DNA of 64,000 nt from an uncultured Actinomycetota bacterium (GTDB lineage: Bacteria; Actinomycetota; Actinomycetes; Mycobacteriales; Mycobacteriaceae), in NCBI GenBank assembly GCA_963720085.1, contig CAVRER010000080.1, positions 94,428-158,427 on the forward strand, read 5' to 3'. Position numbers and translations under genes: made by a program. The notes beneath the pieces are model-generated. The model saw only the letters and a list, made by a program, of their open reading frames with translations. It was not told the origin of the DNA and did not search any database. Positions within the stretch are counted from its first letter, which is position 1. The number at the start of each line of letters is the position of its first letter. Below, one piece after another: positions 1-64,000 of the stretch.

Positions 1-588
1 CAGCGCAGCGAACATCGACGCGTACTCGACGCCGATCACACCGGCACCGACCACGACCATCGACGTCGGGATCGACTTGAGATCGAGGATGCCGTCGGAG
101 TCCAGCACTCGTTGCTCGTCGAACTCCACCCCTTCGGGGCGAGCCGGTTTCGTGCCGGTGGCGATGACAATGTTGCTGCCGCTGACCGTGGTGCGTTCAC
201 CGTGTGACACGTCGTCGACCAAGACGGTGTGCTCGTCGAGGAACCGACCCTGGCCCGCGATCAGATCGACCCGGTTGCGCATCAGCTGGTTGCGCACCAC
301 GTCAGCTTGCTTGCCGATCACATGCTTGGTTCGCGACAGCAGGTCGGCCGGTGTGATCTTGTCCTTGACCCGATAGCTCGCGCCGTAGAGCTCGCGTTGG
401 TTCATCCCGGTCAGGTAGACGACGGCCTCGCGCAACGTCTTCGACGGGATAGTGCCGGTGTTGACGCAGACCCCGCCCAGCATTTGCCGCTGCTCGACGA
501 CCGCGACCGTTTTGCCCAGCTTGGCTGCGGCGATGGCGGCCTTCTGCCCGCCGGGACCTGAACCGATGACGACCAGGTCGTATTTCAC
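1..588 (-). CDS. sthA: Soluble pyridine nucleotide transhydrogenase, N-terminal ~196 codons (gene runs off the left edge)
   Basis: Minus-strand translation from GTG at 588 gives [56 protein letters not shown] ... [20 protein letters not shown]. It has the FAD GxGxxG motif and is colinear with Rv2713. It is absent from the ORF track because it has no stop inside the window. Confidence 0.85.
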
Positions 589-810
589 GTCGTGCTCCAG
601 CATCGAACCCATGAGGAAACATCTACGCCGGTTCTCGGCCGCGCGCATGCCGAGTAGCGCGACAGCCATGTGAATAATCACTTCAGCTGTTGCCGACGCT
701 CGCGTAGTCGGGCCGCCTGTTGTCCCCAGCTGCGCCTTTGTCCACAGCGCACGGGTTGCGCCGTCTGCACCGCCGACGGGCTGACAGTGCCGATTGCCAG
801 CGTGGGCGCC

Positions 811-1869
811 ATGACCAAGCAGCGACCTGACTTTGAACTGAATCGCCCCGGCGCGGTGATCGCCGCGCTCCCGGCCGTGCTGGGCTTCGTGCCGGAGAAA
901 TCGCTGGTGCTGGTATCGATCGACGACAACGAGCTGGGGGCGGTGATGCGGGTCGACCTCTCCGAGTCGCTCGCTGACCAGATTGGGCAGCTCGCGGAGG
1001 TGGCCTCGGCCGCCAGCCCCGAGGCGGCCATCGTGGTCATTGTCGACGCCGACGGCGCGGGCTGCCCGATGTGCAACGAGCAGTACCGCGACCTGTGTGC
1101 GACGCTCACCGACGAGTTGTCGCAGCGCGACATCGCGCTTTGGGCCGCACATGTGGTGGACCGAGTGGCCGCCGGGGGTCGCTGGCACTGCGTGGATGGC
1201 TGCGGCGCCGGCGGTGTCATCGACGACCCGTCCGCGTCGCCGGTGGCGGTGGCGGCGGTGCTCGACGGCCGTCGGCTGTATGCGCGGCGCGCTGACCTGC
1301 AGTCGGTCATCGCGGTCGACGAGCGGGTCGGAAGCGCGGCGCTGGCCGGGTTGATCGGCGACCGCGCCGCGTCGCGGGATGCCGCACACCGTGCCGATCC
1401 TTTTGCCTGCGTCCGCCGCGACGTCGAGGACGCGTTGGCTGCTGCTGCCCGTGTCGGCGAGGGACAACAACTCTCCGACGCGGAGCTGGCCAGCCTGGCC
1501 TGTGCGCTGGGCGACGTGGAGTTCCGCGACACGATGTATGCCGTGGCGGTCGGCCAGAGCGCCGGAGAGGCCGAGTCGCTGTGGGCGCTGCTATCGCGCA
1601 GCCTGCCCACCCCGTGGCGGGTAGAGGCGCTGGTGTTGGTCGCGTTCAGTGCCTATGTCCGCGGCGACGGCCCGCTGGCCGGGGTATCGCTGGAGGCCGC
1701 GCTGCGTTGCCAGCCCGACCATCGGATGGCAAGCATGCTCGATACGGCGTTGCAATCGGGCCTGCGGCCTGAGCACATTCGCGAATTGGCTGTCACCGGA
1801 TACCGGCTGGCCGAGCGGCTCGGTGTGCGGCTGCCGCCTCGACGGGTTTTCGGCCGACGAGCCGTCTAA
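811..1869 (+). CDS. DUF4192 family protein (Rv2712c-like)
   Basis: ORF 670..1869. The ATG at 811 ([35 protein letters not shown]) matches the typical DUF4192 N-terminus, and the gene sits next to ideR as in M. tuberculosis. Confidence 0.8.
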
Positions 1870-1878
1870 ACGGCCCGG

Positions 1879-2571
1879 CTAGACCTTTTCGACCTTGACG
1901 GCGTGAGCCATCTCGTGCGGCAGGCTGACATTCTCGTGGCCCGGTATCACGATCGTCACGCCGCCCGCCGGGTTGGTTTCGACGGTCACCCGGGCGTTGG
2001 GAACGACGCCGGCGTCCTTGAGCCGGGCGATCAGGTCGATGTCGCCCTGCACGTGTTCGGCGAGCTGACGCACCACGACTGCGACGGGTGATCCGGCCGG
2101 CAGCTCTGTGAGCCGCACCAAATTGGGCTCTTCGTCGCCGAATCCCGGCCCGACGCCCAAATCCAACAGCCCCGGAATCGGGTTGCCGAATGGCGAGGTC
2201 GTTGGGTTGTTGAGGACTTGCACAAGCCGACGCTCGACGTCTTCGCTCATCACGTGCTCCCACCGGCAAGCCTCGGCGTGTACCTCTTCCCAGGGCAATC
2301 CGATGACATCGACCAGCAGCCGCTCGGCCAGCCGGTGCTTACGCATCACCGAGACGGCCAGTGCGCGGCCCTTGTCAGTGAGTTCGAGATGGCGGTCGCC
2401 GGCCACGTGCAGCAGGCCGTCGCGCTCCATCCGCGACACGGTCTGGCTGACCGTGGGTCCGCTCTGGTCAAGGCGTTCGGCGATACGGGCACGCAGCGGC
2501 GTCACGCCCTCTTCTTCGAGGTCGTAAATCGTCCGCAGGTACATCTCGGTGGTATCAACCAGGTCGTTCAT
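1879..2571 (-). CDS. ideR: Iron-dependent repressor IdeR (DtxR family), 230 aa
   Basis: MNDLVDTTEMYLRTIYDLEEEGVTPLRARIAERLDQSGPTVSQTVSRMERDGLL...HEMAHAVKVEKV is ~90% identical to M. tuberculosis IdeR as I recall it. The ATG at 2571 was verified. The longer track ORF (to 2835) is an upstream extension. Confidence 0.97.
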   Translation of the reverse strand: MNDLVDTTEMYLRTIYDLEEEGVTPLRARIAERLDQSGPTVSQTVSRMERDGLLHVAGDRHLELTDKGRALAVSVMRKHRLAERLLVDVIGLPWEEVHAEACRWEHVMSEDVERRLVQVLNNPTTSPFGNPIPGLLDLGVGPGFGDEEPNLVRLTELPAGSPVAVVVRQLAEHVQGDIDLIARLKDAGVVPNARVTVETNPAGGVTIVIPGHENVSLPHEMAHAVKVEKV

Positions 2572-2640
2572 TCCGCACCCTCCATTGCCGCTGAGTCTAC
2601 TTGCCCAGCTGCGTGAATGGTTCGCTAACACTCCAGCACC

Positions 2641-2676
2641 GCAGTATGCCCGCCGCTGGCGCGGCGGGCATACTGC
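2641..2676 (-). terminator. Perfect 16-bp stem / 4-nt loop hairpin downstream of sigB
   Basis: The sequence is gcagtatgcccgccgc tggc gcggcgggcatactgc, 20 nt after the sigB stop and upstream of ideR. There is no U-tract, as in the I-shaped terminators common in mycobacteria. Confidence 0.6.
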
Positions 2677-2695
2677 TTCGAGTTGATTTAGGTCG

Positions 2696-3655
2696 TCAGC
2701 TGGCGTAGGACCGCAGTCGGTCGGCCCGGTCACCGTGGCGGAGCTTGCCCATAACCTCGCGCTCGATTTGGCGAACCCGCTCGCGGGACAGCCCGAACAG
2801 CTTGCCGATCTGGTCAAGCGTGCGGGGCTGTCCATCGTCGAGCCCGAAGCGCAACCGGATCACCTGATGCTCGCGCTCGTCGAGCGTGGCCAGCACCGTG
2901 CGGATGTCGGTGTGCAGCAGCTCGGCGATCACCGCGTTCTCCGCGGACATCGCTTCGGCGTCCTCGATGAAGTCACCCAGCGGTGCCTCTTCCTCGGAGC
3001 CGACCGGCATGTCGAGACTCACCGGGTCGCGGCTGTGCTCCAGCAGGTCGTTGATCTTCTCGATCGGAATGCCGGACTCGGCAGCGAGTTCCTCGTCAGT
3101 GGCTTCACGGCCGAGGTTCTGGTGCATCTCGCGCTTGATCCGTGCCAGCTTGTTCACCTGCTCAACCAGGTGAACCGGCAGCCGGATGGTGCGGCTCTGG
3201 TCGGCCATGCCCCTGGTGATCGCCTGCCGGATCCACCAGGTCGCGTAGGTCGAAAACTTGAATCCCTTTGCGTAGTCGAACTTTTCCATCGCCCGGATCA
3301 ACCCTAGATTGCCTTCCTGGATGAGGTCCAGCAGCGGCATTCCGCGGCCCGTGTAGCGCTTCGCCAACGACACGACCAACCGCAGGTTGGCTTCCAGCAG
3401 GTGGCCTCGTGCCGCTTGGCCGTCGCGGACCACGGCCGCCAGATCGCGTTTGCGGTTCTCGCCGAGGCGCTTGCGGGTCTCGAGCAGATGCTGGGCGTAC
3501 AGGCCGGCCTCGATGCGCTTGGCAAGCTCGACTTCATCGGCTGCGTTGAGCAATGCCGTTTTGCCGATGCCGTTCAGATACACGCGTACCAGGTCCGCGG
3601 CTGGGCTCTGAGCATCGAGATCGCCGTCGAACCGGCTTGTGGTGGCATTTGCCAT
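2696..3655 (-). CDS. sigB: Principal-like sigma-70 factor SigB
   Basis: [53 protein letters not shown]...[10 protein letters not shown] is near-identical to Rv2710. The ATG at 3655 was verified. Regions 1.2-4 are present. Confidence 0.97.
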
Positions 3656-3803
3656 TAGCGCCCTCCTATAGGCGTGAGCTGTCATGAGGTACAACGACCT
3701 ACTTGGGCAATGAGTTCCCACCCGGCGGCCATCTCACACCCGTTGACGTGCGCGGATGTCCGCATGGTCTGAGAATGTGCTGAGAACCCGGTGCGCCGGC
3801 GGG

Positions 3804-4208
3804 TTATTCGGAACCGTCAGCTTCCTGCCGCGGCGATTCCGGTTGCGGCGCTGGGCGAGTGTGCTGCTCGAGCGCGGGCCGTTCGGCAGTGGGGAACAGC
3901 GGGGTGCGCCGCGTGACTCCGTCGAATCGCCGGGGTTCGTCGGGGCGGCGGGGCGGTCGGTCGTTGGCGATCAGCACCGCCATCCAGGGCAGCGGGACCG
4001 ACGCGGCAAGGATCAGAAGTGAGACCAGACCGTTGTGCCACATCCCATATGCGACGGCGGCCAGCACCAGTGCCGGTATCCGGAAGGCCATCAGCGTCAG
4101 ATATTTCCGCACCCGCTGGCGGTGCTGCACGTCGTATGCCGGCTCGGCGGCCGTGATGAGTACCGGCCTACCGTCGTCGTCGAAACCCAGCTCAGTGCCG
4201 CGCTTCAT
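3804..4208 (-). CDS. DUF3099 membrane protein (Rv2709-like)
   Basis: 134-aa ORF with two predicted TM helices (FRIPALVLAAVAYGMW / LVSLLILAASVPLPWMAVLI) in the syntenic position. Confidence 0.8.
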   Translation of the reverse strand: MKRGTELGFDDDGRPVLITAAEPAYDVQHRQRVRKYLTLMAFRIPALVLAAVAYGMWHNGLVSLLILAASVPLPWMAVLIANDRPPRRPDEPRRFDGVTRRTPLFPTAERPALEQHTRPAPQPESPRQEADGSE

Positions 4209-4268
4209 TTCTCTACTGTTTCACACTTCGGCCACCCCGTCGAAGCCTGTTCCGGCACAATATGAGCC

Positions 4269-4508
4269 ATGGAGACCCAGACGATCGAGCGCACCGAGAT
4301 CGACGAACGCGTCGACGACGGGACCGACAGCGACACCCCCAAGTACTTCCACTACGTCAAGAAGGACAAGATCGCTCAAAGCGCCGTGATGGGCACGCAT
4401 GTCGTGGCGCTGTGCGGCGAGGTGTTCCCGGTGACGAAGGCGGCCAAGCCGGGCTCACCGGTATGCCCGGACTGCAAGCGGATCTACGAGAAGCTCAAGA
4501 CGGGCTGA
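4269..4508 (+). CDS. DUF3039 protein (Rv2708c-like)
   Basis: 79-aa ORF ...DTPKYFHYVKKDKIAQSAVMGTHVVALCGEVFPVTKAAKPGSPVCPDCKRIY, a conserved actinobacterial small protein in the syntenic position. Confidence 0.85.
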   Translation: METQTIERTEIDERVDDGTDSDTPKYFHYVKKDKIAQSAVMGTHVVALCGEVFPVTKAAKPGSPVCPDCKRIYEKLKTG

Positions 4509-5475
4509 CCCGATCGGGGCTGACCGGTGCCTCCGCTGCGCCGTCGGTGTCGTCGGCGCCGTCAGCCTTGTTGCGTGATATCAGCCAGCGCCGCAGCCGG
4601 TGGGCATGGGTGCGCGGGGCCGGCCACTCCTCCTGGATGGCGGCGTTGAACTCGGCGCCCAGCATGATCGCGAAGCCCGCGAAAAAGGCGAACAGCAGAA
4701 ACGCGATCGGTGTGGCCAGTGCGCCGTAGGTGTAGCCGGTGCCGGTGATCCACCACAGGTAGATGCGCAGCCCCAGCGTCGCGATCACGAAGGCCACGCT
4801 GGCCAGTGCCGCACCGAAGACCAGCCGATGCGACGGCAGCGGTTCGGGCAAGGCCACCCGATACAGGATCACCACGGTGACGATCAGGCCGGTGAGCAAC
4901 GCCGGATAGTAGCCGTAGGCCAGGACGTCCTGCAGGCCGTCGGGGATGAATTGGGCGAGCTTGCGCGGCCCGCGCACCATCAGCGGCGCAGTGACGATCA
5001 GAAACAGCAGCATCACCACATACAAGAGCAGTGCGAACAGCCGTTGGCGCACCGGATGGCGCAGCGGGGTCTGGTCGTGGGCCTCGACCACCGAATCGAC
5101 GAACGCGGAAATCGCCGACGATCCCGCCCACAGTGAAATCAAAAACCCCAGGGACACCACTTCACCGCGGGCACCCCGGTCGATGTCGGCAATCGTCGGT
5201 TCAATGATCTCGTGGACCACACTCGGGGAGAAAACTTTGTTGGACATCGACACCAGGCGTTGCTCGATCCCAGACATGGTGTCCGGCCCGAACAGCGGCG
5301 CCACGTAGGCGAGGCTGCCCAGCATTCCCAACAACAGCGGCGGCAGGGACAGCGCTGACCAGAACGCGGCCTGCGCCGACTCCGAGAAGATCGAGTCGTC
5401 CCAACTCTTGGACAGCGCCCGCTTAGTGACGCGCCAGATGTGATGGCGCGAAGGCTTCACTATTCGGTCGTTCAT
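4495..5475 (-). CDS. YihY/BrkB family membrane protein (Rv2707-like)
   Basis: 326-aa polytopic membrane ORF. The N-terminus ...SWDDSIFSESAQAAFWSALSLPPLLLG is typical of the YihY family. Confidence 0.85.
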   Translation of the reverse strand: MNDRIVKPSRHHIWRVTKRALSKSWDDSIFSESAQAAFWSALSLPPLLLGMLGSLAYVAPLFGPDTMSGIEQRLVSMSNKVFSPSVVHEIIEPTIADIDRGARGEVVSLGFLISLWAGSSAISAFVDSVVEAHDQTPLRHPVRQRLFALLLYVVMLLFLIVTAPLMVRGPRKLAQFIPDGLQDVLAYGYYPALLTGLIVTVVILYRVALPEPLPSHRLVFGAALASVAFVIATLGLRIYLWWITGTGYTYGALATPIAFLLFAFFAGFAIMLGAEFNAAIQEEWPAPRTHAHRLRRWLISRNKADGADDTDGAAEAPVSPDRVSPS

Positions 5476-5538
5476 GACCAGTTCAGGATTCCTGACGAAT
5501 GGTCCTGCCGTCCAGATTGCCGATGGCGAGTCGGGGGC

Positions 5539-5736
5539 TCAGGACTCCAACGAAATCGCGCTGACTTCAAGCACGGCCGACACCTCGATCAGCTTCGCCT
5601 CGTGCTCGTTGGCGTGGTGCTGGCAGAAGAGGAGTTCCGCGCCAGAGGGCAGCTTGGCGCGTACACGGGCGGCAGCGCCGCACCGGTCGCACCGGTCAGC
5701 TTTGGTTAACTCTGGAGTGGTCAAAGTCGCGTTCAT
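5539..5736 (-). CDS. Small Cys-rich conserved actinobacterial protein (DUF7455-like)
   Basis: 65 aa: ...ADRCDRCGAAARVRAKLPSGAELLFCQHHANEHEAKL. This conserved small ORF is found near the principal sigma factor gene in actinobacteria. Confidence 0.7.
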   Translation of the reverse strand: MNATLTTPELTKADRCDRCGAAARVRAKLPSGAELLFCQHHANEHEAKLIEVSAVLEVSAISLES

Positions 5737-5878
5737 GGCTACTCCTTCTGGCCGTAATCCACTGTCTCAGATGTCAACGCGTTTGGCCGTCTTCACCACG
5801 CGTTTACCGGCTGTGTTGTTTCTCACTTCTGTGCGTTTGGCGCTCCGGGCAGGATGGCGGTATGAGCCACCTCCGGCG

Positions 5879-6232
5879 TTGCTGGTGCACCTGTGTCCCA
5901 CCGACGAGTGGTCGTCCGCCAGGACCCGGGGAGAGCTGCGACCCGAGTCGCTTACCAGCGCCGGATTCGTCCACCTTTCGACGGCTGACCAGGTGCATCT
6001 ACCGGCCAATCGCCTTTACCGCGGTCGTGACGACTTGGTGCTATTGCACATCGATCCGGCCCGTTTGGACTCACCCATTCGTTGGGAACCAGGAGTGGCA
6101 ACGGATCCGGAGTCGATGCTGTTCCCGCACTTGTACGGCGCACTGCCGGTTGGTGCTGTGATCAGTGTCACCAGCTACCGGCCCGGCGCTGACGGCAGCT
6201 TCCCGCCGGTCGGTGGGTCGGTCATCGAGTAG
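5879..6232 (+). CDS. DUF952 protein (Rv2705c-like)
   Basis: The C-terminal part of track ORF 5474..6232 reads LLVHLCPTDEWSSARTRGELRPESLTSAGFVHLSTADQVHLPANRLYRGRDDLVLLHIDPARL. The start is placed at the in-frame TTG 5879 (GTG 5885 is an alternative) and is uncertain. Confidence 0.7.
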   Translation: MLVHLCPTDEWSSARTRGELRPESLTSAGFVHLSTADQVHLPANRLYRGRDDLVLLHIDPARLDSPIRWEPGVATDPESMLFPHLYGALPVGAVISVTSYRPGADGSFPPVGGSVIE

Positions 6233-6594
6233 GCGTCGGCTTCAATCTCCACCAACAGTTCGGACGCTATGAGCGCGGCTACCTCGACCATGGTGGCCGC
6301 GGGACGGATGTCACCGAACACCTCAGAATGGACTGCTGCGACCTCACGCCAACGGGAGATGTCGGTAACGAAGATGCGAGTACGGACCACGTCGCTGAGC
6401 ATCGCCCCCGCCTGATTGAGAGCGGCCTCGATGCGGCGCAAGGCTTCTCGAGTTTGTGCGCCGATGTCATCAACGGGTCCCGGGCCGGTTGTCCCGGCTA
6501 CGGCGACGTGTGGGCCGATCCGGACCGCGCGGGAATAGCCGACGGTCGACTCGAAATCGGATCCGGACGAGATAAGGGTGCGGCTGGCCGACAT
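6175..6594 (-). CDS. RidA/YjgF family protein (Rv2704-like)
   Basis: 139-aa ORF ...GPHVAVAGTTG...QTREALRRIEAALNQAGAMLSDVVRTRIFVTDI...MVEVAAL. It is convergent with the DUF952 gene and overlaps it. Confidence 0.85.
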   Translation of the reverse strand: MSASRTLISSGSDFESTVGYSRAVRIGPHVAVAGTTGPGPVDDIGAQTREALRRIEAALNQAGAMLSDVVRTRIFVTDISRWREVAAVHSEVFGDIRPAATMVEVAALIASELLVEIEADAYSMTDPPTGGKLPSAPGR

Positions 6595-6675
6595 TCGGCC
6601 AAGTTAGGCCAGCGGCGTCGCCGGCGCAGCCGAATTACCTGTAGCGCAACGTGAGCGGGTGCCGCCTAACGGAGC

Positions 6676-8235
<1,560 letters not shown>

Positions 8236-8412
8236 GTGAACCCCTTCGGTAGAACTCACTTCCGGTGCTCTAGGCATGCTCAACCGGAAAATATCGGCTA
8301 TGTCGGATGTCGGCGTCGATTATCAGTCTGGATATTCGCCGCTCTCGGTCAGGCGGCTGCCGGAGACCATTGTAACGACAGCGCAGCAACACCCCGGCCA
8401 GAGCGCGCAAAT

Positions 8413-9219
8413 TCAGTGCGTCACGTCGCTGGTCGCCGCCATCGCCGCGCCGACGATTCCCGCGCTGTTCTGCAGAGTGGCGGCGACTACCGGAGTGCGG
8501 TTCTTCAGTAGCGGCACCCATTTGTCGGCTTTGCGGCTGATCCCGCCGCCGGCGATGAACAGCTCCGGGCACATCGCGTTCTCGATAGCGACCAGCACCT
8601 TCGTCACCTGCTTCGCCCACTTTTCGTAGCTCCAGCCGCGGTTGTCCCTGACCGATGACGCGGCGCGGTGTTCAGCCTCTTCACCGCCGACCTCGAGGTG
8701 CCCGAACTCGGTGTTGGGCAGCAAAATCCCGTTGTGAATGACCGCCGACCCGATTCCGGTTCCGAATGTGAGCAGCACCACCACGCCGGTGGTGTCTTTG
8801 CCCGCCCCATAGCGCTCTTCAGCCAGCCCCGCCGCGTCGGCGTCGTTGAGAACCACGATCTGCTGGCCGCCCAATTCGGAGCTGATGATGTCGCCGGCGT
8901 TGGTTCCGATCCAGGACTTGTCGACGTTGGCTGCGGTCCGGACGATGCCGTGCGTGACGACACCCGGGTAGGTCACCCCGAGCGGGCCGGTCCAGCCGAA
9001 TTCGTTGACAACGGCCGCGATCGTCTTCGCGACTGCGGACGGCGTGGCCGGTTGGGGGGTCAACAGCTTGTAACGATCGCCGACCAGTTGGCCGGTGTTC
9101 AGGTCGACGATTCCGCCCTTGATGCCGCTGCCACCGACGTCGATACCGAAACCCTGGCGCGGCGGCGTTCCGGGCACATCGGTCCCGGACGAGGCGGTGG
9201 TCGAGTCGGTACCGGTCAA
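8413..9219 (-). CDS. ppgK: Polyphosphate glucokinase (ROK family)
   Basis: GFGIDVGGSGIKGGIVDLNTGQLVGDRYKLLTPQPATP...FGHLEVGG...FIAGGGISRKADKWVPLL matches Rv2702. The start is placed at TTG 9219, preceded by GAGGAG. The track ORF extends further, to 9414. Confidence 0.9.
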   Translation of the reverse strand: MTGTDSTTASSGTDVPGTPPRQGFGIDVGGSGIKGGIVDLNTGQLVGDRYKLLTPQPATPSAVAKTIAAVVNEFGWTGPLGVTYPGVVTHGIVRTAANVDKSWIGTNAGDIISSELGGQQIVVLNDADAAGLAEERYGAGKDTTGVVVLLTFGTGIGSAVIHNGILLPNTEFGHLEVGGEEAEHRAASSVRDNRGWSYEKWAKQVTKVLVAIENAMCPELFIAGGGISRKADKWVPLLKNRTPVVAATLQNSAGIVGAAMAATSDVTH

Positions 9220-9432
9220 GAGAATCTCCTCGGCGAGACGGGGTGTCCGCCCACACCATAGTCCGACGACGATGCGGGCCGGGACGGCCCGGGGTGGGGG
9301 TACCTCCCGCTTGCGGGGGCGAGTCGGACAAATCAGCCCTAGTGCGTGGATACGCAGTTGGCTGGCCTGTATGGCGGTCGCGTCGGAAGCGCCAGCGGGG
9401 TGGTCCGGCGGCAACTGTGATGCGATGGACCG

Positions 9433-10308
9433 GTGAGCACGCTAAAGAACCAACCGGCACATCTGCGTTCGGTGGCCGAAAGGTTGGCCGGGGAAGCGGC
9501 GGCGTTCGCTCGGCGCCGTCGTAGCGAGGTGTTCGGCCCCGACGCGCGCTCTGGGGGCAACGATGCGGTGCGAACAAAGACGACGCCGACCGATCCGGTC
9601 ACCATCGTCGACACCGAGACCGAACGGCTATTGCGTGATCGGTTGGCGCAGTGGCGATCCGGCGACCCGGTTTTGGGCGAAGAAATCGGCGGACCCATTT
9701 CTCCGGCGGCCAGCGCCGCCGGCACCGTCACCTGGGTGCTTGACCCGATCGACGGCACGGTGAATTTCGTCTACGGGATCCCGGCCTATGCAGTGTCGGT
9801 GGCAGCTCAGGTCGACGGTGTGTCGGTGGCCGGCGCGGTCGCCGACGTCATGGGCGGGCGGGTGTACTCGGCCGCGGTCGGACTGGGTGCACACGTCATC
9901 GACGAGCTCGGCACGCATCCGCTGCGGTGCACCGCCGTCGACGATTTGTCGATGGCGTTAGTGGGCACCGGATTCGCATACTCCAAGCGACGTCGCACGG
10001 TCCAGGCGGCGCTGGTGGCCAAAATTCTGCCGGTAGTCCGCGATGTGCGTCGGATCGGCTCTGCCGCAATGGATTTGTGCATGGTGGCGGCGGGCCGATT
10101 GGACGCCTATTACGAGCACGGCTTGCATGTCTGGGACTGCGCAGCCGGGGCGCTGATCGCCGCCGAGGCGGGCGCCCGGGTGGTGTTGCCTGCGCCGGGA
10201 GATCCGGACAGTACAGCCGCCCTGGTCCTCGCCGCGGCGCCCGGGATCGCGGACCAGTTACTCGCGGCCCTGGAGCGATTCGACGGTCTCGCTCCGATTC
10301 CGGGCTGA
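9433..10308 (+). CDS. suhB: Inositol monophosphatase family protein SuhB
   Basis: 291 aa: ...WVLDPIDGTVNFVYGIPAYAVS...WDCAAGALIAAEAGARV, the IMPase motifs, colinear with Rv2701c. Confidence 0.88.
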   Translation: MSTLKNQPAHLRSVAERLAGEAAAFARRRRSEVFGPDARSGGNDAVRTKTTPTDPVTIVDTETERLLRDRLAQWRSGDPVLGEEIGGPISPAASAAGTVTWVLDPIDGTVNFVYGIPAYAVSVAAQVDGVSVAGAVADVMGGRVYSAAVGLGAHVIDELGTHPLRCTAVDDLSMALVGTGFAYSKRRRTVQAALVAKILPVVRDVRRIGSAAMDLCMVAAGRLDAYYEHGLHVWDCAAGALIAAEAGARVVLPAPGDPDSTAALVLAAAPGIADQLLAALERFDGLAPIPG

Positions 10309-10328
10309 TCGATCCAACCGACCCGGCG

Positions 10329-10976
10329 TCAGCAGCTGCCCGCGTGGATCTTTGTCAGCAGCGCTGAATCGGCGGGCTCAGCATCGCGACGCAGGCCGGC
10401 GAGCACCGCGTCGATGTCGTCGCTGTGTGCCAGCGCGCTGAACTCAGTGCCGAGAACCAGGTCGACGGAATCGTCGGTGCGGTCATCGCGATACAACTCG
10501 GTGCACGGGGCGACTAGCCACACCGCCGCAGCGGAGGCCTGGCCGGCGTCGCCGAAGCGGATCTGGCCCTGGCAGTTCAGCCTGGCGTGGGCATAGATCG
10601 GATCGTTGGCGGCGGTCGGCTGCGCGAAGCCCAGGTCTTTCAGCGCACCGGCGACCTCGGCGGCCTGACCACCCCGCCCGCTGGCGTTCAGGACATGGAG
10701 TTTGGTATCGGCGAGTTTTGCCGGTGCGACGTTGATCATCGTGCTGTGCGACACCGGTGTGCCCAGGTGCGGCGCTCCGGGGTCCGTCTGCTCGGGCGGC
10801 GGGTTGCAGGCCGCGGCCTCATGGACGTCGGACGGCCGGGTGAGAGCCATCGTCCACACCACCGCGGTCGCCACCAGCAGCACGACCAGCAGGAAAATCG
10901 CGGGCCGGGCATTGCGACGGCGAAACGGTCGACCGTGCCGGTCGAAAGCGGTGCCTTCGGTGATTTGCGCGACCAC
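10329..10976 (-). CDS. LytR C-terminal domain membrane-anchored protein (Rv2700-like)
   Basis: 215 aa with an N-terminal TM segment (PAIFLLVVLLVATAVVW), then ...LHVLNASGRGGQAAEVAGALKDLGF, typical of the LytR_C domain. Confidence 0.8.
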   Translation of the reverse strand: MVAQITEGTAFDRHGRPFRRRNARPAIFLLVVLLVATAVVWTMALTRPSDVHEAAACNPPPEQTDPGAPHLGTPVSHSTMINVAPAKLADTKLHVLNASGRGGQAAEVAGALKDLGFAQPTAANDPIYAHARLNCQGQIRFGDAGQASAAAVWLVAPCTELYRDDRTDDSVDLVLGTEFSALAHSDDIDAVLAGLRRDAEPADSALLTKIHAGSC

Positions 10977-11136
10977 GTACGCACTCTAAACGGGATGTTT
11001 AGAGCGAGGTAACGCGGTTAAATACCGGGTGTGACGTAAATCACACTACAACACCGGGGTATACGGGCACGAATCGTTTGGTGGATGCGTTCGACGCTGG
11101 TACAAAGCTTAGCTTGCGAGGTTACGAGGGGACACG

Positions 11137-11442
11137 ATGATGGCTACCGATTACGACGCGCCAAGGCGTACCGAGACCGATGACGTTTCCGAGGACTCCC
11201 TAGAGGAACTCAAGGCACGGCGGAGCGAAGCGGCGTCGGCGGTGGTCGACGTGGACGAATCAGAGTCTGCCGAGTCTTTCGAGCTGCCCGGTGCCGACCT
11301 GTCCGGCGAAGAGCTGTCAGTACGCGTGATTCCCAAGCAGGCTGACGAGTTCACTTGTTCGAGCTGCTTTCTGGTTCAACACCGCAGTCGGCTGGCTAGC
11401 GAGAAAAACGGCGTGATGATCTGTACCGACTGCGCGGCCTGA
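11137..11442 (+). CDS. DUF4193 protein (Rv2699c-like)
   Basis: 101 aa: MMATDYDAPRRTETDDVSEDSLEELKARR...FTCSSCFLVQHRSRLA...ICTDCAA. The ATG is preceded by GAGGGG. Confidence 0.88.
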   Translation: MMATDYDAPRRTETDDVSEDSLEELKARRSEAASAVVDVDESESAESFELPGADLSGEELSVRVIPKQADEFTCSSCFLVQHRSRLASEKNGVMICTDCAA

Positions 11443-11446
11443 TCGG

Positions 11447-11923
11447 TCAGCTGCGCAATGCCGACAGCACCCGCTCCGGGTGACGGCAGCTCACCAGCCA
11501 ATACGGCGTCGGGTCGTCGACGTCGTTCAGAACGAGCAGCACCATCGGGCCTACCCAGCCTCGGTGCACCACGTACGCTGCGGGGTCGAGTTGGCGTCCC
11601 AGCGCCGCGGACTTGGCCGAGCGCGGGATATCTGCGGACCGGGCGATCACGGTGACGGGCAGATGCGCCTCGCCGGCCCACAATTCGACTCCGCCCTTGC
11701 CGGCGGTGACCCGGATCTCGATCCGGCCCAGCCAGAGCAGCGCTCCGGCGGCCACCACGAACAACAACGCGAACGGCAGCCAGCGCGGCAGGCTCGGCAC
11801 GCCCTGGTTGACTTCCAGAGCAATGATCGCCGCGAGCGCGAAACCCAATGGCCACCACCACCATGGCACCCACAACCGCTCGCGATACCGCACGCTTTGC
11901 GCCGCGACTCGCGTACCTGACAC
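11447..11923 (-). CDS. DUF3093 membrane protein (Rv2698-like)
   Basis: ...[28 protein letters not shown].... The track ORF starts at 12001 and would overlap the dut 5' end, so I prefer GTG 11923 (or 11893). The start is uncertain. Confidence 0.75.
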
Positions 11924-11948
11924 TCGGTCAAGGGTAATCTGTGCCCCC

Positions 11949-12413
11949 GTGTCGACCAGTCTGGCGGTTGTGCGTCTCGACCCCGGGGTTCCGCTGCCCA
12001 CCCGTGCCCACGACGGTGACGCCGGCGTTGATCTCTACAGCGCCGAAGACGTCGAGCTCGCGCCCGGACACCGCGCGCTAGTGCGGACCGGGATCGCGGT
12101 TGCCATTCCGTTCGGAATGGTCGGGTTGGTGCACCCGCGGTCTGGATTAGCTTCTCGGGCAGGGCTTTCGATCGTCAACAGCCCGGGCACAATCGATGCC
12201 GGCTACCGCGGTGAGATCAAGGTCGCCCTGATCAACCTTGATCCTGCGACGCCGATCGTCGTGCATCGCGGCGACCGGATCGCCCAATTGTTGGTACAGC
12301 GCGTCGAGTTGGTTGAACTGGTCGAGGTGTCGTCATTCGACGAGGCCGGGCTGGCCGACACCTCCCGTGGCGAGGGTGGCCACGGCTCCTCCGGCGGGCA
12401 TGCGAGTCTGTGA
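11949..12413 (+). CDS. dut: dUTP diphosphatase
   Basis: From GTG 11949: [40 protein letters not shown]...[22 protein letters not shown]...[11 protein letters not shown], 154 aa, near-identical to Rv2697c. Confidence 0.97.
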
Positions 12414-12464
12414 CCGCGCCGGCGACGATGCAGAGCGAAGCGATGAGAAGGGGCGGCGCTTGTA

Positions 12465-13253
12465 ATGGCATTCGGTAGGCACAAACCCAAAGACGAGCCA
12501 GCCGACGAGTCGGAATCTCCGGAAGTGTCGACCCCACCGGCGGAAGCGGAAAGGCCGGTCGAGAACGCGGCCGCCGACGACACGGAGGGCCCGTTTGACA
12601 TCGAGGATTTCGACGACACCGCGACCGCAGAGGCGGGCCGTCTTGATCTCGGTTCGGTGTTGCTGCCGATGCCTGCCTCGGCCCAACTGCAAGTCGAGCT
12701 GACCGACTCCGGCATCCCCAGTGCGATATGGGTGGTGACGGCCAATGGCCGCTTCACCGTTGCCGCTTACGCGGCGCCCAAGACCGGCGGTTTATGGCGT
12801 GAGGTGGCCGGCGAGCTGGCCGACTCGCTGCGCAAGGACGGGGCCGCGGTCAGCGTCCAGGATGGCCGCTGGGGCCGGGAGGTGGTCGGCACCGCGACCG
12901 GTGTGGTCCGGTTCATCGGCATCGACGGTTACCGCTGGATGATTCGCTGCGTCGTGAACGGCTCGGCCGAAACCATCGATGCGTTGACCGAAGAAGCGCG
13001 GGAAGCGTTGGTGGACACCGTAGTTCGTCGCGGCGATACTCCTTTGCCGGTCCGGACGCCACTGCTGGTGCAGCTGCCCGAGCCGATGGCGTCACAGCTG
13101 CGCGAGGCCGCGGCCGCGCAGGGCGCGGGGGAACAGGCGGTCGCGCCGCCGGACCCTAACGTCGGGGGGGAAGACGGGCCATCCGAGCCGACCGCGCGCC
13201 GCAGTGCCGGCGGGTCGGCGATGCAGCAGCTGCGCAGCACCACCGGCGGCTAG
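12465..13253 (+). CDS. DUF3710 protein (Rv2696c-like)
   Basis: 262-aa ORF: ...GPFDIEDFDD...GRLDLGSVLLPMP...ELADSLRKDGA...RFIGIDGYRWMIRCVV, in the syntenic position after dut. Confidence 0.85.
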   Translation: MAFGRHKPKDEPADESESPEVSTPPAEAERPVENAAADDTEGPFDIEDFDDTATAEAGRLDLGSVLLPMPASAQLQVELTDSGIPSAIWVVTANGRFTVAAYAAPKTGGLWREVAGELADSLRKDGAAVSVQDGRWGREVVGTATGVVRFIGIDGYRWMIRCVVNGSAETIDALTEEAREALVDTVVRRGDTPLPVRTPLLVQLPEPMASQLREAAAAQGAGEQAVAPPDPNVGGEDGPSEPTARRSAGGSAMQQLRSTTGG

Positions 13254-13266
13254 CGGGCAATCGAGC

Positions 13267-14058
13267 TCAGACAGCTGCCAGTGCCGCCAGGCAGGCGGCG
13301 CCCAGGGCCGCGGGATCGGCGCCGATCTGATCCAGCGTTACCGTGCGCAACGCTGCGTGTGGTGCGGCGGTCGCCCATTCCTGCCCGATTTCGAGCGGAT
13401 GAATCGGGTCGTCGGTGGCGGCGGCGACGCCCATCGGCACCGCCAGCTGCTGCAGCTGCGCGTGGGTGGGCGCAACGTAGGTCGCTGCCTCTTCCATGGC
13501 GTCGGGTAGCTCCGGCCACTGGCTCCGCCACGACCGGGTCAGCTCCTCGGCCAGCCACGGCGGGCTAGACGCCCGCATTTGCGCCGTCGTCGCGTCCAGA
13601 CCGTCGTGGCGCAACTGTTGCGCGGAGTGCCGTGCCGCGATGGCGGCGGGAGCATCGCCGGGCGGACCGGTCCACGCCGGCAACGCGGCCAACACGGCCA
13701 CCGCCCGGTCGGGATGCTGTAGCGCCCAGGCGGCGGCCACCGCGGCACCGATCGAAACGCCGCCGACGGCGATCGGACCACGGCGCGCGGCGTCGTCCAA
13801 GGCGCTCAAGTAGCCGTCGATCAAGCGATTCGGCTGCGGCGGCGGTGCCAGAGCTCGCGCGCCGGCGTCGCATAGCGGTCCCGCGAATGCTCGGGTGATG
13901 TAGTCGTCGTCGGACCCTGTTCCCGGCAGCATGACGGTCGTCAGCCCGCTCAGGTCGATAGCCACACTTAGATACTGCCCGGCCGCCCCTGGGTATCCGC
14001 ACAAGGCGGGAACTAACCGGTCTACGGTGTCCGTTGGCGTGGGAGGATCGGCTTCCAA
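13267..14058 (-). CDS. Alpha/beta hydrolase-fold protein (Rv2695-like)
   Basis: 263-aa ORF (TTG start at 14058, uncertain): ...VMLPGTGSDDDYI...IAVGGVSIGAAVAAAWALQHPDR.... Confidence 0.7.
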   Translation of the reverse strand: MEADPPTPTDTVDRLVPALCGYPGAAGQYLSVAIDLSGLTTVMLPGTGSDDDYITRAFAGPLCDAGARALAPPPQPNRLIDGYLSALDDAARRGPIAVGGVSIGAAVAAAWALQHPDRAVAVLAALPAWTGPPGDAPAAIAARHSAQQLRHDGLDATTAQMRASSPPWLAEELTRSWRSQWPELPDAMEEAATYVAPTHAQLQQLAVPMGVAAATDDPIHPLEIGQEWATAAPHAALRTVTLDQIGADPAALGAACLAALAAV

Positions 14059-14100
14059 CCCGTGGAAGATGATGGACCTACAGGACGGTCAGGAGAGGCC

Positions 14101-14469
14101 ATGGCGGCGGAAGGTTATCTACGCCGGCTGACTCGTCGGTTGACGGAGGACCCCGAGCAGCGCGACGCCGAGAAGTTGTCCGACGAGGCGGTCAATACCG
14201 GCGCGCAGCGCGCCATCGACTGCGAGCGAGGCCAGGAGGTCACGATGGTCGGAATACTGCGCTGCGTGGAAACCAACGCCAAGGGTTGCGCCGACGGGGT
14301 TCGCGCCGAGCTGTTCGACGGCACCGACACCGTGACCCTGGTGTGGTTGGGACAACGACGGATTCCCGGAATCGACTCGGGCCGCACGCTGCGGGTGCGG
14401 GGTCGGCTGGGCAAGCTGGACAACGGCGCCAAGGCGATTTACAACCCGCACTACGAAATTCAGCGGTGA
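14101..14469 (+). CDS. OB-fold nucleic-acid-binding protein (Rv2694c-like)
   Basis: MAAEGYLRRLTRRLTEDPEQRDAEKLSDEA...VTLVWLGQRRIPGIDSGRTLRVRGRLG. The ATG at 14101 follows GGAGAGG. Confidence 0.8.
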   Translation: MAAEGYLRRLTRRLTEDPEQRDAEKLSDEAVNTGAQRAIDCERGQEVTMVGILRCVETNAKGCADGVRAELFDGTDTVTLVWLGQRRIPGIDSGRTLRVRGRLGKLDNGAKAIYNPHYEIQR

Positions 14470-15194
14470 AGCCTCCGGTGAACGGTGCGACAGAAGCCAG
14501 TGACGTGACTCCGGCCGCCGACAGCGAAGCAGCTGCAAACTCCACCCCAGCCGAGCGGGTGATGGCACAGCTGGGCGGCGTTCCGGGAATGATCTACTCC
14601 TCGCTGCCGGTCTTGGTGTTCGTCGGGACCTCGAGGTTGCTGGGCTTGTCGGCGGCGGTCGGCGCCGCCCTCGGCATTGCCACGCTCATCCTGCTGTGGC
14701 GGCTTATCCGGCGCGAGTCCGCGCAACCGGCGGTGTCGGGACTGATCGGCGTCGCGGTCTGCGCACTGATTGCCTACCTGCTGGGGGAGTCCAAGGGATA
14801 TTTCCTGCTGGGCATCTGGACGTCCCTGTTCTGGGCGGCGGTATTCGCGGTTTCCATCCTGATTCGGCGGCCGGTTGTCGGCTACATCTGGAGCTGGCTG
14901 GGCGGTCACGATCGAGCTTGGCGCGACGTGCGCCGTGCCGTCTACGCCTTCGATGTCGCCACGCTCACCTGGGTGCTGGTCTTCGGCGCCCGCTTCGTTG
15001 TGCAGCGCCTGCTTTATGCGTCCGACCACACGGGCTGGCTCGTGGTGGCGCGGATAGCGATGGGCTGGCCGCTGACCGCAGCGTCGGCGGTGGTGACCTA
15101 CCTAGCGATCAAGGCGGTGCAGCGCGCCCTGGAGACGACCAGCGTCACTGCAGAGGCAGCAACAGCTGGCGCAACTCCTCCTCCACCTCGGTGA
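14466..15194 (+). CDS. DUF3159 membrane protein (Rv2693c-like)
   Basis: GTG 14466 overlaps the upstream stop (GTGA). Multi-TM ...GMIYSSLPVLVFV...LLGIWTSLFWAAVFAVSILIRRPVVGYIW.... Confidence 0.8.
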   Translation: MKPPVNGATEASDVTPAADSEAAANSTPAERVMAQLGGVPGMIYSSLPVLVFVGTSRLLGLSAAVGAALGIATLILLWRLIRRESAQPAVSGLIGVAVCALIAYLLGESKGYFLLGIWTSLFWAAVFAVSILIRRPVVGYIWSWLGGHDRAWRDVRRAVYAFDVATLTWVLVFGARFVVQRLLYASDHTGWLVVARIAMGWPLTAASAVVTYLAIKAVQRALETTSVTAEAATAGATPPPPR

Positions 15195-15807
15195 CGGCCA
15201 CAAACAGCAACTCGTCGCCACCCTCCAGCGGCTCATCGTCCTGCGGCACGATGACCCTGGGCCCACGCAGGATCGTCACCAGCGCGGCATCGCGCGGCAG
15301 CTGCAATTTCCGCACCGGCTTGCCGCCCCACGGCGTGTCGTCGGGCAGGGTGATCTCGACGAGATTGGCCTGACCGTTCCGGAACTCCATCAGCCGCACC
15401 AGGTCTCCGACCGCGACGGCCTCCTCGATCAAGGACGCCAGCATCCGCGGAGTCGACACCGCCACGTCGACGCCCCAGGCATCGGTGAACAGCCACTCGT
15501 TGCGGGGATCGTTGACCCGGGCCACCACCCGGGGCACCGCGAACTCGGTCTTGGCCAGCAAGCTGAGCACCACGTTCGCTTTGTCGTCGCCGGTGGCCGC
15601 CACCACAACGTCGAAATCTTCCAGACCTATCGACTGCAGCAAGCTCATCTCGCAGGCGTCGCCGAGCCGCCAGTGCGCACCCTTGATGGCGTCGACGTCA
15701 ATGTGCTCGGGGTTGCGTTCGATCAGCGACACGTCGTGACCGTTTTCCAGCAGTTCACGGGCGACCGAGCGGCCGACCGCGCCGGCTCCAGCGATAGCTA
15801 CCTTCAT
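15145..15807 (-). CDS. ceoC: TrkA-type K+ uptake regulatory protein (CeoC)
   Basis: MKVAIAGAGAVGRSVARELLENGHDVSLIE... has the Rossmann TrkA-N plus TrkA-C domains. Its ATGA overlaps the ceoB stop. Confidence 0.88.
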   Translation of the reverse strand: MKVAIAGAGAVGRSVARELLENGHDVSLIERNPEHIDVDAIKGAHWRLGDACEMSLLQSIGLEDFDVVVAATGDDKANVVLSLLAKTEFAVPRVVARVNDPRNEWLFTDAWGVDVAVSTPRMLASLIEEAVAVGDLVRLMEFRNGQANLVEITLPDDTPWGGKPVRKLQLPRDAALVTILRGPRVIVPQDDEPLEGGDELLFVAVTEVEEELRQLLLPLQ

Positions 15808-16475
15808 GGCTCGAGGTCCTCGCTGGGTGGCAACGCCGCGACGGCCAACGCCTCTGCCACGCGGCCGGAAATGGCGGCGATGTAGACCTGATCGCCGGCC
15901 TGGATCACCGTCTTCGGTTCAGGAAGCACGCCGGTGCCGAATCGGATCAGAAACGCCACCCGAGCACCGGTGGCCGTCTCCAGATCGGTGGCCCGGCGGC
16001 CCACCCAGTCCTCGTGCAGCGCGACCTCGACGACCGCGACGGTCCCGGTCGGGTCTCGCCACTTGGTGGTCTCGGTATCTTGGGTGAGCGCGTTGAGCAG
16101 CCGATCGGTGGTCCAGGGCACGGTGGCAATCGTCGGAATGCCGAGCCGTTCATAGACCTCAGCGCGTTTGGCGTCATAGATCCGCGCGACCACCCGCGGC
16201 ACGCGAAAGATTTCCCGCGCCAGCCGCGCCGAAATGATGTTGGAGTTGTCGCCGGATGACACCGCGGCGAACGCATCGGCGTCCTCGATGCCGGCCCTGA
16301 GCAGCACGTCTCGGTCGAAGCCCAGGCCGAGGACGCGCTCGCCGGCGAAGTCGGGGCTCAGCCGGCTAAACGCGGTGCTGTCGCTGTCGATGACCGCGAC
16401 GTCGTGGCCGATCCGAGACAACCCGTCCGCCACCGACGACCCCACCCTGCCGCAGCCCATCACAACCACTCGCAC
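15804..16475 (-). CDS. ceoB: TrkA-type K+ uptake regulatory protein (CeoB)
   Basis: From GTG 16475: VRVVVMGCGRVGSSVADGLSRIGHDVAVIDSD.... The track ORF is extended upstream to 16661. Confidence 0.88.
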   Translation of the reverse strand: MRVVVMGCGRVGSSVADGLSRIGHDVAVIDSDSTAFSRLSPDFAGERVLGLGFDRDVLLRAGIEDADAFAAVSSGDNSNIISARLAREIFRVPRVVARIYDAKRAEVYERLGIPTIATVPWTTDRLLNALTQDTETTKWRDPTGTVAVVEVALHEDWVGRRATDLETATGARVAFLIRFGTGVLPEPKTVIQAGDQVYIAAISGRVAEALAVAALPPSEDLEP

Positions 16476-16575
16476 TTGCGGGTCCTCTCGGGAGGATGCC
16501 AGCCAGTTTGGGCCGGAACGTTGTCGTCTAAAGAACCGTACCGGGCAATCCCGGGTGGGCTTACTCTTGGCTCTC

Positions 16576-18570
16576 GTGTCCAAACTTTCGACCGCGGCGC
16601 GTCGGCTGATTTTGGGTCGGCCGTTTCGCAGCGATCGGCTGAGCCACACACTGCTGCCCAAGCGGATCGCCTTGCCGGTGTTCGCTTCCGATGCGTTGTC
16701 CTCGGTGGCCTACGCCCCCGAAGAGGTCTTCCTTATGCTGTCGGTGGCCGGGCTGGCGGCGTACTCGTTGACACCGTGGATCGGCCTGGCGGTGGCGGCG
16801 GTGATGCTGGTCGTGGTGGCCAGCTACCGGCAGAACGTGCATGCCTACCCATCCGGCGGCGGCGACTACGAAGTGGTCACCACCAACCTGGGCGCTAACG
16901 CCGGCCTTGCGGTCGCGAGCGCCCTGATGGTGGATTACGTTCTCACGGTGGCTGTTTCGACGGCATCGGCCATGTCGAATATCGGATCTGCCCTTCCGTT
17001 CGTGGCCACCCACAAGGTGTTGTTCTGCGTAGCCGCGATCCTGTTGGTGATGGCGATGAACCTGCGCGGTGTGCGTGAGTCTGGGGTGGCCTTCGCTATT
17101 CCGACCTACGCGTTCATCGTCGGCGTTGGCCTCATGCTCGGATGGGGATTGTTCCGGATTTATGTCTTTGGCGAGCCGCTTCGGGCGGAATCCGCCGGCT
17201 TCGTGATGCGTGCCGAGCGTAGCCAGATCGCCGGCTTTGCCATGGTGTTCCTGGTGGCGCGATCGTTCTCATCGGGCTGTGCGGCGCTCACCGGTGTGGA
17301 AGCGATCAGCAACGGAGTGCCGGCATTCCGGAAACCCAAATCGCGCAATGCGGCAACGACACTGCTTATGCTGGGCACGATTTCGGTCAGCCTGTTGATG
17401 GGCATCATCCTGCTGGCGGAGAAGACCAGGGTGCAGATCGTCGACGATCCCGCCACGCAGCTGAGCGGTATCCCGCACGATTATCAACAGAAGACGCTGG
17501 TGACCCAGATCGCGCAGACGGTGTTCGGCAGCTTCCACATCGGTTTTCTGCTGATCGCAGCGGTGACCGCGCTCATCCTGGCGCTGGCGGCCAATACGGC
17601 GTTCAACGGGTTCCCGGTACTGGGCTCGGTGCTAGCGCAACACAGTTATCTTCCCCGCCAACTACATACGCGGGGCGACCGGCTAGCATTCTCCAACGGC
17701 ATCGTGTTCCTGGCGGTGGCGGCTCTCGCGGCGATCATTGCGTTCCGCGCGCAGGTCAACGCGCTGATTCAGCTCTACATCGTCGGGGTGTTCATTTCGT
17801 TCACACTGAGCCAAATCGGCATGGTCCGACATTGGACTCGGTTGCTGCGCAATGAGACCGATCCCGCAGTCCGGCGCACGATGCTGCGGTCCCGCGTGGT
17901 CAACACGATCGGGTTCGTGTCCACCGGCACGGTGCTGTTCGTGGTATCGATCACCAAGTTCCTTGCCGGGGCGTGGATCGCTGTTGTCGCCATGGTTTTG
18001 CTTTTCGTCGTCATGAAGATGATCCGCAAGCATTACGATGCTGTCAGCCAGGAACTGGAGCAGCAGGCTGCCGAAGACACTGAAGTCGTCTTGCCCAGCC
18101 GCAACCACGCCGTGGTACTGGTGTCGAAGTTGCATCTGCCGACACTGCGCGCGGTGGCCTACGCACGCGCGACGCGGCCCGATGTAGTGGAGGCCGTCAC
18201 AGTGAGCGTCGACGACGCGGAGACCCGGGATTTGGTCCGCAGATGGGAAGACAGCGATATCAGCGTGCCGCTGAAAGTCATCGCTTCGCCGTACCGTGAA
18301 ATCACCCGCCCAATACTGGATTACGTCAAACGAGTGAGTAAAGAATCGCCGCGCAGCGTGGTGACGGTCTTCCTTCCGGAGTACGTCGTGGGCCACTGGT
18401 GGGAGCACCTGCTGCACAACCAGAGCGCGCTGCGGCTGAAGGGCCGGTTGCTGTTCATGCCGGGGGTAATGGTGACATCGGTTCCCTGGCAACTTAATTC
18501 GTCGGAGCGTCTCAAGACGATGCACCCGCGTGCGGCGCCCGGCGACGCCCGTCGGGGGATTTTCGATTGA
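16576..18570 (+). CDS. APC-superfamily amino acid/cation permease with cytoplasmic C-terminal domain (Rv2690c-like)
   Basis: From GTG 16576: VSKLSTAARRLILGRPFRSDRLSHTLLPKRIALPVFASDALSSVAYAPEEVF..., ~12 TM segments, 664 aa. It is divergent from ceoB. Confidence 0.85.
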   Translation: MSKLSTAARRLILGRPFRSDRLSHTLLPKRIALPVFASDALSSVAYAPEEVFLMLSVAGLAAYSLTPWIGLAVAAVMLVVVASYRQNVHAYPSGGGDYEVVTTNLGANAGLAVASALMVDYVLTVAVSTASAMSNIGSALPFVATHKVLFCVAAILLVMAMNLRGVRESGVAFAIPTYAFIVGVGLMLGWGLFRIYVFGEPLRAESAGFVMRAERSQIAGFAMVFLVARSFSSGCAALTGVEAISNGVPAFRKPKSRNAATTLLMLGTISVSLLMGIILLAEKTRVQIVDDPATQLSGIPHDYQQKTLVTQIAQTVFGSFHIGFLLIAAVTALILALAANTAFNGFPVLGSVLAQHSYLPRQLHTRGDRLAFSNGIVFLAVAALAAIIAFRAQVNALIQLYIVGVFISFTLSQIGMVRHWTRLLRNETDPAVRRTMLRSRVVNTIGFVSTGTVLFVVSITKFLAGAWIAVVAMVLLFVVMKMIRKHYDAVSQELEQQAAEDTEVVLPSRNHAVVLVSKLHLPTLRAVAYARATRPDVVEAVTVSVDDAETRDLVRRWEDSDISVPLKVIASPYREITRPILDYVKRVSKESPRSVVTVFLPEYVVGHWWEHLLHNQSALRLKGRLLFMPGVMVTSVPWQLNSSERLKTMHPRAAPGDARRGIFD

Positions 18571-19780
18571 CATCCGAATCCTGCGCCGGGCTATCAGCCG
18601 CTTTGGGAGAACTGACGTTGACCGTCGGCGCGCCGGCCAACGGAGGCAGCTGCGTGGCACGTCACGATGGCCGGGTGGTGTTCGTCCGCTATGCGCTGCC
18701 CGGCGAGCGGGTGCGGGTGCGGGTCACCGCAGACCGGGGTTCTTACTGGCACGCCGAGGCCGTTGAGGTAATCGAGCCGTCCGACGACCGTCGGGCCTCG
18801 CTATGCCCGATCGCCGGGGTGGAGGGTGCAGGTTGCTGCGATCTGGCTTTCGTCGAGCCGACGGCCGCGCGTGCACTCAAAGCCGAAGTGGTATCCAATC
18901 AGCTTGCTCGCCTTGGCAATTACCAGTGGAGTGGAGTCGTCGAACCGCTCTCACAAGTCGGCCCGACCGGATGGCGAACCCGGGTCCGGCTTGACGTCGG
19001 CGCTGACGGCCGTCCCGGATTTCATCGCTACCGCAGCGATGAGCTGGTCGCCGATCTCAATTGCGGTCAGCTGCCCGCCGGGATGACCGACGGTCTTGCT
19101 TGCACCGCGTGGCCGCCCGGCGCGCAGCTGCACGTCGTCATCGACGACGACGATCAACGGCATGTGGTGCGCACGGCGCGACAGGGCCGACGAACCTCGA
19201 CCGAGGTGGTCGAGGGCAGCTACCAGGGCGTGCAGCGGGCGGGTCGGCACAGCTGGCAGGTACCGGTGACGGCTTTCTGGCAGGCCCATCGCGACGCGGC
19301 ACGGACTTACAGCGCACTGGTGGGCGACTGGGCTCAACCGGGCCCGGGCATGACCGCCTGGGATCTCTACGGTGGCGTAGGGGTTTTCGCCGCGGTGCTC
19401 GCTGACGCGGTGGGGGAGTCCGGACTGGTGGTAAGTGTCGACAGCTCGCGGCCCGCGTCGCGAGCGGCGCGCGCAACATTGGCCGATCTCGCGCAGGTGA
19501 GTGTGATCACCGATTCGGTGCGGCGGGCATTGGCCGTCAACGCCGCGGTGCCGATGTGGCGGTGCTGGATCCGCCGCGCGCCGGCGCCGGACGTGACGTG
19601 ATCGACCTGCTGGCCGCGGCCGAGGTGCCGCGGGTGGTGCATATCGGTTGTGAGGTCGCATCATTCGCGCGCGACATCGGTCTGTATCAACGGCACGGCT
19701 ATGCGGTCGAGAAGATCTCGGTGTTCGACTCGTTCCCGCTGACCCATCACACCGAGTGCGTCGCGCTGTTGACGCGCTGA
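18567..19780 (+). pseudogene. TrmA/RumA-family SAM-dependent RNA methyltransferase (Rv2689c-like) with one frameshift near 19551
   Basis: Frame 1 (18567..19601) carries the TRAM-like N-terminus (...GSCVARHDGRVVFVRYALPGERVRVRV...) and the SAM-binding core (WDLYGGVGVFAAVLA). The conserved C-terminus DVAVLDPPRAGAGRDVIDLL...HIGCEVASFARD continues in another frame (19556..19780). A one-base loss at gtgCCgatgtg restores a single ORF. Confidence 0.75.
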
Positions 19781-19783
19781 CGA

Positions 19784-21073
19784 CTACGCAAGAACGAAGT
19801 ACCGCAGCCACAAGTAGACCCCGCAGAGCACGGTGGAGATCGTGGTGATCACGATGCCCTTGCGGGTGAATTCCCAAAATGAGATGGGGTGGCCGGATCG
19901 CAAGGCGATGCCGAGCATGACGATGTTGGCGCTGGATCCGACGGCGGTCAGGTTGCCGCCCAAGTCGCCGCCCAGCGCCAGCGACCACCACAGCACGTGG
20001 TGGTGGTGCGGTCCGGCCATTGTCGAGGCCAGGTGGCTGACGATCGGCGTCATCGTGGCCACGTAGGGAACGTTGTCGATGAAACCGGACACCAGTGTCG
20101 AAATACCCAGGATCAGCATGGTGGTCAGCAAGACGTTGCCGCCGGTGAAGTCGGCTGCCAGCTCGCCCAGGAACTTGATGACCCCGGTTTTGAACAGGGC
20201 GCCCACCATGATGAACAGGCCGACCATGAACAGCAGGGTGTCCCATTCGACGTTCGACAAATACTCGGATTGTTCCAGGCGTGAGGTCAGGATGAGAATG
20301 CCGGCGCCCAGCAATGCCACCAGGGACGGCGCGATGTGGATAGCCGGTGAGACGATGAACCCGGCCAACACCACGAGCATGACAACGCCACACTTGATGA
20401 GCAGCCGACGATCTCGGATCGCATCACTCTCTTGCAGCGACATGACGTCGGCGACTTTTTCGGCACTGACGGCTGAAAGGCCGCGGAACATCACCGGCGA
20501 TACGGCGAGCAGGACCAGCAGCACGATGACGACGATCGGGGCCATGTTCACCAGAAAGGCATTGAAGGACAAAGCCTTGCGGGCGCCGATGATGATGTTC
20601 GGCGGATCGCCGACCAGTGTCGCCGCGCCTCCGACATTGGAGGCGAACACCTCGGCCAGCAACAGCGGTACCGGGTTGATCTCCAGCGCGTCGCACACCA
20701 GCAGGGTGACCGGGGCGATCAGCAACACCGAGACGACGTTGGGCAGTATGGCCGAGGCGAACGCCATCACCACCATCAGCAGCATCATGATCCGCAGCGG
20801 CGAGCCGTTGGCGCGCTTGACGGCCCAGATCGCGACGTATTCGAACACACCGGTCTGGCGCAGGATGCTGACAATCATCATCATCCCGAGCATCAAAAAG
20901 ATGACGTCCCAGTCGATTCCGTTGTCCTGGGAGTAGAACACGTCGGGCGAGTCCATCACCGGCAGGAACACCATCAGCCCGGCACCGACCAGCGCGACCG
21001 TGGTCTTGTTGAACCGCTCACTGATGATGAATGCGTAGGCGAGCACGAACACGGTGATCGCGTAATACATCAT
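19784..21073 (-). CDS. ArsB/NhaD-superfamily permease, copy 1 (intact, 429 aa; Rv2684/Rv2685-like)
   Basis: [32 protein letters not shown]...[32 protein letters not shown]...[11 protein letters not shown]... Confidence 0.85.
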
Positions 21074-21292
21074 TGGCGCGTTCCCCCGGACGCCCGGTCA
21101 GTGTTTCGGTGCTACGGCCGGCAGGGGCGCGACAGGGGAGTCGATGTTCACGGCCGCGATCTCTTCGACGATCTCCCCGACACGCCCGCAGCCTATAACA
21201 ACACCCTGTCAGGTTTCTGTGGGGTCAGGTTGCATCGCAACAGGTTTCGGCCGAACCGTTAACGAAAGGTGAATTCCCAAGAACTAGGTTTA

Positions 21293-21739
21293 CTACTTTT
21301 TTAAAGCCGCGGCCAGTAAGCGTGACGCGGTGATCACCCCGTGCAACTTGTTGTCTTTGACCACGGCGACTAGCGGGCTTCGCAGGCGCGCCATCACCTC
21401 GGCCACCTCGATGATGGTGTCGTCGGCGTCGGCCACGGGAATGTGCTGGCGTTGCTTTGGCAGCATGTCGCGGATCGTTTTGCCGCTTAGCTTCTCTGCG
21501 GCGTGGTCGGCCATCGATTCGGTCAAAACGCTGGCCAGGCCCGGATCGTCCTGCACATAGCCGGGCACGATGAACCGGACGACCTGGGAGGCCGGTAGCA
21601 CGGCGTACGGCGTTTCGGACGTGTCGGTGACCACCACGATCCCGTTCAGCCGGTGCTCGGCGAGTAGACGGACCGCATCAAGCGCATCTGAGTCGATATT
21701 GACGACCGGGAACTTCTCGTCGAGATCCTCTGCCCGCAC
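21293..21739 (-). CDS. CBS-domain pair protein, copy 1 (Rv2683-like)
   Basis: 148 aa: VRAEDLDEKFPVVNIDSDALDAVRLLAEHRLNGIVVV...[25 protein letters not shown]. Confidence 0.85.
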   Translation of the reverse strand: MRAEDLDEKFPVVNIDSDALDAVRLLAEHRLNGIVVVTDTSETPYAVLPASQVVRFIVPGYVQDDPGLASVLTESMADHAAEKLSGKTIRDMLPKQRQHIPVADADDTIIEVAEVMARLRSPLVAVVKDNKLHGVITASRLLAAALKK

Positions 21740-21846
21740 ACCGACACAATACTTGCGCCGAGAAGCTTCCGGTGATCGGGATCGGCATCAGGATTTCGTC
21801 GGCTTCGGCCGATCGGTCGATGACGTCGCCCAGGTGGCGGGCCGGG

Positions 21847-23149
21847 CTAGCTGAAGGCGAAGTAGCGCAGCCACAGATAGCCGACGGAAATCACCGCCGA
21901 GACCAGGGCCACTACCGCCCCTCTTTTGGTGAAATCCCAGAACGACACCGGGCTGCCGGCGCGTTGCGCAATCCCGACCACGACGATGTTCGCGCTGGCC
22001 CCCACAGCGGTGAGGTTGCCACCGAGGACGGTGCCCAGTAGCAGGGCCCACCACAGCACGCCCGAGTCGGCATGGCCGTGAATGGACGAGGCGAACTCGC
22101 CGACGATCGGTGTCATGGTGGCGGCATAGGGAACGTTGTTGACAAACCCGCTGAACAGGAAGGACACCCCGAGGATCAGCATCGTCGTCAGCCATAAATT
22201 GCCGCCGGTGGCATGGCTGGCCGCATGGGCGAGGTTATTGATGACGCCGGTCCTGCACCAGGGCCCCGACCATGATGAACAGTCCCGCGAAGAACAGCAG
22301 CGTTTCCCACTCGACGCTGGACAGGTAGAACTCACGGTCCAGGCCGGAGATCAAGATCAGGATGCCCGCACCGGTCATCGCCACCAGCGACGGCTCCATG
22401 TGGATCACATGGTGCGCGACGAATCCGGCGAACACCGCGAGCAAGACGATCCCGCATTGGATCAGCAGCTTGCGGTTACGGATCGCTTCACTCTCGTCGA
22501 GCGTCATGATATCGGCGACCCGCGCGGGGTCGACGGTGAAAGAGCCGGGAAATAGGCGCGGGATCAGCGCCAGCAGGGCGGCGAGCACGATGATCACCGC
22601 CGGACCCATGTTGGCCAGGAACGAAATGAAACTCAGGTGGGCTCCGGTGCCGATGATGATCGTGGTCGGGTCACCGACCAGGGTGGCCGCGCCACCGATG
22701 TTGGCGGCGAACGCCTCGACGATGAGAAATGGCACTGCACTGACTGCCAGTCGGTCGCACACCAGCAGGGTGACCGGTGCGATCAACAAGACCGTGGTCA
22801 CGTTGTCCAGGAAGGCCGATCCGACCGCGGTCACCAGCACCAGCAGGATCATGATCCGCAGCGGAGACCCCTTGGCGCGCTTGGCCGACCAGATCGCTAT
22901 GTATTCGAACACCCCGGTCTGGCGGACCACGCTGATGATGATCATCATCCCAAGGAGCAAAAAGATGACATCCCAGTCGATCCCGGTGTCGCGCGAGTAG
23001 AAGACCTCATCGGAATTGATGACCGGCAAGAAGAACACGGCCACCGCGCCGGCCAGCGCCACCATGGTCTTGTTGAAACGCTCGGTGGTGATCAACGCGT
23101 AGGCGACCACGAACACCGCCGCCGCGTAGATGGCGTGAATTGTGTTCAT
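21847..23149 (-). pseudogene. ArsB/NhaD-superfamily permease, copy 2, frameshifted near 22254
   Basis: The N-terminal 304 aa (22235..23149) and C-terminal 162 aa (21847..22335) lie in different frames. Compared with copy 3 (ggtccgcaccag), copy 2 reads ggtccTgcaccag, a 1-nt insertion after ...LFIMVGALV. Confidence 0.8.
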
Positions 23150-23204
23150 CGGTTGTCCTGCCGTCGGGCACGCGCCTGGCTGGGCATGTGCGGCGAAGCG
23201 GCGC

Positions 23205-23649
23205 TCAAGATTTCAACGCCGCGGCCAGCAGGCGGGATGCGGTGATCACGCCATGCAACTTTCCGTCCTTGGTGACCGCGATCAGCGGACTTCGTGCCCG
23301 CGCCATCTCCGCGGCCACCTTGATGATGGTGGCACGCGCATCGACCGTCGGAATGTCACGCAGGTAATCGGGCAGCACGTCGCCGACCGTCTTGCCCGCC
23401 AAATTCTGCATAGCCTGGTCAGGCGTCGGGTTCGCCAAGGACGCCGGCCAGTGTTAGATCGTCCTGCACATAACGCGGCAGGATGAATCGCAGCATCGCG
23501 AACGCCGGCAGAACCGCGTACGGGTTCCCGGAAGCGTCGGTGACCAGGAGTCCGGCCAGACTGTGCTCGGCGATCATGCGTGCAGCGTCGACTGCGTCGG
23601 AGTCGATGGGCACGATCGGGAACTTCTCTTCGAGGTCCTCTGCCCGCAC
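23205..23649 (-). pseudogene. CBS-domain pair protein, copy 2, frameshifted at ~23425-23455
   Basis: The N-terminal frame reads VRAEDLEEKFPIVPIDSDAVDAARMIAEHSLAGLLVTD...YVQDDLTLAGVLGEPDA*. The C-terminal frame reads ...PDQAMQNLAGKTVGDVLP...[25 protein letters not shown]. Confidence 0.8.
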
Positions 23650-23703
23650 ACGGACACAATAACGTCCGCGGACAGATCTGGTCTCGCCCGGCCGACAGGT
23701 GGC

Positions 23704-25005
23704 CTAACTGAAGGCGAAGTAGCGCACCCATAGATAACCAACGGAAAGTGCGAACGAGACGGCGGTCACTACCGCCCCCCTTTTGGTGAAGTCCCAGAAG
23801 GAGACGGGATGGCCGGCGCGGTGCGCGATCCCGACCGCGACGATATTCGCGCTGGCTCCCACGGCGGTGAGGTTGCCACCGAGGACGGTGCCCAACAGCA
23901 GGGCCCACCACAGCACACCGGAGCTGGTGTGTGCGGGGATGGATGCGGCCATGTGTGCAACGACCGGTGTCATCGTGGCGGCATACGGAACATTGTTGAT
24001 AAAGCTGCCCAAAGTGAAGGACACACTGAGGATCAACATCGTCGCCGTCCAGGCATCGCCGTGGGTTAGGTGGCTGGCCAGATCGGCCAATTGCTTGACG
24101 ACGCCGGTCCGCACCAGCGCCCCGACCATAATGAACAGTCCCGCGAAGAACAGCAGCGACTCCCACTCGACGCTCGAGAGGTAGAACTCACGGCTCAGGC
24201 CGGACATCGCGACCAGGATGCCGGCGCCGGCCAGCGCCACCAGTGAAGGCTCCGTGTGGATCTCTTTATGCGCGACGAATCCGGCGAACACTGCAGCCAG
24301 GACGATTCCGCATTGGATCAGCAGCCGGGGATTGCGGATCGCTTCCCTCTCGTTCAGCGACATGACATCGGCGGCCCGCGCGGGATCGACGGTAAAGAAG
24401 CCTGGAAACAGCCGGGGCAGCAGGATCAGCAGGACGGCGAGGACGATGAGCACCGCCGGCGCCATGTTGGCCGTGAACGTAATGAAGCTCAGGTGGGCTC
24501 CGGTGCCGATGATGATGCTGGTCGGGTCGCCGACCAGGGTCGCAGCGCCGGCGATGTTGGCGGCGAGGGCCTCGACGATGAGAAACGGCGCTGGACTGAT
24601 ATCCAGCCGGTCGCACACTAGCAGGGTGACCGGTGCGATCAACAGCACCGTGGTCACGTTGTCCAAAATTGCCGTTCCGAGCGCGGTGACAAGTATCAGC
24701 AGGATCATGATCCGCAGCGGGGAACCCTTGGCGCGCTTGGCCGACCAGATCGCCATGTATTCGAACAAGCCGGTCTGGCGGACCACGCTGACGATGATCA
24801 TCATCCCGAGGAGCAGGAAGAGGACGTCCCAGTTGACCCCGATGTCGCGGGAGTAGAAGACTTCGTCGGAATTGATCACCGGTAGGAAGAACATTGCCGT
24901 TGCGCCGCCCAGCGCCACCAATGTCTGGTTGAAACGCTCCGTGGCGATCAACACGTAGGCGACCACGAACACCGTCACCGCGTAAACCGCGTGAAAGACG
25001 CTCAT
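23704..25005 (-). CDS. ArsB/NhaD-superfamily permease, copy 3 (intact, 433 aa)
   Basis: The ATG at 25005 ([26 protein letters not shown]...) aligns with the copy 2 start. The ORF is full length. Confidence 0.85.
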
Positions 25006-25063
25006 CGGCTGTCCTGCCGTCGCGCGCACCCGCGGCTTTGCGCCGCGCGCGCTGAAGCAGTGA

Positions 25064-25117
25064 TCAAGGTTTGAGCGCCGCGGCCACTAGGCGTGCCGCC
25101 GTGATCACGCTGCCCCA
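25064..25117 (-). pseudogene. 3' remnant (~15 codons) of a third CBS-domain gene
   Basis: Only ...[16 protein letters not shown] is retained, homologous to ...[16 protein letters not shown] of copy 2. The rest of the gene is missing upstream of the dxs promoter region. Confidence 0.6.
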
Positions 25118-25373
25118 CCAGACGTCCGTCTGGTAAGCGCGGTCGCGTCGACCGTGCGAGTCATCGTGCACTCCTGAATAGCCCTGAATAGCAGGGAAAC
25201 ACGAATAGCACGAAAACGAATCGCCGACCAGGCTTCCCGGCTCACCGGGGCATAATTTAGCAGGGTCTACCTGGACGGTGCTGTGTGTCTCATTCAACGT
25301 TCAGGTTCGGCTACCGCCGAAGTATCTCCGCAGGTCGGCGCAGTGGACTGGCAGGCGTGCGTACACTAGCGAA

Positions 25374-27299
25374 ATGCTCGAACAGATCCGTGGGCCCGCC
25401 GATCTGCAGCACCTTTCTCAGGCGGACTTGCGTGATCTGGCTGAGGAGATTCGCGAGTTTCTCATTCACAAGGTGGCGGCCACCGGAGGGCATCTGGGGC
25501 CCAACCTTGGCGTCGTTGAGTTGACGCTGGCATTGCATCGGGTATTCGATTCGCCACACGATCCGATCATCTTCGACACCGGCCACCAGGCCTACGTACA
25601 CAAAATGCTGACCGGCCGCTCGGCGGACTTCGAGACGCTGCGCAAAAAGGGTGGTTTGTCGGGTTATCCGTCTCGGGCCGAGAGCGAACACGACTGGGTT
25701 GAGTCAAGCCACGCCAGCGCGGCGTTGTCCTTCGCCGACGGACTGGCCAAGGCATTCGAGCTGACCGGGCACCGCAACCGGCACGTGGTCGCGGTAGTGG
25801 GCGATGGCGCACTCACCGGCGGCATGTGTTGGGAGGCACTGAATAACATCGCGGCCGCGCACCGGCCGGTGGTGATCGTCGTCAACGACAACGGCCGCAG
25901 CTACGCCCCGACCTTCGGGGGTTTGGCCAACCACCTGGCCGCCCTGCGGCTGCAGCCCAGCTACGAGCACCTCTTGGAGCGGGGGCGCACCGCGGTACGC
26001 GGAATGCCGGTCGTCGGCGAATTGGCTTACCAGTTCATACACAGCGTCAAAGCCGGTGTGAAGGACGCGCTTTCACCGCAGCTGCTGTTCACCGATCTCG
26101 GGCTGAAGTATGTCGGGCCCGTCGACGGACATGACGAACATGCCGTGGAGACCGCGCTGCGCAGCGCGCGCGGATTCCGCGGCCCGGTGCTGGTGCACGT
26201 CGTCACCCACAAGGGCATGGGCTACGGTCCGGCGGAGGCCGACGAGGCCGAGCAGATGCATTCCTGTGGGGTGATCGACCCGGCGACCGGGCTAGCCACC
26301 AAGGTCCCGGGACCGAGCTGGACTGCGACGTTTTCCGAATCGCTGATCGACTTTGCGACTAAACGCCGCGACATTGTCGCGATCACCGCTGCCATGCCCG
26401 GGCCCACCGGGCTGACGGCGTTCGGCCAGCGCTTCCCGGATCGGTTGTTCGACGTCGGCATCGCCGAGCAGCACGCGATGACTTCCGCGGCCGGATTGGC
26501 CATGGGTGGGCTGCACCCGGTGGTGGCGATCTACTCGACATTTCTCAACCGTGCGTTCGACCAAATCACGATGGACGTGGCGATGCACAAGCTGCCGGTC
26601 ACCATGGTGCTCGACCGAGCCGGGATCACTGGCCCGGACGGTGCCAGCCACAACGGCATGTGGGACTTGTCGATGCTGGGCATCGTCCCCGGCGTGCGGG
26701 TAGCCGCGCCGAGGGACGGTACCCGGCTGCGTGAGGAGCTCGGTGAGGCGCTCGACATCGACGACGGCCCCACCGCGATCAGATTCCCGAAAGGCGATGT
26801 CGGCGAAGATATTCCGGCGCTTGAACGCCGCGGAGGAGCGGACGTGCTCGCCGTGCCGGCTGATGGCCTGACCGCCGATGTGTTATTGGTGGCGGTCGGG
26901 GCGTTCGCGTCGACGGGCCTGGCGGTGGCCGAGCGGCTGCGCAACCAGGGCATCGGCGTGACGGTGATCGACCCGCGGTGGGTTTTGCCGGTATCGGATG
27001 TGGTGGCCGAGTTGGCGCTCGGGCACAAGCTGGTCGTCACGATGGAAGACAACGGCGTCAACGGCGGCGTCGGCTCAGCGGTGTCAGCGGCGTTGCGGCG
27101 CAAAGAGATCGACGTGCCCTGCCGCGACGTCGGACTACCGCAACAATTCTTCGATCACGCGTCGCGCGGAGAGGTGCTCGCCGAAGCTGGTTTGACTGAG
27201 CAGGACGTGGCCCGGCAGATCACCGGCTGGGTGGCGGCGCTGTCCGGCCTGGGCAATGGTGTTGAGTCCGCGGCGGAGATCAGCGAACGCCTGGACTAG
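25374..27299 (+). CDS. dxs: 1-deoxy-D-xylulose-5-phosphate synthase
   Basis: From ATG 25374: [82 protein letters not shown]..., 641 aa, intact. Confidence 0.96.
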
Positions 27300-27336
27300 C
27301 GACCTCTTGTCGCCGAGATCGACGGCAGCGTCATGT

Positions 27337-28629
27337 CTACTCGAACTTTTGCGCGCTGCTGTCGATTTCGGTGGAGTCATGAGGCTGCAACGCTTCGGCG
27401 AGTACCTGCACCACCAGCTCACGCTGCCAACCGCGGGCCTGCCCGGCGGCCAGGAACTCGTCAATCGCTTTTGCCGGATCCTCAGCGCCCTCCCAATCCC
27501 AGCACAGCCGTCGCACCAGGTCGGGCGAGACCAGGTTCTCGGTCGGCACCGATACCCGTTGGGAGAGCTCGCGCAGCCCAGTGCGGGCGGCATCCAGTCG
27601 CGCCGCGGCCTCCGGTCTGCGCTTGGGCCAGCGTGCCGGTGCAGGTGGCCCGTTAGGCGGTTCGGCCTCCTCCGCGGGACCGGGGGCTTCCCGCGCTGAT
27701 TTCAGCGCCGCCAACCACGTCGCGGCGTTACGGCGTTGCCTGGGACCGCCGAATATCGGCAGCGCGATCAAGTCGTCGCGGGTCTTGGGGTCGGCGGTGG
27801 CGGCATCGATGATCGCCGAGTCGGGCAAGATCCGCCCTGGGGCGATATCGCGGCGTTGCGCGATTTCGTCTCGCACAGTCCACAATTCACGAACCGCAGC
27901 CAGGCCGCGCTGGTTGCGCACCTTATGGATACCGGATGTGCGTCGCCAGCGGTCCCGGCGGGTCGGCGGCGGTGCCTGACCCACGGTCCGCAGGTAGTCG
28001 AATTCCTCTGCGGCCCAATCTGTTTTGCCCTGCTCGGCCAGCACGCCCGCGATCCCGTCCCGTAGTTCGATGAGGACTTCTACGTCGAGGGCCGCGTAGT
28101 TCAGCCAGGCCGGCGGCAGCGGACGTTTGGACCAATCCGCCGCGCCGTGGCCTTTCGCCAGACCCAAACCGAGCAGCCGTTGTGCCATGGCCGCCAGGTT
28201 GACCCGGTCGAAGCCGGCCAACCGCCCGGCCAGCTCGGTGTCATACAGCGCCGGCGGCCGCATGCCGACCTCGGCCAGGCACGGCAGGTCCTGGTCGGCT
28301 GCGTGCAGAATCCACTCGTCCTGCGCGAGGACGTCGGCAACGGGCCGCAGCACGGTCAGCGGGTCGCCGCCATGGCTGACCGGATCGATGAGCACGGTGC
28401 CGGCGCGCGCCCGGCGGATCTGAATCAGGTAGGCGCGGTTGGAGTAACGGAACCCTGAGGCCCGTTCGGCATCAACTGCGAACGCTCCATCCCCGCCGGC
28501 CAGCAGTTGTGCGGCGGCAGCGATCTCGCTGGCGCTCGTCGAGAGATCGGGCACACCGTCGGCGGGATGAAGCAGCGGAGTTACGTCTGGTTCCGTGCTT
28601 TCCGGCGTTTCGGCTGTCGCCTCGACCAT
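27337..28629 (-). CDS. rnd: Ribonuclease D (3'-5' exonuclease + HRDC domain)
   Basis: 430 aa: ...FAVDAERASGFRYSNRAYLIQIRRARAGTVLIDP...ILHAADQDLPCL...DWSKRPLPPAWLNYAALDVEVL, Rv2681-like. Confidence 0.88.
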   Translation of the reverse strand: MVEATAETPESTEPDVTPLLHPADGVPDLSTSASEIAAAAQLLAGGDGAFAVDAERASGFRYSNRAYLIQIRRARAGTVLIDPVSHGGDPLTVLRPVADVLAQDEWILHAADQDLPCLAEVGMRPPALYDTELAGRLAGFDRVNLAAMAQRLLGLGLAKGHGAADWSKRPLPPAWLNYAALDVEVLIELRDGIAGVLAEQGKTDWAAEEFDYLRTVGQAPPPTRRDRWRRTSGIHKVRNQRGLAAVRELWTVRDEIAQRRDIAPGRILPDSAIIDAATADPKTRDDLIALPIFGGPRQRRNAATWLAALKSAREAPGPAEEAEPPNGPPAPARWPKRRPEAAARLDAARTGLRELSQRVSVPTENLVSPDLVRRLCWDWEGAEDPAKAIDEFLAAGQARGWQRELVVQVLAEALQPHDSTEIDSSAQKFE

Positions 28630-28630
28630 C

Positions 28631-29212
28631 TCAGACGCGGGACCGCGTGCCCAAATCCGTCACCCCGACCGGTGGCAGCCCCGCGGCATGCTCGAGCACC
28701 TCGCAGAACGCCTCGACGTGTGTACCGATGTCCGGGCTGATCGCTGTCCACGACGCGCGCAACTCCAGCTGATGGGCGCGCGGCGGTCCGGAGATGTCCC
28801 CATAGCGCACCGAGCTGGTGGCGGTGACGGTGCCGCCGAGCGCGGTGACGTGCTCGGCGCGCTTGTCCAGCGCTTCGACCAGCCAACTCCACGCCACCTC
28901 CGGCAGCAACGGGTCGACGGCCTCGCTGGAGTCCAGGTCGGCCTGGATGTAGGCGACCAGCCGCATGGTGCCGTCCCACGCGTCGGCCCCATCCGGGTCA
29001 TAGAGCAGGATCAGCCGGCCGAACGCGTCACCGTCGGACTGCTCCGACACGACGTCGACCTCGGGACGTTTGACCTCGGCGCCAAGCGCGTAGCTGTACG
29101 GCGCGAGACGCTGTGGCGGCCGGATGGGGCCCAGCTCGATCTCCGATCGCACGCTGGCACCGCTCATCGCCACGACCGCCTCGCGGAACGGGACCGGTTC
29201 GGCTGAGCTCAC
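28631..29212 (-). CDS. DUF3000 protein (Rv2680-like)
   Basis: 193-aa ORF: ...FREAVVAMSGASVRSEIELGPIRPPQRLAPYSYALGAEV...LILLYDPDGADAWDGTMRLVAYIQADLD.... Confidence 0.85.
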   Translation of the reverse strand: MSSAEPVPFREAVVAMSGASVRSEIELGPIRPPQRLAPYSYALGAEVKRPEVDVVSEQSDGDAFGRLILLYDPDGADAWDGTMRLVAYIQADLDSSEAVDPLLPEVAWSWLVEALDKRAEHVTALGGTVTATSSVRYGDISGPPRAHQLELRASWTAISPDIGTHVEAFCEVLEHAAGLPPVGVTDLGTRSRV

Positions 29213-29314
29213 AAGCGCCGCTCCTCCTCATCGCTCGGCACTGCATCGTCGCAGGCGGGGGCACGACCTCTGACGCTAGACCTATCTGCGGACACGCGGA
29301 AAAAGGCGCGCCGT

Positions 29315-30133
29315 TTAGGGCGAGTCGGCAGAGAAACGCGCTGGCCGCTTCTCGCGGTGAGCGGCCAGACCTTCGGCGACGTCAGGCCCGCCGAACCCCA
29401 GAAATTCCAGGCCAAGGGAGGTTTCGAAGGCGGGCGCGAACATCCGGTACCAGTGATTGAGGCTGTGTTTGGTGAAGCGGATCGCCGACTGCGCGCCTTG
29501 AGCCAGGTCCGCCGCGATGCGGGTTGCGGTGCCGAGCACTTCGTCGTCATCCACACAAAGCGACACCAGCCCGATCCGTTCCGCCTCCGCGCCAGACAGC
29601 GGCTCGCAGGTGAGCAGGTAGTACTTGGCCTTGGCCATGCCGACCAGCAGCGGCCAGCAGATGGCCGCGTGATCGCCCGCGGCTACACCCAGCTTGGTGT
29701 GGCCGTCGATGATCTTGGCGGTTCGACCGGCCACCGAGACGTCGGCGAGCAGCGCCACCACCAGACCCGCGCCGACTGCTGCACCGTGAATCGCCGACAC
29801 CACCGGCTTGTCGCAGTTGACCATGTTGAGCACGAGATCGCGGGCCTCGCGCATGATGCGCAGCCGGTCGGTGAGCTCACCGATGGTCTCGTCGATCAGG
29901 TCGAAGCTGCCGCCGGAGGAGAACGCTTTGCCCTCGCCGCGAACCAAGACGACGCGCACGTCGGGGTCGCGATCGATCACCGGCCAGATGTCGGCGAGGT
30001 CGCGGTGCATCTGCGGCCCGACCGAATTAAGCCCCGGAGCATCGAGAATCAGGTGCAGCACCCCGTGATCGGCGCGTTCGATTCGTAGGCTTGGAAACTC
30101 GTCGTAGCTGACTTCTGGGTGACGAACTGGCAT
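29315..30133 (-). CDS. echA15: Enoyl-CoA hydratase/isomerase family protein (EchA15-like)
   Basis: From ATG 30133: [77 protein letters not shown]..., crotonase fold. Confidence 0.85.
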
Positions 30134-30255
30134 CCCGGCTCCTGGCGCGGCTCTACGGACTTTACCCACGACGAGGTTACGCAGGTCTGCAGCAGACCGG
30201 GCCGAGACCGCCTGGCGAACCGCGTCAACCGCTGGTCGTGGCAGCATTGAACCCG

Positions 30256-31305
30256 ATGAGTACCCGTCGCACGCTGCCCGAGTCGCCGTACCTGGCCGCG
30301 GCCACCGGCCGCAAGCCGCACCGGGTGCCGGTGTGGTTCATGCGTCAGGCCGGCCGATCGCTGCCGGAATACCGTGTCCTGCGGGCACGCAGCAGCATGG
30401 TGGACGCCTGCTTCGACGCCGAGCTGATCGCCGAGATCACCCTGCAACCGATACGCCGCCATAACGTCGACGCCGCGATCTTGTTCTCCGATATCGTGGT
30501 GCCGCTGCTCGGCGCCGGTGTCGACTTGGACATCGTCCCTGATGTCGGACCCGTCATCGCAGCGCCGGTGCGCACCGCCGCCGATATCGATGCGTTGAAA
30601 CCTCTTGAGCCACAATGTGTCCAACCGGTGTCGGACGCGGTCTCGCTGCTCGTGCAAGCGCTGGGCGATGTTCCGCTGATCGGGTTCGCCGGTGCGCCGT
30701 TCACGCTGGCGTCCTATTTGGTCGAGGGCGGCCCGAGCAGCCACCACGCCCGCACCAAGGCGATGATGTTGGCCGAGCCCACCTGCTGGCATGCGCTGAT
30801 GGAAAAGCTAACTGACCTCACCATCGCGTTTCTGCGAGTTCAACTTGATGCCGGGGTGGATGCGATTCAGGTGTTCGACTCATGGGCGGGCGCGCTATCG
30901 CTTGCCGACTACCAGCGCTATGTGCTGCCGCACAGCGCGCGGGTATTCGGCACGCTGGCCGACCGCGGCGTCGCGATGACGCACTTCGGGGTCGGCACCG
31001 CCGAACTGCTGGGTGCCATGTCGGAGGCAGGTGCAACGGTCATCGGCGTCGATTGGCGAACCTCGCTGGTCGACGCCACCGCCCGAATCGAAACCGGTAT
31101 CGCACTGCAGGGCAACCTCGATCCGGCGGTGTTGCTGGCCGGCTGGCCGGCCGTGGAGCAGGCCGCGCGCGCAGTGGTCGACGACGGACGAAACGCGGTA
31201 GACGCCGGCGCGGCCGGGCATATTTTCAACCTCGGGCACGGTGTGCTGCCGGAAACGGACCCCGGCGTTCTCACCGAACTGGTGTCACTGGTCCACGCGT
31301 TATGA
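30256..31305 (+). CDS. hemE: Uroporphyrinogen decarboxylase
   Basis: From ATG 30256: [40 protein letters not shown]...[15 protein letters not shown], intact. Confidence 0.95.
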
Positions 31306-32730
31306 CGTCCGGCGACAATGCGGGCCGGAACGGCCCGATGAGGAGCCGGACAATCGGATCGGGCTCGTATTGTGTTGTCGGCGGCGGTATTTCGGGCCTG
31401 ATAGCGGCCTACCGATTGCGGGCGACCCTCGGCGACGAGGCGAGCATCACGCTGTTCGACCCGGCCGACCGGCTCGGCGGGGTGCTGCGCACCGAGCAAG
31501 TCGGCGGAGTTGCCATCGACGTCGGCGCCGAGGCGTTCGTGGTACGACGCCCCGAGGTGCCGGCGCTGCTGTCCGAGCTGGGCCTTGCGAACCGGCAAGT
31601 CGGGACCACCGGAGCCCGGCCGCTGATCTACAGCCAGGACCGGCTGCATCCGTTGCCGCCAGCCACGCTCAATGGCATTCCGTCGTCTGCGGAGTCGATG
31701 GCCGGTCTGGTGAACGACGCCACCTTGGCGCGTATCACTTCCGAGCCCAGTCGACCGTTTCGCTGGCAGCCCGGCGGCGATCCGGCGGTGGCCGACCTGG
31801 TGGCCGACCGGTTCGGCGAGCAAGTGGTGGCCCGGTCGGTGGATCCGATGCTCGGCGGGGTGTACGCGGGATCCGCGGCGACCATCGGCGTTCGCTCGGC
31901 TGCCCCGACCCTGGCCGCTGCTCTCGACGGCGGCGCCGCCCACCTGACCGACGCGGTCCGCCAGGCGCTCATGAGCGTCACCGCAGGCCCGGTGTTCGGT
32001 TCGGTGGGCGGAGGTTACACGGTGCTGATCGACGAGCTTGTTCGTCGCAGCCGGCTCAATTGGGTACAGGCGGCGGTCGACGGTATCGAGGCCGCACAAG
32101 CTCCTGCACGCGGCTGGACGCTGCGCGACGACGCCGGTGCCCAGTGGCGTGCCGACGCGGTAATCCTGGCCGTCCCGGCTGCACGCCTGGTCGGCCTCGT
32201 CGACCGCATCGCGCCACGTACCGCCGCCGCGGCCAGCCGCATCGCCAGTGCGTCGTCGGTGGTGGTGGCGCTGGCCGTGCCTCGCGGTATCCGCTTCCCG
32301 CAGAATTCCGGCGTGCTGGTAGCCAGCGGAGAACGGTTGCGCGCCAAGGCAATCACGTTGTCGTCGCGAAAGTGGGGACGACGTACCGACGTGGAGCTGT
32401 TGCGACTCTCGTTCGGCCGGTTCGGCGATGAGGTAGCCCGCCGCGCGTCCGACGACGAGTTGCTGGCCTGGGCGAATACAGGATCTGGCAGACGTTTTCG
32501 GGCTGGCGGTCGACCCGGTGGACGTCTGCATTCGGCGCTGGCTGGACGCGATGCCGCAGTACGGGCCCGGCCATCGCGACTTGGTCGCCGAGCTGCGCGC
32601 AGGCCTGCCGCCGACCGTGGCGGTGGCGGGCAGTTATCTCGACGGGATCGGGGTGCCGGCGTGCATCGGCGCGGCCGGCCGAGCCGTCACCGGTGCGATC
32701 CGGGCGGTCGAAACCTCCGTGGCACGATAG
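31302..32730 (+). pseudogene. hemY: Coproporphyrinogen/protoporphyrinogen oxidase HemY (CgoX) with one frameshift at ~32476-32482
   Basis: ATG 31302 overlaps the hemE stop (ATGA); ATG 31338 is an alternative. ...[18 protein letters not shown]...[16 protein letters not shown]... stays in frame to ...[10 protein letters not shown]. The conserved C-terminus [69 protein letters not shown] is in another frame (ends 32730). The shifted frame instead reads through into chdC, producing the artefactual 852-aa track ORF. Confidence 0.8.
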
Positions 32731-32735
32731 TTGTC

Positions 32736-33440
32736 ATGGCCCGCTTGGACTACGACGCGCTAAACGCCGCCGTTCGCTACCTGATGTTCTCGGTGTTCTC
32801 GGTGCGTCCAGGGGCACTTGGCGCAGAAGGAGAGGCCAGGGAGGCCGTCATCGACGAGACCGCCACCTTCTTCAAGCAGCGGGAAGAGCGCGGCGTTGTG
32901 GTGCGCGGTCTCTACGACGTCGCCGGCTTACGGGCAGACGCCGATTTCATGATCTGGACGCACGCCGAACGCGTCGAAGCGCTGCAGGCGACCTATCAGG
33001 ATTTCCGGCGTACCACCACGCTGGGCCGGGCGTGCACGCCGGTGTGGAGCAGTGTGGCGCTGCACCGGCCGGCGGAGTTCAACAAGAGTCACATCCCAGC
33101 GTTCCTGGCCGGCGAGGAACCGGGGGCCTACATCTGCGTCTATCCGTTCGTGCGGTCCTATGAGTGGTATTTGCTGCCCGACGAGGAGCGCCGCCGCATG
33201 CTCGCCGAACACGGCATGGCGGCCCGGGAATACAAAGACGTCCGGGCCAACACCGTGCCCGCGTTCGCGCTCGGCGACTACGAGTGGATCTTGGCGTTCG
33301 AGGCCACTGAACTGCACCGCATCCTCGACCTGATGCGGGAGTTGCGCGCCACGGACGCACGACGGCATACCCGCGAGGAGACGCCGTTTTTCACCGGGCC
33401 GCGGGTGCCGGTCGAGCAGCTGGTCGCCTCGTTGCCATGA
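32736..33440 (+). CDS. chdC: Coproheme decarboxylase (ChdC/HemQ, Rv2676c-like)
   Basis: [29 protein letters not shown]...[35 protein letters not shown]..., 234 aa. Confidence 0.88.
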
Positions 33441-33486
33441 CGCTCGAGCGTTGCATCGGCGATACTTCACATTATATCGTTAAGCC

Positions 33487-34236
33487 GTGACCCAGCCAGC
33501 ACCGACCGATCCCAGCCGCTTTGAAGAGATGTACCGCGATCAGCGGGTCTCGCACGGCTTGCCGGCCGCCACCCCGTGGGACATCGGCGGCCCGCAGCCC
33601 GTCGTACGGCAACTTGTTGCGCTGGGCGCGGTCAAAGGCGAAGTTCTGGACCCAGGCACCGGTCCGGGCCACCACGCCATCTACTACGCGTCAAAGGGTT
33701 ACTCGGCTACCGGCATCGACGCGTCACCGACCGGGCTGGAGCGGGCCAGAGAGAACGCGCGGAGAGCCGGGGTGTCGGTGAACTTCCAGCTGGCCGACGC
33801 CACGAAGTTGCAGGGTTTTGAGAACCGTTTCGACACGGTCGTCGACTGCGCCTTCTATCACACGTTTTCGACCGAGCCGGAGTTGCAGCGGTCGTACGCG
33901 CGGGCTTTGCACCGGGCGACCAAGCCCGGAGCGCGCCTCTACATGTTCGAATTCAGCGCCGGCAACGTCAACGGCTTCCAGATGCCACGATCGTTGTCCG
34001 AGAACGACTTTCGTCAGGTATTCCCCGACTCCGGTTGGGAGATCACGTATTTAGGGCCGACCACCTACCTGATCAACATGAGCGTGGAAACCCTTGACAT
34101 GATGCTCGCCCGCAATCCCGATATGGCCGAGCAGATCAAGCCGATCATCGAGCGGTTCCGGATCATCGAACCGTGGCTGACCAACGGTCGGGCGCACGCC
34201 CCGTTCTGGGCAATGCACGCCACCCGCGTGGACTGA
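33487..34236 (+). CDS. Class I SAM-dependent methyltransferase (Rv2675c-like)
   Basis: 249 aa with motif I VLDPGTGPGHHAIYYA. GTG start at 33487. Confidence 0.85.
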   Translation: MTQPAPTDPSRFEEMYRDQRVSHGLPAATPWDIGGPQPVVRQLVALGAVKGEVLDPGTGPGHHAIYYASKGYSATGIDASPTGLERARENARRAGVSVNFQLADATKLQGFENRFDTVVDCAFYHTFSTEPELQRSYARALHRATKPGARLYMFEFSAGNVNGFQMPRSLSENDFRQVFPDSGWEITYLGPTTYLINMSVETLDMMLARNPDMAEQIKPIIERFRIIEPWLTNGRAHAPFWAMHATRVD

Positions 34237-34247
34237 CTCGTTGCGCC

Positions 34248-34302
34248 GAGTGGCCGGTTATGACACACGATCGGCCAAAACGCGTGTCATAACTGGCCAC
34301 TC
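34248..34302. terminator. Long imperfect hairpin between convergent genes (methyltransferase / msrB)
   Basis: gagtggccggttatgacacacg - 11-nt loop - cgcgtgtcataactggccactc. 22-bp stem with 2 mismatches. Candidate bidirectional terminator. Confidence 0.55.
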
Positions 34303-34312
34303 GACAGGAAAA

Positions 34313-34721
34313 TTAGCTAGGCACCAACCGCAGCGAGATCGAGTTGATGCAGTAACGCTGATCCGTCGGGGTCGGATAGCCCTCGCCGGCGAATACGTGG
34401 CCCAGATGGCTGTGGCAATTGGCGCACAACACCTCGGTGCGGACGGTGCCCATCGAGTGATCCGGGCGCAGGATTACCGCCTCGGAGTTGGCCGGGTCGA
34501 AGAATGACGGCCAGCCGCAATGAGATTCGAACTTCTCGGAGCTGCGGAACAGTTCGGCGCCGCACGCCCGGCACTGGTAGACGCCGGTGGTCTTGGTGTC
34601 GGTGTACTCACCGGTGAACGGGCGCTCGGTGCCGGCCCGTCGCAGCACGTCGAACTCCTGCGGGTTGAGTTTCTTGCGCCACTCGTCGTCGGATCAGTTG
34701 CACGTTCGGACGCGAGGTCAT
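34313..34721 (-). pseudogene. msrB: Peptide-methionine (R)-S-oxide reductase MsrB with a 1-nt insertion at codon ~10 (~34694)
   Basis: ATG 34721 gives MTSRPNVQL. One extra base (ctgAtccgac) puts SDDEWRKKLNPQEFDVLRRAGTERPFTGEYTD...CRACGAELF...CANCHSHLGHVF...RYCINSISL in the next frame. All catalytic and Zn motifs lie downstream, and an in-frame GTG at 34648 could allow re-initiation. Confidence 0.8.
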
Positions 34722-34730
34722 CGGCGGAGC

Positions 34731-36054
34731 TCATGCATCCACGCTAGCGCGCGGCTGCTTGGCCGTCAGCCATGCCGGGTCGATCCCGTTGTCCAGCCGG
34801 TTTTCGGCTTTGGCATCCAGGTAGCGGAAGTAGAGCACGCTGAACACCACGATCAGCACTAGCGACCAGCCGTAGGTGATCTTCAGGTATTCCAGCGGCC
34901 GCCCGATGGACATCCAGTTGAACAGCAGCCAGCGATCCATCGTCAGGAAGCCGTAGATGCCCAGCCACGCCGGCCAGTTGCGAATCACCGAGTTGGGCAA
35001 CACGACCGTCATCAGGAATGGGAACAGCATCATCGAGTAGTAGCCCTGGGCCAGCGACAGCACCAGCCACGACCACAGCAACAGCACGCCCGAGGACGTG
35101 GTGAACCAGAACAACGGGTCGCGGGTGCGGTAGTAGCGGTACAGCAGCCACAAACTGCCAATGGCGAGCAGAGTGAACAGGATTCGCAGGAACAGGATCA
35201 GCCAGAAAGGCAGCCCGAAGTACACGCCGTTGCCTTCGATCGAGCTGTTGAAGTAGTCACGAACGCCCAACATGTAAGGCAGCGTGCGGGTCAAGAAGTC
35301 CTCTGGATGGACGACCAACGGCAGCGCGGCCAGATTGAACACCACCGGCACCACGATGGCAGCCAGCACCGCGCGCCACTGACGGTTCAGCAGCGGCAAC
35401 AGCAGCAGCGGCGCCAGCACGGGTTTGACCACCAGCGCCAGCCCGATCGCGATGCCGGCCCACCATTGATGTTCGGCCCCGCCGGTTTTGGAGCCGTCCA
35501 GCAGCCACCGTAAAAACAGCACCTCAAGCAGCAGAATGCAGCCATTGATGTTGGTGAAAACCAGTGTGTTGGTTACGGATTCGGTGCAGAACATCGCCAA
35601 AAGCAGCGCCGGGGCCGCGACCGAGGTCAGCTTGAAGTTGAACATCCGCAGTAGCACGTACCCCGCCAGCACGATGGCGGCGCTGTTGAACGCGATGAAC
35701 AAGTAGCGCGACTCCGCGAATGGCAGATAGCCAAAGGGCGCCATGATCAGCGTGCCGCCGGGCGGGATACAGGTAGTGCGGGTCGACGTAGTCGAAGTGC
35801 TCGTTGTAGATGTCCCAGCCGTGCCGGAAGTTCAGCACCGCGCGGTAGACCGGCTTGAAATCGTCGGTGATGTTGCCGTTGGTGGTCACCACGATGGTGC
35901 GGTGGATTACTGCCAGGATGGCCACCGGCCACAGCACCGAACGCAGCACGGTCGCAGTATTCGGCGCGGCGGTGCGGGGACCGAATGTGGCCTGCGCCCA
36001 ATCGCGCAGACCGCCACGAGGTGAATCAACTGCCGTCACGAGCGCACCGTACAC
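34731..36054 (-). pseudogene. aftC: Arabinofuranosyltransferase AftC (GT-C / GT87-like, Rv2673-like) with a 1-nt insertion at ~35764-35766
   Basis: N-terminal frame: MYGALVTAVDSPRGG...NGNITDDFKPVYRAVLNFRHGWDIYNEHFDYVDPHYLYP. The expected PGGTLIMAPFGYLPFAESRYLF... continues in another frame (34731..35744). The observed tatCCCgcccggc would restore one ORF if it were tatCCgcccggc. Confidence 0.8.
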
Positions 36055-36072
36055 GGGCGATCGCCCGACGGG

Positions 36073-37634
36073 TCAGGCGGGACAGTAGGTGTCGGTGGAC
36101 GGCAACTGGCCGCTGTCCAGGTAGCCGATCAGCGGCGGGACCGCGCATGAGGAGTAGATGCTGGCGCCGTGGCCGATCCCTTGCCACATCACCCGCTTGC
36201 TGGCTGCGGTGGCGTTGATGATGGTGGCGGCGGTGGCCGAGACGCCTTCCGACCCGACAATCGAGTCGTTCTGCACGCCCATCAGAAGCACGTTGACTTT
36301 GAGAACCTTCGGTGGCTGCGGCGGCGTCGTGCTCGGCCAGGAGACGCATTTGACCAGATTGAGCGCACCGACAGTGCCGAACTGGGGGTAGAGCTTGCCC
36401 CAGGCGACCACCAGCTCCCGTACCCGATCGGGTGTCGGGCGGTTGAGCGCGTCACTGCATGAATTGACGAACTGCCCGTCGGTGCCGGTGATGCCCTGTG
36501 CCCGGTTGACCAGGCTGGTCAGCAGATTGGTGTCACCGGAGCGCGCGGTTGCGAGTGCGGTGGCCAAGTCGTTGGTGGTGCTGACCCCGTCACCGGTGGG
36601 GTAGCCCAGCGCGGTGCTGATCGCGTTCGCGAGGGTCGCTACCGACATACCTCCGGGGCCGTGGCCGGCGCGGGCGTCGGCCAGCAGCGAGCTCGACCGC
36701 GGCTTTGGGGTCGGGGCCCAGAGGACAGTTCACCGCGGCGCATTGCGCGGCGAATGCATCCAGTGCCGATTGCTGTCCTTTGACCTGTTGCTCGGCGGCG
36801 GCTTCGGCGCCCACGCCCAACGCGATCGGGGAATCGAGGACCAGCCTGGCGACCTTGTCGGGATGCGAGCTTGCGTAGGACAGCGCCACCTGGGCGCCGT
36901 TGCCGATGCCGATCAGCGCCAGCGCGGGCACGTCCCAGATGCTGCGCAGCCGCTCGATGTCGGTGGCGGCGTGGGTGTCGTCGTAGGCGGAGTCGCCGGG
37001 CGCGATGGTGTCGGTGCAGCTGGTGGTGGCGTTCTGCACGATGTCCGCGAGGTTGGCGACGGGATCGTTGCCGGCCTCGAACTGCGACTGGTCGCGGATC
37101 TCCTGGCGGTCGAACTGGTCGAGGCAGTCGACCGGGCTCGACAGGCCCATGCCGCGGCGGTCGACGGCGACGATGGGGTGCTTTTGCAGCACGTCGGCGC
37201 CCGCGCGCGCCAGCCACACCGGCAGCTGCAGCGACGAGGGCAGATCCGAGCCGGTGGTGAAGACCAGCGGGCCGGCATCGCGCGGGGTCTGCGCCGAGCG
37301 GGCGCGCACCACACCGATGCTCAGCGTGCCGGCCGCGCCGTTGACCGGGTCGAGGTCGGCGTCGTAGCTTGCGCAATCCAGCTTGACGCCGGGTGCCGGT
37401 GGGGACCGCGGCGTCGCTGAATTCCTTCGACGTGCAGTCGCGCCACGACAAGTCGTTCTTGGGCGCGGCGATCGGCGGCGGACCATTGGGCGGCTTCGCC
37501 GTGGTGGCCTGTCCCTGCGGCCGGGCGCCCGCGTTGGTGGCGAACCGCGGGTTGGCGGCCAATCCAGGCGCACAGCCGGCCAGCAACCCCGTCGCCACGA
37601 TCAACGACGTGGCGATTGCGGCGTGCCGGCTCAT
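36073..37634 (-). pseudogene. Secreted/lipoprotein alpha/beta-hydrolase (tripeptidyl-aminopeptidase-like, Rv2672-like) with two frameshifts (~37401-37404 and ~36689)
   Basis: A lipoprotein-type signal MSRHAAIATSLIVATGLLAGC starts at ATG 37634. Three consecutive frames carry ...KNDLSWRDCTSKEFSDAAVP / PAPGVKLDCASYDADLDPVNGAAGTLSIGVVRA...LIGIGNGAQVALSYASSHPDKVARLVLDSP... / ...LLADARAGHGPGGMSVATLANAISTALGYP...CPA. Confidence 0.75.
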
Positions 37635-37717
37635 GCCGACCACAGTAGCCATTCCCGCGCTCACGTCCTGCGCGGCGCCTCCTCGGCCCGTTCCGGCCCG
37701 CATCGTTGCCGCGCGAC

Positions 37718-38468
37718 TCAGGCTTTCACGTAGCGGGTGTACAGGTAGCCGTCGTCGTCGGTGAGGATGTGCGCGCAGCGCATCCCGGTCAGCACCTGCC
37801 CCGGGCCAGCGGCGATGCGGCCGCCCTGACCGCCGACCAGGCTCGGCGCGATCGTCAGGCACAGTTCGTCGAGCAGGCCGCGCTCGACGAACGAGCCGAA
37901 CAGCGTCGGGCCGCCCTCGGTCAAGACCCGGTACAGGCCCGCGATCGGCCAGCGCCGCCAGCACCGCGGCTTCGTCGACCCGGCCCGGGTCGTCGGTCGA
38001 GCAGTCGACGACGTCGGCGAGGCCGGCCAGCCCGCGGCGGGTCTGGTCGGCCACCGCCGCGCAGGTGCACACCAGCGGCGGCACCTCGGTGCGGGTGAAC
38101 ACCGGCATATCCCGGTCCAGGCGGCCGGATTTGGTGACGATCGCCAGCTGTGGGACTTCGCTTTGCCCGCAGGCCTGGCGGCGCTGGCGCTGAGCGACGC
38201 TCGGACGTGCGCCGGAGTAGTCCTCCGCCCGTACCGTGCCCGCGCCGACCAGGATCACGTCGGCGAGTTCGCGCAGCAGGCTGAACAACGCCCGATCGCC
38301 GGGCCCGCCCAGGCGACCGGTGGTGCCGCCGACGGTGGCGCCGCCGTCGAGGCTGGCGATGAAGTTCGCCCGAAGCCAGATCCTGTTCAGCTCCGCCGGG
38401 TAGCCGTAGAGCTCGGGCAGTTCGCCGCCGTCGAGTTCGCGGACCGAGCCGAGCAGTCTCAGCTGCAT
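37718..38468 (-). pseudogene. RibD C-terminal-domain (DHFR-like) reductase (Rv2671-like) with a 1-nt insertion at ~37937
   Basis: MQLRLLGSVRELDGGELPELYGYP...ANFIASLDGGATVGGTTGRLGGPGDRALFSLLRELADVILVGAGTVRAEDY...AALADRG. The expected LYRVLTEGGPTLFGSFVERGLLDELCLTIAPSLVGG... is in the 37718..37924 frame. The observed gggCctgtac would restore one ORF if it were gggctgtac. Confidence 0.75.
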
Positions 38469-38498
38469 CCCGCCGGCTGGTCGGCAGCTTGGTCAGAC

Positions 38499-39598
38499 AT
38501 GGGCATGATTGCAACACGTCGGTACGGTGCCTGCATGCACGGCCCCACCTCCGCCGATGCCACCGGCGGAGTTGCTCATCTGGTCGATCGGCAGCCGACG
38601 GTGTCGCCCGAACGGCTGATCGCCCAGCTGACGCCGCCGCCGACCTTCGCCGAGGTGAGCTTCGCGAGCTATCACCCCGACCCGGCCGAGCCGACGCAGT
38701 CCGCCGCCGTCGCGGCTTGCCAACAGTTCTGCCGGCAGGCCGTCGAGCGCCGCGCCGGCCGCAAGAAGCTGTTCGGCAGGCGAGAGGTGTTGCCGGGTGT
38801 CGGGCTGTACCTCGACGGTGGTTTCGGCGTCGGCAAGACGCATCTGCTGGCCGCTGCCTACCGTCAGCTGCCCGATGATTTGCCTGATAAGAAGCCCACC
38901 CCAAGGCGTTCGCGACGTTCATGGAGCTGACCCAGCTCGCCGGGGTGTTCGGCTTCGCCGAATGCATCGACCTGCTTGGGCATTACACGCTGTTGTGCAT
39001 CGACGAGTTCGAGCTGGACGACCCGGGAAACACCACGCTGGTATCGCGGCTGCTTTCCCAACTCGTCGAGCGCGGTGTGTCGGTGGCCGCGACGTCCAAC
39101 ACGCTGCCCGAGCAGCTGGGGGAGGGCCGTTTCGCCGCGCAGGATTTCCTGCGTGAAATCAACACGCTGGCAGCCATTTTCGACGTCGTCCGGATCGATG
39201 GACCCGACTACCGGCATCGCGAGTTGCCGGCTGCGCCCCAGCCGCCGACCGACGAACAAGTCGCCGCGCGTGCCGCGACCGTCCCGGGCGCGACGCTCGA
39301 CGACTTCGACGCGCTCTGCGCCCATCTGGCCACCATGCACCCGTCGCGTTATCTGACGCTGATCGAAGGTGTGACGGCGGTGTTCCTGACCGGCGTGCAC
39401 GCCATCGACGACCAGAACGTGGCGCTGCGGCTGGTGGCGCTGACCGACCGGCTCTACGACGCCGGCATCCCGGTGCTGGCTTCCGGCGAGAAGCTGGACC
39501 GCGTCTTCAGCGAGGAGATGCTGGCCGGTGGCTTCCGGAAGAAGTACCTGCGGGCCACGTCGCGGCTGCTGGCCCTGACTGCAGCCGTCAACGCTTAG
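38499..39598 (+). pseudogene. zapE: AFG1/ZapE-family ATPase (Rv2670c-like) with a 1-nt deletion in a C-run at 38899-38902
   Basis: Walker A GLYLDGGFGVGKTHLLAAAY is in frame 1. ...KAFATFMELTQLAGVFGF...LLCIDEFELDDPGNT...ATSNTLPEQLGEGRF... is in frame 2. Stops on both sides confine the shift to gaagcccacccc. The start (38499 versus 38535) is uncertain. Confidence 0.7.
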
Positions 39599-40119
39599 AG
39601 CTGCCGCACCATCACGTAGTCGTTTTCAGTACCTGCGCCCAATTGAAATGTCCTGGTGCCGTTGACGGTAAAGCCGCACTTTTCGTAAAACCGTTGTGCG
39701 CGAGCGTTTTCCTGATTGACGCCCAGCCATACGCAGCCGGCGCCCCATTCGACGGCGGCGGTGAGCGCGGCGTTCATCAGTGCCGTCGATACGCCCGAGC
39801 CGTGATGGTCCGGCAGCACGTACATCTTCGAAAGCTCCACGGCTGGTCGAACCCGCACGGCGCGCTGCACGTCGGGATCGTCGCCGACACCGCGAATCAG
39901 CATGGCGTAACCGACAATTCGATCGTCGTGGCTGGCAGTGAGGATCAGCCGTTGCGGATCGGCCAGATACTCGGCAAAGCGCGCGTCGGATAGGTTGGCG
40001 TCGACGAACGCCGCGATGTTCGCGCGGGTGACCGACGGGGGACACGCCAGCGGAAAGGTGCGTGCGGCGACCCCGGCCAACTCGGCGATGTCGACGGAAT
40101 CCGCCGTGGCGATGCGCAC
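39595..40119 (-). CDS. GNAT family N-acetyltransferase (Rv2669-like)
   Basis: ...IVGYAMLIRG...LSKMYVLPDHHGSGVSTALMNAALTAAVEWGAGCVWLGVNQENARAQRFYEKCGF. Start at GTG 40119 or TTG 40125. Confidence 0.8.
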   Translation of the reverse strand: MRIATADSVDIAELAGVAARTFPLACPPSVTRANIAAFVDANLSDARFAEYLADPQRLILTASHDDRIVGYAMLIRGVGDDPDVQRAVRVRPAVELSKMYVLPDHHGSGVSTALMNAALTAAVEWGAGCVWLGVNQENARAQRFYEKCGFTVNGTRTFQLGAGTENDYVMVRQL

Positions 40120-40133
40120 CGCCAAAGACGCGG

Positions 40134-40640
40134 CTATAGGTTCCACTGCGCCAGGTGATAGCCCGTCTTCTTGTCCAGCAGCACGACGTTGGAGACCGGG
40201 TCGCGGTAGGCCTCCCAATACACGCCGCCGCGAACTATCGAGCCCGGCGGTGCGTTCGTCAGCGCGGCATCCAGCGCGTCGGGTGCGTCGGACGGGCGGG
40301 ATTTATAGGCGTCGCCGAACGGGGTTACCCCGTCGAAGGTGAAATCGGTCAGCATCTGGTGCGGGTTCGGCACCCGGACCGCGTGGATCGCCACGTCCGC
40401 GCGCACTACCGCGCTGTCCGGGAAGCTCTTGACCGGGATGCCGACGCGGTTGTAGCCGAACCCCGGCGGCGGGTCGACCGGTTGCACGCTGCTGACCATG
40501 ACGTCGGCGATCATTTTTCCGGTGTCGACCCGCAACGTGTCACCGAGGTGGCCGATCGGCGCGTCGCCGGCCGATGCGCGCGGGACCCCGAGCAGGGTGG
40601 CGGCGAAGACGGTGACCAATACGACTAGGCAGCGGCGCAT
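40134..40640 (-). CDS. Secreted protein, tentatively MPT63/DUF1942-like (Rv2668-like)
   Basis: ATG 40640 follows GAGGAGAAAAG. Signal peptide MRRCLVVLVTVFAATLLGVPRASA, then a beta-rich ~145-aa domain. The family assignment is from memory of sequence patterns only. Confidence 0.65.
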   Translation of the reverse strand: MRRCLVVLVTVFAATLLGVPRASAGDAPIGHLGDTLRVDTGKMIADVMVSSVQPVDPPPGFGYNRVGIPVKSFPDSAVVRADVAIHAVRVPNPHQMLTDFTFDGVTPFGDAYKSRPSDAPDALDAALTNAPPGSIVRGGVYWEAYRDPVSNVVLLDKKTGYHLAQWNL

Positions 40641-40724
40641 CTTTTCTCCTCTGGGCCGGCCTCTATGACTCTCGCATGATGGCACACCGCGGAGTCTGCG
40701 TCGCCGGGTTGTGCAACGCTGTGG

Positions 40725-41462
40725 TCAGTTCTTCTGCCGGGCCACCAGAGATTCCAGTACAGCAGTCAGATCAGTTTCGACGCGGTCCTTGTCGATGCCT
40801 GCCCGGTGCAGCGGCCCGCTGCCGTCTTCCAGTTCGAGCAGCGCGAGCAGCAGATGCTCGGTGCCGATGTAGTTGTGGCCCAAGCGAAGTGCCTCACGGA
40901 AGGTCAACTCGAGTACTTTGCGGGCCGGGCCGCTGAACGGAATCAGCTGCGGTGGGTTGGCTATGGCCGATGGCAGCGTGATCGCTGCACGCACAGATTC
41001 GGGATCGACCTGCTGCGCGGCCAGCAGCTTGGTGGCCAGCGCGTCCGCGTCGCTCAGCACGCCGAGCAATAGGTGGTCGGGGGTGATCTCGGCGTTGTGC
41101 GCCTCGTGCGCGGCGTTTTGAGCGGCGACGACGACGTTGCGGGCCCGGGGGGTGAAGCGTTCGAATCCCTGGTTGGGGTCAAGTGTCGTGGCCTCGGCCC
41201 GCAGCACGAACCGCTTCTGTGCTGCTTGCTTGGTGACGCCCATGCTCTTGCCGATGTCAGTCCAGGACGCTCCTGATCGGCGGGCCTGATCGACGAAGTG
41301 CCCGATCAGGTGGTCGGCGACCTCGCCGAGGTGTTCGGCCGCCAAGACGGCGTCGCTGAGCTGGTCGAGCACGTCGGTGTGCACCTGCTTGATGGCGTTG
41401 ATCAGCTCGTCGAGCCGGACGGGATGGCTGATCGGTCTGGGCCCGGAGGCGGGGTCTGTCAT
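40725..41462 (-). CDS. clpC2: Clp N-terminal (Clp_N repeat) domain protein ClpC2-like
   Basis: 245 aa: ...FERFTPRARNVVVAAQNAAHEAHNAEITPDHLLLGVL... and ...PFSGPARKVLELTFREALRLGHNYIGTEHLLLALLE, two Clp_N repeats with no AAA+ module. Confidence 0.85.
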   Translation of the reverse strand: MTDPASGPRPISHPVRLDELINAIKQVHTDVLDQLSDAVLAAEHLGEVADHLIGHFVDQARRSGASWTDIGKSMGVTKQAAQKRFVLRAEATTLDPNQGFERFTPRARNVVVAAQNAAHEAHNAEITPDHLLLGVLSDADALATKLLAAQQVDPESVRAAITLPSAIANPPQLIPFSGPARKVLELTFREALRLGHNYIGTEHLLLALLELEDGSGPLHRAGIDKDRVETDLTAVLESLVARQKN

Positions 41463-41537
41463 GCCGTCAACGTTAGGTTGACGGCAAGTGATTCGTCAAC
41501 TATGGGTTGACGTTCAGCTTTTGCGAGCGGTGCTCAC

Positions 41538-42023
41538 TTAGCCCTTCGAGTAGCCGCGACGCACGGTGCGATCCAAGATGCCCAGGGTGGCCCGCAATGC
41601 GAGTACGGAAATCACGGGGAAAATGCCGGCTTCACGCCACTGATCGTCGATCTGGGACCAGTCGTAGAACGACGTGACGAGCGTGCCTTCGCCGGTTTCG
41701 TCGGGTTCGAGGCGGTATCCGTATACGTGGCCGAGCTGCGGGCGGATCTGGCCCAGAACCGTCCACGAGATCAGCCGGTCGGGCTCGAAGTCGCGAATGT
41801 TGACGGTGACGTCATACTTGCCCAGTTCCGGAAAGTCGTTGAGCGCGTCACGGTCCATATGGACGACGAAGCTGTCGCCCGCGGCGGCAACGGGGCCGCC
41901 TTCGGCGTCCTGCAGCATTCCGGATGAATCGATGGCGACGTGACCCTGCGGATCGCAGAGCACTGCGAAAATATCGGCTGGGGGAGCGGCGATCTTGCGT
42001 TGGACTTCCAGTTTCTCGGCCAC
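41538..42023 (-). CDS. SRPBCC (polyketide cyclase/START-like) family protein
   Basis: From GTG 42023: VAEKLEVQRKIAAPPADIFAVLCDPQGHVAIDSSGML...LISWTVLG...TLVTSFYDWSQ, 161 aa. Confidence 0.75.
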   Translation of the reverse strand: MAEKLEVQRKIAAPPADIFAVLCDPQGHVAIDSSGMLQDAEGGPVAAAGDSFVVHMDRDALNDFPELGKYDVTVNIRDFEPDRLISWTVLGQIRPQLGHVYGYRLEPDETGEGTLVTSFYDWSQIDDQWREAGIFPVISVLALRATLGILDRTVRRGYSKG

Positions 42024-42098
42024 CGTCTGATCTTGGCAGGATGACTGCGCGCGCGGGGCCGATACGACAACGGGGTTGACGTGAGTCATGATGGGCGG

Positions 42099-42488
42099 AT
42101 GCGACGTTTCCTGGTGCTGCTCGGCGTCGCCGCCATGCTGGGTTTGGCCGTGCCGGCGCAGGCCGACCCGGGCGTTGACGCGAACCTTGATGCGAGCTTT
42201 CTCGATGCGCTCACCAAAGCGGGCATCACCGTCAAAAGCCGGGCGGGCGCCGTCAAGGCCGGTAAGGCAGCATGCGGGATGATGGAGCAGGGGCAGCCGG
42301 AACTTGACGTCATCCAGCGCGTGACGAGGCAGAATCCGGGCTTGGACACGACCAGGGCGGCAAAGTTCACCGCGATAGCGGCCAGCGCCTACTGCCCGCA
42401 ATACCTGCAACGCGCCGGTGGCAGCGGTGCCGACAGTGCCCAGCCTCCACCCAACCCAGTAAGCACATCGGGCGGACAACACGAGTAG
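42099..42488 (+). CDS. DUF732 secreted protein, paralogue a
   Basis: MRRFLVLLGVAAMLGLAVPAQADPGVDANLDASFLDALTKAGITVKSRAGAVKAGKAACGMMEQGQPELDVIQRV...AIAASAYCPQYLQ. Confidence 0.8.
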   Translation: MRRFLVLLGVAAMLGLAVPAQADPGVDANLDASFLDALTKAGITVKSRAGAVKAGKAACGMMEQGQPELDVIQRVTRQNPGLDTTRAAKFTAIAASAYCPQYLQRAGGSGADSAQPPPNPVSTSGGQHE

Positions 42489-42508
42489 CGGCTTTGCCGC
42501 AAAAGCAC

Positions 42509-42823
42509 TTACAGCATCGGCAGGATGTCGGCCATGAAGTTGCCCTCTGCGGCCGCATGGAGCATGTCGGCGAAGACCGCGGTGAGGTCGAAATTTCCGT
42601 CACCGGCGTAGGCCGTACTGCCCATGGTGCCAAATGGGTCGAAAATCATGGCGATGTCATTGCTGCTGGCGGTCTCAGTGAAGAGGACGCCGAACCCGGC
42701 CATGGTCTCTTGAACCAAGGCGAAGGCGACGTCGTCGTTGCCTAGATAGGTGGTGGTGCCGGCGGCAAAGATGTCTGCTGGGCGAGCGCCGATCCTGCGT
42801 TGGACTTCGATTTTCTCTGCCAC
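42509..42823 (-). CDS. Chimeric ORF: first ~19 codons of the duplicated SRPBCC gene fused to an unknown C-terminal segment
   Basis: From GTG 42823: VAEKIEVQRRIGARPADIF | [85 protein letters not shown]. Expression and function are unknown. Confidence 0.4.
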   Translation of the reverse strand: MAEKIEVQRRIGARPADIFAAGTTTYLGNDDVAFALVQETMAGFGVLFTETASSNDIAMIFDPFGTMGSTAYAGDGNFDLTAVFADMLHAAAEGNFMADILPML

Positions 42824-42898
42824 GGTCTGATCTTGGCAGTATTCCCGGGCGTGTTGTGCCGATACGACAATGGGCTTGACGTGAGTCATGATGGTCGG

Positions 42899-43291
42899 AT
42901 GCGACGTCTTCTGGTGCTGCTCGGCATCGCCGCCGCACTTGGGTTGGGCGTACCAGCGTACGCCGACCCCGGCAGCGCTGACCCGGGCGTTGACGCGAGC
43001 TTCCTGGACGCGCTGACGAAGGCCGGCATCACCTTTAACAACGGACCGAGCGCGGTCAACGCCGGCAAGACTGCGTGCGGGCTGATGGACCAGGGTCAGC
43101 CGGAACTCAACGTCATCCAGCACGTGACCGAGCAGAACCCGGGAATCAGCACGACCAGCGCCGCCAAGTTCACCGCGATCGCCGCGAGCGCCTACTGCCC
43201 GCAGTATCTGCAACGCGCCAGCGACAACGGAGGCGAGAGCACCGAGCCGCCACCGAACCGAGTGGGCATCTCGGGCGGACGGCGCGAGTAG
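42899..43291 (+). CDS. DUF732 secreted protein, paralogue b
   Basis: MRRLLVLLGIAAALGLGVPAYADPGSADPGVDASFLDALTKAGITFNNGPSAVNAGKTACGLMDQGQPELNVIQHV...AIAASAYCPQYLQ. Confidence 0.8.
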   Translation: MRRLLVLLGIAAALGLGVPAYADPGSADPGVDASFLDALTKAGITFNNGPSAVNAGKTACGLMDQGQPELNVIQHVTEQNPGISTTSAAKFTAIAASAYCPQYLQRASDNGGESTEPPPNRVGISGGRRE

Positions 43292-43343
43292 CGGCCTTGC
43301 CGCACAACCACATTCGTCACTCGACGGCGACGGCGATGATCCC

Positions 43344-43640
43344 TTACAGTATGTCGGCCAGGAAGCTGCCGCTAGTAGCCGGCGCGTGGAGCATGTCGCC
43401 GAAGGCCTCGGCGAGGTCGAAATTGCCGATACCGGCGAGGGCATCGCTGCCAGCCGTGCCAAACGGGTCGAAAACCATGGCGATGTCGTTGCTGCTGGCG
43501 GTCTCAGTGAAGAGGACGCCGGACCCGGCCATGGTCTGTTGACCCAAGGCGAAGGCGACGTCGTCGTTGCCTAGAAAGGTATGGATGCCGGCGGCGTCGG
43601 TGACGGTATCGCCGCTGGCTATGGCAGGACTACGCGAAAA
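43344..43640 (-). pseudogene. 5'-truncated copy of the unknown C-terminal segment seen in 42509-42765
   Basis: ...IASGDTVTDAAGIHTFLGNDDVAFALGQQTMAGSGVLFTETASSNDIAMVFDPFGTAGSDALAGIGNFDLAEAFGDMLHAPATSGSFLADIL*. The frame is closed by TAA just upstream, with no plausible start for the full segment. Confidence 0.5.
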
Positions 43641-43746
43641 AGCGCGCCGACATTATCGCCTCAGCCTGATGGAGTAGGCCCGCCACCCAAGCGGATGGCG
43701 GGCCGAGGTTCGGGTTGGGTTTGCACCCGCGCTTCAATGTAGAGGC

Positions 43747-44265
43747 TTACCTGTGGTCGGCCTCCCACGCCTCGGCTCGCTCTCTAGCAGCTCCTTCGGA
43801 AGGGAAGGGCGACGCCAGCGTGGTTAGCTTGCCGTCGACTTCCACGGCGAGCCACCAGCCATCTTCGAGTGCTCCGATCAGATACTCGCGGTTGTCGCTC
43901 CAGGCATGCTCGACAGGACTCAACGAGGCCGCGACGGAGCCTGTATCTTTCGTGACGACTAGCGACCAATGACCTTCGGTGAGCGCGCTCCACGTCAACG
44001 CCACACGTTGCGGGCGAGGCGGCTGCTGGGGCTGTAGAGGATGCGAAAACTGAGTCATGTCGATCATTAAACGCGCCCGCAGGGGCGCCACCAAGATCGT
44101 CGTGATGTATTTCGGCCACTCGCTATAGTTTGGCAAGTCTTGCGCGTCCAGCCACGGCGCACGTCCGATTTTCAGCATTGTGGACGGTTGCATCGCGCGG
44201 AGAGACCACGCTTGAGTGCGCGGGAGCGACGCAAGATGGACTATCGCATCGGACTGGTCGGCCAT
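43747..44265 (-). CDS. Hypothetical protein (172 aa), no family recognised
   Basis: From ATG 44265: MADQSDAIVHLASLPRTQAWSLRAMQPST...WSDNREYLIGALEDGWWLAVEVDGKLTTLASPFPSEGAARERAEAWEADHR. The longer track ORF (to 44565) overlaps the Zn-ribbon gene. Confidence 0.45.
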   Translation of the reverse strand: MADQSDAIVHLASLPRTQAWSLRAMQPSTMLKIGRAPWLDAQDLPNYSEWPKYITTILVAPLRARLMIDMTQFSHPLQPQQPPRPQRVALTWSALTEGHWSLVVTKDTGSVAASLSPVEHAWSDNREYLIGALEDGWWLAVEVDGKLTTLASPFPSEGAARERAEAWEADHR

Positions 44266-44326
44266 GTTCCGGACGCTACACACAAGTCCGGGTGGACAAA
44301 CGGCGCCTTCCGTGCCAGAGGTCTCG

Positions 44327-44558
44327 TTAGCGCACACGCGCTGGCCCGTGAAGCACGTCGCAGCCGGCGCCGAGCGGGCGGCCCGTACGTCACGGCGCCG
44401 CACTCGCACCGCCAAGTGAGATGCCGACCGCACGAGCACGCGATGCTGCCGACCAGCACCCGACCCGGCTGCAATGGGTGGCCGCGTGGGCAGTGCAGTG
44501 GCGGTCGGATCATCCATTGACCGGTGGTTGACTGCACCAGCTCGCCCACCGCGGCCAT
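44327..44558 (-). pseudogene. Small Cys-rich (Zn-ribbon-like) protein with a 1-nt insertion at ~44376-44378
   Basis: MAAVGELVQSTTGQWMIRPPLHCPRGHPLQPGRVLVGSIACSCGRHLTWRCECGAVTYGPP. Removing one C from ccgCCCgct gives ...LGAGCDVLHGPARVR*, which matches the tail of the second copy (ACSLLDGPARV). Confidence 0.55.
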
Positions 44559-44567
44559 ACACCAACG

Positions 44568-45011
44568 CTAGGCACGTGGCTCACAGATGACGAGGGGGAT
44601 TTCCCGGTCGGTGTTGCGCTGATAGTCGGCGTAGCCCTTGTACGCGGCCAGCACCGCCGGCCACAGTGTCGCCCTCTCGTCAGGACTGGCCGTCCGTGCC
44701 CGCATCGGCACGGTGCGATCGTCAAGGGTGAGCAGGACATCAGGGTTGGCTACGAGGTTCTTGTACCAGTCAGGGTGATCCTGGGAGCCGCCCTTGGACG
44801 CGACCAGGACGATTCGCTGCTCATCGTGCACAGGAGTAGTCAGCATTGTCGAGTACGCCTTGCCCGATTTGCGGCCGGTGGTGTGCAACTCGACTGTTTT
44901 CATGCCCAGGATCTTGCGGGGGAAGCGGCCGCCGGTGAGCTTGAGCAGACTGCGATGACCGTTCTCGAGTAGCCAGGCTGCCGCGCCAAGAACGGGATCG
45001 GGTGTACGCAT
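44568..45011 (-). CDS. F420-dependent nitroreductase family protein (Ddn-like, PF04075-type)
   Basis: From ATG 45011: MRTPDPVLGAAAWLLENGHRSLLKLTGGRFPRKILGMKTVELHTTGRKSGKAYSTMLTTPVHDEQRIVLVASKGGSQDHPDWYKNLVANPDVLLT.... Confidence 0.8.
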   Translation of the reverse strand: MRTPDPVLGAAAWLLENGHRSLLKLTGGRFPRKILGMKTVELHTTGRKSGKAYSTMLTTPVHDEQRIVLVASKGGSQDHPDWYKNLVANPDVLLTLDDRTVPMRARTASPDERATLWPAVLAAYKGYADYQRNTDREIPLVICEPRA

Positions 45012-45100
45012 TCGTGTTCCTTTCGGTCGATCCCTCGATCGGTTTCGCCACGCGCTCAGTCTGGAGCCGCGCACCGGGCGCCGCGGCTGCAACAAGGAGT

Positions 45101-45289
45101 TTATGGCCCAAGCGCATGAGACCGGCCCGCCACCCACGCGGATGACGGGCCGACTTCCTTTAAGGCGCAGACCCTAGCGGGCCCGTCGAGCAGACTGCAC
45201 GCGTCCCTGAGCGCAGGGTCGTAGGTGACAGCGCCGCACTCACAGCGCCACGTCAGATGCCTGCCGCATGAGCAGGCGATGCTGCCCAT
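45101..45289 (-). pseudogene. 5'-truncated second copy of the Zn-ribbon-like gene
   Basis: ...HPGRRARRILMGSIACSCGRHLTWRCECGAVTYDPALRDACSLLDGPARV.... It lacks the first ~25 codons of the 44558 copy. Confidence 0.5.
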
Positions 45290-45335
45290 CAGTATCCGCC
45301 GGGCGCGCCTGCCCGGGTGCTTAGCGCCATTAGAC

Positions 45336-46916
45336 TTATCTCTTCCCCGCGCTTGTAGCCCAACGGTTAGAGCCGCGGCCGGTGGCTGGGGTGAGGCGGG
45401 CCATCCCGCGCAGGATCCATGGTGTGCGCCTGGCCATTGCCGCTACGGCGCGGTCCGAGCGGCGCATCGCGGTCCGAGGGCCGGGTGTGGGCGTTGACGC
45501 CAGTTCTGCCTCGGCAGATCCGGCCGGCGGGCCGTGGCGATCGACCGCCAGGAGTTGCCAGGTGCCGGGCACGCCGCGCAGCTCGACGCTGCCGCGGTCC
45601 TCGAAGCCAGTGCCCGAGCCGACGACTAGGTCACGCACGGTGCGGGAGACGAGGATTTCGCCGGCGCCGGTCTGGCCGAGGATCCGCGCCCGCGATGTGT
45701 ACGGCGATCCCCCCGATGTCGGTGTCCATCAGTTCACATTCGCCGGTGTGGATGCCAGCGCGGATCTCGATGCCCAGCGTCTCGGCGTCAGCGCGCAAGG
45801 CCTCGGCGCAGCGGATGGCCTGCGTCGGGCCGTCGAACGTGGTGAGATACCCGTCGCCGGTGCTCTTGACCACCGTGCCGCCGAACCGTTTCGTGAGTTC
45901 GGCTGTGACCTCACCAGAGCGGTGCAGCACCGCACGCCACCGCTCGTCGCCCGTCGCCGCGGCGCGTTCCGTCGATGCGACCATGTCGGTGAACAGCACG
46001 GTGCGCAGTGCGCGATGTGACTGCGGCGGCGCGGCATGGCTGCCGGTGAGGAACTCCTCGATCCCGCTCGTGATTTCGTCGGGATCGGTGAACCACGGCA
46101 CGTGGTCGGTGCCGTCGACCTCGCGCAACCGCGCGCCAGGGATGTGGTCGGCGAGATATCGGCCGCCCTGCACCGGAACGAGGTCGTCGCGGGCATGGAT
46201 GACAAGGGTTGGCGCGGCGATCGTCGGCAAGATCGGCCGCACGTCGATCCGAAACACCGTTTCGGCTGTCGCGCGCGCCATCCCCGGGCTGGCGCTCATC
46301 CGCTCCAACATCGCGAGCTGGCGTATCGACCGGACTGACGGCAGCAGACCTTTGAGTGCAGCACCGCTGCCCCACGCCGAGAGGGCGGCGCGGCCGAATT
46401 CCTGCAAGCGGGCGAGCTGCGCCGTCGTCGGGGTGTAGTCCTCACCCAGCTCGGGTACGAGGCGCGCCTGCCAGTCGGCCGGGTCACAATCCATGTCTTC
46501 CCAGCCGTCCCAGCCGGTGTACGCGAAGGTGGCGGTGAGAATCAACGCCCGCGTTCGCTCCGGTCGTGTCGCCGCGAAGACCATGGCGGCCGGGCGGCCC
46601 TCACTCACCCCGAAAACGACGGCCTTGCCGAAGCCGACGGCGTCCATAACGGCCTCGATCTCGGCCGCTCGATCATCCAGCGTGCGAACTTGCGGGACCG
46701 GGTCCGACAGCCCGACCCCGGCCTTGTCGAACAGCAGTACGCGACAGAACGTGGAGAGCTGCTCCATGAAGGCCTCGAACTCGGGCAGGGTCCAAAACAG
46801 CTCGACGTGGCTGACGAACGACCCGGCTAGGACGCCCGGCAATGGTTGATCGACAACGACCTCTGGAACGACAGCATCGGCATGCCGCCCGAGATGTACG
46901 ACCGGGTAGCCGACAC
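45336..46916 (-). pseudogene. LipJ-like alpha/beta-hydrolase + class III adenylate/guanylate cyclase fusion with at least 2 frameshifts (~46870, ~45689-45691)
   Basis: Hydrolase part: ...SFVSHVELFWTLPEFEAFMEQLSTFCRVLLFDKAGVGLSDP...VFGVSEGRPAAMVFAA.... Cyclase part: RTVLFTDMVASTERAA...KSTGDGYLTTFDGPTQAIRCA...IRAGIHTGECE...GIAVHIA. Then AARILGQTGAGEILVSRTVRDLVVGSGTGFEDRGSVELRGVPGTWQLLAV follows in another frame (extra base in the CCC run). Confidence 0.7.
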
Positions 46917-46943
46917 GCCGCGCCCAGACGCCGATGCAAACCA

Positions 46944-48040
46944 CTATCGATGTTCGATCACCGACACCGAGTTGTCGCTGTTGTTGGCGACGTAGACCGT
47001 GTGGGTGCCCGCATCCACCGCCACCCAGTATGGGCCCGCCCCGACGGGCACGGTGACGGTGCGCGTCGAGCCGTCGATCACCGACACCGTGGTGTCGCCG
47101 TTGGCGACGTAGACGGTGTGGGTGCCGGGGTCCACCGCCACCCCGTCCGGCTCCTTGCCGACGGGCACGGTGGTGGTGACGGTGCGCGTCGAGGCGTCGA
47201 TCACCGACACCGTGCCGTCGTCGATGTTGGTGACGTAGACGGTGTGGGTGCCGGGGTCCACCGCCACCCCGTCCGAGTGCTTGCCGACGGGCACGGTGGT
47301 GGTGACGGTGCGCGTCGAGGCGTCGATCACCGACACCGTGCCGTCGCCGTTGGCGACGTAGACGGTGTGGGTGCCGGGGTCCACCGCCACCCCGCCCGGG
47401 CCCTTGCCGACGGGCACGGTGGTGGTGACGGTGCGCGTCGAGCCGTCGATCACCGACACCGTGTTGTCGGCAGGGGTAGGGCGGTGGGCGACGAGAGAGG
47501 CGCTGCCTTTAGTGATGTAGACGGTGTGGGTGCCCGGGTCCACCGCCACCCCGCCCGGGCCCCCGCCGACGGGCACGGTGGCAGTCACGGTGCGCGTCGA
47601 GGTGTCGATTACCGACACCGTGCCGTCTTCGAGGTTGGTGACGTAGACGGTGTGGGTGCCCGGGTCCACCGCCACCGCGTCCGGCTGCGTGCCGACGGGC
47701 ACGGTGGCGGTCACGGTGCGCGTCGAAGCGTCGATCACCGACACCGCGTTGGGTGATTTCTGCCCGGGCTCGATGGGACCGCTGGTGACGTAGACGGTGT
47801 GGGCGCCCGGATCCACCGCCACCGCGTACGCGCCCTTGCCGACGGGCACGGTGGCGGTAACCCTGTGCAGGGGCCCGGACCCGGACCTCCGGACGGACCC
47901 CGACATCCAGATAGGAACACGGCCAACACGACGGTACCGATGATGGCGAGCACGCCGGTGAGCACCGGTATCGGCACGAGCCGCCAGCGTTCTCTTGGTT
48001 GATCATCGCCGCTGGCGGTCATATGCGCTGTCCTGGTCAT
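46944..48040 (-). pseudogene. YVTN-repeat beta-propeller lipoprotein with a frameshift (~47860-47895) separating the signal/lipobox from the propeller
   Basis: N-terminal frame from ATG 48040 (or 48022): [57 protein letters not shown]. The propeller frame (46944..47906) reads ...[29 protein letters not shown]..., with seven (V/A)TVPVG...[13 protein letters not shown](A/T)N...VSVID blades. Confidence 0.7.
46990..47880 (-). repeat. Seven in-frame tandem ~123-nt repeats (two with insertions) encoding the YVTN blades
   Basis: gtagacggtgtgggtgccSgggtccaccgccaccccg...gccgacgggcacggtggYggtSacggtgcgcgtcgaRgcgtcgatcaccgacaccg recurs at about 46994, 47110, 47233, 47356, 47518, 47644 and 47791. The central copies are close to identical. 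Confidence 0.9.
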
Positions 48041-48390
48041 CTTGTGTAGTGTGCGCCTGGCGCCTAACCGCGGTATGCGAGTTCGTCGAGTTCGTTGTCG
48101 TCGAGCACTCGGACCAGCCGGCGAAGGTGCCCGAGCGTGTCGCTGATCTGATCGGCCAACTCGCGGGCACCGGCGGCGCGGGCGCCGGCCAGGCGGGTCG
48201 CCGCCGTCAACGCGTCCACGGTGAGCAGGCCGCGACGGCATTCCGTGAGGGATTGCACCGCGGGCGTTCGGGCGCGGGCGAGTCTTCGCGGTGATCGATC
48301 TTCCGGGAGCGTCGATTGCCGCCTGAGCCCATGTCTGGCCCACGCAGGCCGATAGCAGTCTGAAAAACCGCCCTTGAACTGCACAAACTG

Positions 48391-48465
48391 TGGTGCGCGG
48401 TACTGGGATTGAACCAGCGACCTCTTCCGTGTCAGGGAAGCGCTCTCCCGCTGAGCTAACCGCGC
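48391..48465 (-). tRNA. tRNA-Val (anticodon GAC), CCA encoded
   Basis: Reverse complement gcgcggttagctcagcgggagagcgcttccctGACacggaagaggtcgctggttcaatcccagtaccgcgcacca folds as a cloverleaf (7-bp acceptor, 5-bp anticodon stem, T-loop ttcaatc). Confidence 0.92.
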
Positions 48466-48478
48466 CCGGTCGAAGAAT

Positions 48479-48552
48479 TGGAGGTGGAGACGGGAATCGA
48501 ACCCGTGTGCACGGCTTTGCAGGCCGTTGCCTCACCACTCGGCCACTCCACC
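48479..48552 (-). tRNA. tRNA-Cys (anticodon GCA), CCA encoded
   Basis: Reverse complement ggtggagtggccgagtggtgaggcaacggcctGCAaagccgtgcacacgggttcgattcccgtctccacctcca. Confidence 0.92.
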
Positions 48553-48580
48553 GCGGGGGTTGATGCCACTTGCACCCTCG

Positions 48581-48653
48581 AGCGGATGACGGGATTCGAA
48601 CCCGCGACCCTCACCTTGGCAAGGTGATGCGCTACCAACTGCGCTACATCCGC
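48581..48653 (-). tRNA. tRNA-Gly (anticodon GCC), CCA not encoded
   Basis: Reverse complement gcggatgtagcgcagttggtagcgcatcaccttGCCaaggtgagggtcgcgggttcgaatcccgtcatccgct. Confidence 0.92.
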
Positions 48654-48823
48654 GCGCAACGGACGAGATCGTCGCCCGGTGCGAAGCACGACGATAGTCC
48701 ACCCGAGCGGGCTCGCACAAATTTCTTGGTACCGTCAGCGCGCCGCTATCCGCGGCCCATCCAGCGCGTTCTGCCGGGACGCCCCCGCGTGCTAATCTTC
48801 GACGTCGTTCGCCTCTTGGCGCC

Positions 48824-48895
48824 GGTCCCGTGGCTCAGTGGGAGAGCGTCCGCTTCACACGCGGAAGGTCGCTGGTTCGATCCCAGCCGGGACCA
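48824..48895 (+). tRNA. tRNA-Val (anticodon CAC); integration target of the adjacent element
   Basis: ggtcccgtggctcagtgggagagcgtccgcttCACacgcggaaggtcgctggttcgatcccagccgggacca. The integrase gene ends 92 nt downstream. Confidence 0.92.
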
Positions 48896-48986
48896 CGAGG
48901 AGAATCACCAGGTCACGGGCATTTGCAGCGCTTGCACCTCGCGCCAGAGTCACCGCGGTTATCCGCCGTTTATCCGCCAGTCACGG

Positions 48987-50109
48987 TCAGCCTCCGAGCC
49001 CGTCGAGCGCATCCGCCACACGATCGAGGTCGGAGTCGTAGAGGTCGGCGTAGGTGTGCGCGGTCACCATGATCGATGCGTGGCCCATCGTCACCTGCAG
49101 CAGTTTCATGTCGGCACCCGCCGATCGAGCCAACGACGCGTAGGTATGCCGGAGGTCGTGTACGCGCATCGTTGGGCGTCCGAGTTCGGCGATCCTGATC
49201 CGCCAGCCAACCGCTCGCTTCCAGTTTTCGAGCCCGAGCCGCGAGCCCTTCGGCGATACGATCGCCGGTTCACCAGCTGGACGCCCTTCGATCCGGCGTT
49301 CAAGGATCGGCATCAGCCGTGCCGGAATTGGCACGCTACGACGACCGGCACGGCTTTTTGGCGGTCCCTCAAGGAGTCGGCCCGATAACTGTGTGATCGA
49401 TCTGCGCACGCGAATACGCCGCGTGTGCAGGTCGACATCTTCGACGTTGAGTCCGGTCAATTCACCGAACCTCAGTCCGGTGTAGGCGAGGATCAGGACC
49501 ACATCGCCTTGCTTCGAGGCGCGCGAGTCTCGCTGGTAGCCGTGTCGCACAGTTCGGCCAGCTTCGCCACTTCTACCGCAGTCAGGTACACGTGGCTGGT
49601 CTCCCCATCGCCGGGAACCGCACATTCGCCGCAGGGTTTTTGCCGCGCAGCTTCTTGTCGGCGATGGCATGATCCAGCGTCATGCGCAGCACGCTGTGAG
49701 TCCAGCGCACGGTGCGGGGCCCAGGCCCGCGGCGGTCATTTCGTTGACCCATTCCTGGACGTTCTCTCGCACGATTCGTCCGATCGGCCAGTTGCCGAAC
49801 TTCGGCTCGATTCGCAGCCGCCAGTTGTCCTCGTAGCCACGGCGGACCTTCGGAGAAAGATCAGGGTCGGGACGCGAGCCAACTGTTGTACACCACGTGC
49901 AGCTCGGTTTTGCCGCCGCGCGGGTCGACCGTTTCGCCGTCCTCACGAGCCGACCGCAGTTCCCCGTCGAAGAATTTGGCAGCCCGCAACGTCTTGAATG
50001 TCTTGGATCGCTTCGTCCCATCCGGTAGCAGCCATTCGACATCCCAGCGCGGTACCGGACTTCGCTTCACGCCTGCGAATCGTCGTCGCTCAATACCGTG
50101 ACGCGGCAT
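48987..50109 (-). pseudogene. int: Tyrosine recombinase/integrase with at least 4 frameshifts
   Basis: The pieces lie in different frames: MPRHGIERRRFAGVKRSPVPRWDVEWLLPDGTKRSKTFKTLRAAKFFDGEL... / DLSPKVRRGYEDNWRLRIEPKFGNWPIGRIVRENVQEWVNEMTAAGLGP / TVRWTHSVLRMTLDHAIADKKLRGKNPAANVRFP / ETSHVYLTAVEVAKLAELC / ...VVLILAYTGLRFGELTGLNVEDVDL...VHDLRHTYASLARSAGADMKLLQVTMGHASIMVTAHTYADLY (the R..HxxR..Y catalytic region). Confidence 0.85.
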
Positions 50110-50302
50110 GCCATTTCGCAACATCAGCACGAATCCATCGTCGATGCCGGGATGACAGCTTGCAGTGATGGGGACACCGGCGAGTCCACGTCTCGCTTCC
50201 GTTTCGCCGCCCAGTCATGCAGCGTGGAGACCCTGGAACACCCGTCATCCGCGACACCTCACCCGCTGTCAACACCTCGTCAATCGCTGTCACCATCGTC
50301 AT
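50090..50302 (-). pseudogene. xis: Excisionase-type HTH gene, apparently with two compensating frameshifts
   Basis: MTMVTAIDEVLTAGEVSRMTGV ... KLSSRHRRWIRADVAKWHAASRY are in one frame. The expected recognition helix (SRVSTLHDWAAKRKRDVDSPV) is only readable in another frame between them. Confidence 0.55.
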
Positions 50303-52010
50303 CGTCGCTGCCCTTTCTCTCCGGTTGCGGGAATCTGCTGCCCGCCTGGTGGTCCCGGTGGCGAGTAGCGCTTCGTCGTATTCGGTGCGCCAGATGATGC
50401 GTTGGGCGACGGCGCGCATGATCAGCTCGTCGCGGAGCGGGATCCTGCGGTCGCCGGGTTCGCATCTGAAGATCGCCACTCGGGCCGGATCACGCGCAGG
50501 TTTGCTGATTCCGGCGTCGGCGAGGAGTTGCCGAACAAAGTTCTCGCGTCGCCCGATGATCGGGAGGGTTTTGCCGGTCCATTTCCGCGACACCAACACC
50601 CGCGTCCGGCAGTCCGAGGGTGCTGCGGCGGTGTGCCTTGCCTTTGCACCGGCCCGGCTCCGTTGTGCTGTTGGCGCCTTTCGGGATGATGCCGTAGCGC
50701 AGCCACACTGGGCACCGCTGCGAGCACGGCGTGATCGCGAGTTCGGCGTGCAACCGGTCATGGTGGTGCCGTTGGGCAGCGGTGTTGGGTTCGACGATTT
50801 CGCTGATCGATTTCGTCAGGTACTTGGTGAGGTAGCCGATGTGGCGTTCGGCTTCCTCGGTGCCGCCGAGGATGCCCTTGTGTTTGCATTGCTGTCCGAA
50901 TCGCACCACGTGAGCCGGTTGCGTGTCCTCGTCGCTGGCGATGGCATCCAGCGCCTCATCCCACGACGTGAGAGGTGCGTGGTTGTGCGGGTCGATGAAC
51001 GTGCGAGCATCCCGATCCACACCGGCCGGTCCTCTTCGTGGTCGCTGGCGTAGATGAGGTGGTCGGAAATGGTGGGGCCACCACACCTGGTGGTAGGTGG
51101 CGGCGGCGACCTGGCGGGTGATCTGGTGCGGGATCGCGCCCCGCAACGCGGCGTGCAGATGCGGTGCGGCGCGTTTTTGCGGTTCGACTGTCGCGGAGTA
51201 CTGCACCTCCCATCCCAGGACGCGCCGCAGGTTCTGTATCAAGCGGTCCACCAGCGCGGAGAAGTGGATGGGTCCTGCGCGGCGCGCCGGTAGTCGTAGG
51301 TGGCTGGGTCCACAGGTGCGCCGTCGCGGATCGGCGGGAGCCATCCTCCGCAGGTCAGCGTCAAGAACATCGACGGCCGGTACTTCCCGGCGTATTCGCG
51401 CCCGACCGTCGTTTTGCGTACCTGCCGGGTGGGCAAGTCCGGAGCGTCCTGGCGTCGTCGGGTCGAACGCGTGCGCGTGATGGTGGCCGGCGCATCCGGT
51501 GATGGTATAGGCCCCCGCAATCCGGACGCGCGCAGCTCGTTGTCGGCGGCAACTGGATCTCCTCGCGCAACTCCCCGGCAGCGGCGTCCTCGCCCTCGTC
51601 GCACGCGGCCCGGTACGCGACGATCAGGTCCGCGCGGTGGGCCAACAACTCCGATTGCCCCTCGCTCGGCGCGTTCGGTTCCTCGACGGGTTCATGGTCG
51701 AGGTGCCAACCCTCGCGGAGTTGCTGCATCCGCAGCAGCCGTGCCCTTTTCGCGCACGACGGGCACTGGGATTCCATCGTGGATTTAGCACGCCACAGCC
51801 ACGTAGTCGCTGACGCCGGTGTCCAGGTCGAGGGTGCGCATCACCAACGGCCGCACACACACGCCGTGCCTGTCTGCAGCCGAGACGGCGACGTCGTGGA
51901 AACAGGGTCGGGCGCGTCGCTGGGCAGCTGGTCTCCCGCTGACGCGACCCCAGTGCGTGGTGATCTGGTCTCAACGGTGACGTGGCAGTCGGTTCGGTGT
52001 CGGTGATCAT
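50303..52010 (-). pseudogene. repSA: RepSA-like replication initiator with at least 4 frameshifts
   Basis: ATG 52010 overlaps the traSA stop (ATGA). Fragments: ...HGVCVRPLVMRTLDLDTGVSDYVAV / ESQCPSCAKRARLLRMQQLREGWHL / ...VGREYAGKYRPSMFLTLTCGGW...VDPATYDYRRAA / IHFSALVDRLIQNLRRVLGWEVQYSATVEPQKRAAPHLHAALRGAIP...GYLTKYLTKSI / ...RVLVSRKWTGKTL.... These are characteristic pSAM2 RepSA motifs, from memory. Confidence 0.75.
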
Positions 52011-53421
52011 GGCGCCCGCTTCTCGTCGCGTTCGTCGGGTCGGTGACGCCGCCTGGTTGGGATGAAATGCTCTGTCAGGTAGTCGATGTCGGCGTCGGTG
52101 ACGTGGAAGGCGCGCACCCGGATGGGTTCGGTGCACGGTCTTGAATTGTCACGTATCCCACACCCGGTGTGCCGGTGGGGATGTGGTCGCAGACCGCGCC
52201 GGCCTCTCGTGCGGACGCGCCCAACACCATCGTCGTTTGGCTACTTTCGGTCATCCGCAAAAGGCCCGATCCGCACGGTGAACAGCTCGGATCGGCAGGA
52301 CCTCTTTCGAGGGGTCTGCACTGCCGCGACCACCGACACCCCGACCGCGCGGCCCTGGGAGAGCAGCAGACCGAGGAGTTGTTCCACTTCGCCACGGATT
52401 TTGCGGTCACCGATGTAGGCGGTCAGCGACGCGAGTTCGTCGACGACCAGCACGATCAGCGGCTCGGCGACGGTCGGGGTGTGCAGCCGAGTACGACCAC
52501 GGAGCCGGGCCGCCCGCTGCTGCATAACCGCGACGACCGCGCGCAGCAGGCCCAAGGTGCGGTCGCCGTTGTCGTAAGCAAACCCGGTGGACAAACCGGC
52601 GCCGCGGCCGAACTCTCATCCCCCCTTTAGGGTCGATCACGCACAGCCGCACCGAGCGGCGCGAACAGCGGGGCCAAGGCCGCGATCAGCGACCACACCA
52701 CGCTGCCCTTGCCGGAGCCGGTGGCGCCGGCAATCAAGATGTGGTGTCCCAACACCGGCAGCCGCCACCACCGCCTGCTTCGGCGGCACGCACCCCGACA
52801 GAATGAGGATCGACTGTGGTTCCGGCGGCGGGGCGGCGCAGTCGCAGTGGAGGCGCCAGCGCATCGCTGTGATGCACGATGATCTGCAGTTCTCCTGGCG
52901 TCGTCGAGCGGATGGTTACGCGCTGGGCGCGCCACGCCTGGGCCAGCGCTTCGCCGTGTTTTTGCCAGTCGGCCACGCACTGGCCGGTCACGATCCGCAC
53001 CACCAGCACGTCGCTGGTTGCGCCGATGGTCACTGACTGCAGCAGCGGGATCAGTGTGCGGTCATTGAGGGTGGCGGTCAGGTGATGCAGCGTGCACACC
53101 TGCTCCCAGGACCGTTTGTATCGCCACCAGGTCAGCGATGACTCCCGGATCGGATCCCGACACCAGCCGGTGAAATGACTCGCGGTCCAGATGGCGCCAG
53201 AGCCCGTAACCGATTGCGCACACGACGATGACGACGACGCCGAGTCGCCACCCGGTCAACGCGGTCGCACCTAGCGACACCACGATCGGTGTGCTCACCA
53301 GCGGGAAGCGGACCGCCCACCATGCCATCAATCCGATCAGTTTCGCCGCTCCCACCAGCACGGCTTCCCATGCATCGTCTGTCGCGTTCTTAGACTTGTT
53401 GCCACCGCGGGCATCGGCCAT
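52007..53421 (-). pseudogene. traSA: FtsK/SpoIIIE-family DNA translocase (TraSA-like) with about 6-7 frameshifts
   Basis: N-terminal TM part MADARGGN...LIGLMAWWAVRFPLVSTPIVVSLGATALTGW...; Walker A LPVLGHHILIAGATGSGKGS; VRLCVIDPKGG; Walker B LIVLVVDELASL; LLSQGRAVGVSVVAAVQ; LRMTESSQTTMVLG...GVGYV...; IRVRAFHVTDADIDYL. Each piece is in a different frame segment. Confidence 0.8.
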
Positions 53422-53656
53422 GACTGCTTCCGTTTCTCTCCGTGGTTAATCCGGTTGTCGAGCTAACGTGATTGGGCGTCACTGAACTACGCCCGAGACG
53501 GTGGCGCGGGACTGGCGAGTCGCGATCAGTCCCGGTCACTCAGCCGCCTTCGGGGGCTCGCCGCGGGCTCGGTCCAGACGACTTCGCCTGCCACGCAGGC
53601 GAATTTGTGTCGCCCTTGATCCCGGTCGCCCGGTACACGAACCCCACAACGTGTAC

Positions 53657-53983
53657 TCACCCTGGCCCATGCGTCGAGCCTCCGCGCTCAGACCCTCCAG
53701 CTCGATCATCCGACATTCCTCCGCCCGCTACCAATTCCGGCGTAGCAGGGACCGGCTGCACCGGCGCGGTGAAGATCACCTCAAACGACGCCCTCTTGGC
53801 TTTGTCCTCTGTCCGGGTCGACACCGCCGCCACCCACTGCAGCAGCCCCGTCTGTGGATCGGTGATCTGCACGTTCGGACGCTCGAACTCCATATGGGGA
53901 CCAATCGGTCCCAGCAACATCAGCCCCCTCGGAAACACGTCTGCGTGCTCCACCGGGAACCTGTAACCCCGCTTGATCGCCAT
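53657..53983 (-). pseudogene. pra: Pra-like 'plasmid replication, integration and excision activator' with a C-terminal frameshift (~53735)
   Basis: MAIKRGYRFPVEHADVFPRGLMLLGPIGPHMEFERPNVQITDPQTGLLQWVAAVSTRTEDKAKRASFEVIFTAPVQPVP... matches the N-terminal pattern of this AICE protein family, from memory. The expected ...MIELEGLSAE... continuation is in another frame. Confidence 0.6.
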
Positions 53984-54016
53984 GTCCGTTGTCCTTTCAC
54001 TCGTGACTCCCTCGTA

Positions 54017-54192
54017 ACTCCTCTAGACAAGGAGTAACATACATAGTCGTCTAGAGGAGTGCAAGGGTCAATCAAAGGTTTTTCGAACGGGCGTCAGCAC
54101 GCCGAGAAATGCCATTCCAGCAGGTGGGCCTCCACCTGATCGATGGTGCCAGCGACAGGTGTGGCATTCTTTTCTAGGCTAGTCGTCTAGAG
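54017..54192. promoter_or_regulatory. Three GTCTAGAG/CTCTAGAC motifs in the pra-korSA divergent intergenic region (candidate KorSA/GntR operators)
   Basis: A perfect 12-bp inverted repeat actcctctagac (54017-54028) / gtctagaggagt (54049-60). The 13-nt direct repeat tagtcgtctagag occurs at 54044-54056 and 54180-54192, the latter just upstream of the korSA start. The core resembles the GntR-family GT-N-TA-N-AC type palindrome. Confidence 0.5.
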
Positions 54193-54205
54193 ATGCGAGG
54201 GAGGG

Positions 54206-54529
54206 TTGACAGTGCTGCACCTTGGTCAGATCGACCGTGGGGACGATCGTGCGGCATATCGGCAGATCGCGGACGTGTTGCGGGACGCGATTAAGTCCGA
54301 TCGATTGTCCTCCGGGAAGCGACTTCCGTCCGAGACGGAGTTGATCGAGCATTTCGGTGTGGCCCGCATGACGGTCAGGCAGGCCGTGCAAGAGCTCCGC
54401 AGCGAGGGACTTGTGCACTCGGAACACGGCCGCGGAGTGTTCGTCCGGCCAAATCCGCGGTATGTACCCGGAGGGGCCGAAATCCAAGTCGGCGTAACTA
54501 CATTCGTAGGACGAGTCACACCGAAATAG
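54206..54529 (+). CDS. korSA: GntR-family winged-HTH regulator (KorSA-like), effector domain missing or frameshifted
   Basis: ...AAYRQIADVLRDAIKSDRLSSGKRLPSETELIEHFGVARMTVRQAVQELRSEGLVHSEHGRGVFV. Only ~107 aa. An open frame downstream (EIARLIAYDHGWRLFGDQIIDQDEVVVADTLEELARKALALGWFDPTGAGINWHHFGGD, to ~54702) may be a displaced C-terminus or a separate small gene. Confidence 0.7.
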   Translation: MTVLHLGQIDRGDDRAAYRQIADVLRDAIKSDRLSSGKRLPSETELIEHFGVARMTVRQAVQELRSEGLVHSEHGRGVFVRPNPRYVPGGAEIQVGVTTFVGRVTPK

Positions 54530-55491
54530 CTCGCCTCATCGCCTACGACCATGGGTGGAGACTGTTCGGGGATCAGATCATCGATCAAGACGAAGTGGTC
54601 GTCGCTGACACGCTCGAAGAACTCGCCCGTAAAGCACTCGCGCTGGGCTGGTTTGACCCCACCGGAGCCGGCATAAACTGGCACCACTTCGGCGGGGACT
54701 AAGGACACCAACGCCGACACCATCCGCAATTCCACGCCTAGACGCCCCCCAGGTCCCCGACTATCGCTCCTTATCGCCCCACGCCGCGTGCGTCGGGCGC
54801 CGCGTGCGTCTGGCGAGGCAGACACATCCACACGAACAAGCCCCTGTACCAGACGCTGCGCCGCGACTTCGAACCTCCGCGCCGCACACAGAAGCGCGCC
54901 ACCAACAGGTGGCTACTGCTCGGGCCCGTTGAAGGGCATCTGCCGAATTCCGCTCTATTGGATCAAGGCGGCGCGCAAGCGCGCCGCGCCGCGCCGCGAT
55001 GCCCGGCCCTCCGGCTCGTCCCTCGCGGGGCCGGGCGGCCCGGCAATCCATCGCAGGATCGCGCCGACGAACATCCCTGGGCGGCATTCACGCGAACCGA
55101 CACAGACCGAACGCCACAGCTCGTTGCTGGCTGCCGTATTCACGATCGAACGTCGCGTCCGAGCTAGCCCGCATGCGTCGGCGTGTGAATGGCCCCGGTC
55201 GGCCAGGTCGCACGGGAACTTTGTTACGGCGCAGGTACCATCTCCGCATCAACGAATCCCTACCAGCAGCCGAGGGCACCGTCGCCACTCTTCATCGGCG
55301 CAATTATCTGACTTCCCGATCGGACGAGTAAAGGGCGCCTTCGGCGTCACTACGTGATGGTTTGCCACCCTTGACAGGCCCTCTCGTCAGCACAGGATCG
55401 CCAGTGTGAAGAAGGGGGAGCGCGAGAACAAACATGCCGGCGGTCGTAACACTGACTACGCCAGCGGCGCCCCCCAGCACCGGAATTACTG

Positions 55492-56234
55492 CTATCGAGA
55501 CTTGGAGAAGATCAGACGAGGCCGCGGATGTACGTGACCCGACCAGCGACGGCCCGCCGTGAGGTTCTGGGTCCTCGACACCTCGGGCATCGGCTCGCCC
55601 TGGACTGCCCTCACCCTGCCCCGAGGAGATGAGACAGGCTGCGTCATAGAGGCGTTCGCGTACAAGCCGCTGGAACAGTATCGAGTAGCGATCAGTGTAG
55701 GAGGAACGATCGAAGGCTGGATCCGTGGGATAGAGGTCTCGTGCCCTGGTCCCTTATAACGCTCGTGGAGCCTGGTGCGTGCTCGATGACGAAGACGAAG
55801 CCCAGCCACGGGCCCGCACAGATCCCACGTAACCGGCCTCGTAGGCGCGCCACAGATCGACCGCGTTGCCGATGGCTTCCTCAGTGCGGTTGTTGAAGTT
55901 GTTACCGAACGATCCGACTTGCGACTTGCACTCAATCGCGGCGACAAGCGTGTTCTCAAAGGTAACGACGATGTCCCAGTTTTTCGCGCGCCGGTAGAAG
56001 CCGGGGAGGGGGATGGTGCCGGTGCGCCGGATGACTGCACCCACTTCAACTAGGGGCGCGAACTGGTTCGCAATCACATCTTGAAGTGGGGTGCTTTACG
56101 TGTTGACCTCCAGTGACGGATCCGCGAGTCCCTGCGTCTATTTTCCCGGAGTCGACTTGCTTCTGGGTCTGGAGGTCGCGGCCTGTCCAGAACGCGTGGA
56201 TGGCGGCGTTGTAGTCGTCGAAGGTCGTGGTCAT
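55492..56234 (-). pseudogene. Type II restriction endonuclease, XhoI/PaeR7I-like (tentative), with at least 2 frameshifts
   Basis: MTTTFDDYNAAIHAFWTGRDLQTQKQVDSGKIDAGTRGSVTGGQHV / [84 protein letters not shown] / C-terminal remainder in a third frame. The [17 protein letters not shown] signature is what I recall for the XhoI endonuclease family (PF04555). Confidence 0.5.
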
Positions 56235-56273
56235 TCCGGCATGCTCCCATTCATCGGGCGGGGGAGATGCGAA

Positions 56274-57942
56274 TCAAGTCCGTGTCGTGAGCTCGTACTC
56301 CGCCGGGTCAACGCCGTACGCGATGGCCGCAGCGCGGGTGGCTGCGTCCACGTCGCGGTTTCGGAAGGCCGTGCGCAGGGACTCCGCAACCGGCGAGTCG
56401 ACGGAGTCGGGGCGCGGGACCCTAATCTGCTTCAGGTACTGCGCCTGGAAGCGGAGGGTCCCGCCGCGCATGCGCACGCAGTACGCCTCGATAAACGCCT
56501 GGGCGACCCGCGCGAGCAGCAGGCCACCGAGGACTTCCATGTCCCAGGTGTCGGACACCACGTAGTAGAGGTTGTGGTGCGGATAGTAGCCGCCGGGTTC
56601 CAACACGGGGTGAATATGGGCCTTCATGTCTTGGAGTAACAATTTGGGCTTGGCCGTGAGGTCTGCGTTCACTTTGTCGATGGTCCGATGCCAGGATTTA
56701 GGGTCCCTTTTCGCAACGAACCGCTCGCGCAAGGCGGGATGCTGTGACAGATACGCGGCCATTCGCGGGTAATCATCAAGTGCCACAAGGGAACCGTCGT
56801 CGGCCCACGGGTTCACCAAGTAGTTGCGTTGCCAATCGAATGTGCCCGTCATCAGGTCCCCTGCCATGGACAGCGGCAGGATGCGTTCGGCCTCCGCGAC
56901 GCTCGGGTCCTTCGTCACGTAGACCTGGTCGGCGCCAGTGGCGATGCCGATGGAGACCTTCGTGCCGGTTTTCGGATCATGCAGCGGGCCGAACCGGTCG
57001 TTCAGGTGCGCGATGAGGGCAAGCCGCGCTGGTGAGCCGGTAGGCCACATCTCACCGCCCTCGAACCAGTGGCGGAGCCGATAGGCCGCCACGCCGGTGT
57101 CGAAGAAGTCGGCGAAGTTCTCGTCTTGAGCGGCTTTTGCGAGAGGAAGCGCTGGACGGCCCGAAGTCGGCTGTCGTGTCGGCGACGACCACAACCCCCT
57201 GTGGTTCTTCGACAGCACCGTGATCGCCGGGTAGGCCGACACTTGGGTCTCGAACGCATCCACATCGTGCATGGTCCAGATGTGCTCGACGGCATAACGG
57301 CTGGCCACCAGCTCCCTTAACGGGGCACCGTATTGGTTGCGCATCCAGCGGTCTGCGCAGATGAAGCCGATCTTGCCGCCGGGCTTGAGAGTCCGTAGTG
57401 CACGCTCAATGATCCGACTAGATGTCACCCCGACCACGCATCGTCGGCCACGTTCGCCGGGTACTCCGCAGCGACCCCCTCGGGAAGGTCGTCATAACGG
57501 ATATACGGCGGGTTTCCGACGACAACATCAGCCGCCAGCTCTTCGAACTCACACAGCAGGTCGAGTCCGGACAGCAGGAAGTCGCCATGGCGCACCCACC
57601 GCGCCGCCAATTGAGCTGCGACCTTCTCAGCCGCACCCGCTTTCGTAGCAGGCCACGACAAAGCGCACGAGATACCTTGACATGCCCGGCCTGCAGGTCG
57701 TATGCCAGGACACTGTCGAACAGCGTCATGAAGTCACGGTCGCGGGCGGTCACGCTCGCCAGAAGGCGCTCGACGGCAGGTCCCAGAAATGCACCGGAAC
57801 CACACGAGGGCTCCAGCAGATGCAAGGCACCGAGGTCACGGTCGGCTGTGTATCCGGTGAGGTCGAGGAGCAGATCGACCACCCATCGGCGAGTGAACAC
57901 TTCACCGTAGTTCTGGGCCAAGTCGGCGGCGGGCAGGGTCAT
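56274..57942 (-). pseudogene. Gamma-class N6-adenine DNA methyltransferase (Eco57I/TaqI-like, M.PaeR7I-like size) with at least 3 frameshifts
   Basis: Motif I LLEPSCGSGAFLGPAVERLL (frame a); motif IV VVGNPPYIRYDDL (frame b); RRTWPTMRGRGDI (frame a again); then ...IIERALRTLKPGGKIGFICADRWMRNQYG and a ~380-aa TRD-like C-terminus (frame c). It sits 40 nt upstream of the endonuclease gene on the same strand. Confidence 0.7.
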
Positions 57943-58488
57943 GGATACCACTCTAGGAGTGAGCACCGACACCCGGCGTTGGTGACACCCGACGAGGCAT
58001 GAGCAGACAGTAACTCGTCTCAGAGCGGCGAAGCGGTAGCGAGAGGAGTGCGGCGTAGTCTGGCGCGGTTGGGGGAGTTCGGCTTGAAGAAATCGAGCTT
58101 GAAGCGCGTGAACCGTTCGAACTGAAAAGGCGCATGTTGATGGTCAGCCGGGACGAGGCCGACCGACTCCTGCTGACGTTGGCGCGCGAGCGTATCGACC
58201 CTGGACTGGACGCGGCGGCAGTGCAAGCCTGCCGAGCTGGAAGTTATAGCGCCGACACCCCGGGTTAAACCCAGGATTCCGTCGGGGTCGCCATCTACGC
58301 TTGTCCGGGAGCTTTTCGATTCTTGGCTTATAAGTATGGGACGTACTCTGTTACGCACGAGCCCTGTTGCGCGGCAGCGTCGTTGGCGTGTTTGGTAGCA
58401 ACGTTTGATCTGCCGCCGCACGCGGTTTCGTGGCCTGCGGAGAAAAACGGCCCAGAACCGCGTGCACGTGACGGGTGGGCGGGGCTTG

Positions 58489-59329
58489 TTACGTCTCTCG
58501 GGTTGTTGCAAAGCCATTGAGCGCATCACGAAGAATCTGTTTGATGGCGTGTAGGCCGTCTTTGATCAACTCTTCCGTTCGGAGAGTCTGGCCAGTCCAA
58601 CGCTCAGGGTCGCTACGCGAAAACGACATCACCCGAATGATCGTTTTGTCATGGGCCGTGGCCCGGTCGTGAAAATGATGCCACGACTCGCCTTCCATGT
58701 TCCCGCCGATTGGGTGTCCAGCGACGATGTTTCGGGCGACAATTGCGGCTTTACCGCCTTTACGGTCGGCTCGTAGTCGGACGCCGAGAACTTTTGCGGC
58801 GCTTTCGGCCCCATCGAACGCGACCTGAAGGGCCTGAAGGAGTCCGTACTTTGCGAGGTATGCCTCGTCGACGAAGTTAAGGGAACCGCGTCCGCATAGC
58901 CCTCAATCGCTCCGATGGCATCTTCCACCACCATGAGGGCTGCAACTAGCTCGTTCGGATGACCAGCCAACTGGTCGGATCATCGACTGCCGCGCGAATG
59001 TCATTGCAAAGGCTGAGAGCTTCTTGGGCATCGGTAGACCGCAGATACTGCTTCGCCAGGGAGAAGAGCCCGCGAAGGAGCACTCCAAGTGGCGTATCGG
59101 CCCAGATCCTGTCGGGTTCCAGGGAAGGGAACGCAGTATCGACGAACGCCCGGAGCGCCGTAGCCAGGGACGCGTCGTCGGAGGCATCCTTGACCGCAGA
59201 GACCGCGTCGCCTGTCAGTGCTGGCGGGGCTTCGCCGCTGCTAGGCCAGTAGTTCAGGATCGCCTTTGCAACATCCTTGGCCTTGTCACCTAGCTCCCTT
59301 GAGGTCAGCGCCACGAAGGCATGATGCAC
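58489..59329 (-). pseudogene. Hypothetical protein with a HEPN-like Rx4-6H motif, 2 frameshifts
   Basis: Three frames join to VHHAFVALTSRELGDKAKDVAKAILNYW...DIRAAVDDPTSWL / GHPNELVAALMVVEDAIGAIEGYADAVPL / FVDEAYLAKYGLLQALQVAFDGAESAAKVLGVRLRADRKGGKAAIVARNIVAGHPIGGNMEG...ILRDALNGFATTRET*. ARNIVAGH fits R-N-x4-H. The family assignment is speculative. Confidence 0.4.
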
Positions 59330-59675
59330 CCAAAGGTCGATTGTTCGCTCACCACAATTGACGAGGGATGCCGCTCAGAGCAGTGGTGAGGGCGCTAGTT
59401 CGCCCCGCACTGTACTGAAGCAGGGCGGCGATCGCGGCGCATCCATGGCGCGCATCAGGTTAACGTCACCGCATGCCCGATCGTTCCTAGCGACTTTTGT
59501 AGTCATCGTCTGGTGCGTCGCGGGACTGGCAGCGCTCTTATTCGGGTTACCGCTGTGGCTCAGGCCGTTACACGTACACGTTGACGCCGGCCTGATAGTC
59601 GATAAGCAACCTAGGCAAACATGAGAGACTGTTCACCCCGTGGTTTCATGATTGCTGGGCTTTTGAACGCGAACT

Positions 59676-61280
59676 TCAATACCGTGTTCGTAAAGTCTTC
59701 TTTGAAAGATGTCCTCGCTTCCTGGATTGCGCAACAGATGGGACTCTTTCCTGGCGAAAGACCTTCCGTAGTAGTTCAGCGCCTCCTACTAATGGGGTAA
59801 TGAATTTATCATCAGCTTGTATCGCTGCGACTGCATCCACGATAGGTTTAGGGGATAAATTCCGCAGGATACTTAGGCAAACAAGAAGCGTCTTTAGCCT
59901 TGTAGGAATTGAGGTTGCATCATAAACCGTTCCGTTTGGAAGGCGAACTTTGAAGCCATGAATTTGGTCGTTGAATACGTAGACGAACGGTCCCTCAGCG
60001 TTTGTTTCACCTGACGGAAAGGATCTGGCGATGCGCCACATCGTGAACGTATCACCTTCTCGTTCCACGTACGCCCCTGAGTGAAAGATAGTTTCCGCAT
60101 CAGAATTCTCGGCGAGATGCCAGACGCCTAACTCCAGCGGACTGAACTCGAAGTAAACGTGCTTAAGGGACACATGCGAGTTCTCGACTGGCGATGCATT
60201 TCGCACTGGAGCAAGTGTAGGTAGATCCTGAATAGCGACCGCCGTAGACCACATTGCGCTATCGATTGGGGCAGTCGTCAGGTACAAGGGTTCCTCCACC
60301 AAGATCGTCACTGCGTCGTCTCGTAGAAGATTCCGTGATTGCCCACTCTCTGAGTCGGTTATTTTAGTGAGACGCAGATCAGCGGAAAGAATGGGTGTGC
60401 TGAGGTGTATAACTTCTCGTGATACCTCGGTAGCGGATGCTTCATCCCACAGGTATAACGGCACGGGAATAGTCTGCGCGAGAGTGAGTTCGTCCGACCC
60501 CGGCGTTGCCTGGAGCGTCAGCGGAATCGAGAGCAGGCGACGGTACCAAGGATCTGAGGCAGGTCCCGGAAACAATGTTGCTCCGCTGACTTCATTACTA
60601 ATTTCAGAACGCACCCGCGATGATATTGGGATGGGGTTGCCCTGTCGAAAAGCTAACAGGTCACCCCCATCCACTTCTTTGTCGGAATAAACGAGCGACG
60701 CGAACTGATTCTTAATACGAAGGCTGTCTGCAATGCCGGAAGGAAGCTCAGACAAGTCGACAAGTTGACCATGTATTTGCGGGACGGCACCGGACGGTTC
60801 GAGTACATCAAGTACGACAAGGTAACCTAATTCCTCACCTGAGGGCCTAGGCACGTAAGCGTCGATGTTAGCGCTAAGATCTTCGTCCGAGTTGTATGGT
60901 CCAGATGGGCCAAGGATATGAGTAGTCGGAGTTCGATCCAGCGAATTGAGCGCAAACCATAGAGCCACATCGAGGTCTGTCGTCACATCAAGGAATGGCG
61001 ATCCAAGGCTGTACTGCTGCGCGATAAGCTCAGTCCATAGGACAAAGTCTTCGGGGCTATCATTTTGCACATCTCTTAGATCGTCCACAATCAATTTCGC
61101 AGCAACCTTCAAGAGCCGCTTTCTCGGATGTCGGGCTGCCGACGGCCTATATTCGCTCGGAAGTATTGACTCGTAAAGCCTGGCTTGGCCACGTAGTACT
61201 CGACGACACCCGGAGGCGACTGGAGGTAGCGCATCAAGGTAATCGCTAATCTCTTGTTTCGAATTAAGCTGGTTTGTCAT
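59676..61280 (-). CDS. FRG-domain protein, 534 aa, intact, in a low-GC (~45-50%) islet
   Basis: The N-terminus RRVLRGQARLYESILPSEYR...WTELIAQQYSLGSPFLDVTTDLDVALWFAL matches the FRG domain signature ((F/Y)RGQ...LxPSxxR...AQHYGLPTxLLDxTxxxxVALYFA). The remaining ~400 aa have no motif I recognise. The ORF is uninterrupted although all neighbouring cargo genes are broken. Confidence 0.8.
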   Translation of the reverse strand: MTNQLNSKQEISDYLDALPPVASGCRRVLRGQARLYESILPSEYRPSAARHPRKRLLKVAAKLIVDDLRDVQNDSPEDFVLWTELIAQQYSLGSPFLDVTTDLDVALWFALNSLDRTPTTHILGPSGPYNSDEDLSANIDAYVPRPSGEELGYLVVLDVLEPSGAVPQIHGQLVDLSELPSGIADSLRIKNQFASLVYSDKEVDGGDLLAFRQGNPIPISSRVRSEISNEVSGATLFPGPASDPWYRRLLSIPLTLQATPGSDELTLAQTIPVPLYLWDEASATEVSREVIHLSTPILSADLRLTKITDSESGQSRNLLRDDAVTILVEEPLYLTTAPIDSAMWSTAVAIQDLPTLAPVRNASPVENSHVSLKHVYFEFSPLELGVWHLAENSDAETIFHSGAYVEREGDTFTMWRIARSFPSGETNAEGPFVYVFNDQIHGFKVRLPNGTVYDATSIPTRLKTLLVCLSILRNLSPKPIVDAVAAIQADDKFITPLVGGAELLRKVFRQERVPSVAQSRKRGHLSKKTLRTRY

Positions 61281-61746
61281 CCATGATCATGACTGATTAT
61301 GGGCCTTATCTGTTTCCCGGCCCCCGTCTGTTCTGAAGCTCCACTGTGCGGACGACATTTCTTGACGACAGCCGACTAACCGTACACCCCAGTTACACCT
61401 CACTAGTCTTCCATCATGCTTGGTCACGCCATCCGCCCCCTGCCAACGGGCCGTAGGTTCATCTTCATCCGCCGTGCATCCGCCGCGCCCTTCATATTGC
61501 GTGCTCTGAACCCCGAAGATTGGTCCAGTTCGTCCAGCTTGCCCAGCACGAACGCCTCTCTCCCGACTTCGCCTCAGCCTGAAAAGCGGAGGGTCGCTCA
61601 TGGGATCCGCGGCCCGACATCTGGCCGTAGGCCAGCACTGTTACGTCGCGTAACACAGCAACGCATATCCGCAGGACATCGACATGTTGCGTGACACCGC
61701 TATCGAACATCCATCGCAGCTCACGGGCTATTTCTGCAGCTTCTCT

Positions 61747-61774
61747 ATGGGGTTCGAGTCCCCTTAGCTCCACC
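61747..61774 (+). other. Isolated tRNA/tmRNA 3'-end-like fragment (T-arm plus 3' acceptor strand); candidate att remnant
   Basis: atggggttcgagtccccttagctccacc: T-stem GGGG/CCCC, T-loop TTCGAGT, then TAGCTCCACC, which resembles the ...CAGCTCCACCA 3' end of tmRNA. There is no matching 5' acceptor strand (ggagcta) within 100 nt upstream, so it is not a complete gene. Confidence 0.45.
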
Positions 61775-62053
61775 TATATAACTGCAGGCGACCACGGCCT
61801 GGAGACCGCGAAGTTCCTCACCTGGGTCCAGGACCACGTATTGCGCTGCGGCCTCGCCGAACTCGCCACCGCCACGCCCACCCCAGGCCGTCTGCGATCC
61901 GCCGCCAACGCATACCGCACCGCGGTCGAAAACCTCACCACGGCAGCATAATTCGGGCAACAAAACATCAACCCCCACAACCCCAATCGAACGGCGAACC
62001 CGACCCACACCACTGACTTGACTCAAAAATCCGGCTTCGCCGGATCTAGCCAT

Positions 62054-62713
62054 CTAGCCACCGGGTAGCCCCATCGGCCCATGCCCAAGGATTTGCCCGA
62101 TGCTCGTGAGAAGCGTCCTGAGAATGTCCATTGCAGCCTCCGGCGGCAACGCCGCCGGGAGAACATAGCCCAGAATCAGCCCGGCGGCCATGAGGAGCCA
62201 GTCCTTCCGACCGACGCGCCTGGCGGCGGAGGCGAGATAGTCGAGCCTCTCTTGCAGGAGTCGCGACTGCGACTCCGAGAGCGAGTACGTGCGGCTGACG
62301 TAGTCCCTCAGTTCTCTCAACTGTCGCGCAATTTCTTCTTGCTCGGCGAGGGTGAACGGCGCGTTCCCGATGGCCTCATCGGAAACGGCTCCGAACAACT
62401 CCGTGTCGCGCTGAAGCTGGGCCCACAGATCTGGCGTGTCGACGTCTAACTTGATGGCCGTTAGCCAAAATTCAACCTGCGCCATCAGCCGAGTAAGGCT
62501 CAGCCCGGTGCGCTCCTCGACCGGACCCTCGCCGGCCAGATAGCGCGACACGTAGTTTCCAGCGACACCTCCGAAGTCGAAATACGCCCCCGATGGGCTG
62601 TGCCGAAGGCGGCTCTCGTCGGTGCCGAGGTCCCAATCGAACTCTTGCGGGGAGAGTCCGGCATCTTCAACGGCCTGAAAGATTTTGTTCCGCTGCCACT
62701 TCTTTAGTCCCAC
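62054..62713 (-). CDS. Hypothetical protein, 219 aa, intact, C-terminal hydrophobic helix
   Basis: MGLKKWQRNKIFQAVEDAGLSPQEFDWDLGTDESRLRHSPSGAYFDFGG...coiled-coil-like LAEQEEIARQLRELRDYVSRTYSLSESQSRLLQERLDYLASAARRVGRKDWLLMAAGLILGYVLPAAL.... No family recognised. Confidence 0.5.
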   Translation of the reverse strand: MGLKKWQRNKIFQAVEDAGLSPQEFDWDLGTDESRLRHSPSGAYFDFGGVAGNYVSRYLAGEGPVEERTGLSLTRLMAQVEFWLTAIKLDVDTPDLWAQLQRDTELFGAVSDEAIGNAPFTLAEQEEIARQLRELRDYVSRTYSLSESQSRLLQERLDYLASAARRVGRKDWLLMAAGLILGYVLPAALPPEAAMDILRTLLTSIGQILGHGPMGLPGG

Positions 62714-62968
62714 GTGACCAGCCTATCCGGGTACCAGACCTAGCCCATCCATGAGCGGCGGTGTCGGCGGCGGTGTCTTGGTGGAATGGTTACAGGCGGG
62801 CTGACGGTCACCGTTTATTCACCGCCAATCACCGGGAACGGACCGGAATTGCCCGGTTGCCATCGGGGTTCGCGCTAGTCAATCCGGTTGTTGCACAATG
62901 AGAAACAGGCAATAACAGGCACTGTCAGGATCTAAGGATTGCTAATCCGTTGGTCGCGGGTCGCACGC

Positions 62969-63250
62969 TCAAGCAAGCTGAACGGCGTCGAGGTCAGCCC
63001 CGTCCGCGCTTCCAGTTCCGTCGTCCGATCCGCCATTCCCACCCCTTGACTCCGTCGAGTCGGGTGAGACGTCAGGATCGAGTGCTCCATTTGACAGGTC
63101 GTACCGCTGCTGCGTCACCCATCCGCCCAGCCGATAACCCTCAGCGGTGGTGTAGTTGGCTTCGACCTCCGCGTCACCCGCCACGCCTGAACGCTGCCGG
63201 CGAGACGGCAGGAAGACCAAACCGCCAATTCCATTGCGGCTGCTCAGCAA
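62969..63250 (-). pseudogene. Possible fragment carrying one helicase-associated (HA) domain-like repeat
   Basis: ...EANYTTAEGYRLGGWVTQQRYDLSNGALDPD... resembles the G..LG.W...QR motif of HA domains. There is no helicase core nearby. Weak call. Confidence 0.3.
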
Positions 63251-63272
63251 ACTTCAGTCGGCCGGCAAACAC

Positions 63273-63698
63273 TCACATTGACTTACGCTTCAACGAGCGG
63301 TTCGCGACCCTGACCTGCCAGGCCACCAACGCTGGCATCCCGATCAGCTCCAGACCGATCGCAGCGACGAACAGCGGATGTGGGCGACCGGAGGCTCGCC
63401 AAGACAACAGCCGCGCCAGGCCGCCGAGGAACACCACACCGCACACTGTGCGAAAGCGGCCGCCCCGCTTCTCGATGTTGGGCACCGCGGACCAGAGGAT
63501 GGGCGCGGTGGCGAACCAGAATGTGCTGGCGAAGCGGTACTCGCTGTCGGCGCTGGATTCGAATCGACTGTTGTCGCCGGGCAGCGTCGCCGGGCCTGCG
63601 ATCATCCCCGCCAGACCGGAGACGAACGGGATGGCTGCCAACGTTGCCGCGAGGATCTGCAGCTGCCTGCGACCGCCGTCACCGCCCTGCGAATCCAT
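63273..63698 (-). CDS. Small 4-TM membrane protein (DUF4345-like)
   Basis: 141 aa: ...[23 protein letters not shown]...[20 protein letters not shown]...[16 protein letters not shown]...[19 protein letters not shown]. Confidence 0.6.
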
Positions 63699-64000
63699 GC
63701 CGTCGCCCCTTTCGATCGCTGCACGCTCATCCTCGCACCGGAAAGCGTTTGGGTCAGGCCCTTAGACGGGCTCGAATGACGTCGTGACGTGTCAGCAAAC
63801 GGTGCAGACAGTCCGACAGCTCATGAGTCCGTCGGCGACGTTGTCACAATGCTTGCACAACTAGGTGCGAATAAGGGGAGTAGACGGGGGACGACGTGAG
63901 ACGGTTTCGCCTGGTCAGATTGTATCGAGAGTCATTGCAAGACAGCGAAATTCAGCCTGTGTCCGACTGGGGGTCAAGTGGTCGCCGGTTCATTTGCGAT

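Follow-up and report, generated by a model that had tools for sequence, protein, structure and literature searches.

A rare two-domain FRG protein family carried on mobile DNA, a candidate conflict effector, and its frameshifted allele in an actinobacterial contig

The window (the whole 64,000-nucleotide stretch analysed here) carries towards its far end an ATG-initiated reading frame of 534 codons on the minus strand (59676..61280; MTNQLNSKQ...TLRTRY followed by the stop), the same as database protein P0001 and a member of the family here termed FRG-long. A first-pass annotation had located this frame correctly and described it as an intact gene of low GC content, 43-50%, among dead defence and mobility genes. 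The low GC is borne out, although the range given was slightly too low, 500-nt windows across the ORF yielding 0.49-0.53. GC content is 0.512 in the reconstructed coding sequence described below, 0.658 in the core and 0.631 in the remainder of the island, and FRG-long genes in four different contexts show about 51% GC inside hosts of 61-66%.

The integrative element that carries the gene has tRNA-Val(CAC) (48824..48896, plus strand), identified by tRNA search, at its integration end, and its other genes described here lie on the minus strand. After the tRNA come a truncated tyrosine integrase (48987..49670), a 227-aa ORF covering positions 27-170 of the 172 in Pfam Phage_integrase, a RepSA fragment (50490..51344) whose ORF matches only positions 171-370 of 438, and a broken FtsK/SpoIIIE gene (52010..53421), collinear with a metagenomic twin of the element, L021, in which FtsK_SpoIIIE and RepSA occur; this integration and transfer end spans 48824..53421. 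A broken Type II restriction-modification (RM) pair follows (55515..57942), comprising an XhoI-type restriction endonuclease (55515..56234) and an Eco57I-type N6 methyltransferase (56277..57942), both uninterrupted in L021, in keeping with the decayed RM pair reported earlier. Next comes a broken, uncharacterised gene of 280-290 aa (58492..59335), recovered by tblastn in three frames, and beyond FRG-long lies a backbone common to L021, composed of uncharacterised 72-, 113- and 219-aa genes (61495..63208, with homology extending to at least 63208). L021 carries an insertion sequence at its equivalent of position 63085, and the 219-aa gene, when searched for elsewhere, matched only L021 and two 1-kb fragments. 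The tmRNA-like att fragment previously suggested on this side is not supported, since only four tRNAs came out of ARAGORN and an E-value-based Rfam scan of 45000-64000.

A tyrosine integrase beside a tRNA, RepSA and FtsK/SpoIIIE together make up the gene set of an actinomycete integrative and conjugative element (AICE), and the resemblance to pSAM2-type members extends to a GntR regulator, with the RM pair and FRG-long as cargo. The window copy differs in being broken throughout as assembled, in having no att repeat that could be found, and in having no defined far end within the window. FRG-long is cargo of this apparently decaying pSAM2-type integrative element beside tRNA-Val, adjoining the Type II RM pair. 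No att direct repeats linking the tRNA region to 62700..64000 were found; either the element may extend past the window or decay may have erased the repeat. The 280-290-aa gene comes after FRG-long throughout the actinobacterial clade, with homologues in L001, L021 and L023, and its family comprises 56 clusters with no Pfam match. It had been called HEPN-like, an identity that the library searches did not confirm, as an intact homologue has no Pfam or PADLOC match at E<=1 and PHROGs likewise gave none.

When the window DNA is aligned with both L001 and L021, an ancestral FRG-long coding sequence can be reconstructed (59633..61284, minus strand), of about 550 codons to which two bases have been added, running from a conserved ATG at 61284..61282 to the true stop, TGA, at 59635..59633. 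The first inserted base is an A at 61270, a site where both close alleles have a gap; with it the ancestral frame reads ATG GAT GAC AAA CCA GCT TAA and stops at 61266..61264, but a second ATG at 61280, lying 4 nt beyond the ancestral start in the direction of reading, restores the frame. The second, a C at 59742 absent from both alleles, puts 21 unrelated residues in place of the last 37 ancestral codons and leaves the true C-terminal tail, HLLRNPGSEDIFQRRLYEHGIEVRVQKPSNHETTG with its stop (59633..59741, minus strand), out of frame. The lost tail includes a conserved VYLLR strand and is the least conserved segment of the protein (majority fraction 0.35 versus 0.46-0.53 elsewhere). The description of the gene as uninterrupted consequently falls, and with it the argument that intactness among dead genes betrays selection, since the gene itself carries two frameshifting insertions. 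As assembled, the window copy is most likely a recently damaged allele, in which the 5' frameshift has been neutralised and the 3' frameshift costs the last 37 residues; judged from sequence, it may have lost function. A short upstream segment, GAAACAGATAAGGCCCATAAT (61296..61316, minus strand), is common to the L001 cassette, with which blastn homology starts at 61316, and includes, just 5' of the start, a CATAAT -10-like hexamer that could serve as a promoter; a promoter and terminator scan gave no signal over shuffled expectation.

The two frameshifts could represent real decay or assembly error. It is somewhat less than an even chance, in our estimate, that the organism itself has an intact gene in a largely intact island and that the frameshifts are errors in the consensus of a long-read or MAG assembly, concentrated where closely related element variants co-occur and are collapsed, so that the unique FRG-long allele would be clean except near its edges. 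In the flanks 54 indel events accompany 75 substitutions, a ratio of 0.72, which is far above ordinary pseudogene decay, and the two kinds of change are equally frequent in the methyltransferase (6 and 6) and in FtsK (10 and 10). The expected number of indels in the FRG-long coding sequence is 9.8, yet it has only 2 (Poisson P=0.003), each no more than about 100 nt from an edge of the divergent segment, and the window lineage of FRG-long shows no relaxed selection. The name of the twin contig is in the style of Flye, and long-read soil MAGs occur in the same collections. Split-domain frameshift signatures are also found in core genes, at CitMHS near 22300 and AFG1/ZapE near 38900, and the indel excess of the island may be an assembly artefact. 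On the other hand, any assembly error is not uniform, since the core has many unbroken ORFs of 350-800 codons; about half of the indels lie outside homopolymers, and some 13 are of 2-4 nt. The partial integrase and RepSA copies suggest decay, but indel-broken frames could give the same picture. For genome scans the case is cautionary, in that frameshifts may hide in an apparently uninterrupted ORF, and assembly artefacts may pass for an "island of dead genes".

The first 250 residues (60531..61280, minus strand) constitute an FRG domain, as defined by Pfam match, alignments and AF2 models of pLDDT about 85. The first reading had recognised an FRG signature there, and the protein scores 27.7 bits against a cutoff of 25 in a search with the Pfam FRG model (PF08867), with the core at residues 29-113 (60942..61196), and the model is matched in 20/20 aligned family members (best E 7.9e-10). 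The RGQ and LDVT...ALWFAL motifs that define FRG do not vary in two family alignments (A1, A3), A106 and A110 included; the window protein reads LRGQ where most members read FRGQ or YRGQ. Invariant residues of the domain include R27, R30, G31, Q32, Q88, Y90, G93, S94, L97, D98, V99, T100, W108, F109, D158, D175, R188 and Q192. Whereas the Pfam model is of 94 positions, the fold here ends near residue 250, and in every case a domain of some 300 aa that matches no library comes after it. The full AF2 model (pLDDT 84.7, pTM 0.82) has the frameshifted tail as its sole disordered stretch. Foldseek searches (PDB with the full model and the N-domain; BFVD) yielded one real match, a 220-aa uncharacterised phage protein that aligns with the N-domain over 243 columns and is probably a short FRG protein. 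No ADP-ribosyltransferase (ART) fold was recognised: the lowest E-values against the PDB were 0.26 with the full model and 0.83 with the N-domain, the sole ART among the matches listed being CARDS toxin at E=3.5, and PDB sequence searches with a single sequence or a profile gave no match.

The ART catalytic triad comprises R/H on strand 1, S/T/Y on strand 2 and E on strand 5. Candidates for it, assigned by eye from the alignments, are R30 at the first position and S94 or T100 at the second; the third is occupied by the invariant Q192 followed by a near-invariant Ala. No Glu is invariant, the invariant acidic residues being D98, D158 and D175. The primary paper on FRG is reportedly that of Burroughs and Aravind from 2020. 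The literature searched yielded no experiments on FRG or on the PADLOC candidate PDC-S15. FRG has been placed by the Aravind group as a clade of the ART superfamily, with a computationally predicted function as an NADase antiviral effector (PMC9503650; PMC12522546). The first-pass statement that no experimentally defined biochemical role is known for the domain overlooked this prediction as well as PDC-S15. Both PDC-S15 and FRG-long are single-gene FRG proteins in defence neighbourhoods, and PDC-S15 models match the N-terminal stretch of 20/20 family members, with a best E of 2.8e-9 across the family and 5e-5 for the window protein. These matches are partial, however, covering about 100 of 250-420 model positions; the best for the window protein (E 4.9e-5) joins model positions 21-126 of 300 to residues 5-114 and is not near full-length. 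PDC-S15 proteins are, moreover, about half as long as FRG-long, with a different C-terminal part, and their standing is that of a candidate system.

The remainder of the protein is a family-specific C-terminal domain (residues 252-513; 59742..60527, minus strand), delimited by alignments and a profile search, with the motifs FPxPxxDPWY at the junction, EEP and VYFEFSPLE. The earlier impression that the roughly 400 residues beyond FRG resemble nothing familiar holds for every library tried, there being no match in Pfam, NCBIfam, PHROGs, PADLOC or the PDB. An exhaustive search with the C-domain profile recovered 214 clusters among 1.84 billion proteins, and in nearly all of them the domain occupies positions of about 250-530 in a protein of 550-600 aa. 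Ten length variants were scanned: all seven long ones have FRG upstream of the C-domain, with TPR arrays added in three and a SEC-C motif in one, and the three C-domain forms of about 340 aa have no Pfam domain. The latter are not accepted as stand-alone proteins; they start at an internal PM[DT]G motif conserved in full-length members and are probably truncated gene calls. FRG-long is thus a real, rare and uncharacterised two-domain family, in which an FRG domain of about 250 aa is followed by a C-domain of about 300 aa unique to the family. Its members occur mainly in soil Actinomycetota, Acidobacteriota and relatives, patchily and rarely; in the annotated collection no phage and only one plasmid carries it.

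Genes for RM, CBASS, TIR, Mrr or mobile elements adjoin FRG-long in 8/12 classifiable contexts, so that most loci have mobile DNA or the defence neighbours for which the first-pass annotation had proposed to look. Three independent lineages adjoin Type I RM, accompanied in one by CBASS, in another by two ThsB-type TIR genes and in a third by Ymh/YgjP; further settings include Type II RM on an ICE, an Mrr-helicase, DUF499/DUF1156/SNF2, an RHS toxin and an integrase. The other four of the 12 (L007, L010, L012, L014) are housekeeping-like. Because its neighbours vary, FRG-long behaves as a self-contained module, and it is horizontally mobile accessory cargo.

Only the FRG-long coding sequence is divergent from the twin L021 (78-83% identical), whereas the flanks are 97.5-100% identical and the boundaries of divergence coincide with the start and stop codons; the window gene is closer to L001, at 90% nucleotide identity. 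Divergence of about 20% confined to one coding sequence between near-identical flanks identifies an allele swap. Among FRG-long alleles dS reaches 0.71 and dN/dS, a measure also proposed at the outset, is 0.16-0.28, which points to a long history of purifying selection; the combination of dS 0.71 with dN/dS 0.16 marks these as old alleles so constrained. Diversity-generating retroelement (DGR) activity or hypermutation was considered as the cause of the divergent coding sequence and rejected on the same values and on the extension of divergence over the whole of it. In the window lineage N:S is 12:27 and all 63 columns conserved at 85% or more are retained; the C-domain of one lineage shows a nonsynonymous excess (N:S 17:6). 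A third copy of the element was sought to polarise the indels, and the contig of P0004 proved to hold a different element.

Taken as a whole, these observations are best explained, with a probability of roughly 0.55, if FRG-long is a mobile family of single-protein conflict effectors, here on a pSAM2-type element, and the window copy is a recently damaged allele. The role itself is most likely that of a single-protein conflict effector directed against phages or mobile elements. The proposal that the gene is a single-gene phage-defence or abortive-infection module thereby gains from the contexts, the self-contained behaviour and the purifying selection, and loses the support it had drawn from intactness.

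Two other functions deserve consideration. FRG-long might pair with the 280-290-aa gene downstream as toxin and immunity genes or as an addiction cassette, keeping the mobile element stable and having no part in phage defence. The two are co-linear in all four actinobacterial-clade contexts (the window, L021, L001/L002 and L023/L024), are as a two-gene unit all that the window and L001 share, and are both broken in the window; yet FRG-long loci of other clades lack the partner, so obligate co-occurrence fails, and the partner family of 56 clusters is broader than the close relatives of FRG-long and includes non-actinobacterial lineages. A recombination breakpoint also separates the pair, the window FRG-long being nearer to L001 and its partner nearer to L021 (about 98%, versus 85% to L001), and the intergenic spacer, about 130-300 nt, varies between elements. 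We accordingly regard an addiction cassette as unlikely. An accessory enzyme or regulator of a housekeeping kind, merely carried by mobile DNA and no conflict gene at all, would suit the 4/12 housekeeping-like contexts, the lack of any match to validated defence models and the fact that the partial PADLOC matches are to a candidate family only. That account is quite improbable in the face of RM, CBASS, TIR, Mrr or RHS genes as repeated immediate neighbours in lineages only 30-40% identical to one another, the exchange of the coding sequence alone within a conserved backbone, the TPR fusions of some relatives, which are typical of conflict-system sensors, and a phyletic distribution both patchy and rare.

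As a conflict effector, FRG-long would possibly act on NAD+, a mechanism drawn from the literature: the FRG domain is predicted to consume NAD+ or to transfer ADP-ribose, and the C-terminal domain, in a putative sensor role, would release or activate it, a task that TPR arrays could perform in some relatives. The logic is by analogy that of the SIR2 and TIR single-protein abortive-infection effectors, in which an NAD+-depleting effector is joined to a sensing or regulatory domain, but FRG-long has no sequence or fold similarity to these and the NAD+ activity of FRG is a prediction. More tentatively, and in our view doubtfully, the family may be a new single-protein abortive-infection system, in which the C-domain, of novel fold, would sense a phage component and so trigger NAD+ depletion, or ADP-ribosylation of a target, by an ART-like FRG domain, with an arms race driving the passage of alleles, as cassettes, from one mobile element to another. 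Exchange of this kind would account for the 20% divergence of the coding sequence alone in a near-identical backbone, and for the 17:6 ratio in the C-domain of one lineage. FRG proteins are already listed among defence candidates and predicted to be NAD+-acting effectors; FRG-long is a distinct subfamily with a fixed architecture, confident structure models, conserved residues, intact alleles such as P0002 of L001, and defined neighbourhoods, which make the defence hypothesis directly testable.

The minus-strand, ATG-initiated ORF of 534 codons at 59676..61280 encodes a member of a two-domain family, termed FRG-long, in which an FRG domain of about 250 residues precedes a family-specific C-domain of about 300 residues. 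The first-pass annotation was accurate regarding this ORF, its low GC content and its FRG signature: the ORF scan recovers it, GC is 0.49-0.53 over its length versus 0.61-0.69 in the flanks (500-nt windows), and residues 29-113 match Pfam FRG (PF08867) at 27.7 bits, above the cutoff of 25. GC of the reconstructed CDS is 0.512, compared with 0.658 in the chromosomal core (1-48 kb) and 0.631 in the rest of the island, the integrative element that carries the gene. Members of the actinobacterial clade of FRG-long share about 51% GC in four distinct genomic contexts, in hosts of 61-66% GC; low GC is thus a property of the gene clade rather than of the window. No match to the ORF product was found in NCBIfam, PHROGs or PDB sequences, and PADLOC returned only partial N-terminal matches to the candidate family PDC-S15 (best E 4.9e-5, spanning model positions 21-126 of 300).

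The gene had also been described as intact, and its intactness amid decay was the key argument for recent acquisition or ongoing selection; this argument fails, because the FRG-long copy is itself frameshifted. A search of 5.8 billion proteins yielded 24 clusters with full-length alignments, the most distant at about 27% identity, and in this family alignment the last 21 residues of the window protein differ from all relatives. The family's true C-terminus, HLLRNPGSEDIFQRRLYEHGIEVRVQKPSNHETTG, is readable out of frame from about 59741 to a stop at 59635..59633. Aligning the window DNA jointly with its two nearest alleles (L001, and L021 from a metagenomic twin of the element) reveals two single-base insertions in the window only, both on the minus strand. 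An inserted A at 61270 turns the conserved start frame into ATG GAT GAC AAA CCA GCT TAA, and the ORF is kept open solely by a second ATG, at 61280, which lies 4 nt downstream of its ancestral counterpart (61284) and which the insertion has brought into frame. Some five N-terminal residues are altered. Since any ribosome-binding context would be common to both ATGs, we infer that the lesion does almost no harm. An inserted C at 59742 replaces the last 37 residues. This tail is the family's least conserved segment (majority fraction 0.35 versus 0.46-0.53 elsewhere) and nonetheless includes a VYLLR strand and a Gly that are both conserved; once frameshifted, it forms the sole disordered segment of the AF2 model.

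Nei-Gojobori dN/dS among the orthologues is 0.28 for the window versus L001 (dS 0.23), 0.16 for the window versus L021 (dS 0.71) and 0.20 for L001 versus L021. The family is thus protein-coding and has long been subject to purifying selection. The window lineage has accumulated 12 nonsynonymous and 27 synonymous changes and keeps every one of the 63 columns in which conservation among relatives reaches at least 85%; any genuine frameshifts are therefore very recent. In the C-domain (codons 260-549), the L001 lineage shows 17 nonsynonymous and 6 synonymous changes, against 7 and 15 in the window lineage (Fisher p=0.007); these small counts hint at adaptive change in the L001 allele.

L021, an ENA metagenome contig, aligns with window positions 63084..51616 over 11.5 kb, and this alignment, together with the L021 annotation and Pfam scans of window ORFs, defines the layout of a pSAM2-type actinomycete integrative element. 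The likely integration site is tRNA-Val(CAC) (48824..48896, plus strand), followed directly by a 227-aa ORF for a truncated tyrosine integrase and then, in element order, by a RepSA fragment, FtsK/SpoIIIE, a GntR regulator, an XhoI-type REase, an Eco57I-type MTase, an uncharacterized 280-290-aa gene, FRG-long and three small genes. The tRNA belongs to a cluster at 48391-48896 in which Val(GAC)-Cys-Gly(GCC) lie on the minus strand. The tmRNA-like att fragment formerly placed beside the gene was not found, nor did a search within the window detect an att repeat. L021 carries a 1.36-kb IS (HTH_Tnp_1 and rve; ~135-1483) at the point matching window position 63085, which is absent from the window.

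Within this alignment the flanks show 97.5-100% identity, against just 78-83% for the FRG CDS, which is free of internal indels. Identity stays at 1.00 as far as 61296 and is back at 0.97-1.00 beyond about 59645, such that the breakpoints coincide with the CDS start and stop. A dS of 0.71 inside and divergence of less than 1% outside mark this as replacement of the CDS by an old allele rather than hypermutation. Moreover, the window FRG is closer to L001 (90% at the nucleotide level), which resides in an unrelated DUF499/DUF1156/SNF2 island, and the gene downstream of FRG is closer to L021 (~98% versus 85% to L001), placing a breakpoint between the two.

Over the ~8 kb downstream of FRG (51616..59632), 54 indel events accompany 75 substitutions between window and L021. 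This ratio of 0.72 is far above that of ordinary pseudogene decay; the MTase has 6 of each and FtsK 10 of each. These indels break genes of the window whose L021 counterparts are uninterrupted; about half lie outside homopolymers, and some 13 are of 2-4 nt. The FRG CDS, with 320 substitutions, has 2 indels versus 9.8 expected (Poisson P=0.003), both close to an end of the divergent segment. The allele may have been imported, or kept by selection, after decay of the island began. Alternatively, the island indels may have arisen as consensus errors where a long-read or MAG assembly collapsed related variants of the element, the unique FRG allele being called cleanly. The paucity of indels and their position fit either explanation, and the anomalous ratio could reflect unusual decay or region-specific assembly error. 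In the core, many ORFs of 350-800 codons are intact, and Pfam matches are split between abutting frames in two genes: a CitMHS transporter (21850-23212, minus strand; model positions 1-265 and 266-336, near 22300) and an AFG1/ZapE ATPase (37830-39595, plus strand; positions 1-88 and 95-212 onward, near 38900). Frameshifts are therefore not confined to accessory genes. Elsewhere in the core, an 852-codon plus-strand ORF (30882-33440) joins an Amino_oxidase (protoporphyrinogen-oxidase-like, residues 170-527) and a chlorite-dismutase/HemQ-like (residues 653-842) domain in one frame; it may represent either a fusion of HemY with HemQ or two neighbouring genes that lack an intervening in-frame stop.

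The AF2 model, built from a 20-sequence alignment, is confident (pLDDT 84.7, pTM 0.82). Its N-terminal ~250 residues form one domain, in which the FRG core is joined by other invariant residues (G152, D158, D175, R188 and Q192). An uncharacterized phage protein of 220 aa from BFVD gives an alignment of 243 columns (E 9e-5), suggesting that this region is equivalent to a complete short FRG protein. For the C-terminal part (residues ~252-513), Foldseek gave no fold relative in PDB or BFVD, and profile search no PDB relative. An exhaustive C-domain-only profile search of 1.84 billion cluster representatives returned 214 proteins (E<=0.001), nearly all with the domain at ~250-530 of a 550-600-aa protein. 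Among ten length variants scanned with Pfam, FRG lies upstream of the C-domain in all seven longer forms, three of which also bear TPR arrays and one of which has a SEC-C motif; three of ~340 aa lack any Pfam domain. The latter start at an internal PM[DT]G motif that is conserved, and probably reflect truncated gene calls rather than stand-alone C-domain proteins. The family therefore has a fixed FRG plus C-domain core, an architecture that appears undescribed so far. The additions in P0107, P0186, P0170 and P0141 (N- or C-terminal TPR arrays, or N-terminal SEC-C) suggest optional sensor or partner-binding modules.

In 8 of 12 classifiable independent loci the gene lies in a defence, conflict or mobile context. 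These eight are Type I RM with two ThsB_TIR genes and 8xMP/DUF7701 (L018, L019, L008), with CBASS CD-NTase and Cap15 (L020), or with YgjP, Ymh and DUF8370/8371 (L017); Type II RM on the ICE of the window and L021; DUF499/HEPN_Swt1, DUF1156, SNF2 helicase and resolvase (L001); Mrr-helicase, Imm_superinfect, IS elements and resolvase (L023); an RHS toxin (L022); and an integrase (L003-L006). The remaining four (L007, L010, L012, L014) are housekeeping-like. None of the annotated phages searched carries FRG-long; a distant copy occurs on one conjugative Sulfobacillus plasmid. In a Solirubrobacteraceae MAG (L018:5950-7623 and 9920-13615, the same locus as L008), FRG-long lies between the ThsB_TIR/8xMP/DUF7701 block, which adjoins the Type I RM, and a 1231-aa protein without Pfam match, an arrangement that could constitute a larger composite defence locus. 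The 280-290-aa neighbour (window 58492-59335, minus strand; intact at L001:11781-12653 and L023:4670-5512) bears the conserved stretch GHPIGGNMDGESWHHxHDRATAHDK. It is co-linear with FRG-long only in the actinobacterial clade, and its family is broader, with 56 clusters that include non-actinobacterial lineages; it is therefore a separable module rather than an obligate partner. That family, without match in Pfam, PADLOC or PHROGs, may represent another uncharacterized defence-island gene.

The original reading of family and context was largely correct, but it missed the prior annotation of FRG as candidate-defence and ART-like. A 2025 survey places FRG among ART-like families (PMC12522546); experimental work on FRG or PDC-S15 did not turn up in our literature search. 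Structure comparison failed to confirm an ART fold: Foldseek E-values against PDB were no lower than 0.26 with the full model and 0.83 with the N-domain, and CARDS toxin (E 3.5) was the sole ART listed. Invariant R30 and S94/T100 could correspond to ART motifs 1 and 2; at motif 3, however, FRG-long has invariant Q192 followed by Ala, and no Glu. On the best reading, FRG-long would be a single-protein conflict effector, a role to which we assign a probability of about 0.65; that its FRG domain might act on NAD+ under control of the C-domain is a more tentative proposal, somewhat doubtful at present. The gene is real and moderately interesting, and FRG-long is a reasonable experimental target, to be approached through an intact allele rather than the window copy.
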